Positions 1 to 64,000 of a DNA stretch of 64,000 bases are shown here, piece by piece; positions within the stretch are counted from its first letter, which is position 1; every line of letters begins with the position of its first letter. Source of the stretch: a virus (lineage: Duplodnaviria; Caudoviricetes); IMG/VR virus record IMGVR_UViG_3300042270_000651, positions 1 through 64,000 of that record; one strand, 5' to 3'. Below the pieces are notes generated by a model that saw nothing but the letters and a program-made list of their open reading frames with translations, made no database searches and had not been told where the DNA came from. The translations under genes and the position numbers were made by a program.

Positions 1-636
1 CTACTGGCTGACCCACAGAACGCGGGCGATCCACTCCACCTGCTCACGAGGCAGGGACCGATCTTCGTGAAGAGGGTTGAGGCTTTTCAACTCGACGCGC
101 TTTTCCGACAGCCGCAGCAGTTCCTTCACCATCACCTCGCCGTCGAGGGTGCGCACCACCACCCGGTCGCCACGCCGGATGGAGGCCTCGGGCGCGACCA
201 CCAGACGATCCCCGTCCCGATAGACCGGTTGCATGGAATCGCCCGACACCTCAAGGGCATATGCATGAGGGTCGGTGACATCCGGCGAGCGGATCTCATC
301 CCATCCCGCACCCACCGGCCAGCCGGCGTCATCGAAGAAACCGGCCAACCCCGCCTGCGCGAATCCGATCAGCGGAAGGGTGCGCGAAGGCGGCTGACCG
401 TGACCGATGCCTTCCACCATCGCGGTGAAGTCCGAGAACGACGTGTTGGTCGCCTGAAGGATCTTGGCGATGGATTCCGTCGACGGCCATCGCGGCTTGC
501 CTTCCCGCGTGGTGCGCTTAGACCGATTGAAGGTCGTGGAATCAAGCCCTGCCCGCCGGGCCAGTCCCGAGGCGGACAAGCCCTTGATTTCAGCGAGGCG
601 GTCGATCGCGCGCCAGATCTGCGAGTGCTTCAGCAT
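1..636 (-). CDS. HTH + S24 peptidase (CI/LexA-like) transcriptional repressor, host
   Basis: N-terminal HTH (SASGLARRAGLDSTTFNRSKR), AQAG cleavage-like site, catalytic GDSMQP and VKEL motifs. Confidence 0.9.
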   Translation of the reverse strand: MLKHSQIWRAIDRLAEIKGLSASGLARRAGLDSTTFNRSKRTTREGKPRWPSTESIAKILQATNTSFSDFTAMVEGIGHGQPPSRTLPLIGFAQAGLAGFFDDAGWPVGAGWDEIRSPDVTDPHAYALEVSGDSMQPVYRDGDRLVVAPEASIRRGDRVVVRTLDGEVMVKELLRLSEKRVELKSLNPLHEDRSLPREQVEWIARVLWVSQ

Positions 637-732
637 GGGAACATGGTCTTACAGACGGACAAATCGCGCATTAAGATTAAATTCCGCTATGCCTCTTGAC
701 GTTCTGGGCGGCGAATCCTAACACTTCCGGTT

Positions 733-747
733 GTTCTTATTTCGTTC
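733..747 (+). promoter_or_regulatory. Alphaproteobacterial LexA (SOS) box GTTC-N7-GTTC
   Basis: gttcTTATTTCgttc between a TTGACG-17-TAACAC promoter (696-724) and the ATG at 765. Confidence 0.65.
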
Positions 748-764
748 TTTCCGGGAGTTCCGCC

Positions 765-1133
765 ATGGCTCACCCCCACATCCCCCCTGTTCGCGTGCTG
801 ATCGACCGCCCCGCCGAGCTTTTTTGCTCCGCCGAGGATGCGTGGTTCTGGTACTGGCAATGCCAAATCGCCCGCGACGAGGGCGCCCGTTTCGTCGCGG
901 GCGCCGGAGTCGTCGGCCGCCCTTGCGATCCCGACGACGTATGCTGCGCCGCCTTGTCGTTGCTCCGGCGCGGCGTTCTTCAGCGCGGCCACCTCTCCAC
1001 CCTGGCGAGCTACGGTCGGGCGATGACGCCCCCCGACCCCCGCTTGCCCGATCAGGCCAACGCCCACCGCCTGTGGGAAGAGGCTCTCGACCGCATGACC
1101 ACCGTGTTGCGCGCCAAAGGAATCGTGGAATGA
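765..1133 (+). CDS. Hypothetical protein, possible regulator of the head operon
   Basis: ORF MAHPHIPP...LRAKGIVE with GGGAG RBS, divergent from the S24 repressor. Confidence 0.7.
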   Translation: MAHPHIPPVRVLIDRPAELFCSAEDAWFWYWQCQIARDEGARFVAGAGVVGRPCDPDDVCCAALSLLRRGVLQRGHLSTLASYGRAMTPPDPRLPDQANAHRLWEEALDRMTTVLRAKGIVE

Positions 1134-1525
1134 CCATCCCGGCCGTGGTCGTGTTCAGCGGCGACACCGACATTCCGTGGTTGCGCGTGTTGCGGCCCGG
1201 CTTTCGCCACTGCTTCGCCCTCATCGCGTCGGGCGACTGCTGGGTTCTGATCGACCCCTTGTCTCACTACACCGCCTTGCGGGTGGTTCAACAACCAGCG
1301 CCCTGGCAACCGGCTCCCTGGTTTCACGCGCACGGGCTCACCGCCATCGCCACGCACGCCGCCGAACCTCCCCGCCGCCTGGCCCCTTGGCGCCCCTATA
1401 CCTGTGTCGAGGCCGTGAAGCGGGCGCTTGGCCTGCGCCTCCCCTACGTTTTCACGCCCTGGCAACTGTACCGGACCCTCTCGGCCAATGGGATCGAAAC
1501 CCCACATAAAAGAAAATATTCTTGA
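1130..1525 (+). CDS. Hypothetical protein with His...TCVE motif (permuted papain-like, tentative)
   Basis: ATGA overlap with previous gene; GFRHCFA and YTCVEAVKR motifs. Confidence 0.65.
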   Translation: MTIPAVVVFSGDTDIPWLRVLRPGFRHCFALIASGDCWVLIDPLSHYTALRVVQQPAPWQPAPWFHAHGLTAIATHAAEPPRRLAPWRPYTCVEAVKRALGLRLPYVFTPWQLYRTLSANGIETPHKRKYS

Positions 1526-1550
1526 CATAGGGATTGAGATGCGTCATACC
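1522..1550 (+). promoter_or_regulatory. Sigma70-like promoter of the head operon
   Basis: TTGACA-17-CATACC preceded by an AT-rich UP-like tract. Confidence 0.6.
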
Positions 1551-1574
1551 TCCCCTTGTCAACGCCACACCTGC

Positions 1575-1604
1575 GCCCGCCGGACACCCTCCGGCGGGCT
1601 TTTT
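1575..1604 (+). terminator. Intrinsic terminator in the leader of the head operon
   Basis: GCCCGCCGGA-caccc-TCCGGCGGGC followed by TTTTT. Confidence 0.75.
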
Positions 1605-1656
1605 CGTGGCCGCAGTTCATGTCCCACCGCCCGCCCCACCAAAGGAGACCCGGCCC

Positions 1657-2292
1657 ATGGGAGGTTACTCATCCCTGCCGCCCCTCAACACTCTCGACGA
1701 TTTCGAGCAGTTGATGAACAGCGGTGGCCTGCCCGCCGGCGCCCCCAGCCAAGCTTTGCGTGACCGTTTACCCACGCCGCCACCGCCTCAACCGACGGTG
1801 TGGGTGGACAACGGCGCCGGCGAACCCGTGCCGCCGTCCTGGATGAAAAACCCCGGCCCGGACTGGTATCGCGTCGTCTTCGCCGACGGTACGGAAATGA
1901 GCGCCGCCGAATACCGCGCCTGGCGGGCCAAAAACGGCGTCTACGCACCGCCCACGGCCATCACCCCCGATGGGCGGGCCGTTTCCGACACCAAGGGCGC
2001 GCCCCCCACTCCAACGGCACCTCCGCCCTCATCGGGAACGCCGCCGTCCGCGCCTTCTCCACCGCCCTCGACGCCCACTCCGCCCCCCTCGCCCACTCCG
2101 AAGCCTCCAACATCGCCACCGCCCGCTCCAACGGCGCCTCCGCCCACACCGGAAGAGGAACGCCGCAAATCCCTGCAAACCCGAACCAGCGCCGAGGCCG
2201 CGCGCAAAAGCACCATCGCGACATCGTGGCGCGGGGTGCTCAGCCCGCCGCCGATCGTGGTCGGCCGCCGCAAGACCTTGTTGGGAGAATGA
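1657..2292 (+). CDS. Pro-rich protein preceding portal (podovirus pre-portal type)
   Basis: AAGGAG RBS; C-terminal TIATSWRGVL...RKTLLGE resembles small pre-portal proteins. Confidence 0.6.
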   Translation: MGGYSSLPPLNTLDDFEQLMNSGGLPAGAPSQALRDRLPTPPPPQPTVWVDNGAGEPVPPSWMKNPGPDWYRVVFADGTEMSAAEYRAWRAKNGVYAPPTAITPDGRAVSDTKGAPPTPTAPPPSSGTPPSAPSPPPSTPTPPPSPTPKPPTSPPPAPTAPPPTPEEERRKSLQTRTSAEAARKSTIATSWRGVLSPPPIVVGRRKTLLGE

Positions 2293-2295
2293 TCC

Positions 2296-3912
2296 ATGCC
2301 CGTCGATACCGAGGCCCTGTTGCGCCGCTACCGGGCCGCCCGGTCGCGCCGCAGCGCCTGGGAAGGACATTGGCGCGAATGCTATGACTTCACCCTGCCC
2401 AGCCGCGACGGCGCGGTGCCGGGGGGTGGAGCCGAGGGCGCGAAACGGGGCGACCGCCTGTTCGACGGCACCGCGCCGGACGCCGTGGACCAGTTGGCCG
2501 CCAGCCTGCTCGCGCAATTGACGCCGCCGTGGGCGCGCTGGTTCGGCCTGAGCGCCGGGGTGGAGATCGCCGCCACCGACCGCGACGCCATCGCGCCGGT
2601 CCTGGAAAAAACCGCCGAGATCGCGCGCGGCCACTTCGACCGCGCCAATTTCGCCGTCGAGATGCATCAAGCCTATCTGGATCTGGTGATCGCGGGCACC
2701 GCCAGCCTGTTGTTCGAGGAAGCGCCCCCTGGCAGCCCCAGCGCCTTCCGCTTCACCGCCGTTCCCCTGTCGGAACTGGTGGTGGAGGAAGGCGCATCGG
2801 GCCGCCTGGACACCACCTTCCGCCGATCGGACGCCAGCCTGCCCACCTTGCACGAACGCTTTCCCCGCGCCGACCTGCCCGACGCCCTGACCGCCCGCGC
2901 CGACGCGGACGCCGACGCCCGGTTCGCGGTGCTGGAAGCGGTCGTGCCCGAGCCGGACGGGGCCGGATTCGTCTACACCGCCTTGCTGGACCCGGAAGGC
3001 TCTCCCGGTACGTCGGACCCACTGGTGCTGGCCGAGGGCCGCTTCGCCCGCTCGCCCTTCATCACCTTCCGATGGCTGAAGGCCCCCGGCGAAGCCTATG
3101 GCCGCAGCCCGGTCATGAAGGCGCTGCCCGACATCAAGACCGCCAACAAGGTGGTGGAACTGGTGTTGAAGAACGCCAGCATCTCCGTCACCGGCATCTG
3201 GCAGGCCGATGACGACGGCGTGCTGAACCCCGCCAACATCCGGCTGGTGCCGGGGGCGATCATTCCCAAGGCGGTCGGGTCCTCGGGCCTGACGCCGCTG
3301 GAAGCGCCGGGGCGGTTCGATGTCAGCCAACTGGTGCTGGACGACCTGCGGGCGCGCATCCGTCACGCCCTGCTGGTGGACCGCCTGGGCCAGCCCGACG
3401 CCCCCACCATGACGGCGACCGAGGTGCTGGAACGGTCCGCCGAGATGGCGCGCATTCTGGGCGCCACCTACGGACGCTTGCAGTCAGAGCTTTTGACGCC
3501 GCTCATCCTGCGGGCCTTGTCCATCCTGCGCCGCCGGGGCGAAATCCCGGACTTGCGGGTGGACGGCCGCGTGGTGGACCTGACCTATCAGTCGCCGCTG
3601 GCCCGCACGCAGGCGCAATCCGACGCCCAGAACACCCTGACCTGGCTGACCTCCGTCGCCGGCCTTGGCCCCGAGGCGGCCCAGGCCGTGGACACGGTGG
3701 CGGCGGCCCGCTGGTTGGGCCGCGCCCTTGGCGTGCCCGCGGAACTCATCCGCGAGACGCCGCCCGAGGGCGCGGTTCCGTCCGCTCCTCCCGGCCCCGT
3801 GCCGGTGGGCGTGACACCCGCCGCGGCCCCGCCACCGACCGCCGGGGCCGCTCCGCCCCCGCTCGCCCCTGCCGCCGCCGCGATGCCCGGCGGCGCGGGA
3901 GGCGCGGCATGA
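2296..3912 (+). CDS. Portal / head-to-tail connector protein (T7/BPP-1-like)
   Basis: LFDGTA, GEAYGRSP, MTATEVLER and YQSPLA motifs. Confidence 0.9.
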   Translation: MPVDTEALLRRYRAARSRRSAWEGHWRECYDFTLPSRDGAVPGGGAEGAKRGDRLFDGTAPDAVDQLAASLLAQLTPPWARWFGLSAGVEIAATDRDAIAPVLEKTAEIARGHFDRANFAVEMHQAYLDLVIAGTASLLFEEAPPGSPSAFRFTAVPLSELVVEEGASGRLDTTFRRSDASLPTLHERFPRADLPDALTARADADADARFAVLEAVVPEPDGAGFVYTALLDPEGSPGTSDPLVLAEGRFARSPFITFRWLKAPGEAYGRSPVMKALPDIKTANKVVELVLKNASISVTGIWQADDDGVLNPANIRLVPGAIIPKAVGSSGLTPLEAPGRFDVSQLVLDDLRARIRHALLVDRLGQPDAPTMTATEVLERSAEMARILGATYGRLQSELLTPLILRALSILRRRGEIPDLRVDGRVVDLTYQSPLARTQAQSDAQNTLTWLTSVAGLGPEAAQAVDTVAAARWLGRALGVPAELIRETPPEGAVPSAPPGPVPVGVTPAAAPPPTAGAAPPPLAPAAAAMPGGAGGAA

Positions 3913-4196
3913 TCCCCGCCGCGCCCGAGCGCGAGGGGTGGAGCGGCCTCGAACCGGGGGCCGGGGGTGCGATCGAGGACGGTTCCGACGCGCCGGAGAA
4001 CGAGACGGGTTTCCTCTTCGCCCGTGTGTTTTCCGGCAGTGACGGCGACCGGGCGCTGCGCCACCTGCGCGCGCTGACCCTCGACCGCGCCCTCGGCCCC
4101 GAGGCCAGCCCGGAGGCCCTGCGCCACCTGGAAGGCCAACGCGCCCTTGTCCGCCACATCCTCGCCCTGGTGGTGCGGGGGCGGGCGGGCGGATAG
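3909..4196 (+). CDS. Bbp19-like small phage protein
   Basis: FARVF..DG..ALRHL...EGQRALV pattern; directly after portal. Confidence 0.7.
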   Translation: MIPAAPEREGWSGLEPGAGGAIEDGSDAPENETGFLFARVFSGSDGDRALRHLRALTLDRALGPEASPEALRHLEGQRALVRHILALVVRGRAGG

Positions 4197-4253
4197 GGGG
4201 CCTGCGGCTCTCCCCCGTCGTTCCCGAAGTTTCCCAACCGGAAGGACCCGACC

Positions 4254-4970
4254 ATGACCACTCCCGCCCTGCCCCGGCCCGCCGGGGTCAAACCCGCGAT
4301 CCCGGCGGAGTTCATCAACCCCGAAACCGGCGAGGCCGATGTCGAGGCCCTGCTCGCCGCCTTCATGGCCCTGCAACAACACACCGAAGGCGCTGTCCGT
4401 GTGCCCGGTCCCGAGGCCGACGACCAAACCCGACGCGCCTTTTTCTCGGCGCTAGGCGTCCCCGACAGCCCCGACGGCTACCAGGTCGCCGCGCCGCACG
4501 CGCTGCTTCAGGCCGACCCCGCCGTCAACAGCCGCCTCCACGCCGCCGGGTTCACGCCCGAACAGGTGCAGGTCGTTTACGATCTGGCCGCCGAACATGT
4601 CATTCCCGTGCTGGAAACCATGGCCGCCGACATGGACGGCGACCGCGAACTCGCCCTCCTGATCGATCACTTCGGCGGCGAGGAACGCTGGGCCGAGATC
4701 AGCCGTCAGCTTCAGGCCTGGGGCAAGGCCAACCTGCCCGCCGATGTGCTGTCCGCCCTGGCGGGCACGGCGGACGGCGTGCTGGCCCTGTTCCGCATGA
4801 TGCAATCCGGCGAGCCGGGCCTGGGTGGCCTGGACAAAAGCACAGGCGGCCCCACCGACGAAGACGCCGTCAAGGCGCTGATGCGCGACCCGAAATACTG
4901 GCGCGAGCGCGACCCCGCCACGGTGCGCAAGGTCGCGGAGGGCTTCAAGCGCCTCTATCCAGGGGCCTAG
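4254..4970 (+). CDS. Capsid assembly scaffold protein
   Basis: Between portal and capsid; LGVPDSPDGY motif and C-terminal DPKYW motif. Confidence 0.7.
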   Translation: MTTPALPRPAGVKPAIPAEFINPETGEADVEALLAAFMALQQHTEGAVRVPGPEADDQTRRAFFSALGVPDSPDGYQVAAPHALLQADPAVNSRLHAAGFTPEQVQVVYDLAAEHVIPVLETMAADMDGDRELALLIDHFGGEERWAEISRQLQAWGKANLPADVLSALAGTADGVLALFRMMQSGEPGLGGLDKSTGGPTDEDAVKALMRDPKYWRERDPATVRKVAEGFKRLYPGA

Positions 4971-5064
4971 GGCAAATCCCGAGCGGGCGCGATAGCCGGG
5001 CTGCCGCCCGGACCCGCTTGGGGACGATCTCCCCAAACCCCTCTTTGTTTTGTTCAGTAAGAGT

Positions 5065-5135
5065 GTGCCTTCAGCGGCGCGCAGCGCATCAACTCCCAAC
5101 GGTGGAATTGGTGTGCGCTGCGCGCGGCTGAGCAC
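5065..5135. repeat. Long imperfect inverted repeat (REP/MITE-like hairpin)
   Basis: gcgcgcagcgcatcaactcc...ggaattggtgtgcgctgcgcgc in the scaffold-capsid spacer. Confidence 0.55.
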
Positions 5136-5260
5136 CTCCTAGCCCAAGGAACCGCGGGTCTGGGTGGCCGCGCCACCCAGCGGGGGCTTGGAGGCGGAGC
5201 CTCCAAATATATCCCCCCGTCGCCTCTCTTCACCCATCACAACCCAAGGACCACGCAACC

Positions 5261-5965
5261 ATGTCCGTTCAGATCGACAAGTCCTTCGTGAAGCATTTCC
5301 AGGCCGACGTTCACCTCGCCTTTCAGCAGATGGGGTCCAAGCTGCGCAACACCGTGCGCACCAAGAACGACGTCAAAGGTTCTTCCACCGTGTTCCAGAA
5401 GGTCGGCAAGGGTACGGCCTCGACCAAGGCGCGGCACGGCAAGGTGCCGGTCATGAACCTCGACCACACGCCGGTCGAGTGCCAGCTCTACGACTACTAC
5501 GCCGGCGACTGGGTGGACCGGCTGGACGAGTTGAAAACCAACATCGACGAACGCCAGGTGCTGGTGAAGGCCGGGGCCTACGCCCTGGGCCGCAAGACCG
5601 ACGAGCTGATCATCAACGAGTTCGACGCCTCCACCAACTACGCCCAGGACGGCACCACCGGATTGACCAAGGAAAAGGTGCTGGCCGCCTTCGAAATGCT
5701 GGGCGAGGCCGACGTGCCCGACGACGGCGACCGCCATGCCGTGGTGGGCTGGAAACAGTGGTCCGAGCTGCTCGCCATCCCCGAGTTCTCCAACGCCGAT
5801 TACGTGGGCGAGGATGACCTGCCGTGGAAAGGCACCCAGGCCAAGAAGTGGCTGGGTACTTTGTGGATGCCCCATTCCGGCCTGACCGCTTCGGGCGGGG
5901 TGCGGTTTTGCTACTGGTATGACCGCAAGAAGTATCTTGACACATTCTATCGCGTCAGAAGCTAG
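5261..5965 (+). pseudogene. Podovirus-type major capsid protein, 3'-truncated by prophage insertion
   Basis: Capsid-like sequence (YAGDWVDRLDELK, GAYALGRKTD) up to CYWY at about 5920, then 14 AT-rich codons ending against the integrase stop; only 234 aa. Confidence 0.75.
5905..5925. other. Probable prophage attachment junction
   Basis: Composition shift after tgctactggtat, about 40 bp beyond the integrase 3' end; partner att site not in window. Confidence 0.55.
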
Positions 5966-7062
5966 GGTTTGTGCCCCTTACCGGGCGACCCGACGAGTTT
6001 ACTGTATTCGTACTGTGTCTCGCTGTGTGCTGCGCTGTTCTGCGCTTCCTGCGCCCTGGCCTCATCAATGCGCCGCATCTGGTGGTGCATCGTCTCGGTG
6101 ACGACGTGGGCGTAGCGCATGGTCGTCTGCAGGTTGGCATGCCCCAGAATGCGCTGCAGCACCGCGATCTCGCCGCCGTCGCGCAGCCAGCGGGTGGCGA
6201 AGGTGTGGCGCAGGTCGTGCCACCGGCAGGACACGCCGGACAGCTCCAGGGCGGGATACCAGAACCAGTGCGTGGCGACGTAGCGGCCGGTGCGGCCAGA
6301 CCGGAACAGGTGGGCGTCCCCGTCCTTGAGCATGTACCGCTCGGCGATGGCCAGCGCGCGGGCCGACAGCGGAACGACTCGGGCCTCGGCGTCCTTGGTG
6401 TCCGTCTCGAACAGGTGCACCTCGCGCCGCTTCAGGTCGACCCACCGGCAGCGCAGGTTCAGCTGCTCGCTCTTGCGCAGGCCCGTCTCGATGGCGAACG
6501 CCACCATGTCCCGGTGCTGGGGGTCACCCAGCGCCTTGAGGATGCGGGCCTCCTCGTCGTGGGTCAGGAACCGCGTAATCTCTCGGGCCCCCTGCAGCCG
6601 CTTCCACACCCGCGCGGCCTTCACCGGGTTGTTTTCGGCGGTGTCGCACCCCAGCCAAGTGAACAGGCCCGACAGGTACGTGCACTCGGCCAGCACCGTG
6701 CCGTCGGTCACCCCCGTGGCGCGGCGCTTCTCGATGAAGTCCTCGACCTCGTCGACCGTGATCTCCGACAGGTACAGCTCGCCGATGATCGGGTGCCAGT
6801 TCCGCAGCGCGCGGGTGAATGAGCGGCGCGTGTTGCGCTTGGTCTGAGCCAGTACGTACTCGGCGGCCACGTCCTTATAAAGACGAGCGCCCCGGAAAGC
6901 CCGGCGGCGCTCTGTCGCTTTCAAACAACGGTCGAGAACCTGATGAGCCTCGGCCTCTATTTCTGTCCCAGAAGATTTTCGTACAAGCCGTCCGTCGGCG
7001 TCCCGGTATCTGATCCACCAGGCTTTTGTCCCTTCCCGTCGGTAGACGCTTCCTTTTGCCAT
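5962..7062 (-). CDS. int: Tyrosine integrase
   Basis: TGLRKSE, HDLRHTFAT and LGHANLQTTMRY catalytic motifs. Confidence 0.95.
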   Translation of the reverse strand: MAKGSVYRREGTKAWWIRYRDADGRLVRKSSGTEIEAEAHQVLDRCLKATERRRAFRGARLYKDVAAEYVLAQTKRNTRRSFTRALRNWHPIIGELYLSEITVDEVEDFIEKRRATGVTDGTVLAECTYLSGLFTWLGCDTAENNPVKAARVWKRLQGAREITRFLTHDEEARILKALGDPQHRDMVAFAIETGLRKSEQLNLRCRWVDLKRREVHLFETDTKDAEARVVPLSARALAIAERYMLKDGDAHLFRSGRTGRYVATHWFWYPALELSGVSCRWHDLRHTFATRWLRDGGEIAVLQRILGHANLQTTMRYAHVVTETMHHQMRRIDEARAQEAQNSAAHSETQYEYSKLVGSPGKGHKP

Positions 7063-7253
7063 TTGCCTTCCTTAACCAGTTTGATCTGGTTCGTCGGATA
7101 CCGCCAACGCTTGCCGATACGCACGGCCGGGAGGTCTCCTTCCTGCGCCAGAATCTGAGCCATTCGGCTACTGATACGAAAAAGGTCCGCCACCTCCTTG
7201 GAGGTCAAGAACTCCTCCTCGTCGAGCAGGTTTTTGTTGTCTTTCTCCCGCAA
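6957..7253 (-). CDS. Excisionase-like HTH protein
   Basis: LTSKEVADLFRIS...LPAVRIGKRWRY motif; overlaps the int start. Confidence 0.8.
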   Translation of the reverse strand: MREKDNKNLLDEEEFLTSKEVADLFRISSRMAQILAQEGDLPAVRIGKRWRYPTNQIKLVKEGKWQKEASTDGKGQKPGGSDTGTPTDGLYENLLGQK

Positions 7254-7288
7254 CCTTCCCCCTCCTGCTGGTACGCCCTGGCCCCAAT

Positions 7289-7303
7289 GTTCTCGTTTTG
7301 TAC
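7289..7303. promoter_or_regulatory. Putative LexA box variant GTTC-N7-GTAC upstream of xis-int
   Basis: gttcTCGTTTTgtac between a minus-strand TTGACT (7345-7350) and the xis start. Confidence 0.45.
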
Positions 7304-7370
7304 TTGATCCGTACCCAATGGGCTTACTTGTAGCACCCCTATTGAGTCAAGGGCGTATGCGCGACCCTGA

Positions 7371-7580
7371 CTACCGGGTGCCTCTCTCGAGGCGGCGCTG
7401 ACAGTCTATGCAAGTCCGAGCGCCGGGTTTCGCCCTGCGGCGCCTTTCCGGTATCTCGTCCCCGCAAACTGAGCAGTCCAGGACCTCCTCCGTAGACTGA
7501 GCGGCCTTCTGGTGCGACTCCAGGGCCTTGCGCAGGAACAGCTCGCTGCGCTCCTGGGCGAGGTCGATGTCGTCTGCCAT
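7371..7580 (-). CDS. TraR/DksA C4 zinc-finger protein
   Basis: MADDIDLAQE...CSVCGDEIPERRR...TCIDCQ. Confidence 0.9.
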   Translation of the reverse strand: MADDIDLAQERSELFLRKALESHQKAAQSTEEVLDCSVCGDEIPERRRRAKPGARTCIDCQRRLERGTR

Positions 7581-8590
7581 CAGGCGGCCTCCGGCAGCTT
7601 GTTGAGCATCAGCGCGCTCCAGGTCTTGGGGTACTGCGCCATCAGCTGGGCCGCGATCATCTGGGCCGGCTCGCGGGTCTCCTGCTGGGCGTTCCCGGCC
7701 AGGCGCTCGGCGCACAGGCGGGCGTAGTCGTTGAGGCTGGCCGTCCAGTACCACTGCGTGTGCGCGGCCATGGTGAGCCACGCACGGGCCTGTTCGGCCG
7801 CGATGCCCTTCTCGACGGCGGCCTGATAATCCTCCAGGGCGTAGGCGTTGGCCTCGCGCAGCGCCCCGGTGGCCCAGGTCTGCGTGGCGGGGGTTACGAC
7901 ACCGTCGGAGCCCTGCTTCTTGTCCTGGGACTGCGCCCGCCACTCGTCGGGCTCCCAGAAGGTCGGGTCGTCGGTGACGTAGCGCCGGCTGACCTCGTTC
8001 TGCACGAAGCCATCCTGGTGCTTGCCCAGCTGGCGGGCCACGAAGAAGGGCACGTCGATCAGGAAGCAGGCGCTCGACAGCACAGCGCGCTCGGGGTCCT
8101 TGGCCATCCAGGCGTCGGTGATCTGGTCGGGCCGGATCAGGCGCACCCGGTCGCCCTGGGCCTCGGGCTCCTCGATGCCGTAGGCGTCGCAGGCATAGGG
8201 GAAGCTCTCCCACAGCATGTCCCGCACGCCAGCGTCCACGTCCTCGGGCAGCAGGCCCTGGCGCAGGTTGCGCACCCAGGCGTAGAGCGAGCCCTTGACC
8301 ATGTACTCGCCGGGGCTGGTCTGCAGGGTCTGGAAGCCGACCCCGCGCTTGAGCAACCAGGCCACGGCCTCGGCGTCCGACAACGCCATCTGGACCCACA
8401 TCTGCGGGTGGGCGTAGGGCGTCCAGTGGCCGTTGCGGGCCAGAAAGCCCATCAGCTTCTGATCCCGCTCCGACAGCACGGGCTCACCCGTCACGTCCGG
8501 CAGCCAGTTCGACTTCTTGGCGAAAGACACCCGCGCGCTGTTCACGACCAGCAGGTCGTCGTGCGCCGGATGAAGCAGCTGAGCCTTCAT
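7580..8590 (-). CDS. thyX: FAD-dependent thymidylate synthase
   Basis: DLLVVNSARVSF, HWTP, ARQLGKHQ...NEVSRRY and EQAR motifs; contains an internal insertion. Confidence 0.9.
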   Translation of the reverse strand: MKAQLLHPAHDDLLVVNSARVSFAKKSNWLPDVTGEPVLSERDQKLMGFLARNGHWTPYAHPQMWVQMALSDAEAVAWLLKRGVGFQTLQTSPGEYMVKGSLYAWVRNLRQGLLPEDVDAGVRDMLWESFPYACDAYGIEEPEAQGDRVRLIRPDQITDAWMAKDPERAVLSSACFLIDVPFFVARQLGKHQDGFVQNEVSRRYVTDDPTFWEPDEWRAQSQDKKQGSDGVVTPATQTWATGALREANAYALEDYQAAVEKGIAAEQARAWLTMAAHTQWYWTASLNDYARLCAERLAGNAQQETREPAQMIAAQLMAQYPKTWSALMLNKLPEAA

Positions 8591-8856
8591 GCTCCCTCCT
8601 TGTGCAATTGAGTGCAGCCCTTCTCGGGGAGGGGCTTCATGTTCTCCACGGCATCCTTCCACGCGGCCTTGAACGCGACCTTCTTGTCGTCGGCCTCGCC
8701 CCGACTCATGGTGACGTAGGTGCCGCCGTCGCCGCCGATGCAGCCGTCCCCGGTCTGGCAGTGCCAGGGGCGACGGTAGCCGCAGTAGTCGCAGGCCACC
8801 ACCTCCCCGTCCCGGACTTTGACCTCGCCGGACTTTTTCTTGATCACGATGGGCAT
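8587..8856 (-). CDS. Hypothetical Cys-containing protein
   Basis: ORF with CDYC...C...C, coupled to thyX. Confidence 0.55.
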   Translation of the reverse strand: MPIVIKKKSGEVKVRDGEVVACDYCGYRRPWHCQTGDGCIGGDGGTYVTMSRGEADDKKVAFKAAWKDAVENMKPLPEKGCTQLHKEGA

Positions 8857-8859
8857 GGC

Positions 8860-9207
8860 TCACCCCGCACGCTGAAGGGCGGTGGCCACCTTGCGGTCGG
8901 GGGCGGGCAGCCCCTCGTGCCGCGCGGCATCGCGGTCAAGCTGGATCAGGTGGCAGCCCCGGTCCATGGCATAGCGGATGACCCCGATCAGGTAGCCCGA
9001 GGTCCAGCTGGAGCGCAGCTCGTTGATCAGCCCCTCGCGGTCGTCGCTGTCGGGGACCGACACGAAGTAGCCCAGGTCGTATTCGTAGACCACCAGCAGC
9101 GGCGCCTTGCCGCCCACCTTGGTGATCGTCGCCATTATGGACAAAAACTGGCCGTCGCTTTCGGTGATGTGGTCAAGCGACAGGTCCAGACAAGTCGTAA
9201 AAGCCAT
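8860..9207 (-). CDS. Hypothetical phage protein
   Basis: MAFTTCLDLSLDHITESD with AAGGAGG RBS. Confidence 0.65.
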   Translation of the reverse strand: MAFTTCLDLSLDHITESDGQFLSIMATITKVGGKAPLLVVYEYDLGYFVSVPDSDDREGLINELRSSWTSGYLIGVIRYAMDRGCHLIQLDRDAARHEGLPAPDRKVATALQRAG

Positions 9208-9313
9208 ATTGCCCTCCTTGGCATGTATGAATGTGATTACGCCATCAGTATAGCGGATGGTGACTCCTTGGGGCCAGGATATAATGCGTCTCCCGGCCCC
9301 TTGGAATGTCTGC

Positions 9314-9886
9314 CTACATGCGGGGCAGAGTGACGCCCACTTGGTTCTGATACTTCTGGCCGCCCGGCCGATCATTATACGAGACCTCGCACGGTTCCTC
9401 GCCCCGCAGGAACAGGAACTGGCACACGCCCTCGTTGGCGTAAATCTTGGCCGGCAGCGGGTTCGTGTTCGAGAACTCCAGCGTGACGTGACCGCCCCAC
9501 TCGGGCTCCAGCGGCGTGACGTTGACGATGATGCCGCAGCGGGCGTAGGTCGACTTGCCCAGGCAGATCACCAGCAGGTCGCGCGGTATCCAGAACCGCT
9601 CCACCGTCCGGCCCAGCGCGAAGCCGTGCGGCGGCAGGATCAGCTCGGGGCCCTTCACGTCCACGGTGCAACGCGGGTCGAAGTTCTTCGGGTCGATCAC
9701 GCCCTGGAATACGTTCGTGAACACCTTGAACTCGTCGGCCACGCGGGCGTCGTAGCCGTAGCTGGACTGCCCGAAGCTGATGACCTTCTCGTCCTCGACC
9801 TCGCGCACGCAGTCGTCGCGGTACGGCGAGATCATGCCCTCGTTCAGGCACAGGCGGCGGATTTCCTTGTCGGCCAGGACCCCCAT
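9314..9886 (-). CDS. dcd: dCTP deaminase
   Basis: [15 protein letters not shown] and TPLEPEWGG motifs. Confidence 0.95.
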
Positions 9887-10296
9887 CAGGCGATCCCCTT
9901 CAGCTTGGCCAGGGCTCGGCCGTCCTGCGTCGGGAACAGCGAACGGTGGCGCTGCTTGCCGTCGTCGATGACGAGGCCCTTGTCGATCAGGCTGGTGGCG
10001 GCGCGCGACAGGTTCTTGGACGCGGCGTCGACCTTGCCCGACGTGGCGTAGGCGGTGGTCGTGCGGCCGGGCTCCTCGATGACGGCCGCCAGCAGGGCGC
10101 GTACCAGCTTGCCCAGCAGGACGTCGTCAGGGCTGTTGCCCTCGGTGGCCGGGGCGATCTGCGTGGCGTCCTCGAAGAACGTCTCGAACAGGCCGGCGTC
10201 CACCTTGCCGGTCGTGCCGTCGGGCAACTCGTAGACGTACTCCTCGCCCATCTTGATCGCGGTGACGGTGTCAGCCTTCGGCTTGAAGCTGCTCAC
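9886..10296 (-). CDS. Hypothetical protein with winged-helix-like C-terminus
   Basis: [15 protein letters not shown]...PTQDGR. Confidence 0.55.
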
Positions 10297-10350
10297 TCTT
10301 CCCTCCTTGGTGGTCTGTGTCAGGTGTGCAATTGATTTCAGCCAGCCCGG

Positions 10351-10549
10351 TCAGCGGTGCCGGTACTGGCACTTGTCGCTCATGCCCACGCCTTCCAGGT
10401 GCAGGCCCGCGTCGAAGTACCCCCGCAACACCCCGCGCAGCGCCTCGTAGACGTCCCCATCGTAGGTAGCAGGCGTTGGCGACCTTGCGCAGCTCCTTGT
10501 AATGCTCGACGAGGATGATCTCGGCCAGGGTGGCGGGGGTCCGGGTCAT
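10351..10549 (-). pseudogene. Small gene frameshifted by a 4-bp duplication
   Basis: GTAGGTAG at 10462-10469; removing one copy gives a clean 64-aa ORF. Confidence 0.55.
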
Positions 10550-10751
10550 ACGACGATCTCTCCGATCTTGCGCATGGACGAGCACTTTAGCTCCCACTCG
10601 ACGGGCTTGCCCTGCTCGTCCCGCTTCACGGGGCGGAGCGTCTGCCAGTGCGTGCGCAGCTGGCGAACGTAGCGGTCCCATGCTTTCTGGAAGTCGGTGT
10701 AGCGGTACAGTCCATGGTTCATCGTTCTCGCCCTCCTTGGCGGTCGGTGGC

Positions 10752-11009
10752 TTACTGCTTGGCGGCTTCAATCCAGGCCCGCAGCTGGGCCTCGGTCATG
10801 GCGCCGACGTGGGTCTTGCCGTTCATCTTCAGCGTCGGCAGGCCCTTGATGCCTTCCTTGCTGCCGCGCTCGGCCTGCTCCATCACGTCGACATACTCGA
10901 ACTCGATCTCGGGGTGGTCGGCCATCACGGCCTTCATCGTGGTCTTCAGGCCCGAACAGGGGGCACACCACGGGGCACCGAACATTTCCAGCTTCACGTT
11001 GTCCTCCAT
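10752..11009 (-). CDS. Thioredoxin-like protein
   Basis: WCAPC active site and cis-Pro LPTL motif. Confidence 0.85.
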   Translation of the reverse strand: MEDNVKLEMFGAPWCAPCSGLKTTMKAVMADHPEIEFEYVDVMEQAERGSKEGIKGLPTLKMNGKTHVGAMTEAQLRAWIEAAKQ

Positions 11010-11101
11010 GACTGTTGCTGGCGCGAGTGTACCACGGCCGGCGGAAACGATGAGCAGGCGGGTGCCCTTGGATCACGGTCTGGAGCAGGGTCTGCCCCAC
11101 C

Positions 11102-11425
11102 CTACTTGGGCGAGACGTGCTTCCAGGCGAACTCGACCGTCAGGCCGAAGGTGCCTCGGTGCTGGGCGATCATGTGCTCGAACTTCTCGCGGGTCGCCTC
11201 CTTCTCCAGGGCCTCGTACACCAGGACCAGGGCCGATGCCGTAGTCGGATCCACCCACAGGGGGTCGAAGTCGGCGTGCTCCTCGTTGAACTCCCATAGG
11301 CCATCCTCGTCAAAGTCGCCTTCGTCGGGCCACACGAAATGGCGGCTGGTCTTGGTGTCCTTGATCTTGCGCAGCATGAACAGGCTGGCGAAACAGATCG
11401 GGTACTCGCGGGTCAGGTCAGTCAT
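11102..11425 (-). CDS. Hypothetical protein
   Basis: ORF with AAGGAGG RBS and typical codon usage. Confidence 0.6.
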   Translation of the reverse strand: MTDLTREYPICFASLFMLRKIKDTKTSRHFVWPDEGDFDEDGLWEFNEEHADFDPLWVDPTTASALVLVYEALEKEATREKFEHMIAQHRGTFGLTVEFAWKHVSPK

Positions 11426-11449
11426 TATTCTTGCCCCTCCTTGGGTCTG

Positions 11450-11887
11450 TCAGAGCAGATCAAAATAATCGGCGACGTACTCGGAACATCCGGCGATGAA
11501 GTCTTCCTGCTCCTTGCTCGGGTCCATGTTCATGGTCGCCTCGTAGCAAATGGCGGCGATCTGCTGATCCGTGACGGTGTCGGGTATCGCGCCATTCCCC
11601 TTGCTGAACACCTTCTGCCTCACGTCATCGGCGCAGAGCAGGAACGGAGTGAAGTACCCGATCTCGTGCAGAGTGTCCTCAGCCATCATACGCTTGGCTG
11701 CCGCGTCGGCGGTTTCAACCTCGCTGATCAGCTTATCGACGGTGGCCTTGGCCTCTTTGATAACCTCGCCGGCCGCCTTGTATGCCGGGCCGTCGTACTC
11801 CAGGCCGCACGCCCACACCACCTCCTCGTTCCAGTTGTGGCTGTTCGCGCAGGCCCGGAGGATTTTCAGGGCGTCAAGCTCAGTCAT
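11450..11887 (-). CDS. Hypothetical protein, tandem paralog 3
   Basis: MMAEDTLHEIGY motif shared with neighbours. Confidence 0.7.
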   Translation of the reverse strand: MTELDALKILRACANSHNWNEEVVWACGLEYDGPAYKAAGEVIKEAKATVDKLISEVETADAAAKRMMAEDTLHEIGYFTPFLLCADDVRQKVFSKGNGAIPDTVTDQQIAAICYEATMNMDPSKEQEDFIAGCSEYVADYFDLL

Positions 11888-12293
11888 CGTGGTCGTCCTC
11901 CTTATGCCACTCGATGATCTGTTCGGCCGCCGTGTTCAACACGTCCCCATAGAACTCGCCGTACCCCACGGGCAGGTCTTCGGCTGACAGGGCGCTGTCG
12001 ATGGCCGCTGTCAGGTCCTCATGCGGCACGGCTTTGACGAAGCCGTACTCGTCCTTCAGGCGCTCCAGCACGTCGTCGTGCGTCGCGTAGGAGATCGGAA
12101 CGTGCCCGGTCTCCGACATGGCGTCCTCGGCCATCTTGAGCTTGGTGTGCGGCTCGGCCTTCTCCACGGAAGCCACGAGCTTTGCTGCGGTGCTTACGGC
12201 TTCGTGCTGCTTGGCGTATAGGTCAGGGTGAGGGTCGCCCTTGACGAGTTCCAGGAGTACCTTCAATGCCTCCAGGTCGGTCATCTTACCCAT
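11880..12293 (-). CDS. Hypothetical protein, tandem paralog 2
   Basis: KMAEDAMSETGH motif. Confidence 0.7.
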   Translation of the reverse strand: MGKMTDLEALKVLLELVKGDPHPDLYAKQHEAVSTAAKLVASVEKAEPHTKLKMAEDAMSETGHVPISYATHDDVLERLKDEYGFVKAVPHEDLTAAIDSALSAEDLPVGYGEFYGDVLNTAAEQIIEWHKEDDHDD

Positions 12294-12687
12294 GGTCGGC
12301 CTCCCACAGGCTGTCCTTCTCGACCAGCTGGTCAGCGATCATCTGAGCGGTCGCCTTCTGGACCTCCTCGACCTCCAGGTGCCGGACGGCCCGCTCCATG
12401 GCCTTGGCCAGCTCGGCGTCGGTAACCAGGGCCGTGCTCATGCCGGCGGCGGTCAGGCGGTCGCGCACGAGCCCCACCGACACGAAGAACGGGGCCACGT
12501 AGCCCAGCTCGTTCAGGGCCTCGTCGATCATGCGGATCGTGTCGCCGCTCTTCTGGCTGTGCACGGCGTCCAGCATCTGACGGGTCTGGGACAGGGCGCC
12601 CATCAGGGGCTGGTGCTCTTCCAGGCTCTCATCGACGTTGGCGTCGACGAACTCCCACAGCGCCTCGATGGCTTCGTGGTCTTTCAT
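12286..12687 (-). CDS. Hypothetical protein, tandem paralog 1
   Basis: RMIDEALNELGY motif. Confidence 0.7.
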   Translation of the reverse strand: MKDHEAIEALWEFVDANVDESLEEHQPLMGALSQTRQMLDAVHSQKSGDTIRMIDEALNELGYVAPFFVSVGLVRDRLTAAGMSTALVTDAELAKAMERAVRHLEVEEVQKATAQMIADQLVEKDSLWEADHG

Positions 12688-13075
12688 GTTGCCCTCCTTG
12701 GCGTCTTACATCAGGTCTGCAATTGATTTCAGCGGTCCGGCAGCAGCACCTTCACCATCTTGCGGTGGCCCACAGCGGTCCGGGCGAGGTTCCGGTTCCG
12801 GCGGTAGCCGTGCCGCCACAGGGCCAGCCACCCACACAGGGTCGTGGCGTGCGCCACGATGATGCGCCGACGACCTCTTACGGGGGCCGGGGACAGCACC
12901 AGACGAATGCCGTGCGGTAGGTGCCGGACGCGGGCGCTCACAGCACACCCACCAGCTTCAGGCCCACCACAATCAGGGCGCCGGCCACGGCCATCTTGCC
13001 GATCAGGGCCCACTCACGTTCGTTCAGTCTCATGTCGATCATCGCATCCATAGTCGGGTCCTCCTCAGTCTAGCG

Positions 13076-13288
13076 TTACACGAGCATGAAGGCGATGACC
13101 GCGCCCGCCGACAGGCCGGTGCTGGCGACCCAGAGCTTGCGCAGGAAGTCCGCGTCGGTGCGCCCCGTCGAGCGGACCCGGCCCGTTTCCCAGGTCTTGA
13201 GGTCGTCCCAGGTGGCCTCGCCGACCACCCGAACCTCACCCGCGATCTGGACTACTTCCTTGGGGGTTCCGTTGATTACCGCGATCAT
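13076..13288 (-). CDS. Small protein with hydrophobic C-terminus
   Basis: AAGGAGG RBS; follows promoter at 13340-13367. Confidence 0.55.
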   Translation of the reverse strand: MIAVINGTPKEVVQIAGEVRVVGEATWDDLKTWETGRVRSTGRTDADFLRKLWVASTGLSAGAVIAFMLV

Positions 13289-13424
13289 GTCCTGGCCTCC
13301 TTGCCTGATGCGATGGGGGAGAATTGTTCCCGTACCGTCAGGCTAACAAGAGACCCGGTGGCATCAAAACTGAAAGCGACACGGCAGTGAAATTGATTGC
13401 AGGGCTACGGCCCGCCCAACCGAC

Positions 13425-13571
13425 TCAGTACAAGAAGATGAACAGCACGACCAGCGCCATCAGAACCATATAAATCAAGCACCCGTTGGCGAATACATTT
13501 GCCGTCCCACTGACTTCTTTCCTGACCTCATCCCGAAACCTAGTGGGCTTATCCTGGTCCCCCTTGGACAT
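13425..13571 (-). CDS. 48-aa membrane peptide
   Basis: MSKGDQDKP...LIYMVLMALVVLFIFLY with GGAG RBS in an AT-richer patch. Confidence 0.5.
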   Translation of the reverse strand: MSKGDQDKPTRFRDEVRKEVSGTANVFANGCLIYMVLMALVVLFIFLY

Positions 13572-13684
13572 GACAGACTCCGTTCATAGTGCAGACTATA
13601 GAGCCATGCCATGCCCTCAGGGTCAGGTCAACTCCCCTTAGTTACGGTATCGCACATTCAACTACAGCTACCGTGTAATCGCTT

Positions 13685-13999
13685 TCATGCCGTTTTTCCG
13701 AACGCTTGAACGTCCCCGTCGGGCGTAGCGTACTTATAGCCGGCCACGGTTGCCTCCGTGATCTTTACGAACAACTCGGACCCCGCCAGCATGTCCTCCT
13801 GGGTGTCCTTGACATGGTCGTCGAGCATCCAGGCGAGATCCTCCAGCTCATCGTTACCGACGGCATTCTCAATCTCATCCTCGGGCTCTACCTCCGTCGG
13901 GTCACGCTGCACGCTCAGACGCAGGGTCACCTCCACGGTGCGGACGGGATACTTCTGCGGGTCTTCCATGGTCTCGGCCTCCTTGCCTTGGTCTTTCAC
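13685..13999 (-). CDS. Acidic hypothetical protein
   Basis: ORF; real start may be 13969. Confidence 0.55.
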   Translation of the reverse strand: MKDQGKEAETMEDPQKYPVRTVEVTLRLSVQRDPTEVEPEDEIENAVGNDELEDLAWMLDDHVKDTQEDMLAGSELFVKITEATVAGYKYATPDGDVQAFGKTA

Positions 14000-14400
14000 T
14001 GCGGGTCTGTCGGGTCAACGTAGCGGGTGAACGTGACATTGAAGCCCTGCGTGTTGTGCCGCTGGCCCCACCGATGATGGTTCCCGTAATCGCCGGTCCG
14101 CGCCTTCCAGCCGTCCACCTCGAACTTGGCCAGCTTAGCGGGGTCGGTCTTGCCCTCCGGTGCGGGCACCCACTCCTGCTTGGTCTCGCGCACCTTCCCC
14201 ACGACCTTGCTGGGCGGGGTGAACGTGCACAGGCCCTGGCCGGACGTGGCGGCGATGGCGTAGTCCTCAAAGCTCATCTGGGCCCTGGCCACCACCGTGC
14301 CGGACATCGTGTCCTTCAGCTCGATACCCACGCCCGGCCCGTCGGGTCCCTCGAAGCGGCTGATGCGCAGCGTGCCCTTCAGCGTCTTCTGGTCAGGCAT
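13996..14400 (-). CDS. Hypothetical protein
   Basis: Coupled ORF with RBS. Confidence 0.6.
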   Translation of the reverse strand: MPDQKTLKGTLRISRFEGPDGPGVGIELKDTMSGTVVARAQMSFEDYAIAATSGQGLCTFTPPSKVVGKVRETKQEWVPAPEGKTDPAKLAKFEVDGWKARTGDYGNHHRWGQRHNTQGFNVTFTRYVDPTDPQ

Positions 14401-14824
14401 TACGGGCCTCCTTCAGGAAGCGGTCGATCCGCTCGATCAGCATGTCGTCCGACAGATGGGCCTTGGCGTCTTCGAGAAGCGTGCAGGCCCACGTCACCTG
14501 TCCTTCCAGACGCTCGGCCTTGCTCTCCGGAGCCCCGTCGTCGATGCGGTTGGCCCAAGCGGCGAAGCTGCCCAGCGCCAGGGCGCTGGCCTTGCCGGTG
14601 CACTGGCCGCGCGCCTGACGGTAGATCACGGCGGTCTCGCCTTCGTACACCCAATGCGGCAGGGTGACCTTCTCCGCCCCGACGCCACTCTTGTCCTCAT
14701 GACCCACCAGCAGACCATCCCACTTCATGTCCCTGTCCACGGTGACAATGTTCAGCACTTCACGGGCGCTTTTGCCGGTCTTGTTGCAGTAGGTCTTGCC
14801 AATCTCGATCATGTCTTTTTTCAT
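14393..14824 (-). CDS. Hypothetical protein
   Basis: Coupled ORF with RBS. Confidence 0.6.
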   Translation of the reverse strand: MKKDMIEIGKTYCNKTGKSAREVLNIVTVDRDMKWDGLLVGHEDKSGVGAEKVTLPHWVYEGETAVIYRQARGQCTGKASALALGSFAAWANRIDDGAPESKAERLEGQVTWACTLLEDAKAHLSDDMLIERIDRFLKEARNA

Positions 14825-15144
14825 CCCTCGGCTCCTTCCTTGATGAACTCTTCCATGCTGGCGTACACGCCGAAGCCCAGGTCGAAATCCGCCTGCACAG
14901 CGGCCACGTCCTCGGCACGGAAGACCCAGGCGCGCTCCCAGTCATCGTCACCGGCGGTTTCGCCGGTCAACTGGGCCTCCTCCTCGGGGATCACGCTCGT
15001 GGCGATCTGGTACGTGGCCCCGCAAGCGTTGGGTAGGCCGACCACGTCACCCCGCAGCACCAGGCCGGTGCGCAACACGACGATGTGGTGGTGGGCGTGG
15101 TTCACATTCTTCATGGCGTTCTGATGGGCGCGCATGATGTCCAT
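14821..15144 (-). CDS. Hypothetical protein
   Basis: MDIMRAHQNA with AAGGAGG RBS. Confidence 0.6.
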   Translation of the reverse strand: MDIMRAHQNAMKNVNHAHHHIVVLRTGLVLRGDVVGLPNACGATYQIATSVIPEEEAQLTGETAGDDDWERAWVFRAEDVAAVQADFDLGFGVYASMEEFIKEGAEG

Positions 15145-15215
15145 ACTCTCATCCTCCTTGATACAGGGATGGGCGAGGAAGCCTGCGCCTCCCCGCCCGG
15201 TGACTGCCTGGTCTG

Positions 15216-15407
15216 TTACAGGTAGCTCTCGGCCTTCTCTTCCCCGAAGCGGGTCATCACCTCGGTGGTGAGGGCCACGAAGTGCTCGCAGGTCTCGCTG
15301 CCCACGGGGCCCGGCCGGCGGGAGAGCCGCTCCGTCTGCTGGAGCAGTTCCTGATCGCTCAGGTCCTCGACCGGGATCGTTTCGGTGCGCGGGGGGATGC
15401 AGACCAT
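15216..15407 (-). CDS. Small hypothetical protein
   Basis: RBS; directly behind a promoter and 14-bp motif. Confidence 0.55.
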   Translation of the reverse strand: MVCIPPRTETIPVEDLSDQELLQQTERLSRRPGPVGSETCEHFVALTTEVMTRFGEEKAESYL

Positions 15408-15444
15408 CTCGTTTCGCCCTCCTTGGCTTTATGTCGATGGAGTG

Positions 15445-15491
15445 TGAATTTGATTGCACCATCAGGCTACCAGGGGGTGCTGTGGCTGCAA
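15445..15491 (-). promoter_or_regulatory. Phage promoter with 14-bp motif at +1
   Basis: TTGCAG-16-TAGCCT-5-TGCAATCAAATTCA. Confidence 0.65.
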
Positions 15492-15634
15492 GTGGAAAGC
15501 GACGGGCACCCAGGGGCCAGGAGCGGGTTTGAGCCCGACTCCTGATCCGGCTCTGGCCTGCCCCCGACCTGCCCTGGCCCGGCCCTGGTCCGCCCGTGGG
15601 AGCCTTGGAAAGCCTTGTGGGTGTGCTTTACGGC

Positions 15635-16627
15635 TCAGGCTTGGGTGGGGTGTGGGTCAGGGCTGGTTGCCTCGACCAGCAGCGCGGCGCCCTTCTTGAT
15701 GGCGCTGACCTGCCAGTAGGCGCGGGGGCCGTAGTCGTACACCCCGAAGAAGTCGTCGAACCCGCACTCCGCGCACAGCTCGGCCACCTGCTCTGGACTG
15801 GCGTCGGTCAGGTAGGCGTCCAGGGCGTTCCTGATCTCCCGCCGGTCGGCCGCTGAATATATGGCGTCCCGGTCGACGTTCACGTCCAGAACCCTGTTCA
15901 GGGCGTCCCAGGCCTCCCAGCCGTCAAAGACACGGCGGTCGATAAACGCGCAGCCGGGATACCAGCGGGCGGCCATACGGTCCTGGGACATGGGTTCGCT
16001 GCCCCCCCGGCACACGATCTGGTACGTGTCTCGCGCTGTGTAGAGGGTGCGCGGGAACACCTCGTCGTAGCCCGGAAGCTCGTCCATGGGCTCCGGCGGG
16101 TCCGGCAGGGCGTGCCACAGGTCCCGACCGTATAGGCGCTCCTCGAAACAGCGGCGCCGGAAGGCGTCTTCATCCACACCGCCCCAGGCATCGAGGGCCA
16201 GGGCCCAGGTCACAGCCTCGGGCATCCAGTCCTCGCGCGAAGCCTTGAACTCACGCCACCCCGCAAGCCTCTCATCCGGGCGGGCCGCTTCGTTGGCGAG
16301 CGCGACGATCATGTCGTAGGTCGCCCGCACATCGAGGTGCGCGCACCGGTCCTTGTCGGACTTGCCGATCAGGTAGTCCACGTCGCCCCGGTGCGCCCAG
16401 GCGAGCGCGTTCTCCAGGGTGTCACAGGCGGGCGAGGTCAGGGTCACCTCCCCGATGTCGCCGACCAGGCTCAGATGGCCCGGCGTCCAGGTCAGGAAGA
16501 ACCAGTAGGCGCTGGCCCCGGACTCGGTGCGGAACTCGAAGCACCGGGACGGAATATCCCGTTTCAACACATGGTCCTTCAGGCATTGGTCGGCCAGGAC
16601 CAGGGCTCGGGTTGCATCATCCTTCAT
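15635..16627 (-). CDS. Hypothetical phage protein
   Basis: 330-aa ORF containing YWFFLTWTPGHLSLVGDIG. Confidence 0.65.
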   Translation of the reverse strand: MKDDATRALVLADQCLKDHVLKRDIPSRCFEFRTESGASAYWFFLTWTPGHLSLVGDIGEVTLTSPACDTLENALAWAHRGDVDYLIGKSDKDRCAHLDVRATYDMIVALANEAARPDERLAGWREFKASREDWMPEAVTWALALDAWGGVDEDAFRRRCFEERLYGRDLWHALPDPPEPMDELPGYDEVFPRTLYTARDTYQIVCRGGSEPMSQDRMAARWYPGCAFIDRRVFDGWEAWDALNRVLDVNVDRDAIYSAADRREIRNALDAYLTDASPEQVAELCAECGFDDFFGVYDYGPRAYWQVSAIKKGAALLVEATSPDPHPTQA

Positions 16628-16860
16628 GCCGCACAGCCCTCCCGCTCCATCTGACCCACACGGGGCGGGAACGGCAGGCCCGCGCTCAGGCGTGCCTCCT
16701 TCTCCACGTAGAGATCATACATCTCGGCCTCCAGCCGCACGTAAACCGCCTTCTCCAGCAGGGTCATCGCCCCGCCCTGGCCGTCCAGGTGCTGGCGGAT
16801 TTCCCGGATGCGGGTGTCGATCTCGGGCGTGGCCATCTTGCTGATCGTGTCGTCACACAT
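16624..16860 (-). CDS. Hypothetical protein
   Basis: RBS; coupled ORF. Confidence 0.5.
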   Translation of the reverse strand: MCDDTISKMATPEIDTRIREIRQHLDGQGGAMTLLEKAVYVRLEAEMYDLYVEKEARLSAGLPFPPRVGQMEREGCAA

Positions 16861-16880
16861 AGTCTCTCGTCCTCCTTGAC

Positions 16881-17129
16881 CTACAGGCCGCAGTGCTCGC
16901 AGGCGATGGTCTCACCGTCCACGACATCCATGGACCAGTGCCCCACCCGGTTGCCGTTGACGTCAAACAGGTGCATCACCGAGAGGTCGTGGAGCGGCCC
17001 GTTCTCCAATTCCTTGGCGACACCTTTGAGCACGCGCGCCACTTCGCGGTGCGGGTCCTCCTGGAACGCGGCGTTGCCGCTGTTGATCTTCATGGTGAAC
17101 TGTACGGTCTTGTGGGTCTTGTCGGCCAT
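16881..17129 (-). CDS. Small phage protein
   Basis: NAAF..EVARVL..LFDVNGNRVG pattern. Confidence 0.65.
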   Translation of the reverse strand: MADKTHKTVQFTMKINSGNAAFQEDPHREVARVLKGVAKELENGPLHDLSVMHLFDVNGNRVGHWSMDVVDGETIACEHCGL

Positions 17130-17784
17130 TGGTGGTCTCCTCCTTGAGGTCTTCCATCTTCCGAAGAGTGCTGCGGGCCTGGGACAGCGAGCGGCTGTAG
17201 TCCCGCATCATCTGCTCGAACATCTTGTCGGAGGCCGCCGCCTGCTTGCCGCCCCGCTCCAGCAGGGACAGGGCCGCCGCCAGCGACGCCAGGACCTGGG
17301 TCATCTCGTCCCGCAGGTGCTCGACCTGCCAGCGGGCGTGCTCGGCCTGGGTCCGGAAGGTCTCGGCGATGCCCGCCATATGCTCGACCGTGCGCCACTC
17401 GCGCTTGGCCTGCTCCAGGACCTGCTCGGCAGGCGTGCCGGGGTTCAGGGCCGTGCAGATCCGCTCGAACAGCGGGGCCGGGATCACCACATCCTCGGAT
17501 ACGCCCACGCCCCCGTCGTCATCCCCAAACAAGCAGGCCTGGCGGACCTCCTCCAGAACGAGGGCCAGAAGCTCGACCTGGGCCCGACGGGCCTCCGCGT
17601 CGTGGGCAAGCAGCCGCATCTCGGCCTGAGCATAATCTGCGCTGACCGGTTCACACGGGGGCGGGCACGTCACCCACTCCCCCGCGTGGTTCACGTAGTG
17701 CCACTGGCCGTCGCTGCCCTTGGCGTAATACTGCACGCCCTTGAGCGTGGTCAGGGGCGGGATCGGGTCTTTGCGTCCGGGCAT
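16963..17784 (-). CDS. Hypothetical coiled-coil protein
   Basis: RBS; 3' end overlaps the next gene. Confidence 0.55.
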   Translation of the reverse strand: MPGRKDPIPPLTTLKGVQYYAKGSDGQWHYVNHAGEWVTCPPPCEPVSADYAQAEMRLLAHDAEARRAQVELLALVLEEVRQACLFGDDDGGVGVSEDVVIPAPLFERICTALNPGTPAEQVLEQAKREWRTVEHMAGIAETFRTQAEHARWQVEHLRDEMTQVLASLAAALSLLERGGKQAAASDKMFEQMMRDYSRSLSQARSTLRKMEDLKEETTNGRQDPQDRTVHHEDQQRQRRVPGGPAPRSGARAQRCRQGIGERAAPRPLGDAPV

Positions 17785-17868
17785 TCGATCCTCCTTGATC
17801 TTGCGTGCAATTGATTTCAGGCAGGGGGCGACACCTGTGCCTCGGCCCCCACCCCTTTCGTGATCCGG

Positions 17869-18414
17869 TCAGGCGTCCAGGCTGGCCACATCTTCCGGGG
17901 TCACGCCCCGCAGCGGGAAGGTCTTGACCAGGGCCACCGGGTAGTAGCCGTCGTGACCTTCGTTCTTGGCGTAGCGGCCCTTGTCGTGCGGCGCCTTCTG
18001 GAAGCCCCGGTACACCTCGAAGGTCATCTCGTCGAGGTTCAGCACGTATGCCCACTCGCAGAACAGGCTCTCATTCACGAAGCCGGTGCCGTCCGTCATC
18101 AGGCCGATGGCGAGCTGCTGGTCCAGGTGGCCCTGGTAGCCGCGCAGCACCGAATACCAGTCCCCGCGATTGCCGATCAGCTCGTGCAGCTTGGCCAGGT
18201 CGTCCACCTGCTTCTGAGTGGGTGTCCCGTCTTCGGGCACCAGCGTCAGGGCGCGGGCCTTCTCGATCAGGCCATCCGGCCCCCACTCGTTCAGCATCTT
18301 GCGCACCTGCTCGGCCAGGTCCCGCCCAAGGCCGCCGGGGTAGCTGTCCATATGCTTGTAGGTCAGCTTGTCGGTGCCATCGACATGCACGCCATAGCTT
18401 CCGCGCGTACCCAT
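17869..18414 (-). CDS. Phage protein of MGTRG...DSYP type
   Basis: MGTRGSYG, HMDSYP and FCEWAYVLNLD motifs. Confidence 0.7.
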   Translation of the reverse strand: MGTRGSYGVHVDGTDKLTYKHMDSYPGGLGRDLAEQVRKMLNEWGPDGLIEKARALTLVPEDGTPTQKQVDDLAKLHELIGNRGDWYSVLRGYQGHLDQQLAIGLMTDGTGFVNESLFCEWAYVLNLDEMTFEVYRGFQKAPHDKGRYAKNEGHDGYYPVALVKTFPLRGVTPEDVASLDA

Positions 18415-18544
18415 GTCTTCGTCCTCCTTGACGTTTTGCAATTGATTTCAGGCAGTCCTCTGCGAAACAGGGGGAGACAGGCGTGTCTCGGGGTCCTCTG
18501 CTTCGGCGAGGGGTGGGGCCTCGGTCTTCCCCACCCGCCCCTCC

Positions 18545-18850
18545 TCACGCCAGGCCCAGGTTACGCAGGGCGTTCAGGCACTGCTTCACCTCGTCGAGCT
18601 GCTCCTGGAACAGGGAAACTTCGTCCAGCTCCAGGTCGGTGCCCTTCGTGCCCAGGCGGAAGCCGTCGCGGTCGCGCTTCAGGTAGACCAGCCGGCCCAG
18701 GGCGTCGCTGATGCCCCCGACCGTGCGCCACCCCCAGCGCGGGTTGTAGCTGGCCTCCACGCCGTAGAGCCCCAGCACCTTGACAGCGCGGATGAGTGTC
18801 TGCTCGTTCAGTTGGGGCTTGGTCGGGGTCTTGGTGGCGATGGCGTTCAT
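18545..18850 (-). CDS. Hypothetical protein
   Basis: RBS and ORF. Confidence 0.6.
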   Translation of the reverse strand: MNAIATKTPTKPQLNEQTLIRAVKVLGLYGVEASYNPRWGWRTVGGISDALGRLVYLKRDRDGFRLGTKGTDLELDEVSLFQEQLDEVKQCLNALRNLGLA

Positions 18851-18868
18851 ATCAGGCGTCCCTCCTTG

Positions 18869-18904
18869 GACTTGTTCGGTGACTTGTTCGGTGACTTGTT
18901 CGGT
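18869..18904. repeat. 3 x 12-bp tandem repeat GACTTGTTCGGT
   Basis: Three perfect copies next to an RBS. Confidence 0.9.
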
Positions 18905-18909
18905 GGGTC

Positions 18910-19092
18910 TTACATCACGTCCCGGATCAGGGCGGCCTGATCCATGTCCGACAGGTGGCCCATCTCCACCAGGTTGCCCGCTTCGATCATCTCGTAGGCG
19001 GCGTCGGCGAACAGGTCCGTGTCGTCCTCGGCGATCATTCCGTAGTTCAGGGCCTCGCGGGTCAGCTCGTTCACTCGGTTGATGGTACCCAT
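18910..19092 (-). CDS. Small acidic protein
   Basis: RBS; behind promoter at 19156-19183. Confidence 0.55.
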   Translation of the reverse strand: MGTINRVNELTREALNYGMIAEDDTDLFADAAYEMIEAGNLVEMGHLSDMDQAALIRDVM

Positions 19093-19468
19093 GGTCTAGC
19101 GCCCTCCTTGGCTTGCGGTCCCGTGTCGTGGGTAGGGGTGATGCCCCTTACGTTCAGGCTACCAAATGGCGGTAGTGCTGCAAGAGGAAGGCGACAAGCT
19201 GGTGCAATTGATTTCAGACGGCCGGCCCGTGCGCCCTCCCCTCTCGGGCCCGATCCTCTCATGGGCATGCCCAGCCTGGGGGAGCCTTGGATGTCGCCTG
19301 AAGCCTGCGGCCGTGGGGCCCAGAGGGGGTAGTCAGGCTTGAGGCCGAGAGCCAGCCCAGGAGGCGTCCGCGCCCAGCCTCACGCCCCAAGACGGGGCCG
19401 AATGCGGGCCCCTGTGGCGGTTTCCTTGGGTCTGTCAAAAACGGTTCGGAGCCTGTCGCTCCACGCTT

Positions 19469-19759
19469 TCAAAGCTCAGGGTCGTCTCCCTCTCCCTGTC
19501 CGAGGTCCTGGTCGGGATCGTACTCTGGGTCCTCCTCCCAGGCGTCCCGCTCTGCCACCCGCACGAAGAACTTCAGCTCCCGGATCGCGTCCTGCTTGGT
19601 CGTCCCCGCCAGGTACGAATGACACCCGTCGAACATCTTGCCTTCCGGGAACACCACCTCGTACTGCCGGGGCTCCAGCAGGTCTATCGGGGCTCCCCGC
19701 TCCAGGGTGCAGCCCGACTGCTCACACAGCTTTCGGATCGTGTCGTCTGCCTTGCTCAT
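19469..19759 (-). CDS. Hypothetical protein with acidic tail
   Basis: RBS and ORF. Confidence 0.6.
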   Translation of the reverse strand: MSKADDTIRKLCEQSGCTLERGAPIDLLEPRQYEVVFPEGKMFDGCHSYLAGTTKQDAIRELKFFVRVAERDAWEEDPEYDPDQDLGQGEGDDPEL

Positions 19760-19828
19760 GGGTCTTGCCCTCCTTGGCTTGTCCTGGTGCTTGGGGGAAG
19801 GGGCAGGCTTTCCCGCCCCGTGTCTTGC

Positions 19829-20062
19829 TTACTCGCCCAGCCATTCCTTGAGCTTGCTGTCCAGCTCGCCCAGAGCCTTGTCTGCCTCGGGGTCGTGCAG
19901 GTCGTCCGCCGGAGCAACCTCGTCCAGGCCGTCGTCTTCCTCGTCTTCTTCGAGGGCGTCCAGGGCCTCTTCGATGGCGTTCAGTTCCTTGAGGTCGTCG
20001 CGGGTCAGCTCGTCCTTGGCTTCCAGTTCCGCGATCCGGGCTTCCATCTGGGTCTTGGTCAT
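19829..20062 (-). CDS. Highly acidic 77-aa protein
   Basis: MTKTQMEAR...; 29 D/E residues. Confidence 0.65.
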   Translation of the reverse strand: MTKTQMEARIAELEAKDELTRDDLKELNAIEEALDALEEDEEDDGLDEVAPADDLHDPEADKALGELDSKLKEWLGE

Positions 20063-20089
20063 GTCCTCGCCTTCCTTGGCTTTGTTTGG

Positions 20090-20136
20090 TGAAATTGATT
20101 TCACCGTCAGACTACCAAATGGCCCGATGGGACAAA
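20090..20136 (-). promoter_or_regulatory. Phage promoter with 14-bp motif at +1
   Basis: TTTGTC-16-TAGTCT-5-TGAAATCAATTTCA. Confidence 0.6.
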
Positions 20137-20211
20137 GAAAAAGGCGACGAGAGGTGCGGGAAAAAGTCGCACTCCCGGCCGCCCTTGGACCCTTGCGGTG
20201 ACGTGTCTTGA

Positions 20212-20601
20212 TCAGTCGTAGCTGGGCATTGCGCCGTCCAGGGTGCCTCCAGCGAACCGGGCCCCATGGCGGTACCCCTGCGGCACTTCCTTCAGGTCGT
20301 CCCAAAGCTGGGACGTCGGCTTCCCGTAGAGCAGGTAGTCGAACGTCCCGACCCGACCGTCCTCGGTCTTGGCGATCCCCGGCTGCTTGGACAGGAACCG
20401 CTCGATCACCATGCAGGCTTTGGTCTGGGTCTTGTAGTAGGCCCCGTCCACCGGAAACCAGACAGTCTCGTTCTCGTCCGTCTCGTAGGCCATCCACTTC
20501 GACCCGGCCTTGAAGACCTTGAACGTGTAGCCCCGCCAATGCAGGGTTCCCCAGCCCTTGCCCCAGGTCCACTTCTTCCAGTTCACCGTCTTCGGGTCCA
20601 T
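20212..20601 (-). CDS. Trp-rich hypothetical protein
   Basis: MDPKTVNWKKW with GGAGG RBS. Confidence 0.6.
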   Translation of the reverse strand: MDPKTVNWKKWTWGKGWGTLHWRGYTFKVFKAGSKWMAYETDENETVWFPVDGAYYKTQTKACMVIERFLSKQPGIAKTEDGRVGTFDYLLYGKPTSQLWDDLKEVPQGYRHGARFAGGTLDGAMPSYD

Positions 20602-20654
20602 CGTCAGCCTCCGTGCAATTGATTTCAGGCCCCCGCCCCGCGAACGGTGGGGGC

Positions 20655-20927
20655 TCAGGCCGCCCACCAGGTCTCTCCGGGGCACTCGCTGAAACCGCCC
20701 GCGACGCGCCGACTCTGCAGGGCCAGGGGGACCTCGTCTTCCACGATCATCTTACCGGTGCGGTAGCTGTCCACATACAGCTCGATCATCCCGCTGGAGA
20801 CCTTGTCGTCCAGGTCCGCATAGCGGTCGAAAATCCACTCGGCCACCTGCAGGCGGAACTTGTCGTTGCCGTTCGGGAAGAACTTCTTGAGGCGGGCCTT
20901 GAGGGTGCTGCGGGTGATCTGTGCCAT
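20655..20927 (-). CDS. Hypothetical protein
   Basis: AAGGAGG RBS. Confidence 0.6.
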   Translation of the reverse strand: MAQITRSTLKARLKKFFPNGNDKFRLQVAEWIFDRYADLDDKVSSGMIELYVDSYRTGKMIVEDEVPLALQSRRVAGGFSECPGETWWAA

Positions 20928-21081
20928 TTGCGACCTCCTTGTCTGGCAGATGTTTGAGGGGAATGTTTCCCGTACCGTCAGTCTACGGAGGAGGCGGTTC
21001 TCCAGGCAAAGAAAAAGGCGACCTCCCGCTACGGGAAGCCACCTAGATTGTTCCGCACATTATCCTCTCCCAGGTCTACAT

Positions 21082-21375
21082 TCAGGGCTCTGGTGGCTTG
21101 TTCTTTTCCTCCATGGCAGCCTGTGCATATTCGTCAGCGAGCTTGTACAGCCATCCGCTGATACTACTCTTTCTGCAGGTCCCCTCAAGCAGACGAAGGC
21201 CCACCATTACGAATGCAGACGGGGCCATGTGGGACTCTTCCACACCCCGAGACTGCATTCTTTGCATGGCCACTGTCGCTTCTTCAAGGGCCACCTCTAT
21301 CTGCTTGTCTTCGCTCATAGCCATAGCTTGCGTTCCCATTCGTTCGCACGATTTAACCCCTGCTTTTAGGCTCAT
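21082..21375 (-). CDS. Hypothetical protein in a lower-GC patch
   Basis: ORF only. Confidence 0.45.
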   Translation of the reverse strand: MSLKAGVKSCERMGTQAMAMSEDKQIEVALEEATVAMQRMQSRGVEESHMAPSAFVMVGLRLLEGTCRKSSISGWLYKLADEYAQAAMEEKNKPPEP

Positions 21376-21539
21376 CTTCTCTCTTTACCCAGGGTCCACA
21401 GTCGCATTTTGTCTGCGTGGTCTTGTTTCTTTCCCAGAAGGGACTTGAAGGGCGCGTTCAAGCACATCTGGGACACCTCGCGTTGGCGCGCTTTCTAGGG
21501 CCCTGAAGCATCGTAGGTCAAGAGTGAAACGGTTTAGTT

Positions 21540-21872
21540 CTACTCCTGCGGGAGCCACTTCCTAATGGCCCCGTACAGCTTAATCCCTGGCACACTGTGG
21601 GCGTTCGTGCCCTTGAGCAGGTCCTTGCGGGCCGCCTTGGCCTGCTGCTTCGTGGCATAGACCAGGGGCATCTCCCCTCCCTTGGAGAGCAGGCTGAAGA
21701 CCCACCCCCCAGACGGGACCTGTCTCAGGGGGGACAGAAACAGCGGGCTCTCCACCTGCCCCACAGGAGACCTCGTTTTACCCGTGTCCGGATCGTCTCG
21801 TGCCTGGTGCCGGGTGCGGTGAATGCTCATGTCGATGTGCCTCGTCTTGCGAGTCCTGTCGCCCGTCGCCAC
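21540..21872 (-). CDS. Basic hypothetical protein
   Basis: ORF only. Confidence 0.45.
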   Translation of the reverse strand: MATGDRTRKTRHIDMSIHRTRHQARDDPDTGKTRSPVGQVESPLFLSPLRQVPSGGWVFSLLSKGGEMPLVYATKQQAKAARKDLLKGTNAHSVPGIKLYGAIRKWLPQE

Positions 21873-22008
21873 AGGTCCTTTAGCCTGTCCGCCATTGTTG
21901 TCGGAAACGGCTCGTCTGGGGCCAGTTCCTTGCAGGTCCAGGCTCCCTTGAGGGCCCTACGCATAGGCGGCTCAGGCGGCTTTCTCGGTCCTGCCATTAC
22001 TTGCAGCC

Positions 22009-22392
22009 CTACTCCGCCCCCAGCAGGACGCCAATCTTGGTCATGTTGCGGGAAATCTCCTCGAACCCCGCCTGGATTGTGGCCGCGTCACGGCGCACAC
22101 TGCCGGACATCTCCTCGACCTCCATACCCTGGCCGATCTTCCGAAGAGCCTCCCACTCCGGGTCTACGTACGCCTCCTGGGCATTCAGGCTGCGCCTGAA
22201 CCGGGAGCAGTCCTCCCCGTCGAGGGCCCCATAGACCTTCACCTCGACGACGCAGTAGCCCGAGAGGGTCTGCAGAGCGTCCATCGTCGCCGCCAGCTTA
22301 CCCAGGCGGGTCTCGAAGCTCTCCTCGGCCTGGGCCGGGGCCAGGGCGAACAGGGCGAGCGCGGCGACTATGCTGTACAAGGTTTTCTTCAT
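22009..22392 (-). CDS. Secreted/periplasmic protein
   Basis: Signal peptide MKKTLYSIVAALALFALAPAQA; two Cys. Confidence 0.7.
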   Translation of the reverse strand: MKKTLYSIVAALALFALAPAQAEESFETRLGKLAATMDALQTLSGYCVVEVKVYGALDGEDCSRFRRSLNAQEAYVDPEWEALRKIGQGMEVEEMSGSVRRDAATIQAGFEEISRNMTKIGVLLGAE

Positions 22393-22581
22393 GGGCCTTA
22401 TCCTTCCTTGACGGGCTTGAACTCGATCTTTCCGGGGAGAGCCTGGCTGCCCTCCCCGTGTGGGTCCGTGCCATGGTTGATCACGAACTTGCGAACCTCC
22501 TCGGCCGCTGTTTCAGCGTCAGCTACACCACCGTCGATGATCCGATCATCAGGGTCGAGAAAAAGATACTCGATCTTCACG

Positions 22582-22746
22582 TTACCCCTCCTTGGTCAGA
22601 AACTGGAACAGGGCCTCGGCCAGGTCGGCGATCTCCTCGCCCGCAGCGTTCGGCTTGTGCTTGCCGACGAAAGCCGTGGCCTGCTTCATGGCCTCGATGC
22701 GGAGCTTGTCCTTGCGGGTCAGCTCCTCCTTGGCCTTGGTGTTCAT
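22582..22746 (-). CDS. 54-aa helical protein
   Basis: MNTKAKEEL...LAEALFQFLTKEG; resembles repeats of 33074-33430. Confidence 0.5.
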   Translation of the reverse strand: MNTKAKEELTRKDKLRIEAMKQATAFVGKHKPNAAGEEIADLAEALFQFLTKEG

Positions 22747-22757
22747 ACGGACAGCCA

Positions 22758-23009
22758 TCAGCGATCCTCCTCGTCGTCCTGCGAGTAGGTGTCGAGCAGG
22801 GCCCTAGACTTGTCCACGACCTTGTCTCGCTGGACGCGGTCGCCCTCGGGCAGTCGATCCCGGAAGTGCACCAGCATATTCACCAGGGACTCGGTCGTGT
22901 CGTGCAGCTGGCCGGTCAGCTCTTCCACGGCCTCCTTCAGGTCGGCGATCTGGTCGTCATTGCCGTCGTAGTGCTCGTCGTTCAGCGGGTTCTTGGTCAT
23001 GTCGGTCAG
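22758..23009 (-). CDS. Hypothetical coiled-coil protein
   Basis: AAGGAGG RBS before MTDMTKNP. Confidence 0.5.
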   Translation of the reverse strand: MTDMTKNPLNDEHYDGNDDQIADLKEAVEELTGQLHDTTESLVNMLVHFRDRLPEGDRVQRDKVVDKSRALLDTYSQDDEEDR

Positions 23010-23226
23010 TCCTCCTTGACTGGTCGGTTCACCATCCGGCTCGGACGGAGCGGGGGATCGAGGTGGGCATCTCGTTTGGCAACCGCCCCCGCCGGGAGTA
23101 GCAGAGCCCAGCAGCCGGAGCGCCCCCGCCCCACCGGAACCGGATGGTAGGGCTTCAGAACTGGCGGAAGGGCCTGTAGGAGCCTTGTGGAGCGCCTTTG
23201 GACTCCCGCCGTGGGTGGTTGGGTGG

Positions 23227-23535
23227 TCAGAGGACTTCGTAGCCCTCCAGGTCGTCCACCCAGGGGTCGGGCTCGCCCTCCTCCGGCACGTAGCCGTCCA
23301 GGAACTGCTCGATGAAGCTGCCATAGTCCATCACCCGCTTGCCGCGCTCCATGGCCTTGCGGGCCTTGGTCGTGTCGAAGCGGCTGGCCACCAGCATGTC
23401 GCAGTCCATGGTGAAGCTGGCGCGCACGCGCATACCGTTGCGCTCGGCCGCCTTCTTGAGATCGGCGCGAAGCACGGGCGACCCGTCGCTCTTGTGAGCG
23501 GGTCCGGTGAAGCAGATGATCTGAGGCTTTTCCAT
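23227..23535 (-). CDS. Stand-alone BRCT-domain protein
   Basis: ICFTG...R..L...G..V..S.T...DMLV...TTKARKA..G..V pattern. Confidence 0.75.
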   Translation of the reverse strand: MEKPQIICFTGPAHKSDGSPVLRADLKKAAERNGMRVRASFTMDCDMLVASRFDTTKARKAMERGKRVMDYGSFIEQFLDGYVPEEGEPDPWVDDLEGYEVL

Positions 23536-23739
23536 CGTCCTGGCCCTCCTTGGCCGTAGTGGAAGTGGGTTCGCATCTTCATGCTACCCAATGGCATCAG
23601 CTTGGGCAAAAGAAATGTCTGCAGTCAATTGCAAGAAAAACCGCGCGCCCTCGGGGAGAGAAGCACGCGGTTTGACGCAGGGTCTACGCTTCGGGGGAAA
23701 CGAGTAGACCAGCCCTATCTAGCACCTCGCCTCCGGGCA

Positions 23740-23777
23740 GAAAAGAGGGGCGGAGCATGGTGGTCCATGTCCGCCCC
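23740..23777 (-). terminator. Intrinsic terminator
   Basis: GGGGCGGACATGG-ACCA-CCATGCTCCGCCCC then TCTTTT on minus strand. Confidence 0.65.
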
Positions 23778-23889
23778 CAAGGCGCTGTGGCGTTACCCCG
23801 TCTGCAGGGAAAGCGTGCGATAGAACTGCAGACGCCCCGACACTCGCACGAGGCCGGGGCGCTGTAAAGCAGGGCGGTCCGAGACTGGA

Positions 23890-24939
23890 TCAGCCGTCCT
23901 CACCTTCCGGGATGCTGACCTCCAGCTCGACGTCGGGGAAGATTTTCTCAAACTCCTCCAGCGTCTTCTCCAGGCCCAGCTCCTTCATCGTCTCGCCGAT
24001 GGGCTTGTGCTTGGCCTGCGCCTTGCCGGCCTTGGGCGCCCCGTTCAGGTAGTCGATGCAGATGAACTCCAGGGCCACCGTGGCGACGTCGGTGCCGGCC
24101 TCCTTCTGCGCCTTCTCGATGGCGGCCTTGACCGTGGCCTTCTGGTCGTCGTGCACCTTGAAGGTCATGGTCGTGACGGTCTTGGGCTCGCTGTCGGTCT
24201 CGGCCGTCTCGGCGGTGCCCTGGTCCTTCTCGGACTTGACCAGCTCGATCAGCTGCAGGGTCGAGTTCTTGTTGGCGATCTCCACCCACTTGTCGACGTT
24301 CTCGGTCGAGAGCACCGGCAGCAGCTCCTTGAGCTTGGTCCAGCCGATGGTCTTGACCTTCTCCCAGGGAATGTTCGCCTCGACCAGCGTCTCATAGATG
24401 CTGATGAAGTAGCGGGCGTTGCGGTACTTGATGCCGTGCTCGTGCTCGACGTACTCCTTGAAGGAGCCGTAGGGCTCGTACCAGCCGTTGGCGTTGATCA
24501 CCGACAGCACGCCGCCCAGCTTGAAGAAGCTGAACTCCGTGTCCTCGATCAGCTTGGCCACCAGGTCGCGCGCCGTCTCGGCGTCGACCGTCTCCAGCGC
24601 GTGCGCGGTCTTGGCGATCAGGTCGCCCTCGATGATCTCGCCCTTGTGCGGTTCGATCACCTCCACGTCGGTGCCGGTGGCCTTCTTCTCCCCATCATCG
24701 ACGTCTTCGTAGTCGGCATCCGGGATCGCGGCCTGCTCGATGGCCTTCTTCACGGCTTCCCGCTTCTCGGCCACCTTCATGCCGGAGAAGCCCTCGATCT
24801 CCAGGCCCTTCTCCTTGACGAGCTTGTCCAGCTCGGCGGCCTTCATCTTGGCCAGGTCCAGCTCTTCGCCGTCGCCCAGCTCCTTGGCCACGTCGTCCAT
24901 CTTCGCACCTTTCAGCAATTTCATGGAAACCGTGCTCAT
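23890..24939 (-). CDS. Putative DNA-binding protein (central HTH-like, C-terminal RHH-like)
   Basis: YGSFKEYVEHEHGIKYRNARYFISIY and TMTFKVHDDQKATVKAAI; own promoter with two motif copies. Confidence 0.6.
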   Translation of the reverse strand: MSTVSMKLLKGAKMDDVAKELGDGEELDLAKMKAAELDKLVKEKGLEIEGFSGMKVAEKREAVKKAIEQAAIPDADYEDVDDGEKKATGTDVEVIEPHKGEIIEGDLIAKTAHALETVDAETARDLVAKLIEDTEFSFFKLGGVLSVINANGWYEPYGSFKEYVEHEHGIKYRNARYFISIYETLVEANIPWEKVKTIGWTKLKELLPVLSTENVDKWVEIANKNSTLQLIELVKSEKDQGTAETAETDSEPKTVTTMTFKVHDDQKATVKAAIEKAQKEAGTDVATVALEFICIDYLNGAPKAGKAQAKHKPIGETMKELGLEKTLEEFEKIFPDVELEVSIPEGEDG

Positions 24940-24965
24940 GGCTCCTAACCCTCCTTGGTCTGATG

Positions 24966-25012
24966 GGGAATTGGTTTCAGGTTCAGTCTATCAGTGTTGC
25001 AATCAATTGCAA
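24966..25012 (-). promoter_or_regulatory. Promoter with 14-bp motifs over -35 and +1
   Basis: TTGCAA-16-TAGACT; motif at 24998-25011 and degenerate copy at 24966-24979. Confidence 0.7.
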
Positions 25013-25025
25013 AACTGGGAGGCCG

Positions 25026-25529
25026 TCAGGCGTCCAGTTTTTGCAGGACCTCGCGCATCTTCGCCGTGACGTCGATCAACTCGCCCATCTGGGCCAGTCC
25101 GATGGCCGACAGCCCGAAGGCGTCCACCACGTCGTCCGACTTGTGCTCGAAGCCCCACCGCTTGAAGACGCCCAGGCGCACCTCGTCCTTCTTGCCGACG
25201 CCCTTGCCCAGCACGAACTTCTTCAGCTGGGCCGGCGCCACCGTGATGAACGGGAAGCCCTCCTGGCGCAGGAAGTACCGGATCACCGTCCCGATCTCCA
25301 CCAGCGTCACCAGGCTGTTCGTGTTGGCGTAGCCGTAGCCCTCCAGCACGACGATCTCCGGCTTGTGCTTGTAGGCCAGCTCCAGCACGCCCCCGGCGAT
25401 GGCCGAGCAGCGTTCCAGACCCGTTTCCTTCGGATGATGGATCAGCTTGGCCTCGACCACCGACGGCTTCGAGCCCTCCAGGACCACCGCGCCGGTCTTC
25501 GTGCTGATGTCCAGCCCCAGGCTCTTCAT
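25026..25529 (-). CDS. ruvC: RuvC-like Holliday junction resolvase
   Basis: LGLDISTKTG, VVLEGY, LKKFVLGKG and DVVDAF motifs. Confidence 0.85.
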   Translation of the reverse strand: MKSLGLDISTKTGAVVLEGSKPSVVEAKLIHHPKETGLERCSAIAGGVLELAYKHKPEIVVLEGYGYANTNSLVTLVEIGTVIRYFLRQEGFPFITVAPAQLKKFVLGKGVGKKDEVRLGVFKRWGFEHKSDDVVDAFGLSAIGLAQMGELIDVTAKMREVLQKLDA

Positions 25530-26437
25530 GCCTCCTTGCTCCTCCACTCGTGCTCTGCCGGGAACTTGCCCGAGAAGCACTCCTTGACCTTTGGGCACCT
25601 CTTGGCCCGCTTGCCCAGGGCGGTCTCACAGATGCCCTCCGGCATCCCGACCTCGCCCTGCATGTACTGGTACGCCGCCCTCGCCCGTTTCGTCGGCTCC
25701 TCGGTCACCGTGTCGTTCCGGGTGATCGTGAACTCCTTGAACGGCGAGAACTGCTCCCCGATACCCCACTTCTTGACCTCGTCGTCCAGGCAGCCGTAGC
25801 CGCCCTTCGAGACGTAGAAGACACGAGCTTCCTGCGTGTCCACCTGCTGCGAGAAGGGGTGATCGCTCTCCTCGATGATGCGCAGGTACAGGCTGGTGCG
25901 CTGGCGGTGTTCCGAAAGCGGCGCGACGAGCCCCTTGAACTCCTCCTTGTCGATGGTCTTGATCTCGACAGGCGTCAGCTTCGGGTTCCCCAGCGACGCC
26001 AGCATGTCGACGCCACAGGAGGCCCCAGAGTAGGCCGACGTGAAGCGCGGCTCCACAGGGGCGATGGCCTTGCATCCGCATGTGGAGCATTGCTGGGGCC
26101 GCTTGCAGAACTCGTGCAGGTGCCCACAGGCGCCGCACTTCCAGTGGCCGACCGCGACGTCCATGTCGGCGAACCAGTTGACCAGGCTGTCCTGCAGGTC
26201 GTTGCCGATGCGGAAGGTCACCGCCAGCGACGTGATCAGGTACTCGTCGGGCACCTTGGCGTTGGTGGCGCACATCAGTGCAACGAAGCGGGGGCAGAAC
26301 CCCTCGGCCTTGGTCAGCTCGCTGGCGTGGATGCGCTTGTAAGAGCGGCCCGGTTTGGGCCCGCCCAGGTACTGGTGGAGGCGGTACTTCAGGGTCCGCT
26401 CCGGGCTCAGGTCCTTCATGCGTTTCAGAAACTTCAT
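25526..26437 (-). CDS. Cas4-like PD-(D/E)XK exonuclease
   Basis: HASEL..CPR, GVD..EIKT, C-terminal C..C..C and zinc ribbon. Confidence 0.7.
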   Translation of the reverse strand: MKFLKRMKDLSPERTLKYRLHQYLGGPKPGRSYKRIHASELTKAEGFCPRFVALMCATNAKVPDEYLITSLAVTFRIGNDLQDSLVNWFADMDVAVGHWKCGACGHLHEFCKRPQQCSTCGCKAIAPVEPRFTSAYSGASCGVDMLASLGNPKLTPVEIKTIDKEEFKGLVAPLSEHRQRTSLYLRIIEESDHPFSQQVDTQEARVFYVSKGGYGCLDDEVKKWGIGEQFSPFKEFTITRNDTVTEEPTKRARAAYQYMQGEVGMPEGICETALGKRAKRCPKVKECFSGKFPAEHEWRSKEA

Positions 26438-26452
26438 CCTGCCCTCCTTGGC

Positions 26453-26824
26453 TCAGTCATCGGGGCGCTCCAACAGTTCTTTGAACACGTCCTCTGAAAT
26501 CAGGACCCACTTGCCGTCCCGCACCTCACGGCCGTTGGGGTACGTGAACGTGATCGCCAGGGCCGGCAGCTTGCCGACCGCAGCGGCCTCGGCCGAGACC
26601 TTGCCCAGCCAGCGGTACTCCAGCTTCATGCTGGCGGCGGTGGTGGACTTCGCCTCCAGCAGCCAGTCGTGCTTGCGCATGTCGCCCTTGGCCCCGTCCA
26701 TGGCGCCGGACGCGGGCGTCTCTCGCATTTCCAAGCGTCGGGCCAAACGGCGTTCGGAGGCGCGACCCGCGCCCCCGATGCTGCCACCCTTCTGTCGCCG
26801 GAACATGGGCGGTTCATACGGCAT
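26453..26824 (-). CDS. Hjc-like PD-(D/E)XK endonuclease
   Basis: G..SE..LA, SGA..KGD and LEAKST motifs. Confidence 0.7.
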   Translation of the reverse strand: MPYEPPMFRRQKGGSIGGAGRASERRLARRLEMRETPASGAMDGAKGDMRKHDWLLEAKSTTAASMKLEYRWLGKVSAEAAAVGKLPALAITFTYPNGREVRDGKWVLISEDVFKELLERPDD

Positions 26825-27854
26825 CAGCCGGCTCCTCCACCCCGTGCTCCAGCACCTTCTGGATCACGTCGTTGCGCAACCCCATGCCGAACTCCCAATC
26901 TGTGTAGACCCGCTCGCGGGCCTCCTTCAGGGTCTTGTACTGGGCATCCAGCAAGCGCCACCCGGTCTTGGTCTTCTCCAGGTATCCGAAGTCCTTCAGG
27001 TAGGTCGACAGCGTGTTCCAGTCGTCTACCTCGCCCACGGCCAGGCCCTTGTGCGCGACCGTGGCCATCTCGTACTCGCCATGCGTGGCGATGATCGGCA
27101 CCTTCCACTTCTTGATCACGAAGCTGGTGTGCTTGCGCACGGGCTTGGTCTTGCTCACCGCGTTGTCGGTGACGTTCTTGCCGTAGACCCGCACCGTCAT
27201 GGCCGACTGGTACTTGGGCGCGTTGCCGCCGGGCATGTCCTCTGGGTTGCCGAACATCACGCCGATCTTGAGCCTGATCTGGTTGACGTACAGCACAGTG
27301 GGGAAGCGCCCGTCACGCTCGGCGTGGTTCAGCGCCAGGGTGGTCTTGCGCACCAGCTTGCCGATGGCCAGCGCCGCGCCGCCCACGTTGGCCTTCTCGG
27401 CGGAGCTGTCGGCCTCCTGAGTGGTCACCATCGCCGCCAGACTGTCCACGGCCACGAGGCCAATGTCCTCGGCGTACAGAAAGTTCTCCACCATGTCGAC
27501 GACCTGCTCGGCGTAGTCGGGGCGGACGACGATCAGCTTGTCCACGTCCACGCCCAGCAGCCTGGACCAGCCGGGGTTGAAGCTGGTCTCAATGTCGATG
27601 AACACGCACGTCAGGTGCGGAAACATCTTCTGGTGCATGGCAATCGCCCGCAAAACCAGGTTGCTCTTGCCCGCACTCTCCGGCCCAAAGATGATCGACG
27701 CCCGACCACGGGGGAAACCGCCGCCGGACGCCAGGTCGAACGGGAAGAAGCCGGTCGGCACGCGCTGGCACTCATGCATCGCCGCACCAAACTGGCCGAC
27801 CTTCTCCCCGTAGTTCTTCTGGAACTTGGTCATCAGTTCCGCTGTACTCGCCAT
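26814..27854 (-). CDS. recA: RecA/UvsX recombinase
   Basis: GPESAGKS, VDSLAAM, NQIRLKIGVMFGNPE and PGG motifs. Confidence 0.92.
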   Translation of the reverse strand: MASTAELMTKFQKNYGEKVGQFGAAMHECQRVPTGFFPFDLASGGGFPRGRASIIFGPESAGKSNLVLRAIAMHQKMFPHLTCVFIDIETSFNPGWSRLLGVDVDKLIVVRPDYAEQVVDMVENFLYAEDIGLVAVDSLAAMVTTQEADSSAEKANVGGAALAIGKLVRKTTLALNHAERDGRFPTVLYVNQIRLKIGVMFGNPEDMPGGNAPKYQSAMTVRVYGKNVTDNAVSKTKPVRKHTSFVIKKWKVPIIATHGEYEMATVAHKGLAVGEVDDWNTLSTYLKDFGYLEKTKTGWRLLDAQYKTLKEARERVYTDWEFGMGLRNDVIQKVLEHGVEEPADAV

Positions 27855-27894
27855 TTCCCCTCTGCCTCCTGCAATTGGTTTCAGACCGGGTCGA

Positions 27895-28200
27895 TCAGCC
27901 TTCGTCGCCCTCCAGGCCGCTGATCATGTCCTCCATCTTGCCGTTCACCCAGTTCTGGGCAAACTCGAACGTGTCGTCGATCTCGTCCTTGGCGCAGGGC
28001 AGGACCAGCGAGCACTGCAGGCGCACGCTCTCGTAGTTGCCGAGGTTCTTGGTCATCGACGCCTCGACGCCCACCTGGGCGGCCTCAGCCACTTCCAGCT
28101 TGGCGGTGGGGACGTCGTGCTCGGTAACCTCCTCCGTGCCCGTGGAGGGTTTCACCGCCGTGGTCGCCTTGGCCGGCTTGTTCTTGATCGAAACGGGCAT
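27895..28200 (-). CDS. Hypothetical protein
   Basis: TKNLGNYESVRL motif typical of small phage proteins. Confidence 0.65.
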   Translation of the reverse strand: MPVSIKNKPAKATTAVKPSTGTEEVTEHDVPTAKLEVAEAAQVGVEASMTKNLGNYESVRLQCSLVLPCAKDEIDDTFEFAQNWVNGKMEDMISGLEGDEG

Positions 28201-28507
28201 CGTCGTTGCTCCAGTGCTTCTTGATGGTGTTCACGCAGCGGGTCACCGCCTGCCGGCGGCGCCTCGGGGTGCAGACGTTCTCCGGCCACTCCTCCAGCAC
28301 GCGCACCAGCCGGCGCATGAGGTGGACCTGGACCGGCGTATACTTGCCGTGCCCCACCGTGGTCGGCGGGATCAGACCGCGCCGGCGGAAGTCCCGCAGG
28401 GTGGCGGCGTCACGGTTGATCAGGCGGCCGGTCTCCTTCGAGCCGTACACCCGATCCCAGGTCATTTTCGGAAAGCGCCATCTGTACTCGACCTCCTTGT
28501 CGTCCAT
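28085..28507 (-). CDS. MerR-like HTH protein
   Basis: YGSKETGRLINRDAATLRDFRRRGLIP...YT. Confidence 0.55.
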   Translation of the reverse strand: MDDKEVEYRWRFPKMTWDRVYGSKETGRLINRDAATLRDFRRRGLIPPTTVGHGKYTPVQVHLMRRLVRVLEEWPENVCTPRRRRQAVTRCVNTIKKHWSNDDARFDQEQAGQGDHGGETLHGHGGGYRARRPHRQAGSG

Positions 28508-28510
28508 GGC

Positions 28511-29863
28511 TCACATATCCTTCACGGTCGCTCCGATCTTGCGGTACCACTCCAGCCGGCGGCGGGCGTAGCCCCGGAACACCGGGCTGTCGGTGTCCAG
28601 CATGTCCATCCAGACGGGCTCGGGCTTGTCGGGGTACTCCCGGCGGATGCGTCCGCACGGCTGGATCACGCTGGAGCGCGGCGTCCCCATGATGCCCAGG
28701 TCGAGCCAGGGAATGTTCGTGCCCTCGGACATCATCTGGTACGTGGCCAGCAGCACCGGCTTACCCTTGGCCCGGTCCAGCTCGGCCTCCTTCATGCCGC
28801 CCACGTACAGGCTCATCTGCCGCAGCGGCAGCTCCATGGCCGCCAGCAGCTGGCGCATCGTGTCCAGGTGGTCGAGCATGTCGGAGAACAGCACGATCTT
28901 GCGGCCCTTCTTCCAGCCCGTGAACGCGAGGTTCGCCAGGGTCTGGTTGCGGGCCTCGTCCTGGATCAGGCGCTTGAGCACCCCGCCGGTCTTGCCGGCC
29001 GAGTGCGGCAGCTTGACCAACTCGCTGCGCCCGGTCGTCGGATCGCGGCGCGGCACCCTCGGGCACGTCCAGCTCGACGTGAAGCGCAGCACCTTGGGCA
29101 CCATCATTTCGGCCTCGGTCCGCACCCGCACCGGTCCGATGTGAGCATGGATCAAGGTCTCCTTGCCGTCGGCGCGCTCCGGCGTGGCCGAGAGCCCCAG
29201 GCGCAGCTTGGCCGGGAACATGCCGGCGGTGCGGGAGAACTGCTCGGCAGGCACCCGGTGGCACTCGTCGAAGATCACCAGGCCAAAGCCGTCGACGATC
29301 TCCGACGGGTACCGGCCGTCGATGGACAGGCTGTGGATCATGGCGATCACAACCTTCTTGCCCTTGACGGTGCAGGTGTCCTGTCTGATCTCGCCGACCT
29401 CGCTGGGGCTCAGACCCAGGAACTTCTGGGCCTCCTCCTTCCAGTAGCGGAACAGGTCGTCCTTGGTGGTGACGATCAGCGTCTTGCGGCCGACCATCGC
29501 CGCCGCGAACAACCCCAGCACGGTCTTGCCGAAGCCGGTGTACGCCTCGACGATGCCGGACTGCCCGGCCTTCAGGAAGTCGACGGTCTCGGAGAACACC
29601 CGCGACTGCTCGTCGGAGCGGGGCTTGATCTTGCAATCAACTGCAATGGGCTCGCCGTGATCGCGGCGGTCGTCGTTCGCCGTAGGGCAAAGGCCGCGCG
29701 GCAGGTAGATCACGTTGCCGTCCCGGTACGTCAGGTCGTAGACGTCGCCGAAGCGGGACGTGATCCGGTACTTCCGGTGCAGGTTGGCGTTGTACTTGTA
29801 GGCTGAGCATCCAGCCGTCCACAGCGGCGGATCGGACTGGATCAGCTGGCTGACGTGCGTCAT
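28511..29863 (-). CDS. Superfamily 2 helicase (UvsW-like)
   Basis: TGFGKT, DECH, LSATPER and Q..GRIRR motifs. Confidence 0.9.
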   Translation of the reverse strand: MTHVSQLIQSDPPLWTAGCSAYKYNANLHRKYRITSRFGDVYDLTYRDGNVIYLPRGLCPTANDDRRDHGEPIAVDCKIKPRSDEQSRVFSETVDFLKAGQSGIVEAYTGFGKTVLGLFAAAMVGRKTLIVTTKDDLFRYWKEEAQKFLGLSPSEVGEIRQDTCTVKGKKVVIAMIHSLSIDGRYPSEIVDGFGLVIFDECHRVPAEQFSRTAGMFPAKLRLGLSATPERADGKETLIHAHIGPVRVRTEAEMMVPKVLRFTSSWTCPRVPRRDPTTGRSELVKLPHSAGKTGGVLKRLIQDEARNQTLANLAFTGWKKGRKIVLFSDMLDHLDTMRQLLAAMELPLRQMSLYVGGMKEAELDRAKGKPVLLATYQMMSEGTNIPWLDLGIMGTPRSSVIQPCGRIRREYPDKPEPVWMDMLDTDSPVFRGYARRRLEWYRKIGATVKDM

Positions 29864-29977
29864 GCAAGCCTCGCAATCGGAGAAGAGCGGTCGGCCCCCG
29901 ACCCCATAACCCACCAGGGACCGCCCTTGGTGCAGGCGCGGTAAATGGCCGAAACCCGCGCCCGCGACGAGGGAGCC

Positions 29978-30772
29978 TTACAGCTCTTCCTCAAGCTCCT
30001 TCTTGTCGATGCCCTTCTCGGAGCCGATGCCCTGGGTCGCCTTGCCCAGGCCCAGCTTCAGAAGCTCCTCGGCCGGGCGGTAGGTGATCTCGTGCTCGTA
30101 GTCGGCGGGCTCGGCGACCTCGTTGCCCTTGTCGTCCTTGCCGAAGTGCTCCTGCAGCTCCGCCATGGAGTGCTTCTGCACGAACTCGAACATATTGCCG
30201 ACGTTCGGGCTCTTGTCACCGGTCCGCGACACCTCGAACGTGGCGCCGGTCAGACCGTCGCGCTTCTCGGCCTGCTTCTGCAGCAGCTTCAGCGTCCCGC
30301 GCTTGGCCACGTACAGCTTCTTGGTGTCCTTGATCACCTCGCCCTTGTTGGGGCCGTTCTTGATCGTGTGCTCGGAGTGGTCGATGCAGGTCAGCACCCC
30401 CACCAGGGTCGAGCGTTCGCCGGCCGCGCACAGCGGGCAGGGCTCGTTGTCTTCGGTGCAGACGAAGTCCTGCCACTTGCCGTCGTGGAACACCGTGTGC
30501 TGGTAGAACATCGGCACGTCGAGGAAGCCGTCCGCGTCCAGCTCGCCGTCGAGGAACGTGATCGTCTTCTCGTCGTCTTCCTTGATGTAGAAGGTCCAGA
30601 GCTTGCCCTTCTCTTCCTTGGCCTGCTGGGCCTTGGCCTCCTCGTGCTGGAGCGCCTGCTTGGCTTCCTTGCCCTTCTTGAGGAAGCTCAGACCGCCGGT
30701 CTTCTTGGCCGGGGCCTCCGCCTTCTCTTCGGTGGCTTTCTTCTTCGGCTTGGTAGCGAACGAAACAGCCAT
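29978..30772 (-). CDS. gp32-like single-stranded DNA-binding protein
   Basis: H...C...CPLC zinc site, acidic C-terminus, replication context. Confidence 0.7.
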   Translation of the reverse strand: MAVSFATKPKKKATEEKAEAPAKKTGGLSFLKKGKEAKQALQHEEAKAQQAKEEKGKLWTFYIKEDDEKTITFLDGELDADGFLDVPMFYQHTVFHDGKWQDFVCTEDNEPCPLCAAGERSTLVGVLTCIDHSEHTIKNGPNKGEVIKDTKKLYVAKRGTLKLLQKQAEKRDGLTGATFEVSRTGDKSPNVGNMFEFVQKHSMAELQEHFGKDDKGNEVAEPADYEHEITYRPAEELLKLGLGKATQGIGSEKGIDKKELEEEL

Positions 30773-30887
30773 ATCCTGATCCTCCTGATTGGCCTGGTCT
30801 CTCCTGGGGTGCCTAGTTGTCCTGGCGGTCCCTTGGTTTCCTGGTGACCCTCTTGGTCCACCGTTATCGTCCCAAAAAGGGACGGTC

Positions 30888-31880
30888 CTAGTCGAGTTGA
30901 AAGCCCTCCACCGGTACAAATGGGGCCAGGGCCTCGACCAGCTGGCTTACCGTGGCCTCGCCGGGGTCCTTGACGCCCTCGGGCAGTTCCGCGTGGGCGA
31001 TCAGGCAGTCCGCCAGGGACTCACGGTATTTCTTGCGGGCGCGCTGGCCCGCCTTGTCTCCGTCGAACAGGGTGACCTGCTCCATCACGTCCCCCATGCG
31101 CTGTATTTTCTCCAGGCTCAGGCCCGCCGTCAGCGGGCTGGTCACGTTGGGGTACAGCGGGTGGACGGCGGCCAGGTCGAACACCGACTCAACGACCACC
31201 ACGGGCCGGTCGAAGTCGATCCAGTGCTCACCCAACCAGACGAGCGGGTTGTTCTGCTTCTGGTAGGTATACATGCGGTACTTGAGCGGGTTCGCCGCGT
31301 CGACGGCCCGGCCGTGCAGGCCCCGCAGCCGCCCCTGGAAGTCCCGCACCGGGAAGCAGACGCGGCGCTGCGTGCTGTCCCACCGCAGGTCCAGGGCCTC
31401 GGCTGTCTCCTGGGACACATTGCGCCCCTGCAGGTAGGACCGCGCCTCGGTGACGCCCCAGGCATGGCTGAAACTCTCCAGCCACCACTCCGGGAAGACG
31501 TGCGGCCCGGCCTTGTCACCGAACAGCTCCTCCTCGACATCTGGGAAGTCCAGGTCGACGACTGCGTCCTCCTCGGCGTCTGCAATCAGTTGCAGGGCCT
31601 CGGCGAACTCGTAGCTGTCCCCGCTCGGGTCCTTCTTGTCCCGGAACCGCATCTCGAAGACGAGGTCCGACTGGCTGCCGTGCCAGCCGCAGCTGAAGCA
31701 GTGGGTGAAGCCGTCACCCTTGCTCTCGATCTTCACGGCGAAGCTGGGGTTCTTGTCTACCCCGCTGTCGTGCCGCCAGGGGGCGAGAGGGCACTTGGCC
31801 ACCACCCAACCGTCACGGTCAACGGGCGCGGGCTTGCTACCCAGGTGCTCCAGGTACTTCTTGATGTGGGCGTCCTTCAT
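30888..31880 (-). CDS. DNA primase (zinc finger + TOPRIM)
   Basis: CP..H...CFSC, VVESVFD, FDGDKAG and KDPG motifs. Confidence 0.88.
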   Translation of the reverse strand: MKDAHIKKYLEHLGSKPAPVDRDGWVVAKCPLAPWRHDSGVDKNPSFAVKIESKGDGFTHCFSCGWHGSQSDLVFEMRFRDKKDPSGDSYEFAEALQLIADAEEDAVVDLDFPDVEEELFGDKAGPHVFPEWWLESFSHAWGVTEARSYLQGRNVSQETAEALDLRWDSTQRRVCFPVRDFQGRLRGLHGRAVDAANPLKYRMYTYQKQNNPLVWLGEHWIDFDRPVVVVESVFDLAAVHPLYPNVTSPLTAGLSLEKIQRMGDVMEQVTLFDGDKAGQRARKKYRESLADCLIAHAELPEGVKDPGEATVSQLVEALAPFVPVEGFQLD

Positions 31881-32248
31881 GCCCTCTTCTCCCGCAGCTT
31901 CTTCGACCGGAACAGCACCTTCCTGGCTTTGGGTTTGGCCTGCTTGGGTGGGGGCTTGCCACCGTCCCGGCGCAGCTGGTGCACCGCGCCCACCACCCTC
32001 TGGGGGAAGTCCGACTGCTTGAGCAGACAGCTTCCGGCCGACAGGTCGCCCCGGCTGACCACCGGCTTGTGCCAGTGCTCCACCGTGTCCCAGGCGGCGT
32101 CCAGCTTGGTGCAGAGGTAGTCGAACAGGCCGTCCGACAGGATCGGGTCGTCTTCGATGTAGTAGGCCCAGGAGGCCATCAGGTACCACGGAACCAACAG
32201 GTTCGGGTTTCCCTCGACGGCCTCCCGGCAGGTCTGGTCATGCAGCAT
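31877..32248 (-). CDS. Stand-alone NAD-ligase domain Ia-like protein
   Basis: AYYIEDDPILSDGLFD motif. Confidence 0.65.
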   Translation of the reverse strand: MLHDQTCREAVEGNPNLLVPWYLMASWAYYIEDDPILSDGLFDYLCTKLDAAWDTVEHWHKPVVSRGDLSAGSCLLKQSDFPQRVVGAVHQLRRDGGKPPPKQAKPKARKVLFRSKKLREKRA

Positions 32249-32271
32249 GGGGCCCTCCTTGGCCTGCTGTC

Positions 32272-32454
32272 TCAGGACACGGGCAGCGGCGCGTGGCCGG
32301 GCTCCTCGTGGTGGAGCACCGCACCCAGGTCGCGCTTATCGACGGCCTGACCGCACGCGGTGCAGGCGTAGAAATGGTCGGCCTCGGCCGTCACCGGAGC
32401 GTCAGGCTCTCCGTAGATGCCGCTGGCGGCGTTGTCGTGCCGGGGGTCTGTCAT
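32272..32454 (-). CDS. Small zinc-binding protein
   Basis: CTACG...HH. Confidence 0.5.
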
Positions 32455-33074
32455 GCCGGCGCTCCTTGCAGGAAGGGCTTCATGCCCTTGTTGGCGAGGT
32501 GGTCGGCCAGCTCATTGCCGGCGTTCCCCGCATGACCCTTCACCCACTTGAACTTGACGAGGTGCCGGCTGGCGGCGTCGTCGAGGCGTACCCAGAGGTC
32601 CCGGTTCTTGACGGGCTGGCCGGTGGCGGTCTTCCACCCGTTGCGTTTCCAGCCGTTGATCCATCCCGAGATGCCCTTCTGCACGTACTTGCTATCGGTG
32701 AACAGCGTGACGCTGTGGGAGCCCTCCAGGCTTTCCAGCGCCGCGATCACCGCCATCAACTCCATCCGGTTGTTCGTGGTCGAGGGCTCGCCACCGCACA
32801 TTTCCCGGCGCGGCAGGCCGTTCACGTCGCACACGTAGCCCCAACCGCCGGGGCCGCCAGGGTTCTTGATGCAGGCGCCATCCGTGTAGATCACGGCGCC
32901 CGGCCGGCGGGTCACTCCGTGGCTGACGGGGCCCTTGATCGTGTCCACCGTGACGGCCGGCGGCAGCAGGGGGCTGTTCGGGTTCGAGAACGCCGACGAC
33001 AGGTCTTCCTGGGCCGCCTTGGCGGTGACCTGGTCCGGGGCGTCGATCTCCACGACGATGCTGTATTTGGGCAT
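32451..33074 (-). CDS. rnhA: Ribonuclease HI with N-terminal extension
   Basis: [20 protein letters not shown] and WVKGHAG..GNELAD motifs. Confidence 0.93.
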
Positions 33075-33430
33075 CAGTCGTCCTCCGAGACGAGGAACTG
33101 GTAGAAGGCGTCGGCCAGGGACGTGACGTCCTGCGGCGTGCGGTTGTGCTTGCCACCCTTCATGTGGTTGACCGCCATGCCCAGCGCCGCCTCACGGGCC
33201 TCGAAGTCGCCCTCGTCCATGAACGACAGGAATTGCCGGGCCGCCTCGGTCAGCCGGGCGGGGTCCAGGGTGTAGCGGGTCTTGGCGTGGTAGTCGGTGG
33301 CGAGCTTGAGCGCCGTCTTGCGGATTTTCTCGGCCTTGGCCTGGGCCAGCCGGGCCTCCTCCTCCTCGGCGAGGCGATCCTTCAACCGCTGCTCGGCCTC
33401 GGCCTTTCCGATGTGGGTCACCTGCGTCAT
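33074..33430 (-). CDS. Hypothetical protein with two helical repeats
   Basis: R..AL..A...A..F..F occurs twice. Confidence 0.6.
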
Positions 33431-33460
33431 GCAGCCCTCCTTGGCTTGCAATTGATTTCA

Positions 33461-33580
33461 GGGGTGCGGTCGGTCTGCCTTGCGGGCCGGGACTATGCCT
33501 GTGGGCCCTGCCCCACTCCCGACCGGACCCGGCCCTCCCGAGACCAATCAGGAGGCAGACTGTGGGTCGACCGCGAACCC
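33461..33580 (-). ncRNA. Candidate structured RNA 3' of tRNA-Gly
   Basis: Nested stems GCGGTCG/CGACCGC, GTCTGCCT/AGGCAGAC, GGGCCGGG/CCCGGCCC and GTGGG/CCCAC. Confidence 0.5.
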
Positions 33581-33608
33581 TTCCATGAGAAGACGTCCGG
33601 TCGGGTGT

Positions 33609-33682
33609 TGGAGCGGGCGGGCGGAGTCGAACCGCCGTCTCCAGGTTGGGAACCTGGCGCTCTACCGCTGAGCTACACCCGC
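33609..33682 (-). tRNA. tRNA-Gly(CCC)
   Basis: Cloverleaf GCGGGTGTAGCTCAGCGGTAGAGC...CCAGG-TTCCCAA-CCTGG...GTTCGAC...CGCCCGC-T-CCA. Confidence 0.93.
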
Positions 33683-33694
33683 GTAGTCGATCTG

Positions 33695-33816
33695 GGGATG
33701 GGGCTGCAGCCGAAGGAACCCGGCACCCCGAGCCCCGTCCACTTGTCGGGCTCGCCACGGGGGGAAGCGAACCCATTCGGCCCGACCGAGGGCCGCCATC
33801 ACGTCAGGGGTGCCGG
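33695..33816 (-). ncRNA. Candidate structured RNA 5' of tRNA-Gly
   Basis: CCGGCACCCC/GGGGTGCCGG closing stem enclosing two hairpins. Confidence 0.45.
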
Positions 33817-33817
33817 A

Positions 33818-34282
33818 TCAGGTGGCCTCACGCTTGGACAGCTTGATGCTCCGGTTGCCGTCGCGCGTGGTGTGCAGCACGTCGGCAGCCTCTTCGGGCG
33901 TGAGGTACTTGTCGATGTCGGTCAGCTTCACGCTGGCCATCTTCATAAACGTGGCGTGGCCCATGTACTCGCGGACCTTGTCGATGTCGATGACGTGGCG
34001 GCTGGAGCCGCGCGGGCTCAACTCCGCGATGAACTTGTGGCCTCGCTGGATCAGCTCCTCGTCGGGCTCGCCGGCCTCGTTGAAGGCGTCGCGCAGCTTC
34101 TTCTGCTTGGCGTTCCACTGGCTGATCAGCTTCTTGGCCTTCTCGACGGCGGGCTCCATCTCGCCCAGCTGGTCGATGATCTCCGCAAGCTCCGACAGGC
34201 CCTTGTCGTGCTCTTCGACCTCGGCAGCGAACTTGGGCTGCTTCGGGGCCTCCTTGGCCTTGGTCTTGAGAACCACCGGCAT
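33818..34282 (-). CDS. Hypothetical protein
   Basis: AAGGAGG RBS; coiled-coil N-half. Confidence 0.65.
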   Translation of the reverse strand: MPVVLKTKAKEAPKQPKFAAEVEEHDKGLSELAEIIDQLGEMEPAVEKAKKLISQWNAKQKKLRDAFNEAGEPDEELIQRGHKFIAELSPRGSSRHVIDIDKVREYMGHATFMKMASVKLTDIDKYLTPEEAADVLHTTRDGNRSIKLSKREAT

Positions 34283-34356
34283 GTCTATCCTCCTTGATTT
34301 CCTATGCCTACGATCAGTCTGACATAGGGGCCCTGGGTGTCAAAGCAAATGGCGGA

Positions 34357-35616
34357 TCAGGTGATCTGCAGGTCCGCCAGATTTACGTCGGCAAGCTCCG
34401 TGAAGTCCATCCCAGTGAAGTCCCACCGGGTCGAGAACGAGCCCACCTCTCCATTGCGACCCTTCAGGATTTCGATGCGGCGCGACTGCAGGGTCTCGAC
34501 GCTCTCCTCCTCGAACAGGCCCATGACCAGGGACGACACCTGGGCGATGGCGTCGGAGTAGCCAATGTCCTCCAGACCCACCGTCTCGTTCTTCTTCTTG
34601 GCCTTTTGGGACGCCGTCTTGGCGAACTGCCACGAGCACACCACCGGCCGGTCGCCGGCCAGGCGGGTCTTGATCAGGTCGGCGTTCTCCGCCACGCGCT
34701 TGAAGCGGTCCTTCTCGGTCGGGTGCTTGAGCAGGTAGGCGCCGTCGATGTAGATGACCTCCGGCTTCAGCTGCTCGGCCAGCATCCAAATGTCCTCGAC
34801 CGTGGCGGTCAGGTTGCCGTCCACCACCCAGAGCGGCACGTCCTTCTTGGATACCGCCGTCAGGGCGCCCTTCAGCTTGCCCATGGCGGTGGTGGACAGG
34901 GCGGCGTTCTTGAGCTTGGACATGGGAACGTGGGCGTTCATCGCCGCCAGGCGCTGCTGGATGGCCAGTGGGTTCATCTCCATCGAGACGAACATGCCGG
35001 GCTTCTCCTGCTCGTGCCAGGCGTGATGGCAGCCGTAGAGCATCTGAAACGTCTTGCCGGCTGCGGGTCTGCCGATCATCGACGCCACGTCGCCGGGCAG
35101 CAGGCCGCCGGTCATCTCGTCCACCGTTGGCCAGCCCATGTAGACGCCCTGGTCGTCGACGCTCCACTGCTCCTTGTAGGCCGCCAGGATCGGACCCATG
35201 GCCTCGCGGAAGTCGGACACGAGATGCGACTGCTTCTGCAGCGACAGGCCCATGACGGCCGCCTGCACGGTCTCCAGGGCCTCCTGGGGCTTCTTGTTGC
35301 CCGGCTTGAGGAACTCTCCCGCCTCCTGCATCGCCTTCTTCAGCGACAGCTCGGTGTGGCGCTCCTTCAGCAGGTCGAGGTAGTAGCCCGGCGGCTCCTC
35401 GGCCTTGGGCAGCTCGACGCCCGTATGCTTCTCGATAGTCTCCGGGTCCGGCAGGGCCTGGTACTTCTTGGCGTGCCCCATCACGAAGTCGAACAGCTCG
35501 GTCTCGTTCGACTTGAACAGGGGCGAAATGTCGCCGGCCTTGAGCAGGTGCTTGAGGTCGCCCGTGGTCACCAGGGCCGCGACGTACTTCTTTCCGAGAA
35601 CTCCTCCGACAGCCAT
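34357..35616 (-). CDS. DnaB-like replicative helicase
   Basis: GRPAAGKT, SMEM, IDGAYL, IGYSDAIAQ and KGRNG motifs. Confidence 0.9.
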   Translation of the reverse strand: MAVGGVLGKKYVAALVTTGDLKHLLKAGDISPLFKSNETELFDFVMGHAKKYQALPDPETIEKHTGVELPKAEEPPGYYLDLLKERHTELSLKKAMQEAGEFLKPGNKKPQEALETVQAAVMGLSLQKQSHLVSDFREAMGPILAAYKEQWSVDDQGVYMGWPTVDEMTGGLLPGDVASMIGRPAAGKTFQMLYGCHHAWHEQEKPGMFVSMEMNPLAIQQRLAAMNAHVPMSKLKNAALSTTAMGKLKGALTAVSKKDVPLWVVDGNLTATVEDIWMLAEQLKPEVIYIDGAYLLKHPTEKDRFKRVAENADLIKTRLAGDRPVVCSWQFAKTASQKAKKKNETVGLEDIGYSDAIAQVSSLVMGLFEEESVETLQSRRIEILKGRNGEVGSFSTRWDFTGMDFTELADVNLADLQIT

Positions 35617-35618
35617 GG

Positions 35619-36194
35619 TCAGCCTTTCACCGGGGTGTAGTGGGACTTGATGAACGACGCCATGGAGGCGCCGTAGTCTCGCTCCAGATCCTTCACGCTG
35701 GTCACGCCGACGACGGTCTGCAGCTCACGGTTCCGGCGGTCGATCAACAGGTCGTGCAGCAGGTTCACGCGCCACTGCGGCTGCCCGGACTCGGCGTAGA
35801 GGTTCGGGATCAGCAGGCAGGTCAGGTGCGGCATCGCCTTGTCGGCCAGCGCGTCGATCACCTGGTTGGCGGTCATCACGCGGGCCCGGATGAAGTTGCG
35901 CACGAGCGCGCCGGCCATGGCCGCCATGCGGGTCTCCAGGTCGGGCGTGAAGGACAGGCCGATGTAGGCCCGACCCGCCTTCTCCTGGCGCCGGAACGTG
36001 CGCAGCCACTCCACCTCGTGGTCCTCCAGCACGTCGGCGACCGGCGTCCAAATCCACCGCTTGGGGATGCCCGCGTCCAGGGCGATGCGGTCGATGTCGG
36101 CGACGAGGCGGGCGTGCACCTCGGGGTTCAGCACGCCGGTCTGGTAGGCCGGGTGGCTCGGCTTCTCGGCCGCCTTGTTGATCGTCACGGGCAT
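35619..36194 (-). CDS. Degenerate DnaC/IstB-like helicase loader
   Basis: AGIPKRW, L.DLL.DR..TVV pattern; between initiator and helicase; no intact Walker A. Confidence 0.55.
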   Translation of the reverse strand: MPVTINKAAEKPSHPAYQTGVLNPEVHARLVADIDRIALDAGIPKRWIWTPVADVLEDHEVEWLRTFRRQEKAGRAYIGLSFTPDLETRMAAMAGALVRNFIRARVMTANQVIDALADKAMPHLTCLLIPNLYAESGQPQWRVNLLHDLLIDRRNRELQTVVGVTSVKDLERDYGASMASFIKSHYTPVKG

Positions 36195-36195
36195 G

Positions 36196-37116
36196 TCACC
36201 ACTCCCCGACGGTGGTCGCCTTCTTGGCGGGCGTGCTGGCGGGCTTGGACGGGCCCTCGGCGGCCCAGCCTTCGTCGGGCGTGAAATTGATTGCAGTCTG
36301 TAGGTTGCTCACCAGGAACGACAGGTCCGGCTTGCTGGGCGACCACTTGGTCTTGCCGGTGTCCTCTTTGCACTGCTCGACGAACTGATGCCAGTGCGTG
36401 ACGGCTCGCACCATGGTCTTGGCGGCGGTGCCGGGCGGGCACGCCTTGATGATCTGCTTGATCTGGCCGCGCGCCTTCTGGGTCAGGTTTGGCACGAACT
36501 CCCCGGTCACGTCGGCGACGGCTTCCTTCCAGGACAGCTCCATGGCCGTGACCTTGTCCTCCAGCTTCGGGGTCTTCTTCGGGGTCTTGGCCACGTCGGC
36601 CACCGAGTACCCACCTTTCTGCTTCATCTTCGATCCTCCTTGATCGGTCTTCGACCCCCCAGCGCCGACCGAGGCGCTAGGTGTGTCTGTAGTCTCTGTA
36701 TTTGTAGTCTCTGTATATAGGGTGGTGTCTCCCGACCCCACCTGGGTGGTGTCGAACGACGCCACCCAGGTGGTGCCCCCAGACACCACGGCTTCCTTCT
36801 CACGGACCTTGTCGAGGCCGAGACGGCGCACCCCAAGATCGGTCAAACGGAGGTGGCTGACGAGGCTGGACCCCCACTTCATCTGGGCCGTTTCGACCAG
36901 GCACATGCCCCGCAGCTTGGCCAGGGCCTTCTTGTACTGGTCCAGGCTCAGGCCCGTCTCCGTGGTCCACTCCTCCCGCGTCTTGACGATCCAGAGCTTG
37001 TCACGCTTGCGCACCGTCATTCTGGGGTGCCAATACGCGATCTGGTGCAGAAGGATCGCCGTCGTGCAGTCCTTGTTCGCCACCTCGACGCAGGTGGTCA
37101 GCATCGTCTTCTTCAT
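36196..37116 (-). CDS. Replication initiator (N-terminal winged HTH)
   Basis: AILLHQIAYW...KTREEWTTETGLS...AL.KL; internal repeats; ETTNTETT linker. Confidence 0.75.
   Translation of the reverse strand: MKKTMLTTCVEVANKDCTTAILLHQIAYWHPRMTVRKRDKLWIVKTREEWTTETGLSLDQYKKALAKLRGMCLVETAQMKWGSSLVSHLRLTDLGVRRLGLDKVREKEAVVSGGTTWVASFDTTQVGSGDTTLYTETTNTETTDTPSASVGAGGSKTDQGGSKMKQKGGYSVADVAKTPKKTPKLEDKVTAMELSWKEAVADVTGEFVPNLTQKARGQIKQIIKACPPGTAAKTMVRAVTHWHQFVEQCKEDTGKTKWSPSKPDLSFLVSNLQTAINFTPDEGWAAEGPSKPASTPAKKATTVGEW
36688..36792. repeat. Putative replication origin within initiator gene
   Basis: GGTGGTG..GAC.CCAC units at 36721, 36745, 36769 (24-bp period) beside 2 x TGTAGTCTCTGTAT. Confidence 0.65.
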
Positions 37117-37181
37117 TGTTCCCCCGTTGCGACAGGACGGAAAAAGGGCCTGGGCGTGAACCCAGACCCATTTCCGGGCGA

Positions 37182-37886
37182 TCAGGCGTCGTTGGAGCCG
37201 TCGCCCTCACCGACCCCCTCGGCATCCTGGTCCTCACCCTCCTCGGGCTCCTCCAGGGCCTGCAGGGACGTCTTCAGCTTCTCGAACAGCACGGCGGTGT
37301 TGACCACCTCGTTGTCCACCAGCCCCTCGACCTCGTCGGTGTGCGCCTTCTTGGCGGCGACCGCCTTTTGGAGCTTCTCCAGCTTGGAGTCGGTCACCCC
37401 GAAGGCTTCCCGCAGGTACGACGCCAGCAGGCTGGGGCGCTCGATGGCGTGGTCGCCGGCCATGTCGATCAGCTTGGTGGCCAGGCGCTCGACGTAGTCG
37501 CCGTCGTGCAGCTTCTGCAGGAGCGCCAGCAGGCCCTCCTCGTCCTTGGCCTCACCGCGCACGAACAGGCCGATGGTGGTCGAGGCGCGGTCCTCGTCGG
37601 CCCGCAGGAACTCGATGTTCGGCCACGCCTCGGTCAGGCCGTACTCCTTGTGGGCGTCCATCGACGTGACGTTGCCCTCGGACGCCTGCTCGGTGTTCTT
37701 GGGCAGCTTGGCCGACCGCAGGCGCACGTTCAGCAGCACCGTGTCCTTGGGGCCGTTGGCGTGGTCGCCGCGCACCATCGGGTAGGGCTTGACGCCCAGG
37801 CCGACGTCGCCCCGGCGGCCGATCACCACGTAGCTCTGCTTGGAGCCGGTACCGTCCATCTTGTTGAAGTTGTCCTTGAGAGACAT
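37182..37886 (-). CDS. Hypothetical protein
   Basis: AAGGAGG RBS; 234 aa. Confidence 0.65.
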   Translation of the reverse strand: MSLKDNFNKMDGTGSKQSYVVIGRRGDVGLGVKPYPMVRGDHANGPKDTVLLNVRLRSAKLPKNTEQASEGNVTSMDAHKEYGLTEAWPNIEFLRADEDRASTTIGLFVRGEAKDEEGLLALLQKLHDGDYVERLATKLIDMAGDHAIERPSLLASYLREAFGVTDSKLEKLQKAVAAKKAHTDEVEGLVDNEVVNTAVLFEKLKTSLQALEEPEEGEDQDAEGVGEGDGSNDA

Positions 37887-37958
37887 ATGCTCACTCCTCC
37901 TTGAGTGTTTGGGTTTACGCCGTACAGGCTAACTAAAAAGGCGGTGTGGGCCAAATCT

Positions 37959-39173
37959 TTATTTGGCCTTCACCTCCTTGATCAGGTCGATAACGCCCTT
38001 TTTTACGGCAGCGTGCGAGACTTCGCGCCCGCCGTCTTGGCCCTCGACCGATTTCGTATTGAAGACGAGCTTCAGCTTCACCTCAAATGCATCTGCGGGC
38101 AACTCGTCCGGCTCAAAGCCGAAGCCAGCCGCGACGAACTTGGCGAACTCGGAGACCTGGTCGAGGGTCGACAGGCCGTTGAAGATCACCACGTCGTCGA
38201 TGCGCCCGTCCCGGTACAGCTCGGCCGGGATGGCATTGCGGTTGTTGCAGGTCATCACGCACAGCACCCGCGACCGGCGCTCGGCCAGCCACCACAGCAG
38301 CTGCGACAGCATGGTCGTGGTCGTGCCGCTGTCGCCGCTGCCCGTCCCCTTCGAGAAAATCTTCTCGATCTCGTCGAACAGGGCGACGCAAGGCTCCTCG
38401 TGATCGAGCTGGGACAGCGCGGCGGTCATGTTCTGCTCGGACTCGCCCACGTACTTGTTGCGCATCCCACCGATGTCGACGCGGTAGAGCGGGATACCCC
38501 ACTGCTGGGCGATCCACTTGGCGCCCTCGGTCTTGCCGGTGCCGGGGATGCCGCCGAACATCAGGCCGCGCGGGACCAGCCGCAGGTCCTCCTCGTGCAG
38601 GAAGAACGGGCCTTCCCGCTCGACCCACTCCAGGAGCCCCTGGGGCGGCGCGTAGTGCGTCTGGGACGTGTCCACCAGCGTGATGCCCCGCGAGCCCCGG
38701 AACGCCGTCTTGCGGCTCACCATGAGCCCTTCGGGGGTCAGGGACTTGTCCCGTGCCATGGTCAGGCGGATGAACTCCACCGAGTCCTTCATGGTGCAGC
38801 CACCCAGCGTGGGCAACAGCTTGTCCACCGTGGCCTCGTCGTCGAAGACCTCCATCAGCTGGGACTTCAGCAGGTCCTTGGGCACGGGCATCTCGCCGGC
38901 CGGGAACAGCATGTCGCTGGCGATGGGCGAGTTGGCCACCACGATGCTGCTCTCGGCCTTCACCATCAGGTCGTAGAGCTTGTCGTAGCGCAGCGGCTGC
39001 TTGCCGTCGGCGATGTAGTAGTACAGCTCGTTTGGCGCGGCATTGGTATTGCTGCCCGACCACCTGCGAGGCTTCTTGCCGGTAACGTGGTGCAAGATCA
39101 GCGGCATATTCAGGGGGTCGGACGTGGTCACCCCGATGAGCGGGATGCCCGCCTTCACGGCGAGTTTCAGCAT
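37959..39173 (-). CDS. AAA+ ATPase
   Basis: GIPGTGKT, YVGESE, FDEIEK and PAELYRDGRID motifs. Confidence 0.9.
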   Translation of the reverse strand: MLKLAVKAGIPLIGVTTSDPLNMPLILHHVTGKKPRRWSGSNTNAAPNELYYYIADGKQPLRYDKLYDLMVKAESSIVVANSPIASDMLFPAGEMPVPKDLLKSQLMEVFDDEATVDKLLPTLGGCTMKDSVEFIRLTMARDKSLTPEGLMVSRKTAFRGSRGITLVDTSQTHYAPPQGLLEWVEREGPFFLHEEDLRLVPRGLMFGGIPGTGKTEGAKWIAQQWGIPLYRVDIGGMRNKYVGESEQNMTAALSQLDHEEPCVALFDEIEKIFSKGTGSGDSGTTTTMLSQLLWWLAERRSRVLCVMTCNNRNAIPAELYRDGRIDDVVIFNGLSTLDQVSEFAKFVAAGFGFEPDELPADAFEVKLKLVFNTKSVEGQDGGREVSHAAVKKGVIDLIKEVKAK

Positions 39174-39228
39174 CGCGTGTCTCCTTCGATGTGAAATTGA
39201 TTGCAGGTGGGGGCAGAAGCCCCCCGCC

Positions 39229-39525
39229 TCACAGGCCCAGCTGAACCCTGCGGGCTTTCCGGGCAGCCTCAAGAGCCCGCTTCTCGGTCGGATAGCCCTG
39301 GGTGTCGATGCGCTCCCGCTTCCACTGCTGGATGCCATCCGGGGTGGTGCCGATCAGGACCGACTTGTCAGCCAGGACGTAGAACTTACTGTCACGGCCC
39401 CGGACGATCATGCCGAAGTCGCACGCGGCAACTCCGCCCCCGGCGGGCGGGGTGCGGTCGGTCAAACGCAGATAGCGGACGGTGCCGTTGAACACGGGCT
39501 TGGCGGTGAGGTTCAGATTGGCCAT
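39229..39525 (-). CDS. Hypothetical protein
   Basis: MANLNLTAK with AAGGAGG RBS. Confidence 0.55.
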   Translation of the reverse strand: MANLNLTAKPVFNGTVRYLRLTDRTPPAGGGVAACDFGMIVRGRDSKFYVLADKSVLIGTTPDGIQQWKRERIDTQGYPTEKRALEAARKARRVQLGL

Positions 39526-39656
39526 CGGTGCCCTCCTTGGCTTTGATGGGGTTGGTTGACTCCGGTCAGTCTGACAGGGGAGCGATGGCAGGCAAGAAGA
39601 AAGCGACAGGCTGGACTCCTGCCGCTTCCACCCGGTCTGTGCAATTGCTTGCAGGC

Positions 39657-39887
39657 TTACTGGCAGGCCGCCAGTTGGTCCTTGACCACCGCCATGTCGG
39701 AGAACCACTCGGACAGGCTCTGACACTGCGGGCCCCACTTGCCGTCAGGGGTGACGCAGACCTGGCGGACCTCCTCCTTGGCCTGGTCCGACATGGGCAC
39801 CCAGGCCGGGCACACGCCGGGCGGGGCGCTACTACAGGCGGTCAAGAACGTCGTCAGGGCTACTAGGGCGATTGCGGATCGCATCAC
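39657..39887 (-). CDS. o-spanin-like lipoprotein
   Basis: Lipobox LTAC; overlaps the 3' end of the i-spanin-like gene. Confidence 0.7.
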   Translation of the reverse strand: MMRSAIALVALTTFLTACSSAPPGVCPAWVPMSDQAKEEVRQVCVTPDGKWGPQCQSLSEWFSDMAVVKDQLAACQ

Positions 39888-40029
39888 GCTGCTCCTTCAG
39901 CACTTTGGCTTTTCGTTCGGCTTCGTCCCGCTTCGCGGTGCCGCGCCCCAGGAGGTACAGGACCACGAAGGGAACGAGGGCGGCGAGACCCTTCACCACG
40001 CCGCCCAGCGCCCCCAGGGCTTCCAGCAT
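39832..40029 (-). CDS. i-spanin-like membrane protein
   Basis: N-terminal TM segment plus short coiled coil in the lysis cassette. Confidence 0.6.
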   Translation of the reverse strand: MLEALGALGGVVKGLAALVPFVVLYLLGRGTAKRDEAERKAKVLKEQRDAIRNRPSSPDDVLDRL

Positions 40030-40391
40030 CAGGTCTCGACCTCGGACAGACCCATGCGGGCCTCAATCATGCGCTCCAGCTTGGCACGGCCCTCCGGAGT
40101 GCGCGGGTCCACCTTGAAATGCTTCAAGGCGCCCGGAACACTGTCAGCCACGTAATCGGCGACCTTGGCGACGAACTCGCTCTCCAGTTCGAAACTGATC
40201 TGCCCGTCCGGGCCGGTCATGCGCTTGGTGGCGTAGCCGACGCCCTTCTCGATCATGCTCTCCAGGGCCATCCGCTGCTTGTCGTCGATGTCGAGGCCCA
40301 GGCTCGACGCCACACGCTTGATGCCCCAGCCGGCCAATAGGACCACCAGCGAAACGGCGATCTCCAAAAGCGGGGTGAAATCGACCTCCAT
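40029..40391 (-). CDS. Putative holin
   Basis: N-terminal TM segment; follows endolysin. Confidence 0.55.
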   Translation of the reverse strand: MEVDFTPLLEIAVSLVVLLAGWGIKRVASSLGLDIDDKQRMALESMIEKGVGYATKRMTGPDGQISFELESEFVAKVADYVADSVPGALKHFKVDPRTPEGRAKLERMIEARMGLSEVET

Positions 40392-40410
40392 GTCATCCTC
40401 CTTGGTTGAG

Positions 40411-40962
40411 TCAGGCGTAGGCTCGATTGAGCCAGCCGTCGATGAAGCTCTCGAACTTGGGGCGGGCGATCACCAGTCCTCGGTAATACCCCGCCGCCTC
40501 AGACCGGAAGCCGGTCATCAGGGCCTCCTCGTCGGCGTTGCGCACGGTCTTGAGCGTGATCGGGCCGATGTAACCGTCGTCGGCGATGCGGAAGCCGCAG
40601 GCCCGGCAGGCGCGCTGCAGCAGGCGGTGGGAGCGACGGTTCCCCATGTTGACGGTCAGGTCGAACACCTTGGTGGCCAGAGCCTGGTCCTCGATCTGGT
40701 CGTAGCCGTTCCGGTCCCAGAAGTGGATGCGGTAGAACTCTTCGGCCTGGTCCAGCGTCATCATCTGAATGTCGTGGACGTCCACGTCGCCGTCCTTGTC
40801 AAGATCGCCGTCCAGCCAACCGTCCCCGTCCCAGTCACCGACCCCCTTCAGGAACCGCAGCGAGATGCCGAAGTTGGTCGCGCCGCCGGGGTCGTTGGGG
40901 TGATTGACGAACCCGCCCTCGTGCTTCAGCACCTTGAGGATCGCCTGCTCGAATTGCGCCAT
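40411..40962 (-). CDS. Endolysin, glycoside hydrolase family 108
   Basis: EGGFVNHPNDPGGATNFGI, DGYIGPIT and GWLNRA motifs. Confidence 0.92.
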   Translation of the reverse strand: MAQFEQAILKVLKHEGGFVNHPNDPGGATNFGISLRFLKGVGDWDGDGWLDGDLDKDGDVDVHDIQMMTLDQAEEFYRIHFWDRNGYDQIEDQALATKVFDLTVNMGNRRSHRLLQRACRACGFRIADDGYIGPITLKTVRNADEEALMTGFRSEAAGYYRGLVIARPKFESFIDGWLNRAYA

Positions 40963-40963
40963 G

Positions 40964-41407
40964 TCAGCCTCCTACTTTCATGCGCCAGATGTAGCCGACC
41001 ATGCCGACGCAGACGGTGGCGAGGATCGACAACCCCCAACGCATCCATGTGTCGGCCTTCCGGCGTTGTTCCTGCAGGCGACTCTCTTCCGCCCGTCGGT
41101 GTTCCTGGAACTTGTCGTCTAGGAGCTTTCGTTGCTGGTCAATAGAGCCGGCCAGGGTCTTTTGGACGTCAGAGAAGCCGGTTCGCATTTCCACCCGACT
41201 CTCCTTGAGGTCGGCTCCTTGTTCAGCGACCTTGCCCTCCAGGTTCTTGTACTGAAGTGTCATCACCCGTTCGGCCTCCGCTGCGCGGGCCAAGGCTTCG
41301 GAAGCCTTGGCGGTCGCCTCATCAGCTCGCTGCAGGGCGACGGTGTCGACTGTGAATTGCGCGGCCATTTCGGCAGCACGCCTTTCCACGTCGTTCGTCT
41401 GCGCCAT
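40964..41407 (-). CDS. Coiled-coil protein with C-terminal TM segment
   Basis: MAQTNDVERR...WGLSILATVCVGMVGYIW. Confidence 0.6.
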   Translation of the reverse strand: MAQTNDVERRAAEMAAQFTVDTVALQRADEATAKASEALARAAEAERVMTLQYKNLEGKVAEQGADLKESRVEMRTGFSDVQKTLAGSIDQQRKLLDDKFQEHRRAEESRLQEQRRKADTWMRWGLSILATVCVGMVGYIWRMKVGG

Positions 41408-41573
41408 CGTCAACCTCCTGTCGGCGTTGCGTCCGAGGCTCCTGCCTCTCTGTAAGAGGCGACCCCAGGGTGGGATCAGGCGCCTCCCTCCAGCGCCGTC
41501 GGACATGGTTCAAATTAGCAGTCCACTGTCGGCCCTCCCAGCGCGTCCGGGCCTGGCGGTTCAAGACTGGCCC

Positions 41574-41605
41574 AACGAAAAGGGGCGCCCACTCGGAGCG
41601 CCCCT
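41574..41605 (-). terminator. Intrinsic terminator after tail genes
   Basis: AGGGGCGC-N9-GCGCCCCT then TTTCGTT; abuts motif copy at 41607. Confidence 0.7.
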
Positions 41606-41626
41606 CTGCAATTGATTTCAGGCGCC

Positions 41627-41962
41627 TCAGTACCGCTCGGCCACCGCCACCCGCAACCCACGGCCGTCGTTCGGGTAGATGTGCAACTGGTCATCGGCGT
41701 CCTTGAACTCGACCTGCACCGCGTACTCGCCCACCTCCGGGAACACCCCGAAGAGGTCCACCCGGCCGTTGGGCATGTCGACTGGGTCCGCCGTCAGCGT
41801 GACCGTCACGCCGCCGCGCACGTCGATGCGACGGGCCTTGGCGGTGAACGAGTTGCAGTTGGTCAGGTCCACCGGGGCGGTGCCCGTGGTGCTGTCCAGG
41901 TTGGTCAGCTGCACGGAAATCGGGGCCGTGCTCCCCATCACCTTGTTGTGGCGTGCTCGCAT
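41627..41962 (-). CDS. BppU-like Ig-fold virion protein
   Basis: PVDLT...G.V...GEYAVQVEF...IYPNDG pattern. Confidence 0.6.
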   Translation of the reverse strand: MRARHNKVMGSTAPISVQLTNLDSTTGTAPVDLTNCNSFTAKARRIDVRGGVTVTLTADPVDMPNGRVDLFGVFPEVGEYAVQVEFKDADDQLHIYPNDGRGLRVAVAERY

Positions 41963-43398
41963 CAGATCACCCTCGCTCCGACGGTTCCAGCAATTGCTCT
42001 CACGGCGACCTGCTTGTCCTCCAGGCCCGGCCCAGGCTTGAAGCCCAGCACCTTCATGCGGCCCTTGGAGGACAGGCTGGCCTTGCCCTTGAAGATGACC
42101 ACCACGTCCAGGCCGCCTTCACCAGCCGTGCCCTGCCCGCCTTCGGCGTTGAGCGAGGCTCGGCCCCGGAACAGCACGCTCGGATCGGGGGTCACCGTGG
42201 CGCGGTCGTCGACGAGGTGGATTTCCTCGACCGGGAACGCCTTCGTGGTGGACGTGACCTCCAGCTGCGCCGCGCCGCCCGCGATGATGCGGCTGAAGTG
42301 CCCCAGGGTCGCCACGCCATGCAGGGGCGTCTCGCCCAGGCGCAGGCGATCACCGACGACCAGCTCGGAGCCGGTGGAGGCCATCGACACGCTTGTGCGG
42401 TACAGCACCTCCGCGCGCACCGTCATGGAGCTGGTCGCGTCCAGGCGGGCCGGCAGGGAGGTCAGCAGCTCCGTCTCCGACGTGCCCGCGAGCGTCACCG
42501 CGCCGCCGGCCGTCAGCTTGCCCGACACGTCCATCTGGCCGGTGGTGTCGAAGGCCGCCGTGCTGTCCAGGTTCCGCTTGGCCGTTGCCCCCAGCGTGAC
42601 GTCGCCGGACACGGCCAGGTCGCCGTAGCGGTAGCGCAGGCCGTCGGCGGCGACCGACAGCTGCCCGTCGAACCAGGCGTTGGCCAGGCGGTCGCGGTGG
42701 CCGTCGATCTGCACGGTCGCCACGCCGTCGAGCGGCTGGGCGGTGTCCCGGCGGATGACGGTCGGGCGCAGCGTGGTGGTGGACGTGCCGTCCATGAACA
42801 CCTGATTGCCCGCCACGCAGGTGATCCCGGCCTCGCCCGCCAGGGTCGCCGACCCCAGGAACATTTTGACCGGGTGGGCATCCAGCTGGGCGGTGCCAGT
42901 GAGCGTGGCCCGGCCCACGTACAGGCCGTAGGACAGCACCATTTCGGAGCCGCTGCCGTCCAGCGTGGCAGAGAACGGCTTGATGACGCCGCCCAGCGTG
43001 GTGAGCGAGGCCCCACCGCCGAGGGCCGCCACCGACCGCTGGACGCGAATGGGTGCTGCCGGGAGTGCCGCGTCACCCTGGAGAGCGACACTGGCCGAGG
43101 ATACCTTCCACGGCTCCAGGGTGGTCTCGGAGGAGACGTCGAGGGATGCGGCACCCCCGGCAACCTCGTAGACACCGCGCGCACTCACCGACGCGGACCC
43201 GGCCAGCGTGGCCTTGCCCGAGGCGATGGCGTGGCTGCCGCCGGTCATGGCGGCTGCTGCGGTGCCATCCAGGGACGCCACGCCCCAGGAGACCACGCTT
43301 GCAACGACCGCGACCGACGCTGAAGCCTTCAGGGTCGCTCCGAACTTCTCGCCGACGGACGTGAAGGTCGTTGACAGGAACGGACTACCAGTGAACAT
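41962..43398 (-). CDS. Ala/Gly/Thr-rich repetitive tail fibre-like protein
   Basis: Recurrent A.L.G.A.L beta-type repeats within tail module. Confidence 0.6.
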   Translation of the reverse strand: MFTGSPFLSTTFTSVGEKFGATLKASASVAVVASVVSWGVASLDGTAAAAMTGGSHAIASGKATLAGSASVSARGVYEVAGGAASLDVSSETTLEPWKVSSASVALQGDAALPAAPIRVQRSVAALGGGASLTTLGGVIKPFSATLDGSGSEMVLSYGLYVGRATLTGTAQLDAHPVKMFLGSATLAGEAGITCVAGNQVFMDGTSTTTLRPTVIRRDTAQPLDGVATVQIDGHRDRLANAWFDGQLSVAADGLRYRYGDLAVSGDVTLGATAKRNLDSTAAFDTTGQMDVSGKLTAGGAVTLAGTSETELLTSLPARLDATSSMTVRAEVLYRTSVSMASTGSELVVGDRLRLGETPLHGVATLGHFSRIIAGGAAQLEVTSTTKAFPVEEIHLVDDRATVTPDPSVLFRGRASLNAEGGQGTAGEGGLDVVVIFKGKASLSSKGRMKVLGFKPGPGLEDKQVAVRAIAGTVGARVI

Positions 43399-43422
43399 GG
43401 CGCTTTACCCCTGCAATTGATT

Positions 43423-45105
43423 TCACTGTGCCTTGTCGGCGCGGGCCAGCTTCCCGATCTCGGGGAACCAGCACCAGTTGAGGTCGCTCTTGCGGAGGGT
43501 CTTCAGGACGTCGTCGACGGTCTCGACCAGCGGCTCGCCGCCCAGGTTGAAGGACGTGTTCATCACGATGGGCACGCTGGTCTTCTTCTCGAAGGCAGCG
43601 ATCACGTCGTAGTAGTGCGGGTTCTGCTCGCGCGTCAGCGTCTGCACGCGGCAGGTGCCGTCCACATGCGTGATAGCGGGGATGGCCGCGCGCCGACCCT
43701 CGTGCACGTCCACGGCCATCATCATGTACGGGCTCTCCTCCATGCCCGCCAGCTCGAACCACTCGTCCGCCTTCTCGGCCAGGACGGTGCCGGCGAACGG
43801 GCGGAACCACTCCCGCTTCTTCACCGCGTTCACCCGGTCCTTGCCGTCGTCGGGGCGCGGGTCCGACAGGATGGAACGGTTGCCCAGCGCACGCGGCCCC
43901 GCTTCCGACCGGCCCTGGAAGATGGTCACCAGCTCGCCGTCGGCGATCATCTGCGCGATGCCTTCGGCGTTGGCGTCCACCACCTTGTCGAAGCCCGACA
44001 GGTCGTAGGTTTCGGGGTCCTGCTCGGGGCCCAGGTACAGGCTGGTCAGCTTGCCGCCGGGCAGGCAGCCCCGGCAGCGGGCGGCGTGCAGGTTGGCCCA
44101 GGCCATGTAGGCCGCGCCCATGGCGGTGCCGCCGTCGTAGGCCAGCGGCTCGAACCACAGGTCCAGGTCCGGGAACCGCTTGGCGAACTCGTAGTTGGCC
44201 ACGCAGTTCAGGCCGTAGCCGCCAGCGATCACCACCTGCTTCTTGCCGGTCATCTCGACCGCCTTCTCGATCAGCCGCATCACGGCCGCCTCGGTGACGG
44301 ACTGGATGCGCGAGGCGACCTCCTTGCAGTGGTCCTCGTTGTTCGGGTCCAGCCCCTCGACGTCGAGGAAGGCGCCGGCCGGGTATGCGTTGCGGAACAC
44401 GTCGCGGCTGAACCGCCCGTCCCGGTACATGCCCGACAGCTGGGACACCTTGCACAGCGCCGCGCCGTAGGGCGCCAGCCCCATGGTCTTACCCGCCTCG
44501 ATGAAGTGCCACCCGCAGAACGCCGTGGCCGCCTCGTAGGCTTTCACGATGCCGACGCGGTCCTCGACGACCACGTTTTCTTCCCCGGCGGGGCCTTCCA
44601 GCCGGTTGGTGCCCAGCCGCTGCCAGGTGACCTTCATGTCGTTCAAGGACGCGCAGTCAATGATGGACTCGGTCTCGAACGCCACGGAGCCATCCGACAG
44701 CTGGTGCGCCGCGCCGGAGCCATCCACGATCACCGCCACGGCCTGATCGAAGCCGGAGTGCCGGTAGGCGCAGGCGGCGTGGGTGAGGTGGTGCATGGAC
44801 GCCAGCGAGACGACCTGGAACTCCCACTCGGGGCGCAGCTTGCGGACCAGGGCCTCGAACACGCCGTCGCCGCGCCAGGGCAGCGAGCCGCTCTCCCCGC
44901 CGTGGGTGCCGACGACCGCGAGGACGTCCAGGTGGTCGACCGTGTCGATGGCCTGCATCAACGCGGCCATGGGCGCTCCGTCGCGCTTCACGCGGGACAG
45001 GCGCTCCTCCTCGACGTACAGCGTCAGCTCCCCGTCAACGACGACGGCGACGGAGCTGTTGTGGCCGGGGTTGATGCCGATGGTGACGATGCTCTTGTCT
45101 TCCAC
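43423..45105 (-). CDS. Carbamoyltransferase (NodU/CmcH family)
   Basis: GHNSS..EEERLSRVKRD, HHLTHA, GKTMGLAPYG, GPRALGNRSIL and NTSFN motifs. Confidence 0.95.
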   Translation of the reverse strand: MEDKSIVTIGINPGHNSSVAVVVDGELTLYVEEERLSRVKRDGAPMAALMQAIDTVDHLDVLAVVGTHGGESGSLPWRGDGVFEALVRKLRPEWEFQVVSLASMHHLTHAACAYRHSGFDQAVAVIVDGSGAAHQLSDGSVAFETESIIDCASLNDMKVTWQRLGTNRLEGPAGEENVVVEDRVGIVKAYEAATAFCGWHFIEAGKTMGLAPYGAALCKVSQLSGMYRDGRFSRDVFRNAYPAGAFLDVEGLDPNNEDHCKEVASRIQSVTEAAVMRLIEKAVEMTGKKQVVIAGGYGLNCVANYEFAKRFPDLDLWFEPLAYDGGTAMGAAYMAWANLHAARCRGCLPGGKLTSLYLGPEQDPETYDLSGFDKVVDANAEGIAQMIADGELVTIFQGRSEAGPRALGNRSILSDPRPDDGKDRVNAVKKREWFRPFAGTVLAEKADEWFELAGMEESPYMMMAVDVHEGRRAAIPAITHVDGTCRVQTLTREQNPHYYDVIAAFEKKTSVPIVMNTSFNLGGEPLVETVDDVLKTLRKSDLNWCWFPEIGKLARADKAQ

Positions 45106-45116
45106 GTCGGCCTCCC

Positions 45117-46142
45117 TCAACCGTGCGTCGGGCAGCAAGACTGCTGCGGCTGCTGCAGGGCCTGCATCTGGTCGGGCGACGGCGCCTTGCCCTTGGGCTG
45201 GTTGGCGCGCTTCGCAATGTCCTTCTTGATCTTGGACACCAGCCCGTCGACCTCGTTGGGCGTGAAGGCCATCGTCTTGTCGTTGATGCGGTCAGCCTCC
45301 TCGCAGCCCATCATGCAGATGCGGATGGGGGAGTACACCTTGGGCACACCCTCGCGCTCCAGCACCTGGAAGTGCTTCGGGTAGGTGATGTTCTCCTTGA
45401 ACGTCGAGCCAAGGATCACCGTGCCGGGCACGCCGAACGAGTAGGCGAAGTGCTGGGCGGCGCTGTCGCAGCCGATGAAGTAATCCGCGGCCTCGATGAC
45501 GGCCATCCACTGGCGGATGTTCAGGCCGGTGGGGGCCACCACGCCGTCGGGCTGCTGGAACTGGTGCTCGCCCATGTAGATGACGGTGTTGTCCTTGGCG
45601 AGCGCCTTCACCATGCGCTGGTAGACGTCGATCTCCAGCGACCGCGAGGACGGGTCCACCACCAGGCCGTGCTGGTTCTGCGAGGACCGGCCGAACGGGT
45701 TGACCACGATCACGCGGTCCTTCTGGCAGTAGCCCCGCGCCTGCTGCAGCACCACCTGGGCCGCCGCCTCCTCGGCCTTGGACAGGTGCAGGTTCAGCTT
45801 GGGCTCCACCGGCCCGGCGCTGCCGCACAGCAACTGGCGGAACGCCTGGGGCAGGTTGTGCTTCTGGTTCATGTAGCCCAGCTCGCGGTACGGCTCCGGC
45901 GACAGAGTTTCGCGGTGCCGGATTTCGCGCTCGAACAGCCCCTTCGTGTCGGGGTGGAACGCGATGGCCTGAAGCTCGGGGTGCCCCAGGAAGACCTCCA
46001 TGCCGCTCTCGCAGACGATGATGAGGTCGGTCGTCTTGTGCAGCTCCTCCAGAGCCGGAATGGCGCAGACCACGCGCCCGATGCCGCCATTGACGAACAC
46101 CGCCACCTTGCGGCGGCTGATCTCGGTCGAAGTGCCAGTCAT
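45117..46142 (-). CDS. GT9-like (heptosyltransferase-fold) glycosyltransferase
   Basis: NGGIGRVVCAIPAL and ADYFIGCDSAAQHFAY motifs. Confidence 0.8.
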   Translation of the reverse strand: MTGTSTEISRRKVAVFVNGGIGRVVCAIPALEELHKTTDLIIVCESGMEVFLGHPELQAIAFHPDTKGLFEREIRHRETLSPEPYRELGYMNQKHNLPQAFRQLLCGSAGPVEPKLNLHLSKAEEAAAQVVLQQARGYCQKDRVIVVNPFGRSSQNQHGLVVDPSSRSLEIDVYQRMVKALAKDNTVIYMGEHQFQQPDGVVAPTGLNIRQWMAVIEAADYFIGCDSAAQHFAYSFGVPGTVILGSTFKENITYPKHFQVLEREGVPKVYSPIRICMMGCEEADRINDKTMAFTPNEVDGLVSKIKKDIAKRANQPKGKAPSPDQMQALQQPQQSCCPTHG

Positions 46143-46255
46143 GTGTCGCTCCTTCAGCTGGCTCCTCAAAGGAAATGGGGGGCCCTTCGACCCCCCACCC
46201 ACTTTACACGTCTGGTGCCCTGGGACACCTGCAACTGATTGCAGCGGTGCGATCC

Positions 46256-46474
46256 TTACACCGACGGCTCGCCGATCACCGTCACCCACTGCTTGGTCGT
46301 CTCAAGGACATGGGCCAAGTCCCCGGTCAGGGCGGTCTCGGCGTACTCGTCCATTTCCAGGCGGGTGACGCCGGCCGCGCGCAGGGCCGCACGGACTCGA
46401 CCGACAATGTCGCGGCGTTCGTCGCAGCCGATCAGGTCCACCTCAACGGCGGGGTACTTCACAGTCTCAGCCAT
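46256..46474 (-). CDS. Small phage protein
   Basis: KYP.V.V.L.G...IVGRV..AL..AG pattern. Confidence 0.6.
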   Translation of the reverse strand: MAETVKYPAVEVDLIGCDERRDIVGRVRAALRAAGVTRLEMDEYAETALTGDLAHVLETTKQWVTVIGEPSV

Positions 46475-46488
46475 GGTCTCTTCCTCCG

Positions 46489-46794
46489 TTACGGCTGGGT
46501 TTCTTCAGCATCGGGTTCCGGCTCGGGGTCCGGGGGCATCGGGTGATAGACCCCTTCATACTCGTCCCAAACCCAATGCTCGTTCGGCGGCAGGTACGTG
46601 TTGCTCACCACGTCGTAGATGAAGCCGTCCCGGACCCACGGCGGGCACTCGAACCACTCGATGCTCGGGTGAAAGCGCCCTTCCGGGTCAGCGTGACGAA
46701 CCTCGGCCACGACGACGTCACCAACCTCGTCCTGCTCGTTGTGCCGGCAAAACATGCTGCCGGGCAGGGGGGTAGCAAGGCGATACACGGTCAT
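46489..46794 (-). CDS. Tail fibre-associated small protein
   Basis: GRFHPSIEWFECP..V..G.IYD; coupled to fibre gene. Confidence 0.6.
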   Translation of the reverse strand: MTVYRLATPLPGSMFCRHNEQDEVGDVVVAEVRHADPEGRFHPSIEWFECPPWVRDGFIYDVVSNTYLPPNEHWVWDEYEGVYHPMPPDPEPEPDAEETQP

Positions 46795-48638
46795 CAGAAC
46801 ACCCCCTTGTAGTTCGGGTTGGGAACGTACACGGCCACCAGACCCTGGCCACCGAAGCCCTCCTGCCCCTGGGGCCCGAAGCACCCATAGGGGTTCTGCA
46901 CGCGCGCACAAACGTCCTGGGTGTAGCAGCATGGGCAGGAGGCCCCGTAGCTGGTGCAGTAGCAGTAGCCGCAGGCGGGGTCGCCGCCGCAGTAGCAATA
47001 CTTCCAGTAGCAGACCACCTGGCAGACGCAGCAGGTGCCATAACTCCCGGCGCCGCCGCCACCACCAATACCACCGTTGCCACCGAAGCCGCCGCCGCTG
47101 CCGCCGCCACCGCCAAGGAAGCCACCGTTACCGGCCGAGTAGGCCATCGACCCGGCGCCGCCGGCGCCAGGCCCCCCGCTACCAGACGCGGCCGTGACGC
47201 CGCAGCCCAGGAAGGGGCGCATCAGGTCGATGGGAGCCCCACCAGCGCCCCAGCTCTCCGTAATGTCAAACGGGATGCAGCCACAGCCGTTGACGCGCGC
47301 CAAATCGGTGGAGAACCCTCGGTCCTCAGGCTCGACGCAGGCCCGAGCAAAGGGGGCGCATTCCATGTTTTGCGGCCACCAACCACAGGTACACAGGGTC
47401 GGGTTCCAGCAGCAGTTACAGCAGCAGCACCAGTCTGTGCAGGTCTCCGTAACCGACCAGCAACAGCACATCTTGCAGTAGCACAGGTAGTTGGCATTGT
47501 TGACCGTGCAGCCTTCGCAGTACGTGAAACCCCAATAGTCTCTGGGGTCCAGGAACCGTGCAGGCGGCACACCAGCCTGATCGTCCGCCTGGAAGGTGTT
47601 ATGGATCGAGAAGTTGCAACACGTAACACCGCCACAACGCTGGTACGTGTAGGCTGGGAAAGCGCAGTGGCAGACGTCGAGGCAGCACTGCTTCGCCTGG
47701 TAACAGTACCGGCACAGGAACTCACAGCGATCAATGGTCACGCCGTTGAAGTTGAGTCGGTCGTTTCCGGCCCCCATGGCCGCCTCGCCCAGGTCTGCGA
47801 CGACAGGTCGGTGAGAGGGCCCACCGCGACCGGAAACGCTCAGACGCCAGCCGTTAAAGTTATGGATGTACGCCACCGCCCGGTTCTGAGCCGGGCGACA
47901 GTGCATCCAGTAGCCCGCCATAGAGGACTCCGGCGTGCCGCCGGAGCCGCCGCCCCCCATCGCCAGGGACACGCAGGCGCAACACTGACATTGAGGATGG
48001 CAGAGGTTGCAGTAGGGCCACTGCTGGTACTGACCGTCGCCGGTTCGGAGGAACGCCGCAGGCACGCCGGGCCCGCCAATACCGGAACCGCCAGTCGCCC
48101 CGCCCAGGTATTGGCAGTGGCAGTTGTCGCAATAGCATAGGGGGTGGCCGATAGCGAACGAACCCCAGCCGTCACCCATCCAGCTTCCCGCAGAGGCGCC
48201 GCCGGGCCACACGTAGGCCGCAGGGCAGCAGTTACACGTACCGCCGCCGCATCCGAAGTGGCAGTAACCATTACCGCCCCGCGCATTAAAGTCACCACCA
48301 GACCCGTAGCCCCCGCAATTCTGCTGGGCCCCGGTGGCGGACACCTCGCTGCCGAACGAGGACGTACACTGCGCGAAGCCGACCTCGACGTCGAACTCCT
48401 GGCCCGGCGTCACAGCGATCCACTTCTCGGCGTAGCCCCCGCCCCCACCGCTGTAGTGGCGGTAGCCGTAGAAGTAGCCGTGACCACCACCGCCCACGGT
48501 GATGACCTTGATGCAGTACGTGTCTTCCGGGACCTTGTAGCGGTGGGGGCCCGGCTTCGTGTAAATCTCGGCGTCCAGCCACTTGTCATTCGGGCCGGAC
48601 CCCTTGGTCGAAAGCTGTTGGCTCGTATAACGGCCCAT
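46794..48638 (-). CDS. Gly-rich, extremely Cys-rich tail fibre/receptor-binding protein
   Basis: VGGGG..GGGGGYAEK.I.VTPGQ glycine-rich domain; about 64 Cys in 614 aa. Confidence 0.75.
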   Translation of the reverse strand: MGRYTSQQLSTKGSGPNDKWLDAEIYTKPGPHRYKVPEDTYCIKVITVGGGGHGYFYGYRHYSGGGGGYAEKWIAVTPGQEFDVEVGFAQCTSSFGSEVSATGAQQNCGGYGSGGDFNARGGNGYCHFGCGGGTCNCCPAAYVWPGGASAGSWMGDGWGSFAIGHPLCYCDNCHCQYLGGATGGSGIGGPGVPAAFLRTGDGQYQQWPYCNLCHPQCQCCACVSLAMGGGGSGGTPESSMAGYWMHCRPAQNRAVAYIHNFNGWRLSVSGRGGPSHRPVVADLGEAAMGAGNDRLNFNGVTIDRCEFLCRYCYQAKQCCLDVCHCAFPAYTYQRCGGVTCCNFSIHNTFQADDQAGVPPARFLDPRDYWGFTYCEGCTVNNANYLCYCKMCCCWSVTETCTDWCCCCNCCWNPTLCTCGWWPQNMECAPFARACVEPEDRGFSTDLARVNGCGCIPFDITESWGAGGAPIDLMRPFLGCGVTAASGSGGPGAGGAGSMAYSAGNGGFLGGGGGSGGGFGGNGGIGGGGGAGSYGTCCVCQVVCYWKYCYCGGDPACGYCYCTSYGASCPCCYTQDVCARVQNPYGCFGPQGQEGFGGQGLVAVYVPNPNYKGVF

Positions 48639-48641
48639 GAC

Positions 48642-48950
48642 TTACTCCTCGTACCCGTGGACCCGCACGACGACACCGGCCACGTCGGAGCGGACTACGA
48701 CGGTTTCTCCCTCGCCCAGCACAATCTGCGTGCGCTCCAGCACGTCCTTGGCCGGCAGGGTGGTGTCTTCGATGAAATCCTCGTTGGCGAGGTCGGCGAC
48801 CGCGCCGTCCACGATGGCCAGCTTTACCTTGGCGCTGGCGTTCGCGGCGTTCAGCACCAGGATGCTCACGGCAGCCCCGGTGCTGGCGGTGTAGACCTCC
48901 GTATCGGTGTCAGCGGTCAGTTCCGCAACACCCAGGCGACCGAACGCCAT
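48642..48950 (-). CDS. Tail fibre-associated virion protein
   Basis: MAFGRLG...VLERTQIVL...VHGYEE. Confidence 0.65.
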   Translation of the reverse strand: MAFGRLGVAELTADTDTEVYTASTGAAVSILVLNAANASAKVKLAIVDGAVADLANEDFIEDTTLPAKDVLERTQIVLGEGETVVVRSDVAGVVVRVHGYEE

Positions 48951-48953
48951 GTC

Positions 48954-49304
48954 TTACCCTCCCTGGAAATAGGCCCGACCGGGCGTCGGCACGCTGTCGG
49001 AGCCGGGGCCGCAGTAGACCTCCTTCTCCCCAGCGGTGAAGTCGATCAGGTCCCGCGTGCCGGCCGAGTTCTTCAGCACACGCACGCGGGTGATCTGATC
49101 GGGAGTGCCCGCAACGAAGACGCCTTCCCCGTACTCCCACTCCGGCGTGGCCTTGTCCTTGTTCACGATGGCGTAGCGCACGCGCTGGCCGTCGACGAAC
49201 CAGTCGGACCAGTCGTGGTACTTGTCCACCGAGACTTCCAAGGTCGCGGCCCCGGTGCCGGTGAACGTCGAAGTCTGGAGCACGCGGTCAGCGTACATCG
49301 TCAC
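48954..49304 (-). CDS. Tail fibre N-terminal-type protein
   Basis: ADRVLQTSTFTGTG...WEYGEG...FTAGEKEVY. Confidence 0.65.
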   Translation of the reverse strand: MTMYADRVLQTSTFTGTGAATLEVSVDKYHDWSDWFVDGQRVRYAIVNKDKATPEWEYGEGVFVAGTPDQITRVRVLKNSAGTRDLIDFTAGEKEVYCGPGSDSVPTPGRAYFQGG

Positions 49305-49309
49305 CTCCG

Positions 49310-49726
49310 TTAGGCCAGGGTCACGTCCAGGTCGCCGGCCGCGATCTTGAACTGGTCGCCGGTCTCGATGGTCTTGGCCGACGTCAGCTGCCCATGGAAC
49401 AGCAGGTTGTCGGTGCCGGTGTTGCCGTCGTAGATGCCGACGTGCGTGATCGTGCCCCAGTCGGCCGTGGCCTCCGGGAACAGAATGTCGGCGCTGTTGG
49501 CCGTCGCACCGTTGGAGGGGACGTCGAAGGCCGCGCTCTGGCGGGCGTAGGCGGTGGCGTTGCTGCTGCCGTCGACGTCGGGCACCTCAGTGCCGCTGTC
49601 GGCGTCAGTCGGGTCGGCGGTGAACAGCGCCACGTATACCGTGGTCGGGCTGGTCATGGCCTGGTTCCGCAGAACGTGGTTCAGCAGAGCGTTTTCGGTG
49701 TAATCGGACAGGGCACTCATTGCCAT
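49310..49726 (-). CDS. Minor tail / fibre anchor protein
   Basis: YVALFTADP, YARQ and WGTITHVGIYD motifs. Confidence 0.75.
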   Translation of the reverse strand: MAMSALSDYTENALLNHVLRNQAMTSPTTVYVALFTADPTDADSGTEVPDVDGSSNATAYARQSAAFDVPSNGATANSADILFPEATADWGTITHVGIYDGNTGTDNLLFHGQLTSAKTIETGDQFKIAAGDLDVTLA

Positions 49727-49732
49727 TCCTCC

Positions 49733-52700
49733 TTACGGTTGAGGCACTTCCTCGCAGATCAAAGTCACGAACCCGGCGTCATCGGTGTCGACCTCAACAG
49801 CCCTGGTCATCACGCCCAGCGGCTCGTAGTGGACAAGATCGCCGCGCTCCACATCGTCGAAGCTGTAGGGAAGCGAGAAGGTGAACGTGCGCTTGAGCGG
49901 TGCATTCAATTGCAGCCAATCCTGCAACATGGCATCCGCCGTGGCGTCGTCGGCCAGCCAGCCTCCCTGCAGCTCTGCCCGCCGTTCCTCCAGAACTTCC
50001 TCCATGGAGCGGACAGCCCAACGATCTTGGGTCGTGGGACCTCTGACCAGCACCTTAGAGAACTCCCCATTGATTGTCCTGTACCGGAGGGTCGCGTGGT
50101 TCACGACCTGCTCCAGCTTTGACCAATCAATTTTCGGCGGGTTCATAAGGTCGTCCAGGTCAATCCCTCGAACGTCTTGCGTCTCGTCGAGCTTGCGGAT
50201 CAGGCGCACCTCGTCGCCCTGCTCGAAGACATACATCACCGCCTGCTTGGCGGCCTCGTCCAGCATCTTCGACACGCTGGTCTGCTCGGCGAGGCGGCGT
50301 GCGAAGACCCAGCCCATGGCGGTGTACCAGTCCCGCGCCCGCGCGTAGTTGAAGGGGTCCACCTTGTAGCCCTGGCGCTCGGCCAAGTCCTTCACCACGG
50401 TGGCGGGGTTGCCGTCCAGGCCCTGCACCGTCGCCGTCAGGCGGTTCACCGGCTCGCGCACCACGGGCTCGAACTCGATCAGCAGCTCCAGCCGCACGAC
50501 CATCACGTCCTGGGTGCCGGCCCCGCCGTAGCGCAGGGCGGCCAGCTTGTTTGTGAAGACCGACCAGTCGGGGTCGTGCCCCAGCGGGATCGGGAACAGG
50601 TTGACCACCGTGCGGGGGCTCTTGAACGAGAACGTCAGGTTGCCCGACCCGGCGCTGCCGTCCACGCGCGCCACCGGCTGGAAGCTCGGCACGTCGGAAT
50701 ACTTGTTCTGCACGTAGGGCGAGCCCGAGAAGCCACCGCCGCCGACGGAGAACTTCGGATTTACCTGAACCGAGTATTTGATCCAGGCCGCCTGCGGGGC
50801 GTTGGCCGCGCGATAGCTGGGGTAGCTGTACTCATAGCTCTCGACGGTCAGGTACTCCTGCCCGGCCGAGATCGACACGTTGAACTGCACAGCCTGATTG
50901 AAGCCGATGACCCCATACGTCGGGTCTTGGCCATTGATCCTGAACTTGCAGGTGCCGGTGTAGGACACATCGTACCCGGCCTGCCCGAACCAGACGGTGA
51001 TGACGAGGGTCTGGCTTGTGGCCCCAGCTGGGATCGGAATGCGCGAGTCCAGAGGGGCCGCCCAGCCGCTGGTGCCGCTGTAGACGGGGTACGCCGGTTG
51101 GATGGTCACGTTCTCGTTGGCGGTGTTGGACAGGTAGCCCGCCGAGTTGCTGCTGATGCCGGACACGTTGTTGCTACGCAGCGCGGCGGTCATGCTGCTC
51201 ACGGTGTCCACGCTAATCGTCTTGCTGACGGTCTGGTCACCGCCCGCGTTCTCCATGTTCAGCTCGCCCAGCTTCCGCCCGCCCCACTCCACGTCCACGG
51301 TGTCGATGGTCGCCGCCGACGTGCCGTGCTCGACCAGGAGCCACGCTTTCTTCACCCGGCCGCGTGGGGGCATGTCCGTCACCTGGCGGACCACCAGGTC
51401 GGTGTTCGACGACTTGCGCAGGGTCGCCATGGCGCTGCTGTCGAGGTTGCCCACGGCGATGGTGCGGGTGGCGGTCGTCACGCCGACGGTCACCGACCCC
51501 GGCGGGGCTCCGTAGAGCTTCACGTCCACGCTCAACAGGTCGACGTCGTCGTCCTTGTCGAAGGTGAAGGGCGCCCCGGTCCACACGACGCCGCCGCTGT
51601 CGTAGACCCAGGCGATCTTGCCCCCGATGCGGACCTCGGCGCGGGAGTTGGGCGGCATCGTTTCGGTGACCGCGAAGTCGACCTCGTAGACGCCGCTGAT
51701 GATGCGACTCGACCCGCCCTGCTCCGTCGGACGCGGGAACTCGATGTTGTCACTCTCGGTGACGTTGGTCGGCAGGCTGGCCGCTCCCTGGGTCTCTGTG
51801 CCGGTGACCGCGCGGATGGCGTTGGGCCCGTTCACCGCCGTCGAGGTCCCGTCCACCTCGTCGAAGTGCGCCTCCAGCACCTTGGCCGGCTCGACCTTGT
51901 CCTTGGTCGGCAGGCTGGTGAACGACACCAGGGCGTCAGTCAGGTCGAGGCTGCCGCCGAACAGCACCTGCCCGTCGCCCTTCACGGCTGAAATTGATTG
52001 CACGGCATGGCCCGCCGCGAGGTACGTGGTCTGCCCGGCGAGGCAGGCGGCGGTGCCGGTGCGGTGGTAGCGCGTCACACTCAAGCCGGTCAGCGTGCCG
52101 TCGTCCTTGCCAGTGTAGGCGTAGCTGACGCCGTCCACCACGACGGTGCCGCTGGCGGGGAATGCGGTCGCGTCGGCCACCTTGAGTACCCGGTCGCCGG
52201 GGTCCGCCTCGTCGGCCAGGGTCGTGAAGGGCGGCTGCGCCACCGGCAGCAGGGGGCATTCCTCCACCGTGCCGTAGATCATCGGCTTGGCCTGCCCCAT
52301 GGCCTCGGCGGGAGCGTCCGGCCACTCCCCGGCCTCGATCACGCCATAGTTGGGGATCGTGCGCGGCGTCACGCGCCGGGGACCCAGCACCAGGGTCAGC
52401 TTGCTGCCGACCTGGGAGGGCTCCTGCTCGAACACCCCCTCGAACAGCAGGTCCCCGTCCTCGACCCCCAGCATGCCGTCGACCACCCGCCAGACGCGGA
52501 CCGTGCGGGACAGCCAGCGCAGAGGGCAGTTCGGCAGGGCCTCGCCGTTGACGATGACCTTGAGCTGGTGGGTGCTGATCGCGCCCCACTTCTCCACCGC
52601 CGGCAGCACTTCGATGGTGCCGATGTGGCGCGGGGCGTCCGACAACAGGAGTGTCAGGTCGTCCAGCTCGGCTTCCAGCAGCAGGGTGGCGCGGCTGGCC

Positions 52701-52744
52701 GGGGAGTTCAGGTCCCGCAGCAGCGTCTCGTGCAGCGATTTCAT
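49733..52744 (-). CDS. Tail tip / hub protein
   Basis: 1003 aa; P.IYG motif; second gene after tape measure. Confidence 0.7.
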   Translation of the reverse strand: MKSLHETLLRDLNSPASRATLLLEAELDDLTLLLSDAPRHIGTIEVLPAVEKWGAISTHQLKVIVNGEALPNCPLRWLSRTVRVWRVVDGMLGVEDGDLLFEGVFEQEPSQVGSKLTLVLGPRRVTPRTIPNYGVIEAGEWPDAPAEAMGQAKPMIYGTVEECPLLPVAQPPFTTLADEADPGDRVLKVADATAFPASGTVVVDGVSYAYTGKDDGTLTGLSVTRYHRTGTAACLAGQTTYLAAGHAVQSISAVKGDGQVLFGGSLDLTDALVSFTSLPTKDKVEPAKVLEAHFDEVDGTSTAVNGPNAIRAVTGTETQGAASLPTNVTESDNIEFPRPTEQGGSSRIISGVYEVDFAVTETMPPNSRAEVRIGGKIAWVYDSGGVVWTGAPFTFDKDDDVDLLSVDVKLYGAPPGSVTVGVTTATRTIAVGNLDSSAMATLRKSSNTDLVVRQVTDMPPRGRVKKAWLLVEHGTSAATIDTVDVEWGGRKLGELNMENAGGDQTVSKTISVDTVSSMTAALRSNNVSGISSNSAGYLSNTANENVTIQPAYPVYSGTSGWAAPLDSRIPIPAGATSQTLVITVWFGQAGYDVSYTGTCKFRINGQDPTYGVIGFNQAVQFNVSISAGQEYLTVESYEYSYPSYRAANAPQAAWIKYSVQVNPKFSVGGGGFSGSPYVQNKYSDVPSFQPVARVDGSAGSGNLTFSFKSPRTVVNLFPIPLGHDPDWSVFTNKLAALRYGGAGTQDVMVVRLELLIEFEPVVREPVNRLTATVQGLDGNPATVVKDLAERQGYKVDPFNYARARDWYTAMGWVFARRLAEQTSVSKMLDEAAKQAVMYVFEQGDEVRLIRKLDETQDVRGIDLDDLMNPPKIDWSKLEQVVNHATLRYRTINGEFSKVLVRGPTTQDRWAVRSMEEVLEERRAELQGGWLADDATADAMLQDWLQLNAPLKRTFTFSLPYSFDDVERGDLVHYEPLGVMTRAVEVDTDDAGFVTLICEEVPQP

Positions 52745-53361
52745 CGGACCTCCCGTGCCTCGATCTGGCCGGTGTAATAGTTGACGTTGTCACGGGAGAA
52801 CGGGAACGGGCTCGGGGCCCGCACCAGCCGCAGGCCCACCCCCAGGTTGTCGATGCAGGCCGGGAGCCGGAAGCCGTAGGTCACCCCGTACCATTCGCGG
52901 AACAGCTTCACCTCGGCCGCCGTCAGGCCCTCCCACACCCACTTGCCGGTGCGCTCGGTGCCGTAGACCTTGGAGAACCCGGTGCCGGCCAGCGTCTTGC
53001 GGTCGTCGGCGATCACGCTCTCCTCGAACCCGAACGGGAAGCCGGGGTTGGGCACGCCGATCAGCCGCCCCAGGTAGAGCAGGCCCACCTCCCCGGCGCT
53101 GCCCGTGCGCACCCGCCATTTGGCGGCGGTGACGTCCGGCACCGGCACAATGCCCTCGCCCGACGCCGTGGCCGACCACTCCAGCGTGGCGAAGTCGTCG
53201 TTTGACGCCTCGATGTGCACCTCGTCGCAGGTCACGTCGAACACCGCCGCGCCTGACACCTCGTCGGTGAAATTGATTTCACGCGCCACAGCGCCCGCCG
53301 CCACCCGCGTCGGGATGGGGCGGTGCGTGACCTCGAAGAAATCGGAGAACAGTACCCGCAT
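52741..53361 (-). CDS. Distal tail protein
   Basis: Directly after tape measure; VGLLYLG motif. Confidence 0.6.
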   Translation of the reverse strand: MRVLFSDFFEVTHRPIPTRVAAGAVAREINFTDEVSGAAVFDVTCDEVHIEASNDDFATLEWSATASGEGIVPVPDVTAAKWRVRTGSAGEVGLLYLGRLIGVPNPGFPFGFEESVIADDRKTLAGTGFSKVYGTERTGKWVWEGLTAAEVKLFREWYGVTYGFRLPACIDNLGVGLRLVRAPSPFPFSRDNVNYYTGQIEAREVR

Positions 53362-56246
53362 CAGCCGAACCTCATTGTGCTAGTGTCACGCCCCAGGGCA
53401 TCCGCGTTGAGCAGGGGTTTGCCCATCAGCCCCGCCCGGTTGATCGCCTCCACGACACCCTGGACGACGCTGTCCTTGATGGCCGCCGCGTCCCCGTCGC
53501 CCGCGTTCACGTTCACCGTAAGGCTCACGTCGCCGCCCATCTTGTGGTTGGGTACGACGGTCCCCGCCTTGGACGGGTACAGCAGCTCGGGGCCCTGCTC
53601 GCCGACCAGCAGGGGCTTGTTCGCCATGAAGTCGCCGCCCAGCGCGCGGCGGGCGTAGGCGGTGCCCTGCGTGGCACGTCTGATCTCGCGAGGGCTGTAG
53701 ACCAACTCACCCTGCGGATTACGAACAGAGGCGACCTCGCCGGTCTCCCAGTTGAAGCCGCCCACCGTGTAGCCATGGTTCAGGGCCTCGCCCTTCACCC
53801 TGTTCGAAATCATGTTGACTTCTTCGTAGACTTTCTTGACCGCGTTGGCCGCTCTGTCAGCCCCGTCCTCGGCCCCCTGACCCAGCGAGTCCGCGATCTG
53901 CCGCCCCACGTCCTCGGTGGCCGGAGGCAAACGACCGAACTCCCTGATAATTCTATCCGTCGCATCGCGCGCCTCTTCGACGGCTCGGCTGTTATACTCA
54001 TCACGGATTTTGGTCAGGGCCTCGTACTTCTGTTGCTGGAGCACCAGGATCATCTCTTGGTTGTCGCCCGCTGCCTTTATCAGGCCGTCATAGTGCTCGC
54101 GGGTTTTATCCAGTTCGTACTGGAGGGCGCCCAAAAGCTCTCGTTTGCGGGCCTCAAGGGCCTCCTTGTAGACCTCCTTTGCCTCCTCCTGGTTCGCCTT
54201 CAGTTCGTCAATGGCGGCCTGGCGCTGCTCCCGCAATTTTAGTGTCTCGCGAGCCTCCTCCTGTAGCGCGGCGATGTTCTCGGCCCCGATGCTCTGCCGC
54301 GTCTCGCCAAGTTCCTTCAGGCGCTCGTCGACCATCGCCATCACCTGCTTTTCGCGGGTGAGTGCCTGGTATGCCTCAGCCCCCTTCCGCAGGGCGGCCA
54401 GCTCCAGGTTCAGCATGTCAATGCTCTTCTGTGAAGACCCGGCCTTGACCTCCTCGGCCTCCTTGGCGTCCTTCAATGCATCATTGTAGTTAAAGACTGC
54501 GCCGTTCAGCCGCTCGATAGCCTGCTTCGTCTTGGCGGCCTGAAGGTTCAATGCCACGAACTGCGCGTCCGTCAAATTCTCCGGATCAGACAATCTCTGT
54601 TGTAGTGCGGCATGTTCCTTCGTCAGGCCCTCCAGCTTCTCACGAGCTGCTTGGGCCCCCTCCTTCAACTGGTCGAACGTGGCCCCGTCCAGATTTTCGG
54701 ATGCCGCAACAAAACCGTCCACCGCCGCAGTCAAGGTGGCTGTCTCAGCCCTAGCCTCCCGCATCGTGGCGTTGGCCTGCTCCAGAGACCGCAGGAACTT
54801 CATTTCCTCCACGGCGTAATATCCGAGCACCAGTAGTCCGGCCGAAAGGGCAGCCGTCATACCGCCGGCAGTAGTCGTGAGAGCAGCCATCGCGGTCCGG
54901 ACAGTCGCGGTGGTCCCGGCTACGGTGGGAAGCCGGATGTTGAGCAACCGAACGGCCCCGGCCAGGGCCCTGATACCCGTGAGCACGCCCACGCCCGTAG
55001 CACCAAAGGCCGTAAGCGCGGCTATGGCGGTCTGGACATCATCAGGCAGGGCTTGAAATTCTACCCGCAGGGCATTGAGCCCATCGGTCACCGTGGCTGC
55101 CATTTCTTTTAGGGCTGGTGCAAGTGCCCCACCCACGGTCGCCCCGAGCACCTGAGCTGCATTCGACGCTTGAGCGAGCTGTTTGGAGAGGGCCTCGTTG
55201 GCCTTCTCGTACTCTTTGTTAAGGGCCGTCTGTTCCTGGGCCTCCAGGTTGGCCAGGCCCATGACCTCCTTGAACCGTTCGAGGTTACCGATAAGCGGCA
55301 AAAAGTCGCGTATCGTTTCCTGCTGGTTCAGGCTCATCATCTTCAGGATGTCTACGAGGTTCGTCCCCTCGTCCTGGGCAAGCCGCAGCCCCTCAACAAA
55401 ACGCATGAACACGTTCATGGCGTCCTGCTCGAAGGATTGCTTCAAATCAGCCAGAGCAATCCCGGTCAATCGAGACAGCTTTTGTGCTGCCGCTCCACCC
55501 TCCTGGATGGACAGGTTGATCTGCTGGAACACGCGGCCGATGGCCGTTGAGGCTGACTCCGACCGAGCGCCAGTTTCCACCAGGGCTGCTGCCATGCCAG
55601 AGACTGCGGTCGTCCCCAACTCGAACATCTGGGTCGTTCTGGACATCTCGAGCGCCATATTGGCGATCTCGGACTCGGTCCCCTTGATGTTGTTGCCCAA
55701 TTGCACAATCACGGAACCCAGGCGGCCGACCTCGGAGATGTCCTCCTTCATTACCCCCAGCATTCGAGACAGTGCGACAGCCGCCTCCTCACCGGCCAGG
55801 TCAGTGGCCGTACCCATCTTGGCCACGGTTTCGGTGAACGTGATGATGTCGTCGGCCCCCTGGATGCCCAGCTGACCGGCCACCGTGGCGATCTGCCCCA
55901 GTTCCTCCTTGGGCACCGCCGACGACGCGGCCATGTCCATAAACCGAGCCTTAAAGTCCTCCAGTTCCGCACCTGCCATGCCGGTGGTCTTCTCCACCGC
56001 GATCATGGCGTCTTCCACGGCCATGAACTCGCCTACCGTGGCACGCATAGCGGCGCTCCCGGCGGTGAACGCACCGAAGGCGGCTGCCGCGTCCCGCAGC
56101 GCCGCCCCCACTTCTCCGATCCGGCCGGATGCCTCTCGAGCATCCCGCCCCGTGTCACCAAGCTCTCGGCGATGGCGGTTGAGCACCTTCGTGGCCTCGT
56201 CCCGCATCGTCATAATGAAGCGGAGTTCTTCGCTCGTCACCGCCAT
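53361..56246 (-). CDS. Tape measure protein
   Basis: TP901-like core (AGQLGI, LGNN...ESEI), helical, C-terminal VGEQGPEL. Confidence 0.92.
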   Translation of the reverse strand: MAVTSEELRFIMTMRDEATKVLNRHRRELGDTGRDAREASGRIGEVGAALRDAAAAFGAFTAGSAAMRATVGEFMAVEDAMIAVEKTTGMAGAELEDFKARFMDMAASSAVPKEELGQIATVAGQLGIQGADDIITFTETVAKMGTATDLAGEEAAVALSRMLGVMKEDISEVGRLGSVIVQLGNNIKGTESEIANMALEMSRTTQMFELGTTAVSGMAAALVETGARSESASTAIGRVFQQINLSIQEGGAAAQKLSRLTGIALADLKQSFEQDAMNVFMRFVEGLRLAQDEGTNLVDILKMMSLNQQETIRDFLPLIGNLERFKEVMGLANLEAQEQTALNKEYEKANEALSKQLAQASNAAQVLGATVGGALAPALKEMAATVTDGLNALRVEFQALPDDVQTAIAALTAFGATGVGVLTGIRALAGAVRLLNIRLPTVAGTTATVRTAMAALTTTAGGMTAALSAGLLVLGYYAVEEMKFLRSLEQANATMREARAETATLTAAVDGFVAASENLDGATFDQLKEGAQAAREKLEGLTKEHAALQQRLSDPENLTDAQFVALNLQAAKTKQAIERLNGAVFNYNDALKDAKEAEEVKAGSSQKSIDMLNLELAALRKGAEAYQALTREKQVMAMVDERLKELGETRQSIGAENIAALQEEARETLKLREQRQAAIDELKANQEEAKEVYKEALEARKRELLGALQYELDKTREHYDGLIKAAGDNQEMILVLQQQKYEALTKIRDEYNSRAVEEARDATDRIIREFGRLPPATEDVGRQIADSLGQGAEDGADRAANAVKKVYEEVNMISNRVKGEALNHGYTVGGFNWETGEVASVRNPQGELVYSPREIRRATQGTAYARRALGGDFMANKPLLVGEQGPELLYPSKAGTVVPNHKMGGDVSLTVNVNAGDGDAAAIKDSVVQGVVEAINRAGLMGKPLLNADALGRDTSTMRFG

Positions 56247-56253
56247 CGCACTA

Positions 56254-56643
56254 TTACCTCCTGTTTTGTCGTGCGGCTTCCTGCTCCTCCTGAGTCTTCC
56301 TGCACTCGCCCAGAGTGACTTCCACAAGCTCCAGCAGTTCCAGGCCGCGTGACGCCTGCTGGGTGATCGAACCGGGGTCCGGGAGCATCCCCTGTCGGTA
56401 GTAGCGGTGTAGCCGCATCAAGCGACCGAAGCCGTCCGGGTCGTCCTTGATAGGTCGCCTCGGGCAGGCGTAGTCCTCGATCTCGTCGATGCGCAACGGC
56501 ATGACGGCGGGGCTCTCCCAGGTCCCGTCGGCCAGTTGTCGGGCATCACAGCCCCGCTCCTTGCGCTGCAACTGATTGCAGGTGGCGCACTGGCGCTCCG
56601 GGAGCAGGGCCAGTGCGACTACACCGCGTCGGACTTTTTTTCC
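56254..56643 (-). CDS. Tail chaperone -1 frameshift extension (gpGT-like)
   Basis: -1 frame open from slippery A AAA AAG to stop at 56254. Confidence 0.75.
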   Translation of the reverse strand, partial: GKKVRRGVVALALLPERQCATCNQLQRKERGCDARQLADGTWESPAVMPLRIDEIEDYACPRRPIKDDPDGFGRLMRLHRYYRQGMLPDPGSITQQASRGLELLELVEVTLGECRKTQEEQEAARQNRR

Positions 56644-57044
56644 TCGTCCCGCGTCACCCGGTTACGCTTCTGGATGGCCTCGGACAGCTCGCGGATGCGC
56701 TCCATGCCCAGGCGGTTCAGACACTCATCAGCCGCCACCTCGTAAGACCGGCCGCCAAGGTTCCGCTTCACCGTGCGGAAGTCGATGTGGTTGCCGTCCT
56801 GATCTTGGAAGTTGTCCCAGCCGCACAGGCCGAAGCGCACGCGCTCGACGTGGGACTGGTTGATCTTGATGCTGGGCGTCCCGGTCTCTCCCTCGAACGA
56901 CAGGCTGTTGTCGTTGATGTGTGAGGTCACGGTGACGTCGAGGGTGCGGAGCTTGAACGTCGTCGCGTCCGGCGTCCCCTTGCCGGGGTCGTCATCGAAC
57001 TGGAAGTCGAACGTTTCCGCGAGGGTGAGACCCTTCAAAGCCAT
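56619..57044 (-). CDS. Tail assembly chaperone (gpG-like)
   Basis: MALKGLTLA with AGGAG RBS; ends EEKKSDAV; GLCGWDNF motif. Confidence 0.75.
   Translation of the reverse strand: MALKGLTLAETFDFQFDDDPGKGTPDATTFKLRTLDVTVTSHINDNSLSFEGETGTPSIKINQSHVERVRFGLCGWDNFQDQDGNHIDFRTVKRNLGGRSYEVAADECLNRLGMERIRELSEAIQKRNRVTRDEEKKSDAV

Positions 57045-64000: not shown

Follow-up and report, generated by a model that had tools for sequence, protein, structure and literature searches.

The first 5919 nucleotides of the 64,000-nucleotide stretch of viral DNA analysed here (the window) comprise a control region and head genes of the short-tailed phage (podovirus) type. Together with their relatives they very probably represent a domesticated podovirus-derived gene set, putatively under SOS and antitermination control and a candidate gene transfer agent (GTA), which in this copy has been interrupted by a prophage. 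Gene content and distribution indicate that the cluster is a fixed chromosomal element of the Rhodospirillales, derived from a podovirus with T7 gene order and BPP-1-like proteins, and not a mobile prophage.

A complete element of this family is about 17 kb in size and codes for an S24 repressor, proteins A, B and C, portal, Bbp19, scaffold, capsid and a small head protein, tail tube proteins A and B, a fibre, the small and T7-type large terminase subunits, endolysin and holin. The window holds the regulatory end and the head-gene half (Table 1); the remaining half lies outside the 94-kb record. No integrase or replication genes belong to the cluster, and the head genes of the window have no replication genes next to them, as the preliminary description of this DNA had already observed. 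Neither T7-like internal core or ejection proteins nor a homolog of GafA or GafYZ was recognised in the element, and we found no paper that describes the family.

Table 1. Features at the left end of the window, with nucleotide positions
Feature	Position	Strand	Evidence or context
CI/LexA-type repressor, 211 aa	1..636	-	Peptidase_S24 (PF00717, E 3.5e-26), HTH_26, phrog_4
Divergent control region	637..764		sequence reading
-35 element TTGAC	696-700		within the control region
LexA-type direct repeat GTTC-N7-GTTC, exact	733-747		just upstream of the gene A ATG (765)
RBS GGGAG	753-757		upstream of gene A
Gene A, all-helical conserved protein, 122 aa	765..1133	+	59 orthologs
Gene B, 131 aa	1130..1525	+	64 orthologs
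Late-operon leader	1522..1604	+	sequence reading; layout comparison
-35 element TTGACA, perfect	1522-1527	+	paired with a weak -10
Conserved box TTGTCAACGCCACACCTGCGCC	1557-1578	+
Intrinsic-terminator hairpin, 10 bp, 9 GC	1575-1599	+	followed by TTTTT (1600-1604)
Gene C, 211 aa	1657..2292	+	sequence reading; between terminator and portal
Portal, T7 gp8-type head-to-tail connector, 538 aa, intact	2296..3912	+	PF12236, E 2e-142
Bbp19-like small head protein, 95 aa	3909..4196	+	PF25181, E 1.5e-16
T7 gp9-type scaffold, 238 aa	4254..4970	+	PF05396, E 6.6e-16; dN/dS 0.19
Major capsid protein, first 219 of 270 residues	5261..5919	+	PF19821
Tyrosine integrase, prophage left end, outside the cluster	5962..7062	-	PF00589, E 8.5e-26; phrog_1, E 1e-61

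Regulatory genes and late-operon leader

The repressor, correctly recognised in the preliminary description as an HTH/S24 protein, combines an N-terminal Cro/C1-type HTH with a C-terminal S24 autopeptidase in which the catalytic Ser (motif GDSM) and Lys (VKEL) and a QAG cleavage-type site are present, and it looks SOS-cleavable. Its dN/dS against Caenispirillum is 0.07, and the HTH segment AGLDxTTFNKSKR is nearly invariant in an alignment of 68 repressor orthologs. In the divergent control region 59 of 61 relatives keep the TTGAC element and, 21-22 nt upstream, an AGGAA-type motif, which is degenerate (TTAAGA) in the window and in Caenispirillum. The SOS box proposed earlier is an exact repeat which, judged in the window alone, is not significant (2 matches against 2.6 expected per 64 kb); it gains significance because 22 of 60 orthologous intergenic regions contain the exact box or its complement, against about 0.5 that by our estimate chance would supply. 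A repressor with both catalytic residues beside a LexA-type box implies SOS induction.

Repressor and portal are separated by three genes, not two as first described: A was placed correctly, the second had been read in the wrong frame (1177-1509, now rejected in favour of gene B), and C had been missed. The product of gene A, in which W27, W29, G40, D58 and W104 are invariant across the orthologs, has no match in Pfam, PHROG, NCBIfam or PDB sequences and no detectable sequence similarity to AlpA or Q21. When its AF2 model (pLDDT 86) was compared with 48,161 chains using VIA-align, the two best matches were the antiterminators Q21 (6jnx_P, Z 5.9, 89 aa aligned) and AlpA (7xyb_G, Z 5.4), with sigma region 4 ranking next; the Z values for A (5.4-5.9), like those for B (5.4-6.6), lie below the level that the tool itself regards as safe for fold matches. 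The model thus makes A a candidate Q21/AlpA-like antiterminator or sigma-region-4-like activator, which lends weak structural support to the activator or antiterminator role suggested for it before.

Gene B overlaps A by ATGA, is translationally coupled to it, and has its stop codon inside the TTGACA of the late promoter. H27, C28, C92 and E94 are invariant in its product, and the AF2 model (pLDDT 88) places C92 at a helix N-terminus. VIA-align matched it to TseH (Z 6.6), YiiX (Z 5.6) and 3kw0 (Z 5.4), and the ESM Atlas gave a weak lead to phage YiiX-like hydrolases; no sequence family supports the hydrolase fold match. By its modelled structure B is a candidate circularly permuted NlpC/P60 (YiiX/TseH-like) cysteine hydrolase. 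Gene C, which ends 3 nt before the portal ATG, specifies a protein with an MGG... N-terminus, a Pro-rich middle and a ...TLLGE C-terminus. It is 57.5% identical (tblastn) to the Caenispirillum gene, with a dN/dS of 0.35, and in most relatives the gene at this position likewise begins MGGFF, is Pro-rich and finishes ...SLLGE.

Between B and C lies the late-operon leader. The promoter reported earlier at 1522-1550 has a perfect -35 element and a weak -10 and was not picked up in a consensus scan; we credit it because it is conserved in relatives; the intrinsic terminator at 1575-1604 was located as described. Many relatives present the same succession of promoter, box, hairpin with T-run, RBS and gene C, with differing stem sequences. 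A terminator-like hairpin was detected in 31 of 64 leaders, compared with 25 of 128 coding control windows, and went undetected in about half of the relatives, for example the Azospirillum brasilense group.

From this arrangement we propose that DNA damage would activate RecA, whereupon the S24 repressor would cleave itself and host LexA would leave the GTTC-N7-GTTC box, allowing the A-B operon to be transcribed from the TTGAC promoter at 696. Protein A, resembling Q21, AlpA and BrrG, might then load onto RNA polymerase at the late promoter and carry it past the leader terminator into C, portal, Bbp19, scaffold and capsid, and onwards into the downstream tail, terminase and lysis genes. Particles would be assembled, filled by the terminase and freed by holin and endolysin.

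Head genes and the inserted prophage

All four head genes named in the preliminary description were identified by Pfam matches, the portal covering positions 2-489 of the 489 in its profile and being 91% identical to that of Caenispirillum salinarum (dN/dS 0.14). The position of Bbp19 is kept in nearly all relatives. What had escaped mention is that the capsid gene is broken: it matches PF19821 at positions 1-244 of 293 only, and its residues 1-219 are 98.6% identical to the Caenispirillum protein (dN/dS 0.03) as far as ...GVRFCYWY at nucleotide 5919, after which come 15 foreign codons and a stop at 5965, so that the 51 C-terminal residues are missing. Blastn homology with all relatives stops at 5918-5919, and the missing 3' part is absent from the 94-kb record. 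The integrase-bearing left end of a prophage abuts the gene at 5919 and accounts for the truncation; this prophage, of about 88 kb with nearly all of its genes on the minus strand, fills the rest of the record, and the junction indicates that it interrupts the capsid gene behind codon 219 of 270. While it is in place this copy can yield no complete capsid protein, and restoring the gene would need precise excision.

The physical adjacency of so large a prophage, together with the small size of the element, its own capsid, portal and terminase genes and its CI-like repressor, could suggest a phage satellite, a capsid-forming PICI-like island for which the 88-kb prophage is perhaps the helper. 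We give this hardly any credence. To our knowledge a satellite has an integrase and a replication module, and PICIs that form capsids are tailless, whereas the present family has neither integrase nor replication genes and yet brings its own tail and lysis genes. The prophage is absent from all other genomes examined, and more than 200 related loci contain nothing related to its integrase; the adjacency reflects insertion into the capsid gene, not partnership.

Distribution, inheritance and selection

Portal homologs occur in 212 of 301 sampled Rhodospirillales genomes, mostly in single copy, with at least 150 matches at E <= 2e-166. The gene order (repressor, A, B, portal, Bbp19, scaffold, capsid, tail, T7-type terminase, lysis) is conserved over 80 species loci and identical in about 70 species, with flanking host housekeeping genes that are shared across genera; in 17 loci, drawn from several genera, the neighbour is a class IV aminotransferase. 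In five genomes that were checked no integrase lies within the cluster, and Micavibrio has just two integrase-family genes, both far from it. The cluster of some lineages includes cargo genes, in Azospirillum for instance one for a GGDEF-EAL protein, and in IMG/VR the relatives are listed as "proviruses" of about 18 kb with CheckV completeness near 51%.

The cluster tracks host phylogeny and is under purifying selection. The dN/dS values are 0.03-0.35 for every gene except Bbp19 (0.5), and the branch leading to the window has an omega of about 0.10-0.15 with no extra relaxation. Patristic distances for portal and RpoB are correlated (Mantel r 0.88, a value reached in 0 of 2000 permutations) and the two trees have 14 of 29 bipartitions in common. 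Cluster transfer between lineages may have occurred occasionally, since the deep portal and RpoB branches disagree, some at support >=90 (quick trees). Synteny, dN/dS and congruence with the species tree had been put forward at the outset as checks on domestication, with patchy distribution and decay as the marks of a relic prophage; applied at the level of the element family, the three agree with domestication, and neither patchiness nor decay was seen.

A point that did not figure in the preliminary description argues further for domestication, namely that split loci remain intact. Azospirillum sp. A26 has 334 kb between its portal locus and its capsid-tail-terminase locus, and the same split, between scaffold and capsid, is found in Azospirillum TSH64, Magnetospirillum LM-5, M. 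sulfuroxidans and P. caucaseum. Both distant halves are intact, and genes of the second locus have dN/dS values of 0.08-0.17.

Comparative tests of this kind favour domestication over a rotting prophage. That we are dealing with the relic of an ordinary temperate podophage, decaying here and resembling other genomes because a common, host-range-limited phage family integrates at one site, is very improbable, even though the IMG/VR listings, the CI type of the repressor, the cargo genes and the local capsid truncation are what such a relic might display. The truncation is explained by the abutting prophage, and a relic accords poorly with selection on every gene tested, with a window branch free of extra relaxation, with five genomes lacking integrase and replication genes in or beside the cluster, with intact split loci across species, with single-copy presence in most of the order and with the distance correlation with RpoB. 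Throughout the order, moreover, the DNA-binding segment of the repressor hardly varies, in which it differs from phage immunity regions.

Relationship to known systems and possible role

The structural genes point to Bordetella phage BPP-1 and the T7-order podoviruses, with which the element shares homologous portal (PF12236), Bbp19 (PF25181), scaffold (PF05396), capsid (PF19821), tail tube A and B (phrog_394, phrog_376) and T7-type large terminase (NF033889) genes, as well as the order of the head genes. These phages are 40 kb or more in size, whereas the element, at about 17 kb, is fixed in the chromosome, co-diverges with its host and lacks genes for an RNA or DNA polymerase, for replication, for integration or for a recognisable internal core.

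As in RcGTA and CcGTA, gene transfer agents of Alphaproteobacteria (Rhodogtaviriformidae), head, tail, packaging and lysis genes are chromosomal and vertically inherited without integration or replication functions, and can be dispersed over several loci. The structural genes themselves are unrelated, a T7-type portal, scaffold and terminase, BPP-1-type capsid and short tail standing against the HK97-type siphovirus module of those agents; for RcGTA and CcGTA particle production and transfer are proven, whereas the element is known from its genes. The holin of the element matches PF11351, a Pfam family named after the RcGTA holin.

The Caulobacter GTA is governed, as the preliminary description rightly stated, by the LexA-like repressor RogA (PMC9632790) and by GafYZ antitermination (PMC11150451). 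In both CcGTA and the element a repressor of about 210 aa, with HTH and S24-like domains, is encoded ahead of a small activator operon, and antitermination has a part, in the element presumably, in late-gene control. The GGAA half-sites of the RogA operator (PMC9632790) recall the AGGAA motif conserved in the element's control regions. RogA, compared here by its description, lacks catalytic residues (PMC9632790), unlike the present repressor, which keeps Ser and Lys beside a LexA-type box. The BaGTA of Bartonella employs the Q21-like processive antiterminator BrrG (bioRxiv 10.1101/2024.11.20.624540); there, as proposed for A, a small Q21-like protein acts at a promoter that is followed by an attenuating leader or terminator and precedes the capsid operon of a phage that has been domesticated. 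BaGTA differs in phage ancestry and in its run-off replication module, and antitermination by A is suggested by a structural match of Z 5.9.

Late-gene control of this general form is known from AlpR-AlpA-alpBCDE of Pseudomonas aeruginosa, from PrtR-controlled pyocins and from lambdoid CI/Q. In such systems DNA damage leads to cleavage of a LexA-like S24 repressor and so frees expression of a Q-type antiterminator (AlpA, PDB 7xyb), which lets RNA polymerase pass a terminator into lysis or particle genes; the same scheme is proposed for A, with the difference that the operon under its control comprises complete capsid, tail and terminase genes.

A domesticated element that makes particles or lyses the cell might have been selected for SOS-triggered altruistic lysis with release of DNA or public goods, as with AlpR-AlpA-alpBCDE, for killing or exclusion by a phage-head-based device, or for defence against related phages. 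With its S24 repressor, lysis genes and candidate antiterminator the element follows AlpR/AlpA logic, AlpA is the second-best structural match of A, and the holin and endolysin cassette is complete. We nevertheless consider a role other than transfer the less likely reading: purifying selection acts on the portal, scaffold and capsid genes as well as on the tail genes and those of both terminase subunits, split genomes included, and a pure lysis module would have no need of head, terminase or tail. All domesticated head-plus-terminase systems that we know of are GTAs or PBSX-like DNA-packaging particles. On these genomic grounds the family is a candidate GTA, and the most likely role of the element is the packaging of host DNA for gene transfer.

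Gene layout of the window and the interrupted capsid gene

The source record is a 94,208-bp IMG/VR 'provirus' of which the window represents the initial 64 kb. From the codon-position GC map, plus-strand genes are confined to the first 6 kb, and from position 5962 to the end of the record nearly all genes lie on the minus strand. Gene identities for positions 1-5965 were assigned using Pfam and PHROGs and reveal the control and head half of a podovirus-derived gene set, referred to here as the cluster. The preliminary description had placed two small genes ahead of the portal gene. Small genes were indeed located there, but they number three (A, B and C), and the reading frame proposed at 1177-1509 is in the wrong frame, the actual gene being B.

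Features of the cluster and of its junction with the inserted prophage (dN/dS is for the window versus Caenispirillum)
Feature	Position	Strand	dN/dS	Basis or remark
Repressor, HTH and Peptidase_S24, 211 aa	1-636	-	0.07	Pfam/PHROGs
AGGAA-motif region	660-700			
TTGAC (-35) ahead of A	696-700			
GTTC-N7-GTTC box	733-747			between the -35 and the RBS of A
Gene A, 122 aa	765-1133	+	0.24	sequence read directly
Gene B, 131 aa	1130-1525	+	0.25	ATGA overlap with A; stop inside a TTGACA
TTGACA (-35) of late promoter	1522-1527			perfect; weak -10
Conserved leader box	1557-1578			between late promoter and hairpin
Leader hairpin	1575-1599			10 bp, 9 GC, followed by TTTTT
Gene C, 211 aa, Pro-rich	1657-2292	+	0.35	stop 3 nt ahead of portal ATG
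Portal, T7 gp8-type, full length	2296-3912	+	0.14	PF12236, E 2e-142
Bbp19-like protein	3909-4196	+	0.5	Pfam/PHROGs
Scaffold, gp9-type	4254-4970	+	0.19	Pfam/PHROGs
Capsid protein	5261-5965	+	0.03 (retained part)	PF19821, profile positions 1-244 of 293 only
Last run identical to uninterrupted capsid gene	5909-5919			
Tyrosine integrase of prophage	5962-7062	-		adjoins capsid ORF directly; followed by ThyX-like gene and rest of large prophage
ThyX-like gene of prophage	7580-8863			

Homology to six close relatives, as determined by blastn, ends at 5918-5919 in five of them and at 5881, 38 nt earlier, in the most distant. Residues 1-219 of the capsid protein are 98.6% identical to the Caenispirillum salinarum capsid, through ...GVRFCYWY; thereafter come 15 unrelated codons, where the full-length protein has 51 further residues. 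The final run identical to the uninterrupted gene is TGCTACTGGTA. Using tblastn, neither the missing capsid C-terminus nor tail or terminase genes were located anywhere in the 94-kb record. Within the record the functional gene set is incomplete, the capsid gene being cut at nucleotide 5919 and the tail, terminase and lysis half lying outside the 94 kb. The simplest reading of this sequence is that a prophage of approximately 88 kb is integrated into the capsid gene and that the remaining half of the cluster lies past the right end of the record.

Comparison of the 5800-6100 junction with the remainder of the 94-kb record, for repeats that might mark attachment sites, gave one candidate, 15 nt long, at 5892 and 39444. 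It lies inside a minus-strand gene, has no capsid sequence after it and was judged to be due to chance. To learn whether this prophage family targets the capsid gene, we also looked for relatives of its integrase, and found none in more than 200 related loci nor in a pattern scan of IMG/VR. The integrase in the table is the only one in the window; it is part of the inserted prophage and has no relative beside any other copy of the cluster.

Distribution, inheritance and selection of the cluster

A portal-based scan revealed 323 relatives in IMG/VR, many of them 'proviruses' of about 18 kb that come from isolate genomes, carry the repressor at one end and have a CheckV completeness near 51%. 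The same scan gave at least 395 confirmed relatives among species-representative genomes. Eighty loci were kept, and most of those named to genus or family belong to the Rhodospirillales in the broad sense, including Caenispirillum (91% identity), Magnetospirillum, Azospirillum, Terasakiella, Defluviicoccus, Micavibrio, Tagaea, Ferrovibrio and Roseospira. When 301 genomes of the order were sampled, 212 possessed a portal match, mostly in single copy, with at least 150 matches at E ≤ 2e-166.

Reference proteins mapped onto the 80 loci and onto five elements of full length gave a conserved order: repressor (minus strand), A, B, C, portal, Bbp19, scaffold, a variable insert, capsid, an 89-aa protein, tail tubes A and B, then fibre and variable genes. 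These are followed by the small terminase, the large terminase of T7 type (NF033889, E 1e-133), a protein of 114 aa, an endolysin of SleB type (PF07486) and a holin with three transmembrane segments (PF11351, a family named after the RcGTA release holin). In Caenispirillum the last conserved gene (locus L168:17853-18647) matches PF11351 'GTA_holin_3TM' with an E-value of 3.7e-14, and relatives possess an equivalent gene. The Caenispirillum copy also contains a gene for a class I SAM-dependent methyltransferase among its tail and fibre genes (L004:12120-12893, with an equivalent in L168). Comparison with regions of Azospirillum, Defluviicoccus, Terasakiella and Micavibrio revealed no such gene there. 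In one clade of uncultured Alphaproteobacteria with small genomes (~1.6 Mb), the terminase and lysis genes lie as a block between B and the portal gene, not after the tail genes (loci L134, L139, L142, L144, L145, L147, L149-L151, L154 and L161); this is a block transposition within the cluster. Two Magnetospirillum-like copies, in metagenome-assembled genomes labelled Bacteroidota (L096) and Solirubrobacterales (L108), nest inside the Magnetospirillum clade and are most likely mis-binned contigs, not cross-phylum transfers.

Were the cluster an integrated temperate prophage of T7-order or BPP-1-like type, one would expect contiguous integrase, replication and early genes, mobility and a patchy distribution. 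Neither an integrase nor a replication gene was found in the cluster in its Caenispirillum, Defluviicoccus, Terasakiella, Micavibrio and Azospirillum copies, and a Pfam integrase search of five carrier genomes located none inside it. The nearest integrases lie 5.5-16 kb outside in Terasakiella and Azospirillum, and the only two integrase-family genes of Micavibrio are both more than 1 Mb away. Ordinary host genes flank the cluster in Caenispirillum and Defluviicoccus. A class IV aminotransferase gene adjoins it in 17 loci from Caenispirillum, Azospirillum, Thalassospiraceae, Magnetovibrio and Terasakiella, and several further flanking genes are common to Caenispirillum and Terasakiella. The preliminary description had proposed a domesticated gene transfer agent (GTA) of podovirus type, to be checked by synteny, dN/dS and species-tree congruence. 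All three checks came out in favor of domestication, the first through the order conserved across the mapped loci and the host flanks shared by several genera.

In Azospirillum sp. A26 the repressor-to-scaffold block is located at 2.31 Mb and the capsid-tail-terminase block at 1.97-1.98 Mb of the same chromosome, 334 kb apart. The cluster is divided at this same point, between scaffold and capsid, in Azospirillum TSH64, Magnetospirillum LM-5, M. sulfuroxidans and Paramagnetospirillum caucaseum, with all reading frames open, and the genes at the second locus have dN/dS values of 0.08-0.17 between the two Azospirillum genomes. Since a phage whose capsid and portal genes lie 334 kb apart could not propagate, selection here acts through the host. 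The cluster is contiguous in Caenispirillum, and we regard the window's own lineage as contiguous as well.

Between the window and Caenispirillum, dN/dS is 0.03-0.35 for all genes except Bbp19 (0.5). A four-taxon distance decomposition gave an omega of 0.10-0.15 for the window's own branch, not above its sisters. By these values the local copy shows no decay, and the prophage insertion must be recent relative to the window's own branch.

The portal tree groups sequences by genus. Among the 32 genomes with both genes, patristic distances for portal and RpoB are correlated (Mantel r 0.88, reached in none of 2000 permutations), and 14 of 29 bipartitions, all genus- to family-level clades, occur in both trees; deep conflicts remain in these quick single-gene trees, some with support of at least 90. 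In addition, the DNA-binding segment of the repressor is almost invariant across 68 orthologues, in contrast to the immunity regions of temperate phages, which diverge fast. Several independent tests thus agree and argue, at the level of sequence, for a fixed chromosomal element. Content, flanks, splits, selection, phylogeny and repressor conservation all speak against the relic prophage that had been named as the refuting outcome, and the same set of tests argues against a live site-specific prophage family and against a satellite.

The scaffold-capsid junction is a hotspot: other genera have inserts of 0.2-7 kb there, and the Azospirillum and Magnetospirillum splits fall at the same place. 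At locus L010 a gene for a 784-aa sensor GGDEF-EAL protein (6056-8410) lies between scaffold and capsid, and seven species of the A. brasilense group (L117, L118, L122-L124, L126 and L128) have the same spacing, with the capsid gene ~5.9 kb from the portal start. Chromosome 1 of A26 carries tyrosine integrase genes at 2,302,567 and 1,997,039, approximately 10 kb and 16 kb from the two edges of the split, which suggests that the 334-kb separation arose by insertion of a mobile element or by rearrangement.

Control region and small genes

The repressor possesses the features of autocleaving S24 proteins of the LexA/CI type: a C-terminal PF00717 domain (E 3.5e-26), an N-terminal HTH_26, the Ser of GDSM and the Lys of VKEL as the Ser-Lys dyad, and a QAG site of the Ala-Gly cleavage type, from which self-cleavage is predicted. 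Between it and gene A lie a TTGAC element and an exact GTTC-N7-GTTC box, which has the form of the direct-repeat LexA sites of Rhodobacter and the rhizobia. Within the window alone this pattern is not significant (2 matches versus 2.6 expected); the exact box is present in 22 of 60 orthologous regions, for which we estimate a chance expectation of about 0.5. It conforms to the alphaproteobacterial LexA (SOS) box pattern and is a candidate site. With the -35 elements in register, a common layout emerges in 59 of the 61 intergenic regions between repressor and A: TTGAC is preceded, at a distance of 21-22 nt, by an AGGAA-type motif, a further AGGA or TTCCT often overlaps or directly follows the -35, and the GTTC-N7-GTTC box, or else its complement, lies downstream. 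Both the window and Caenispirillum have a degenerate form of the upstream motif (TTAAGA).

In Caulobacter, the LexA-like RogA (213 aa) represses the GTA activators and binds GGAA-N4-TTCC, and its homologues are 'particularly enriched' in the Rhodospirillales among other orders (PMC9632790). The cluster repressor may belong to the RogA family, although unlike RogA it has kept the catalytic Ser and Lys. By analogy, it may bind both the A-B and the late promoters. The late promoter reads TTGACATAGGGA and, together with the AGGAA motifs of the window and its relatives, resembles the RogA half-site GGAA.

Genes A, B and C have no match in Pfam, PHROGs or NCBIfam; A has none in a PDB sequence-profile search, and neither A nor B gave anything significant in Foldseek against the PDB (E ~1.5 for A). 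AlphaFold, using family alignments, gave a confident model of A (pLDDT 86), a four-helix protein. Its top two matches among 48,161 chains are Q21 (6jnx_P, Z 5.9, rmsd 3.9, 89 aa aligned) and AlpA (7xyb_G, Z 5.4). Domains of sigma-factor region 4 rank next. These Z scores lie below 8, the level that the tool regards as safe. A weak, independent lead in the ESM Atlas points to Phage_antitermQ (PF06530; score 0.79). As the antiterminator layout requires, gene A lies upstream of a late promoter and terminator ahead of the late operon, and many relatives are alike. This gene order, with a regulator just upstream of a promoter-plus-terminator leader as for lambda Q, had predicted an antiterminator beforehand, and the structural matches agree. 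Gene A encodes a putative Q21-like antiterminator.

For gene B, too, the model is confident (pLDDT 88), and the best matches are TseH (Z 6.6, 110 aa), YiiX (Z 5.6) and 3kw0 (Z 5.4), all permuted NlpC/P60 cysteine hydrolases. Such enzymes are recognized by a papain-like fold in which the His precedes the Cys and the Cys sits at the N-terminal end of a helix. In B, H27 and C92 are invariant, and C92 begins the helix 92-100.

The promoter and terminator previously claimed ahead of the portal genes hold in part: the -35 and the hairpin with its T-run are present between B and C, but the -10 is weak. In many relatives B is followed by a TTGACA promoter and a conserved box (consensus CAACGCCACANNTGCGYC); next come a GC-rich hairpin with T-run, an RBS and gene C, whose product starts MGGFF..., is Pro-rich and ends ...SLLGE. 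The stem sequence of the hairpin differs between lineages. The conserved box could serve the putative antiterminator as a loading or pause site; in some lineages it is partly palindromic (GGCACACGTGTGCC in locus L131). A folding-based scan with coding-region controls discovered a terminator-like element in 31 of 64 leaders versus 25 of 128 coding control windows, and supersedes an earlier strict scan (20 of 73 relatives). Some groups, among them the Azospirillum brasilense clade, lack the element.

We propose that upon DNA damage the repressor, stimulated by RecA, would cleave itself and LexA would be released, whereupon the A-B operon would be transcribed. The product of A would then modify RNA polymerase at the late promoter so that the leader terminator is read through, the head, tail, terminase and lysis genes would be expressed and particles would be released. 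Pseudomonas AlpR-AlpA and lambdoid phages use this logic of repressor and antitermination. It is shared by the Caulobacter GTA, with RogA, and GafYZ with antitermination (PMC11150451), and by BaGTA, with the Q21-like BrrG (bioRxiv 10.1101/2024.11.20.624540). The convergence is informative: the Caulobacter GTA, BaGTA and the Pseudomonas Alp system likewise pair a LexA-like repressor with antitermination.

A possible gene transfer agent

GTAs (viriforms) possess phage-derived structural, packaging and lysis genes without functions for self-replication or integration, and their particles take up host DNA essentially at random and carry it into recipient cells. The copies of the cluster from five genera have this gene content, with integrase absent inside in five genomes. 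Vertical inheritance and purifying selection are indicated by its presence in 212 of 301 genomes, the r of 0.88, the dN/dS values and the flanks. The genes of a GTA may be scattered, which keeps it from packaging itself as a unit; the cluster is scattered in this way, with both halves intact, in A26, TSH64 and three species of the Magnetospirillum group.

Perhaps, then, the cluster is a new, independently evolved GTA of the Rhodospirillales, derived from a T7/BPP-1-type podovirus and SOS-switched via an S24 repressor, a LexA box and a Q21-like antiterminator, and in this genome its capsid gene serves a temperate phage as attachment site; we rate the chance that this whole reading holds at slightly below even. 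If so, damage-triggered excision of the prophage would be needed to rebuild the capsid gene, giving either a reversible switch of phage over GTA or sabotage of the host GTA by a phage. New in the window are the prophage in the capsid gene, the apparent lack of decay of the interrupted copy and the structural leads for A and B. With a large prophage inserted in its capsid gene, the window copy represents a natural experiment.

To our knowledge, all well-studied alphaproteobacterial GTAs (the RcGTA-like elements and BaGTA) derive from long-tailed phages, and RcGTA-like clusters are poorly represented in the Rhodospirillales. A vertically inherited, order-wide particle system derived from a short-tailed phage would, if true, be another independent domestication and an independent case for asking why bacteria keep such particles. 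The carriers include tractable organisms (Azospirillum, Magnetospirillum and Caenispirillum), and the predicted switch is simple. Full-text literature searches turned up no description of a podovirus-type GTA, nor of the conserved cluster itself. For the Azospirillum particles with '10-kb DNA' that were attributed to a GTA, the authors pointed to an RcGTA-like region and not to the present cluster (PMC3899980).

Follow-up and report, generated by a model that had tools for sequence, protein, structure and literature searches.

The window, by which we mean the whole 64,000-nucleotide stretch analysed here (positions 1 to 64,000 of IMG/VR virus record IMGVR_UViG_3300042270_000651), opens with a set of podovirus-type head genes, the last of which runs into the integrase gene of a phage of another type. 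This arrangement raises two questions: whether the capsid gene is resident in the bacterial host and serves as the integration site of the phage, and whether the insertion could work as a switch that the SOS response reverses. Both had been proposed in a reading of this DNA from its letters alone (hereafter the sequence-only reading). The features that bear on them are collected in Table 1.

Table 1. Features of the window and of the far end of the prophage, with the evidence for each
Feature	Position	Strand	Evidence or remark
HTH/Peptidase_S24 (LexA/CI-like) repressor gene, left locus edge	1..636	-	PF00717, 3.5e-26; weak HTH_26 match
SOS (LexA)-type box GTTCTTATTTCGTTC, GTTC-N7-GTTC	733..747	+	Divergent promoter region; 18 nt before ATG at 765
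Three small conserved genes (122, 131 and 211 aa)	765..2292	+	Gene tables of identical contigs
T7-type portal	2296-3912	+	PF12236, 2.2e-142
Bbp19-like protein	3909-4196	+	PF25181, 1.5e-16
T7-type scaffold	4254-4970	+	PF05396, 6.6e-16
Native major capsid 5' part, codons 1-220	5261..5919	+	PF19821; intact allele P0138; contig L095
attL core TGCTACTGGTA, 11 bp	5909..5919	.	One of only two copies in 96,182 b examined
Siphovirus-type prophage body, 88.6 kb	5920..64000, on past the window to the attR core	- (almost all genes)	Gene content
Tyrosine integrase, 366 aa	5962..7062	-	PF00589, 8.5e-26; phrog_1, 1.2e-61; only integrase in the record
Putative excisionase (xis), HTH_17 (AlpA/Xis-type)	6957..7253	-	PF12728, 5.3e-11; phrog_66 'excisionase and transcriptional regulator'; overlaps integrase start
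SOS-type box variant GTTCTCGTTTTGTAC, GTTC-N7-GTAC	7289..7303	+	36-50 nt upstream of xis
Phage major capsid protein	62443-63429	.	68% identity to Rhodobacter phage RcZahn counterpart
attR core TGCTACTGGTA	94473 (at L006, about 1702-1712)	.	88,564 bp downstream of attL core

The split capsid gene and its two junctions

The capsid ORF at 5261-5965 (+ strand) is a chimera of 234 residues in which the native bases end at 5919. Its match to the Pfam profile PF19821 (Phage_capsid_2, E = 7.8e-69) covers only positions 1-244 of 293, and nearly all of the 120 best matches to the ORF, which served for the comparison of lengths, have 272 residues. The nearest homologue, that of Caenispirillum salinarum AK4, is 98% identical but aligns over residues 1-222 only, and homology between the DNA of the window and the AK4 locus stops at base 5919, directly past the CYWY codons (217-220). 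Codons 1-220 are 100% identical to residues 1-220 of an intact 272-residue allele (P0138); the final 14 residues of the chimera are encoded by inserted DNA, and its stop codon overlaps that of the convergent integrase gene. The sequence-only reading, in which capsid-like sequence was lost after CYWY at about 5920 and the ORF ended against the integrase, was therefore accurate, and the objection it had raised against itself, that homologous capsids might naturally end here, does not hold.

The IMG/VR record ends 265 b before attR, which explains why neither Pfam nor tblastn searches found a capsid remainder inside its 94 kb; the parent metagenome contig reaches the far end. Each copy of the core coincides exactly with a break in capsid homology, which ends at the attL copy and takes up again at the attR copy: to the right of the attR core stand capsid codons 217-250, with 88% identity to AK4 DNA and 100% to the intact allele. 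The integrase gene lies 43 nt from the core. A tyrosine recombinase at one end, a core repeat at both and a target gene split between them are the marks of a site-specific prophage. As catalogued, the IMG/VR 'provirus' is a composite of 5.9 kb of domesticated locus and a prophage with a slightly truncated end.

The unoccupied attB, equal to the left flank joined to the right flank, is found in a contig of the same species from another sample and run (L095), which matches 763 nt of the left flank and 102 nt of the right with 0 mismatches. Because the allele occurs uninterrupted between identical flanks in other samples, the reading frame would be rebuilt if the phage left precisely. Contigs of run X12 likewise match up to 5919, with phage sequence nearly nil in that run (one 151-nt contig at depth 2); in runs X12, X14 and X18, stretches that no contig covers were not counted as evidence of absence. 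Searches for the exact attP junction gave 0 matches in viral and metagenome contig collections, and a search for the attL-type pattern gave 0 in the viral collection, all of them scans that may lack this genome's own records. As no attP or excised form appears in the two contig collections, the competence of the phage to excise is deduced only from its intact int and xis genes and the exact repeats.

With the phage in place the capsid lacks its last 52 residues, and the head genes are cut off from those for tail and terminase; the particle locus is thus disabled in the lysogen. The direct repeat and missing 3' codons that the sequence-only reading expected at the far end are both on the parent contig, the non-lysogenic relatives with which it wished to compare include an empty-site allele of the same species, and its proposal that the phage uses a domesticated capsid gene as attB and disables it in lysogeny is borne out by the split gene, the empty allele and the 52 lost residues. 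We consider it probable that a temperate siphovirus, complete at 88,564 bp, was inserted by its own integrase, at the core TGCTACTGGTA in codons 217-220, into the gene for the major capsid protein of a locus that the host inherits; host LexA may have a part in its control.

The particle locus and the inserted phage

The locus that received the phage does not look like an ordinary prophage. Its S24 repressor gene has the same position in AK4 and about 40 related loci, and homologues of the small genes g122 and g171 are syntenic in related loci; none of the three small genes has a Pfam match. Among species loci, 80 share the order AT4-S24-small genes-portal-Bbp19-scaffold-capsid-tail-terminase, with a host aminotransferase as neighbour and integrases nearly absent, and the AK4 locus has no integrase or replication genes. 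The capsid is present in 191 of 301 Rhodospirillales genomes, mostly in single copy and at 69-100% identity. Structural genes only, vertical inheritance and a fixed chromosomal place are the properties of a GTA-type locus as judged by gene content. Such content and synteny across genera indicate that the target is a podovirus-derived, structural-genes-only cluster inherited with the Rhodospirillales chromosome, here that of a Caenispirillum-like bacterium, and so uphold the earlier claim that the capsid gene is host-resident. A very high-copy repeat occupies 4974-5234, just 5' of the capsid ORF; a search of the complete C. salinarum genome did not find it.

GTAs of the RcGTA type, including that of Caulobacter (PMC9632790), are likewise structural-only and phage-derived; they pass down with the chromosome throughout an order and are under the control of host stress. 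RcGTA is, however, of HK97-type siphovirus descent, whereas the present locus is of the T7/pelagiphage podovirus type (PF12236, PF19821) and is known from its genes alone. We found no description of a podovirus-type GTA in Rhodospirillales in the literature searched, and the reports on Azospirillum GTAs concern RcGTA-like clusters.

The insert carries genes for thymidylate synthase, helicases, primase, DnaB, tape measure, minor tail protein, portal and DNA polymerase; no S24-type repressor of the phage's own was found. Its major capsid protein is 56-68% identical to those of RcZahn, the Rhizobium phages RHph_TM16 and Y1_11 and Stenotrophomonas phage DLP5, siphoviruses of about 96-102 kb and hence of similar size class. 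Unlike these, the window phage is integrated, has an integrase/xis module at one end and has its attB in the capsid gene of another element. The 366-aa integrase has 12 relatives at E of 1e-30 or better, and none was found in the viral contig collection. The closest (72% identity) abuts the same core but is oriented the other way round with respect to the capsid gene; another, at 45% identity, does not adjoin a capsid gene.

A recurrent landing pad in the capsid gene

The window phage is not alone in its choice of target. Elements with an integrase gene occupy three positions in this species and in Roseospira marina (after codon 205, in codons 217-220 and after codon 250), so that a 150-bp stretch of the capsid gene is the target of three to four unrelated elements. 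The isolate R. marina DSM 15113 has a 53.4-kb prophage, bounded by the 15-bp repeat CACTTCGTGAACAAC, between codons 250 and 251, after which the rest of the locus follows. At this same position, a second element in the present contig, whose 424-aa integrase lies between perfect 138-bp inverted repeats, breaks the capsid remainder. An exact sequence look-up found no match on record for that integrase, and the element's right flank gave 0 matches in a metagenome contig collection that may lack this genome's own records. An element with a 360-aa integrase sits after codon 205 in the same species (gene tables of a 169-kb ENA contig and a Logan contig), and in a further genome (G275) the capsid is broken at the FINN site. 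The three integrases compared (366, 424 and 341 aa) are only 22-26% identical to each other. Capsid codons 205-250 are thus a recurrent landing pad for at least four apparently unrelated elements, which is new here.

Of the three sites, 217-220 and 250|251 coincide with or overlap the parts of the capsid gene whose nucleotides are most conserved. Integrases may repeatedly have evolved towards this gene, much as towards a tRNA gene, because it would be dispensable and is widespread and nearly invariant. The reuse of two nearly invariant stretches by unrelated integrases offers a clean natural example of attB choice. An alternative is that the insertions were selected as knock-outs, by which phages would gain from disabling a resident, SOS-induced, lysis-causing competitor that might kill the lysogen or, at induction, draw on the same resources. 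Such selection would explain why several elements converge on one capsid gene, and the SOS-type boxes found in both locus and phage (see below) make simultaneous induction possible. Nucleotide conservation explains the convergence equally well, however, and the lysis genes of the locus would still act despite the loss of the capsid; we therefore regard selected knock-out as unlikely.

SOS-type boxes and the possible fate of the locus on excision

The two boxes in Table 1 cannot be judged by simple counts, as the plain patterns occur at chance level (GTTC-N7-GTTC, 2 against 2.6 expected; GTTC-N7-GTAC, 1 against 0.8 expected), and we used conservation and matrix tests instead. Of 40 related loci, 21 have the exact GTTC-N7-GTTC box at an identical offset, and the spacer varies among them. 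A position-weight matrix built only from the boxes of other genomes, for which the background is about 12 sites of at least 18 bits per 907 kb, gave the box at the locus promoter 18.3 bits, the second-best score in 96 kb, and the box before xis 18.7 bits, the best, despite its one mismatch (GTAC). The GTAC variant occurs too at the promoter of one homologous locus (L082), and in C. salinarum the region upstream of lexA carries GTTCTAGTTTGGTTC beside a TTGACG hexamer. Conservation across genomes and matrix scoring thus indicate that neither box is a random occurrence. A promoter scan found no sigma-70-like promoter near xis or the locus promoter.

LexA-controlled prophage modules are known from coliphage 186 (tum) and CTXphi, in which, as may be the case here, a host SOS operator before the phage gene that starts induction takes the place of a self-cleaving CI repressor. 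The present case differs in that the candidate box precedes xis-int itself and has one mismatch. The published LexA operator of Caulobacter is GTTCN7GTTC (PMC9578287). The sequence-only reading had placed one box before the host gene at 765 and the variant before xis-int, and had taken both for alphaproteobacterial SOS operators; both stand where it placed them (at 733-747 and 7289-7303), and the exact form in 21 of 40 loci and the box before lexA in the genus agree with the assignment.

In our preferred account of a temperate siphovirus integrated in the capsid gene, host LexA would repress both the locus promoter and the xis-int module of the phage, so that DNA damage would trigger excision. 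Any re-arming of the particle locus would then probably be a by-product of excision, and not a selected switch. A complete siphovirus of 88.6 kb would be expected to kill the cell when induced, and the cell need not gain from the restoration. The earlier claim that SOS-driven excision would restore the capsid is not supported by the present data: the empty allele argues that precise excision would regenerate the frame, but in this contig the second element, after codon 250, would leave the gene broken if only the 88.6-kb phage excised, and no attP form was found in the collections scanned. Excision could restore a functional gene, as active lysogeny demands, only in strains without the second element.

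This bears directly on the idea of an adaptive reversible switch, in which the prophage keeps the particle locus off until SOS-driven excision restores the capsid and particles are made, in a manner resembling active lysogeny or the cis-coupling of satellites embedded in a helper. The empty allele, equal to the left side of attL joined to the right side of attR, is what such a switch needs, SOS-type boxes precede both locus and xis-int, the phage lacks a cleavable CI-type repressor, and in HE-PICI late genes are delayed until the embedded element excises (PMC10111431). Against this, the rest of the capsid gene is interrupted once more, the inserted DNA is a full phage capable of lytic growth and not a satellite, the excised form is absent from the two contig collections scanned, and interrupted capsids are rare among species genomes, which suggests occasional insertion rather than a fixed regulatory arrangement. 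We find the switch improbable. We give similarly little credence to a broader scheme, a nested phage/GTA-like hierarchy in which the capsid gene of an order-wide, SOS-controlled locus would be a dedicated landing pad and LexA-timed excision would re-arm the locus only in the DNA-damage response. R. marina DSM 15113 is in culture and has the same configuration, which makes it possible to test directly both the switch and what the particle locus does.

It is hardly credible that the arrangement is an assembly artefact that fused a host locus with the genome of an unrelated phage, even though the source is a metagenome contig with a very high-copy repeat just upstream of the junction, because the two junctions, both present, share an exact 11-bp duplication and split a single gene into complementary halves, the chimeric product of 234 aa is recorded on 7 contigs and two partial ones, a separately built Logan contig spans attL with 0 differences (although its run, X1, is possibly the window's source sample), and the R. 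marina isolate shows an insertion of the same kind.

The insertion is a variant of known nested integration. In HE-PICI, expression of an interrupted late gene has to await excision of the inner element (PMC10111431), and the present case shares with it a mobile element inside a phage late or structural gene (here the major capsid gene), nested islands and the reuse of the same gene class as attB. Inserts of the HE-PICI type lack virion genes, whereas the present one is a complete siphovirus, whose 88.6 kb encode a portal, major capsid, tape measure, tail and replication functions of its own, and runs antisense to the gene that it interrupts. Its target is a locus with a fixed place in the chromosome, which lacks genes for integration and replication, and not an inducible helper prophage; and the integrases come from several unrelated lineages (22-26% identity) instead of one clade. 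As with the active-lysogeny phages phi10403S in comK of Listeria (PMC7397523) and phiSa3int in hlb of Staphylococcus (PMC6597384), a protein-coding host gene is interrupted and precise excision would restore its frame, but here the second insertion keeps the gene broken.

Integration into late genes is thus known for satellites in helper prophages; as far as our searches reached, full-size temperate phages in a host-fixed GTA-like locus have not been described. If the locus makes particles, phages would decide which cells of the population can do so, and lysogeny would be linked to gene transfer or altruistic lysis. Within the phage body, a 14-bp motif, TGCAATTGATTTCA, occurs in 49 copies between 8603 and 94136.

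The interrupted capsid gene and the ends of the prophage

Genes predicted in the left 7.4 kb of the window
Feature	Position	Strand	Remark
HTH/Peptidase_S24 repressor gene, 211 aa	1-636	-	faces plus-strand operon
Three small genes	start of operon facing S24 gene	+	
T7-type portal	2296-3912	+	
Bbp19-like gene	between portal and scaffold	+	
T7-type scaffold	4254-4970	+	
Capsid ORF	5261-5965	+	PF19821, profile positions 1-244 of 293 only
Tyrosine integrase	5962-7062		convergent with capsid ORF, which ends against it
HTH_17 excisionase-like gene	6957-7253		precedes integrase

Among the best 120 of 5,336 homologues of the capsid protein, almost all are exactly 272 aa long. The closest comes from Caenispirillum salinarum AK4; its 98% identity covers residues 1-222 only. 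At the DNA level, similarity between the AK4 locus and the record begins with the S24 gene and stops at capsid nucleotide 659 (window position 5919), with nothing beyond. The break falls directly after TGCTACTGGTA, which forms codons 217-220 (CYWY), in agreement with the sequence-only reading, which had placed the loss of capsid-like sequence after CYWY at about 5920.

The IMG/VR 'provirus' record (94,208 b, of which the window is the first 64,000) is an excerpt, trimmed at gene boundaries, of a 103,959-b JGI metagenome contig. No capsid remainder was found within the record. The parent contig, reached via the last gene of the record, adds 1,974 bases past its end, and here both the direct repeat and the missing capsid 3' part expected of a far prophage end are present: a second copy of TGCTACTGGTA lies 265 b past the end of the record, the only one besides the attL copy in the 96 kb examined, and capsid codons 221-250 (HKTAVGHAIGSEVATDVSWHGDRASHFVNN) continue in frame after it. 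The insert is 88,564 bp long, one copy of the core counted in. The record is a composite: its first 5.9 kb are part of the particle locus that the host inherits, and on the right it stops (94208) short of the true attR.

An intact 272-aa protein, P0138, clusters with the AK4 capsid at 90%; over residues 1-220 it equals the window capsid, and over residues 221-250 the far-end remainder. Its contig, L095, comes from a different run and carries the empty site: for 763 nt, as far as 5919, it agrees with the window at every base, and the attR side matches over 102 nt counted from the core. Contigs of four runs were also compared with the window. One from X1 (possibly the window's own source sample) bridges attL; one from X12, a run with almost no phage sequence (a single 151-nt contig, depth 2), follows the window to exactly 5919 and then departs; those of X14 break at 5919; and one from X18 departs at ~5874, consistent with a 205-aa capsid allele. 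The intact allele and these contigs show that the insertion is real and precise, and that the population is polymorphic for it. Runs from wastewater, bioreactor, estuary and algae metagenomes contain all or part of the attL stretch (window 5300-6600).

The genes of the insert lie nearly all on the minus strand and encode thymidylate synthase, helicases, primase, DnaB, DNA polymerase, portal, tape measure and tail proteins. In its major capsid protein it shares 68% identity with Rhodobacter phage RcZahn; for Rhizobium and Stenotrophomonas siphoviruses of ~100 kb the figure is 56-60%. The insert, a complete and lytic-capable phage, has one integrase and no S24-type repressor. A 14-bp motif, TGCAATTGATTTCA, marks the insert to the very end of the record, with 33 matches in the window (0.06 expected) and 49 in the record. 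Together with near-palindromic variants, its 49 copies span 8603-62234 of the window and continue to 94136 of the record, mostly directly ahead of the ribosome-binding sites of genes on the minus strand; they resemble the start-associated sequences seen in some mycobacteriophages, or else a promoter or operator specific to the phage. The prophage also carries a tRNA-Gly(CCC) gene, at 33609-33682.

The particle locus and its insertions

In AK4, the cluster (S24, small genes, portal, Bbp19, scaffold, capsid, tail genes, T7-type terminase) is without integrase or replication genes and is surrounded by ordinary host genes. The same order is repeated in 80 species-representative loci from Caenispirillum, Roseospira, Terasakiella, Magnetovibrio, Magnetospirillum, Azospirillum, Skermanella, Haematospirillum and other genera; in many, the same class-IV aminotransferase gene adjoins S24, and just one has an integrase-like match. 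The capsid is present in 191 of 301 sampled genomes of the order (mostly single copy, 69-100% identity), its nearest cultured-phage relatives being pelagiphage podoviruses (30-49%). Judged by this synteny and distribution, the locus is host-resident, as had been proposed for the capsid gene. A literature search returned no publication describing it.

Scaffold-capsid and g80-g189 distances vary from ~0.3 to 7 kb among genera (L015, L026, L048 and other loci), which points to variable inserted cargo. In Caenispirillum bisanense (L010:7236-8746), the portal matches residues 266-487 only, with an integrase-like stretch just upstream, and may be another insertion. The scaffold-capsid intergenic region of the window (4974-5234) carries a repeat, with summed contig depth ~1000x that of its flanks and many alternative joints in four metagenomes; the repeat was not found in the C. 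salinarum complete genome.

The capsid gene itself is a recurrent landing pad for mobile elements. On the parent contig, the capsid remainder halts after codon 250, where a second element begins, its 424-aa P4-type integrase gene enclosed by perfect 138-bp inverted repeats (L006:1-1650, to the right of the record end); the contig ends 118 b later with no return to capsid sequence. In Roseospira marina DSM 15113 a 15-bp direct repeat, CACTTCGTGAACAAC, brackets a 53.4-kb prophage at the same position (codon 250|251). This prophage encodes a convergent 341-aa integrase, DUF5131, AAA_24 and PDDEXK; beyond it come the end of the capsid gene, the tail genes and the terminase. Another genome, G275, has a capsid that likewise ends after FINN, with a host methylmalonyl-CoA mutase gene next. 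In estuary samples, the species of the window (identical S24 protein) has a 205-aa capsid, next to which lies a different element whose integrase is 360 aa long. The nearest relative of the window integrase (72% identity), on a 1336-b Logan contig, abuts the same core as in the window, TGCTACTGGTA; it adjoins the capsid 3' part and is co-directional with it, opposite to the orientation in the window. The integrases of the window phage, the second element (424 aa) and the R. marina prophage (341 aa) are just 22-26% identical to one another.

When 11-mers were ranked by conservation over 66 aligned capsid genes (806 positions), the codon 250|251 junction fell on the most conserved (rank 1). The 217-220 core, exact in 32 of the 80 species, ranked 42 and is overlapped by the most conserved 15-mer (CTGGTACCACAAGAC). 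The outermost 9 nt (GTCAACAAC) of each 138-bp repeat equal the capsid target sequence; the repeat structure may reflect an invertible cassette, rearrangement of an att site or the assembly itself.

SOS-type boxes and the proposed switch

GTTC-N7-GTTC is the published SOS operator of Caulobacter (PMC9578287), and C. salinarum has an exact copy beside the -35 hexamer of lexA. Plain pattern counts of the two boxes noticed earlier, before the host gene at 765 and, as a variant, before xis-int, are at chance level. The first (733-747) is conserved: 21 of 40 related loci have an exact copy at the same offset ahead of the first gene of the locus, though the spacer sequence varies. We scanned both strands of all 96 kb with a matrix built from 15 boxes of other genomes: the xis-upstream predicted site ranked top (7289, 18.7 bits) and the site at 733 second (18.3 bits), the third reaching just 11.6 bits. 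Related high-GC DNA (907 kb) contains ~12 untrained sites of at least 18 bits, many beside the locus itself, and the chance of such a site in the 118-nt xis leader is therefore ~0.002. Because of this score and this chance value, LexA control of xis-int is a reasonable inference.

The proposed SOS-reversible switch is unlikely, although exact excision would rebuild the capsid frame. On this contig the second element would still truncate the capsid at codon 250, and no attP form was found in viral and metagenome contig collections. The case is best read as ordinary site-specific lysogeny: the phage has entered a conserved, dispensable gene, the particle locus is inactivated as a collateral effect, and excision is probably SOS-linked. 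The closest described phenomenon, a helper-embedded satellite system (PMC10111431), differs in the kind of insert (a satellite there, a full lytic-capable phage here), the kind of target and the integrase diversity.

In the S24/g122 intergenic regions, loci without GTTC-N7-GTTC often have partly palindromic TAGGAT/AGGAAT-type motifs near a TTGAC hexamer; these are possibly operator sites for the S24 repressor that the locus itself encodes.
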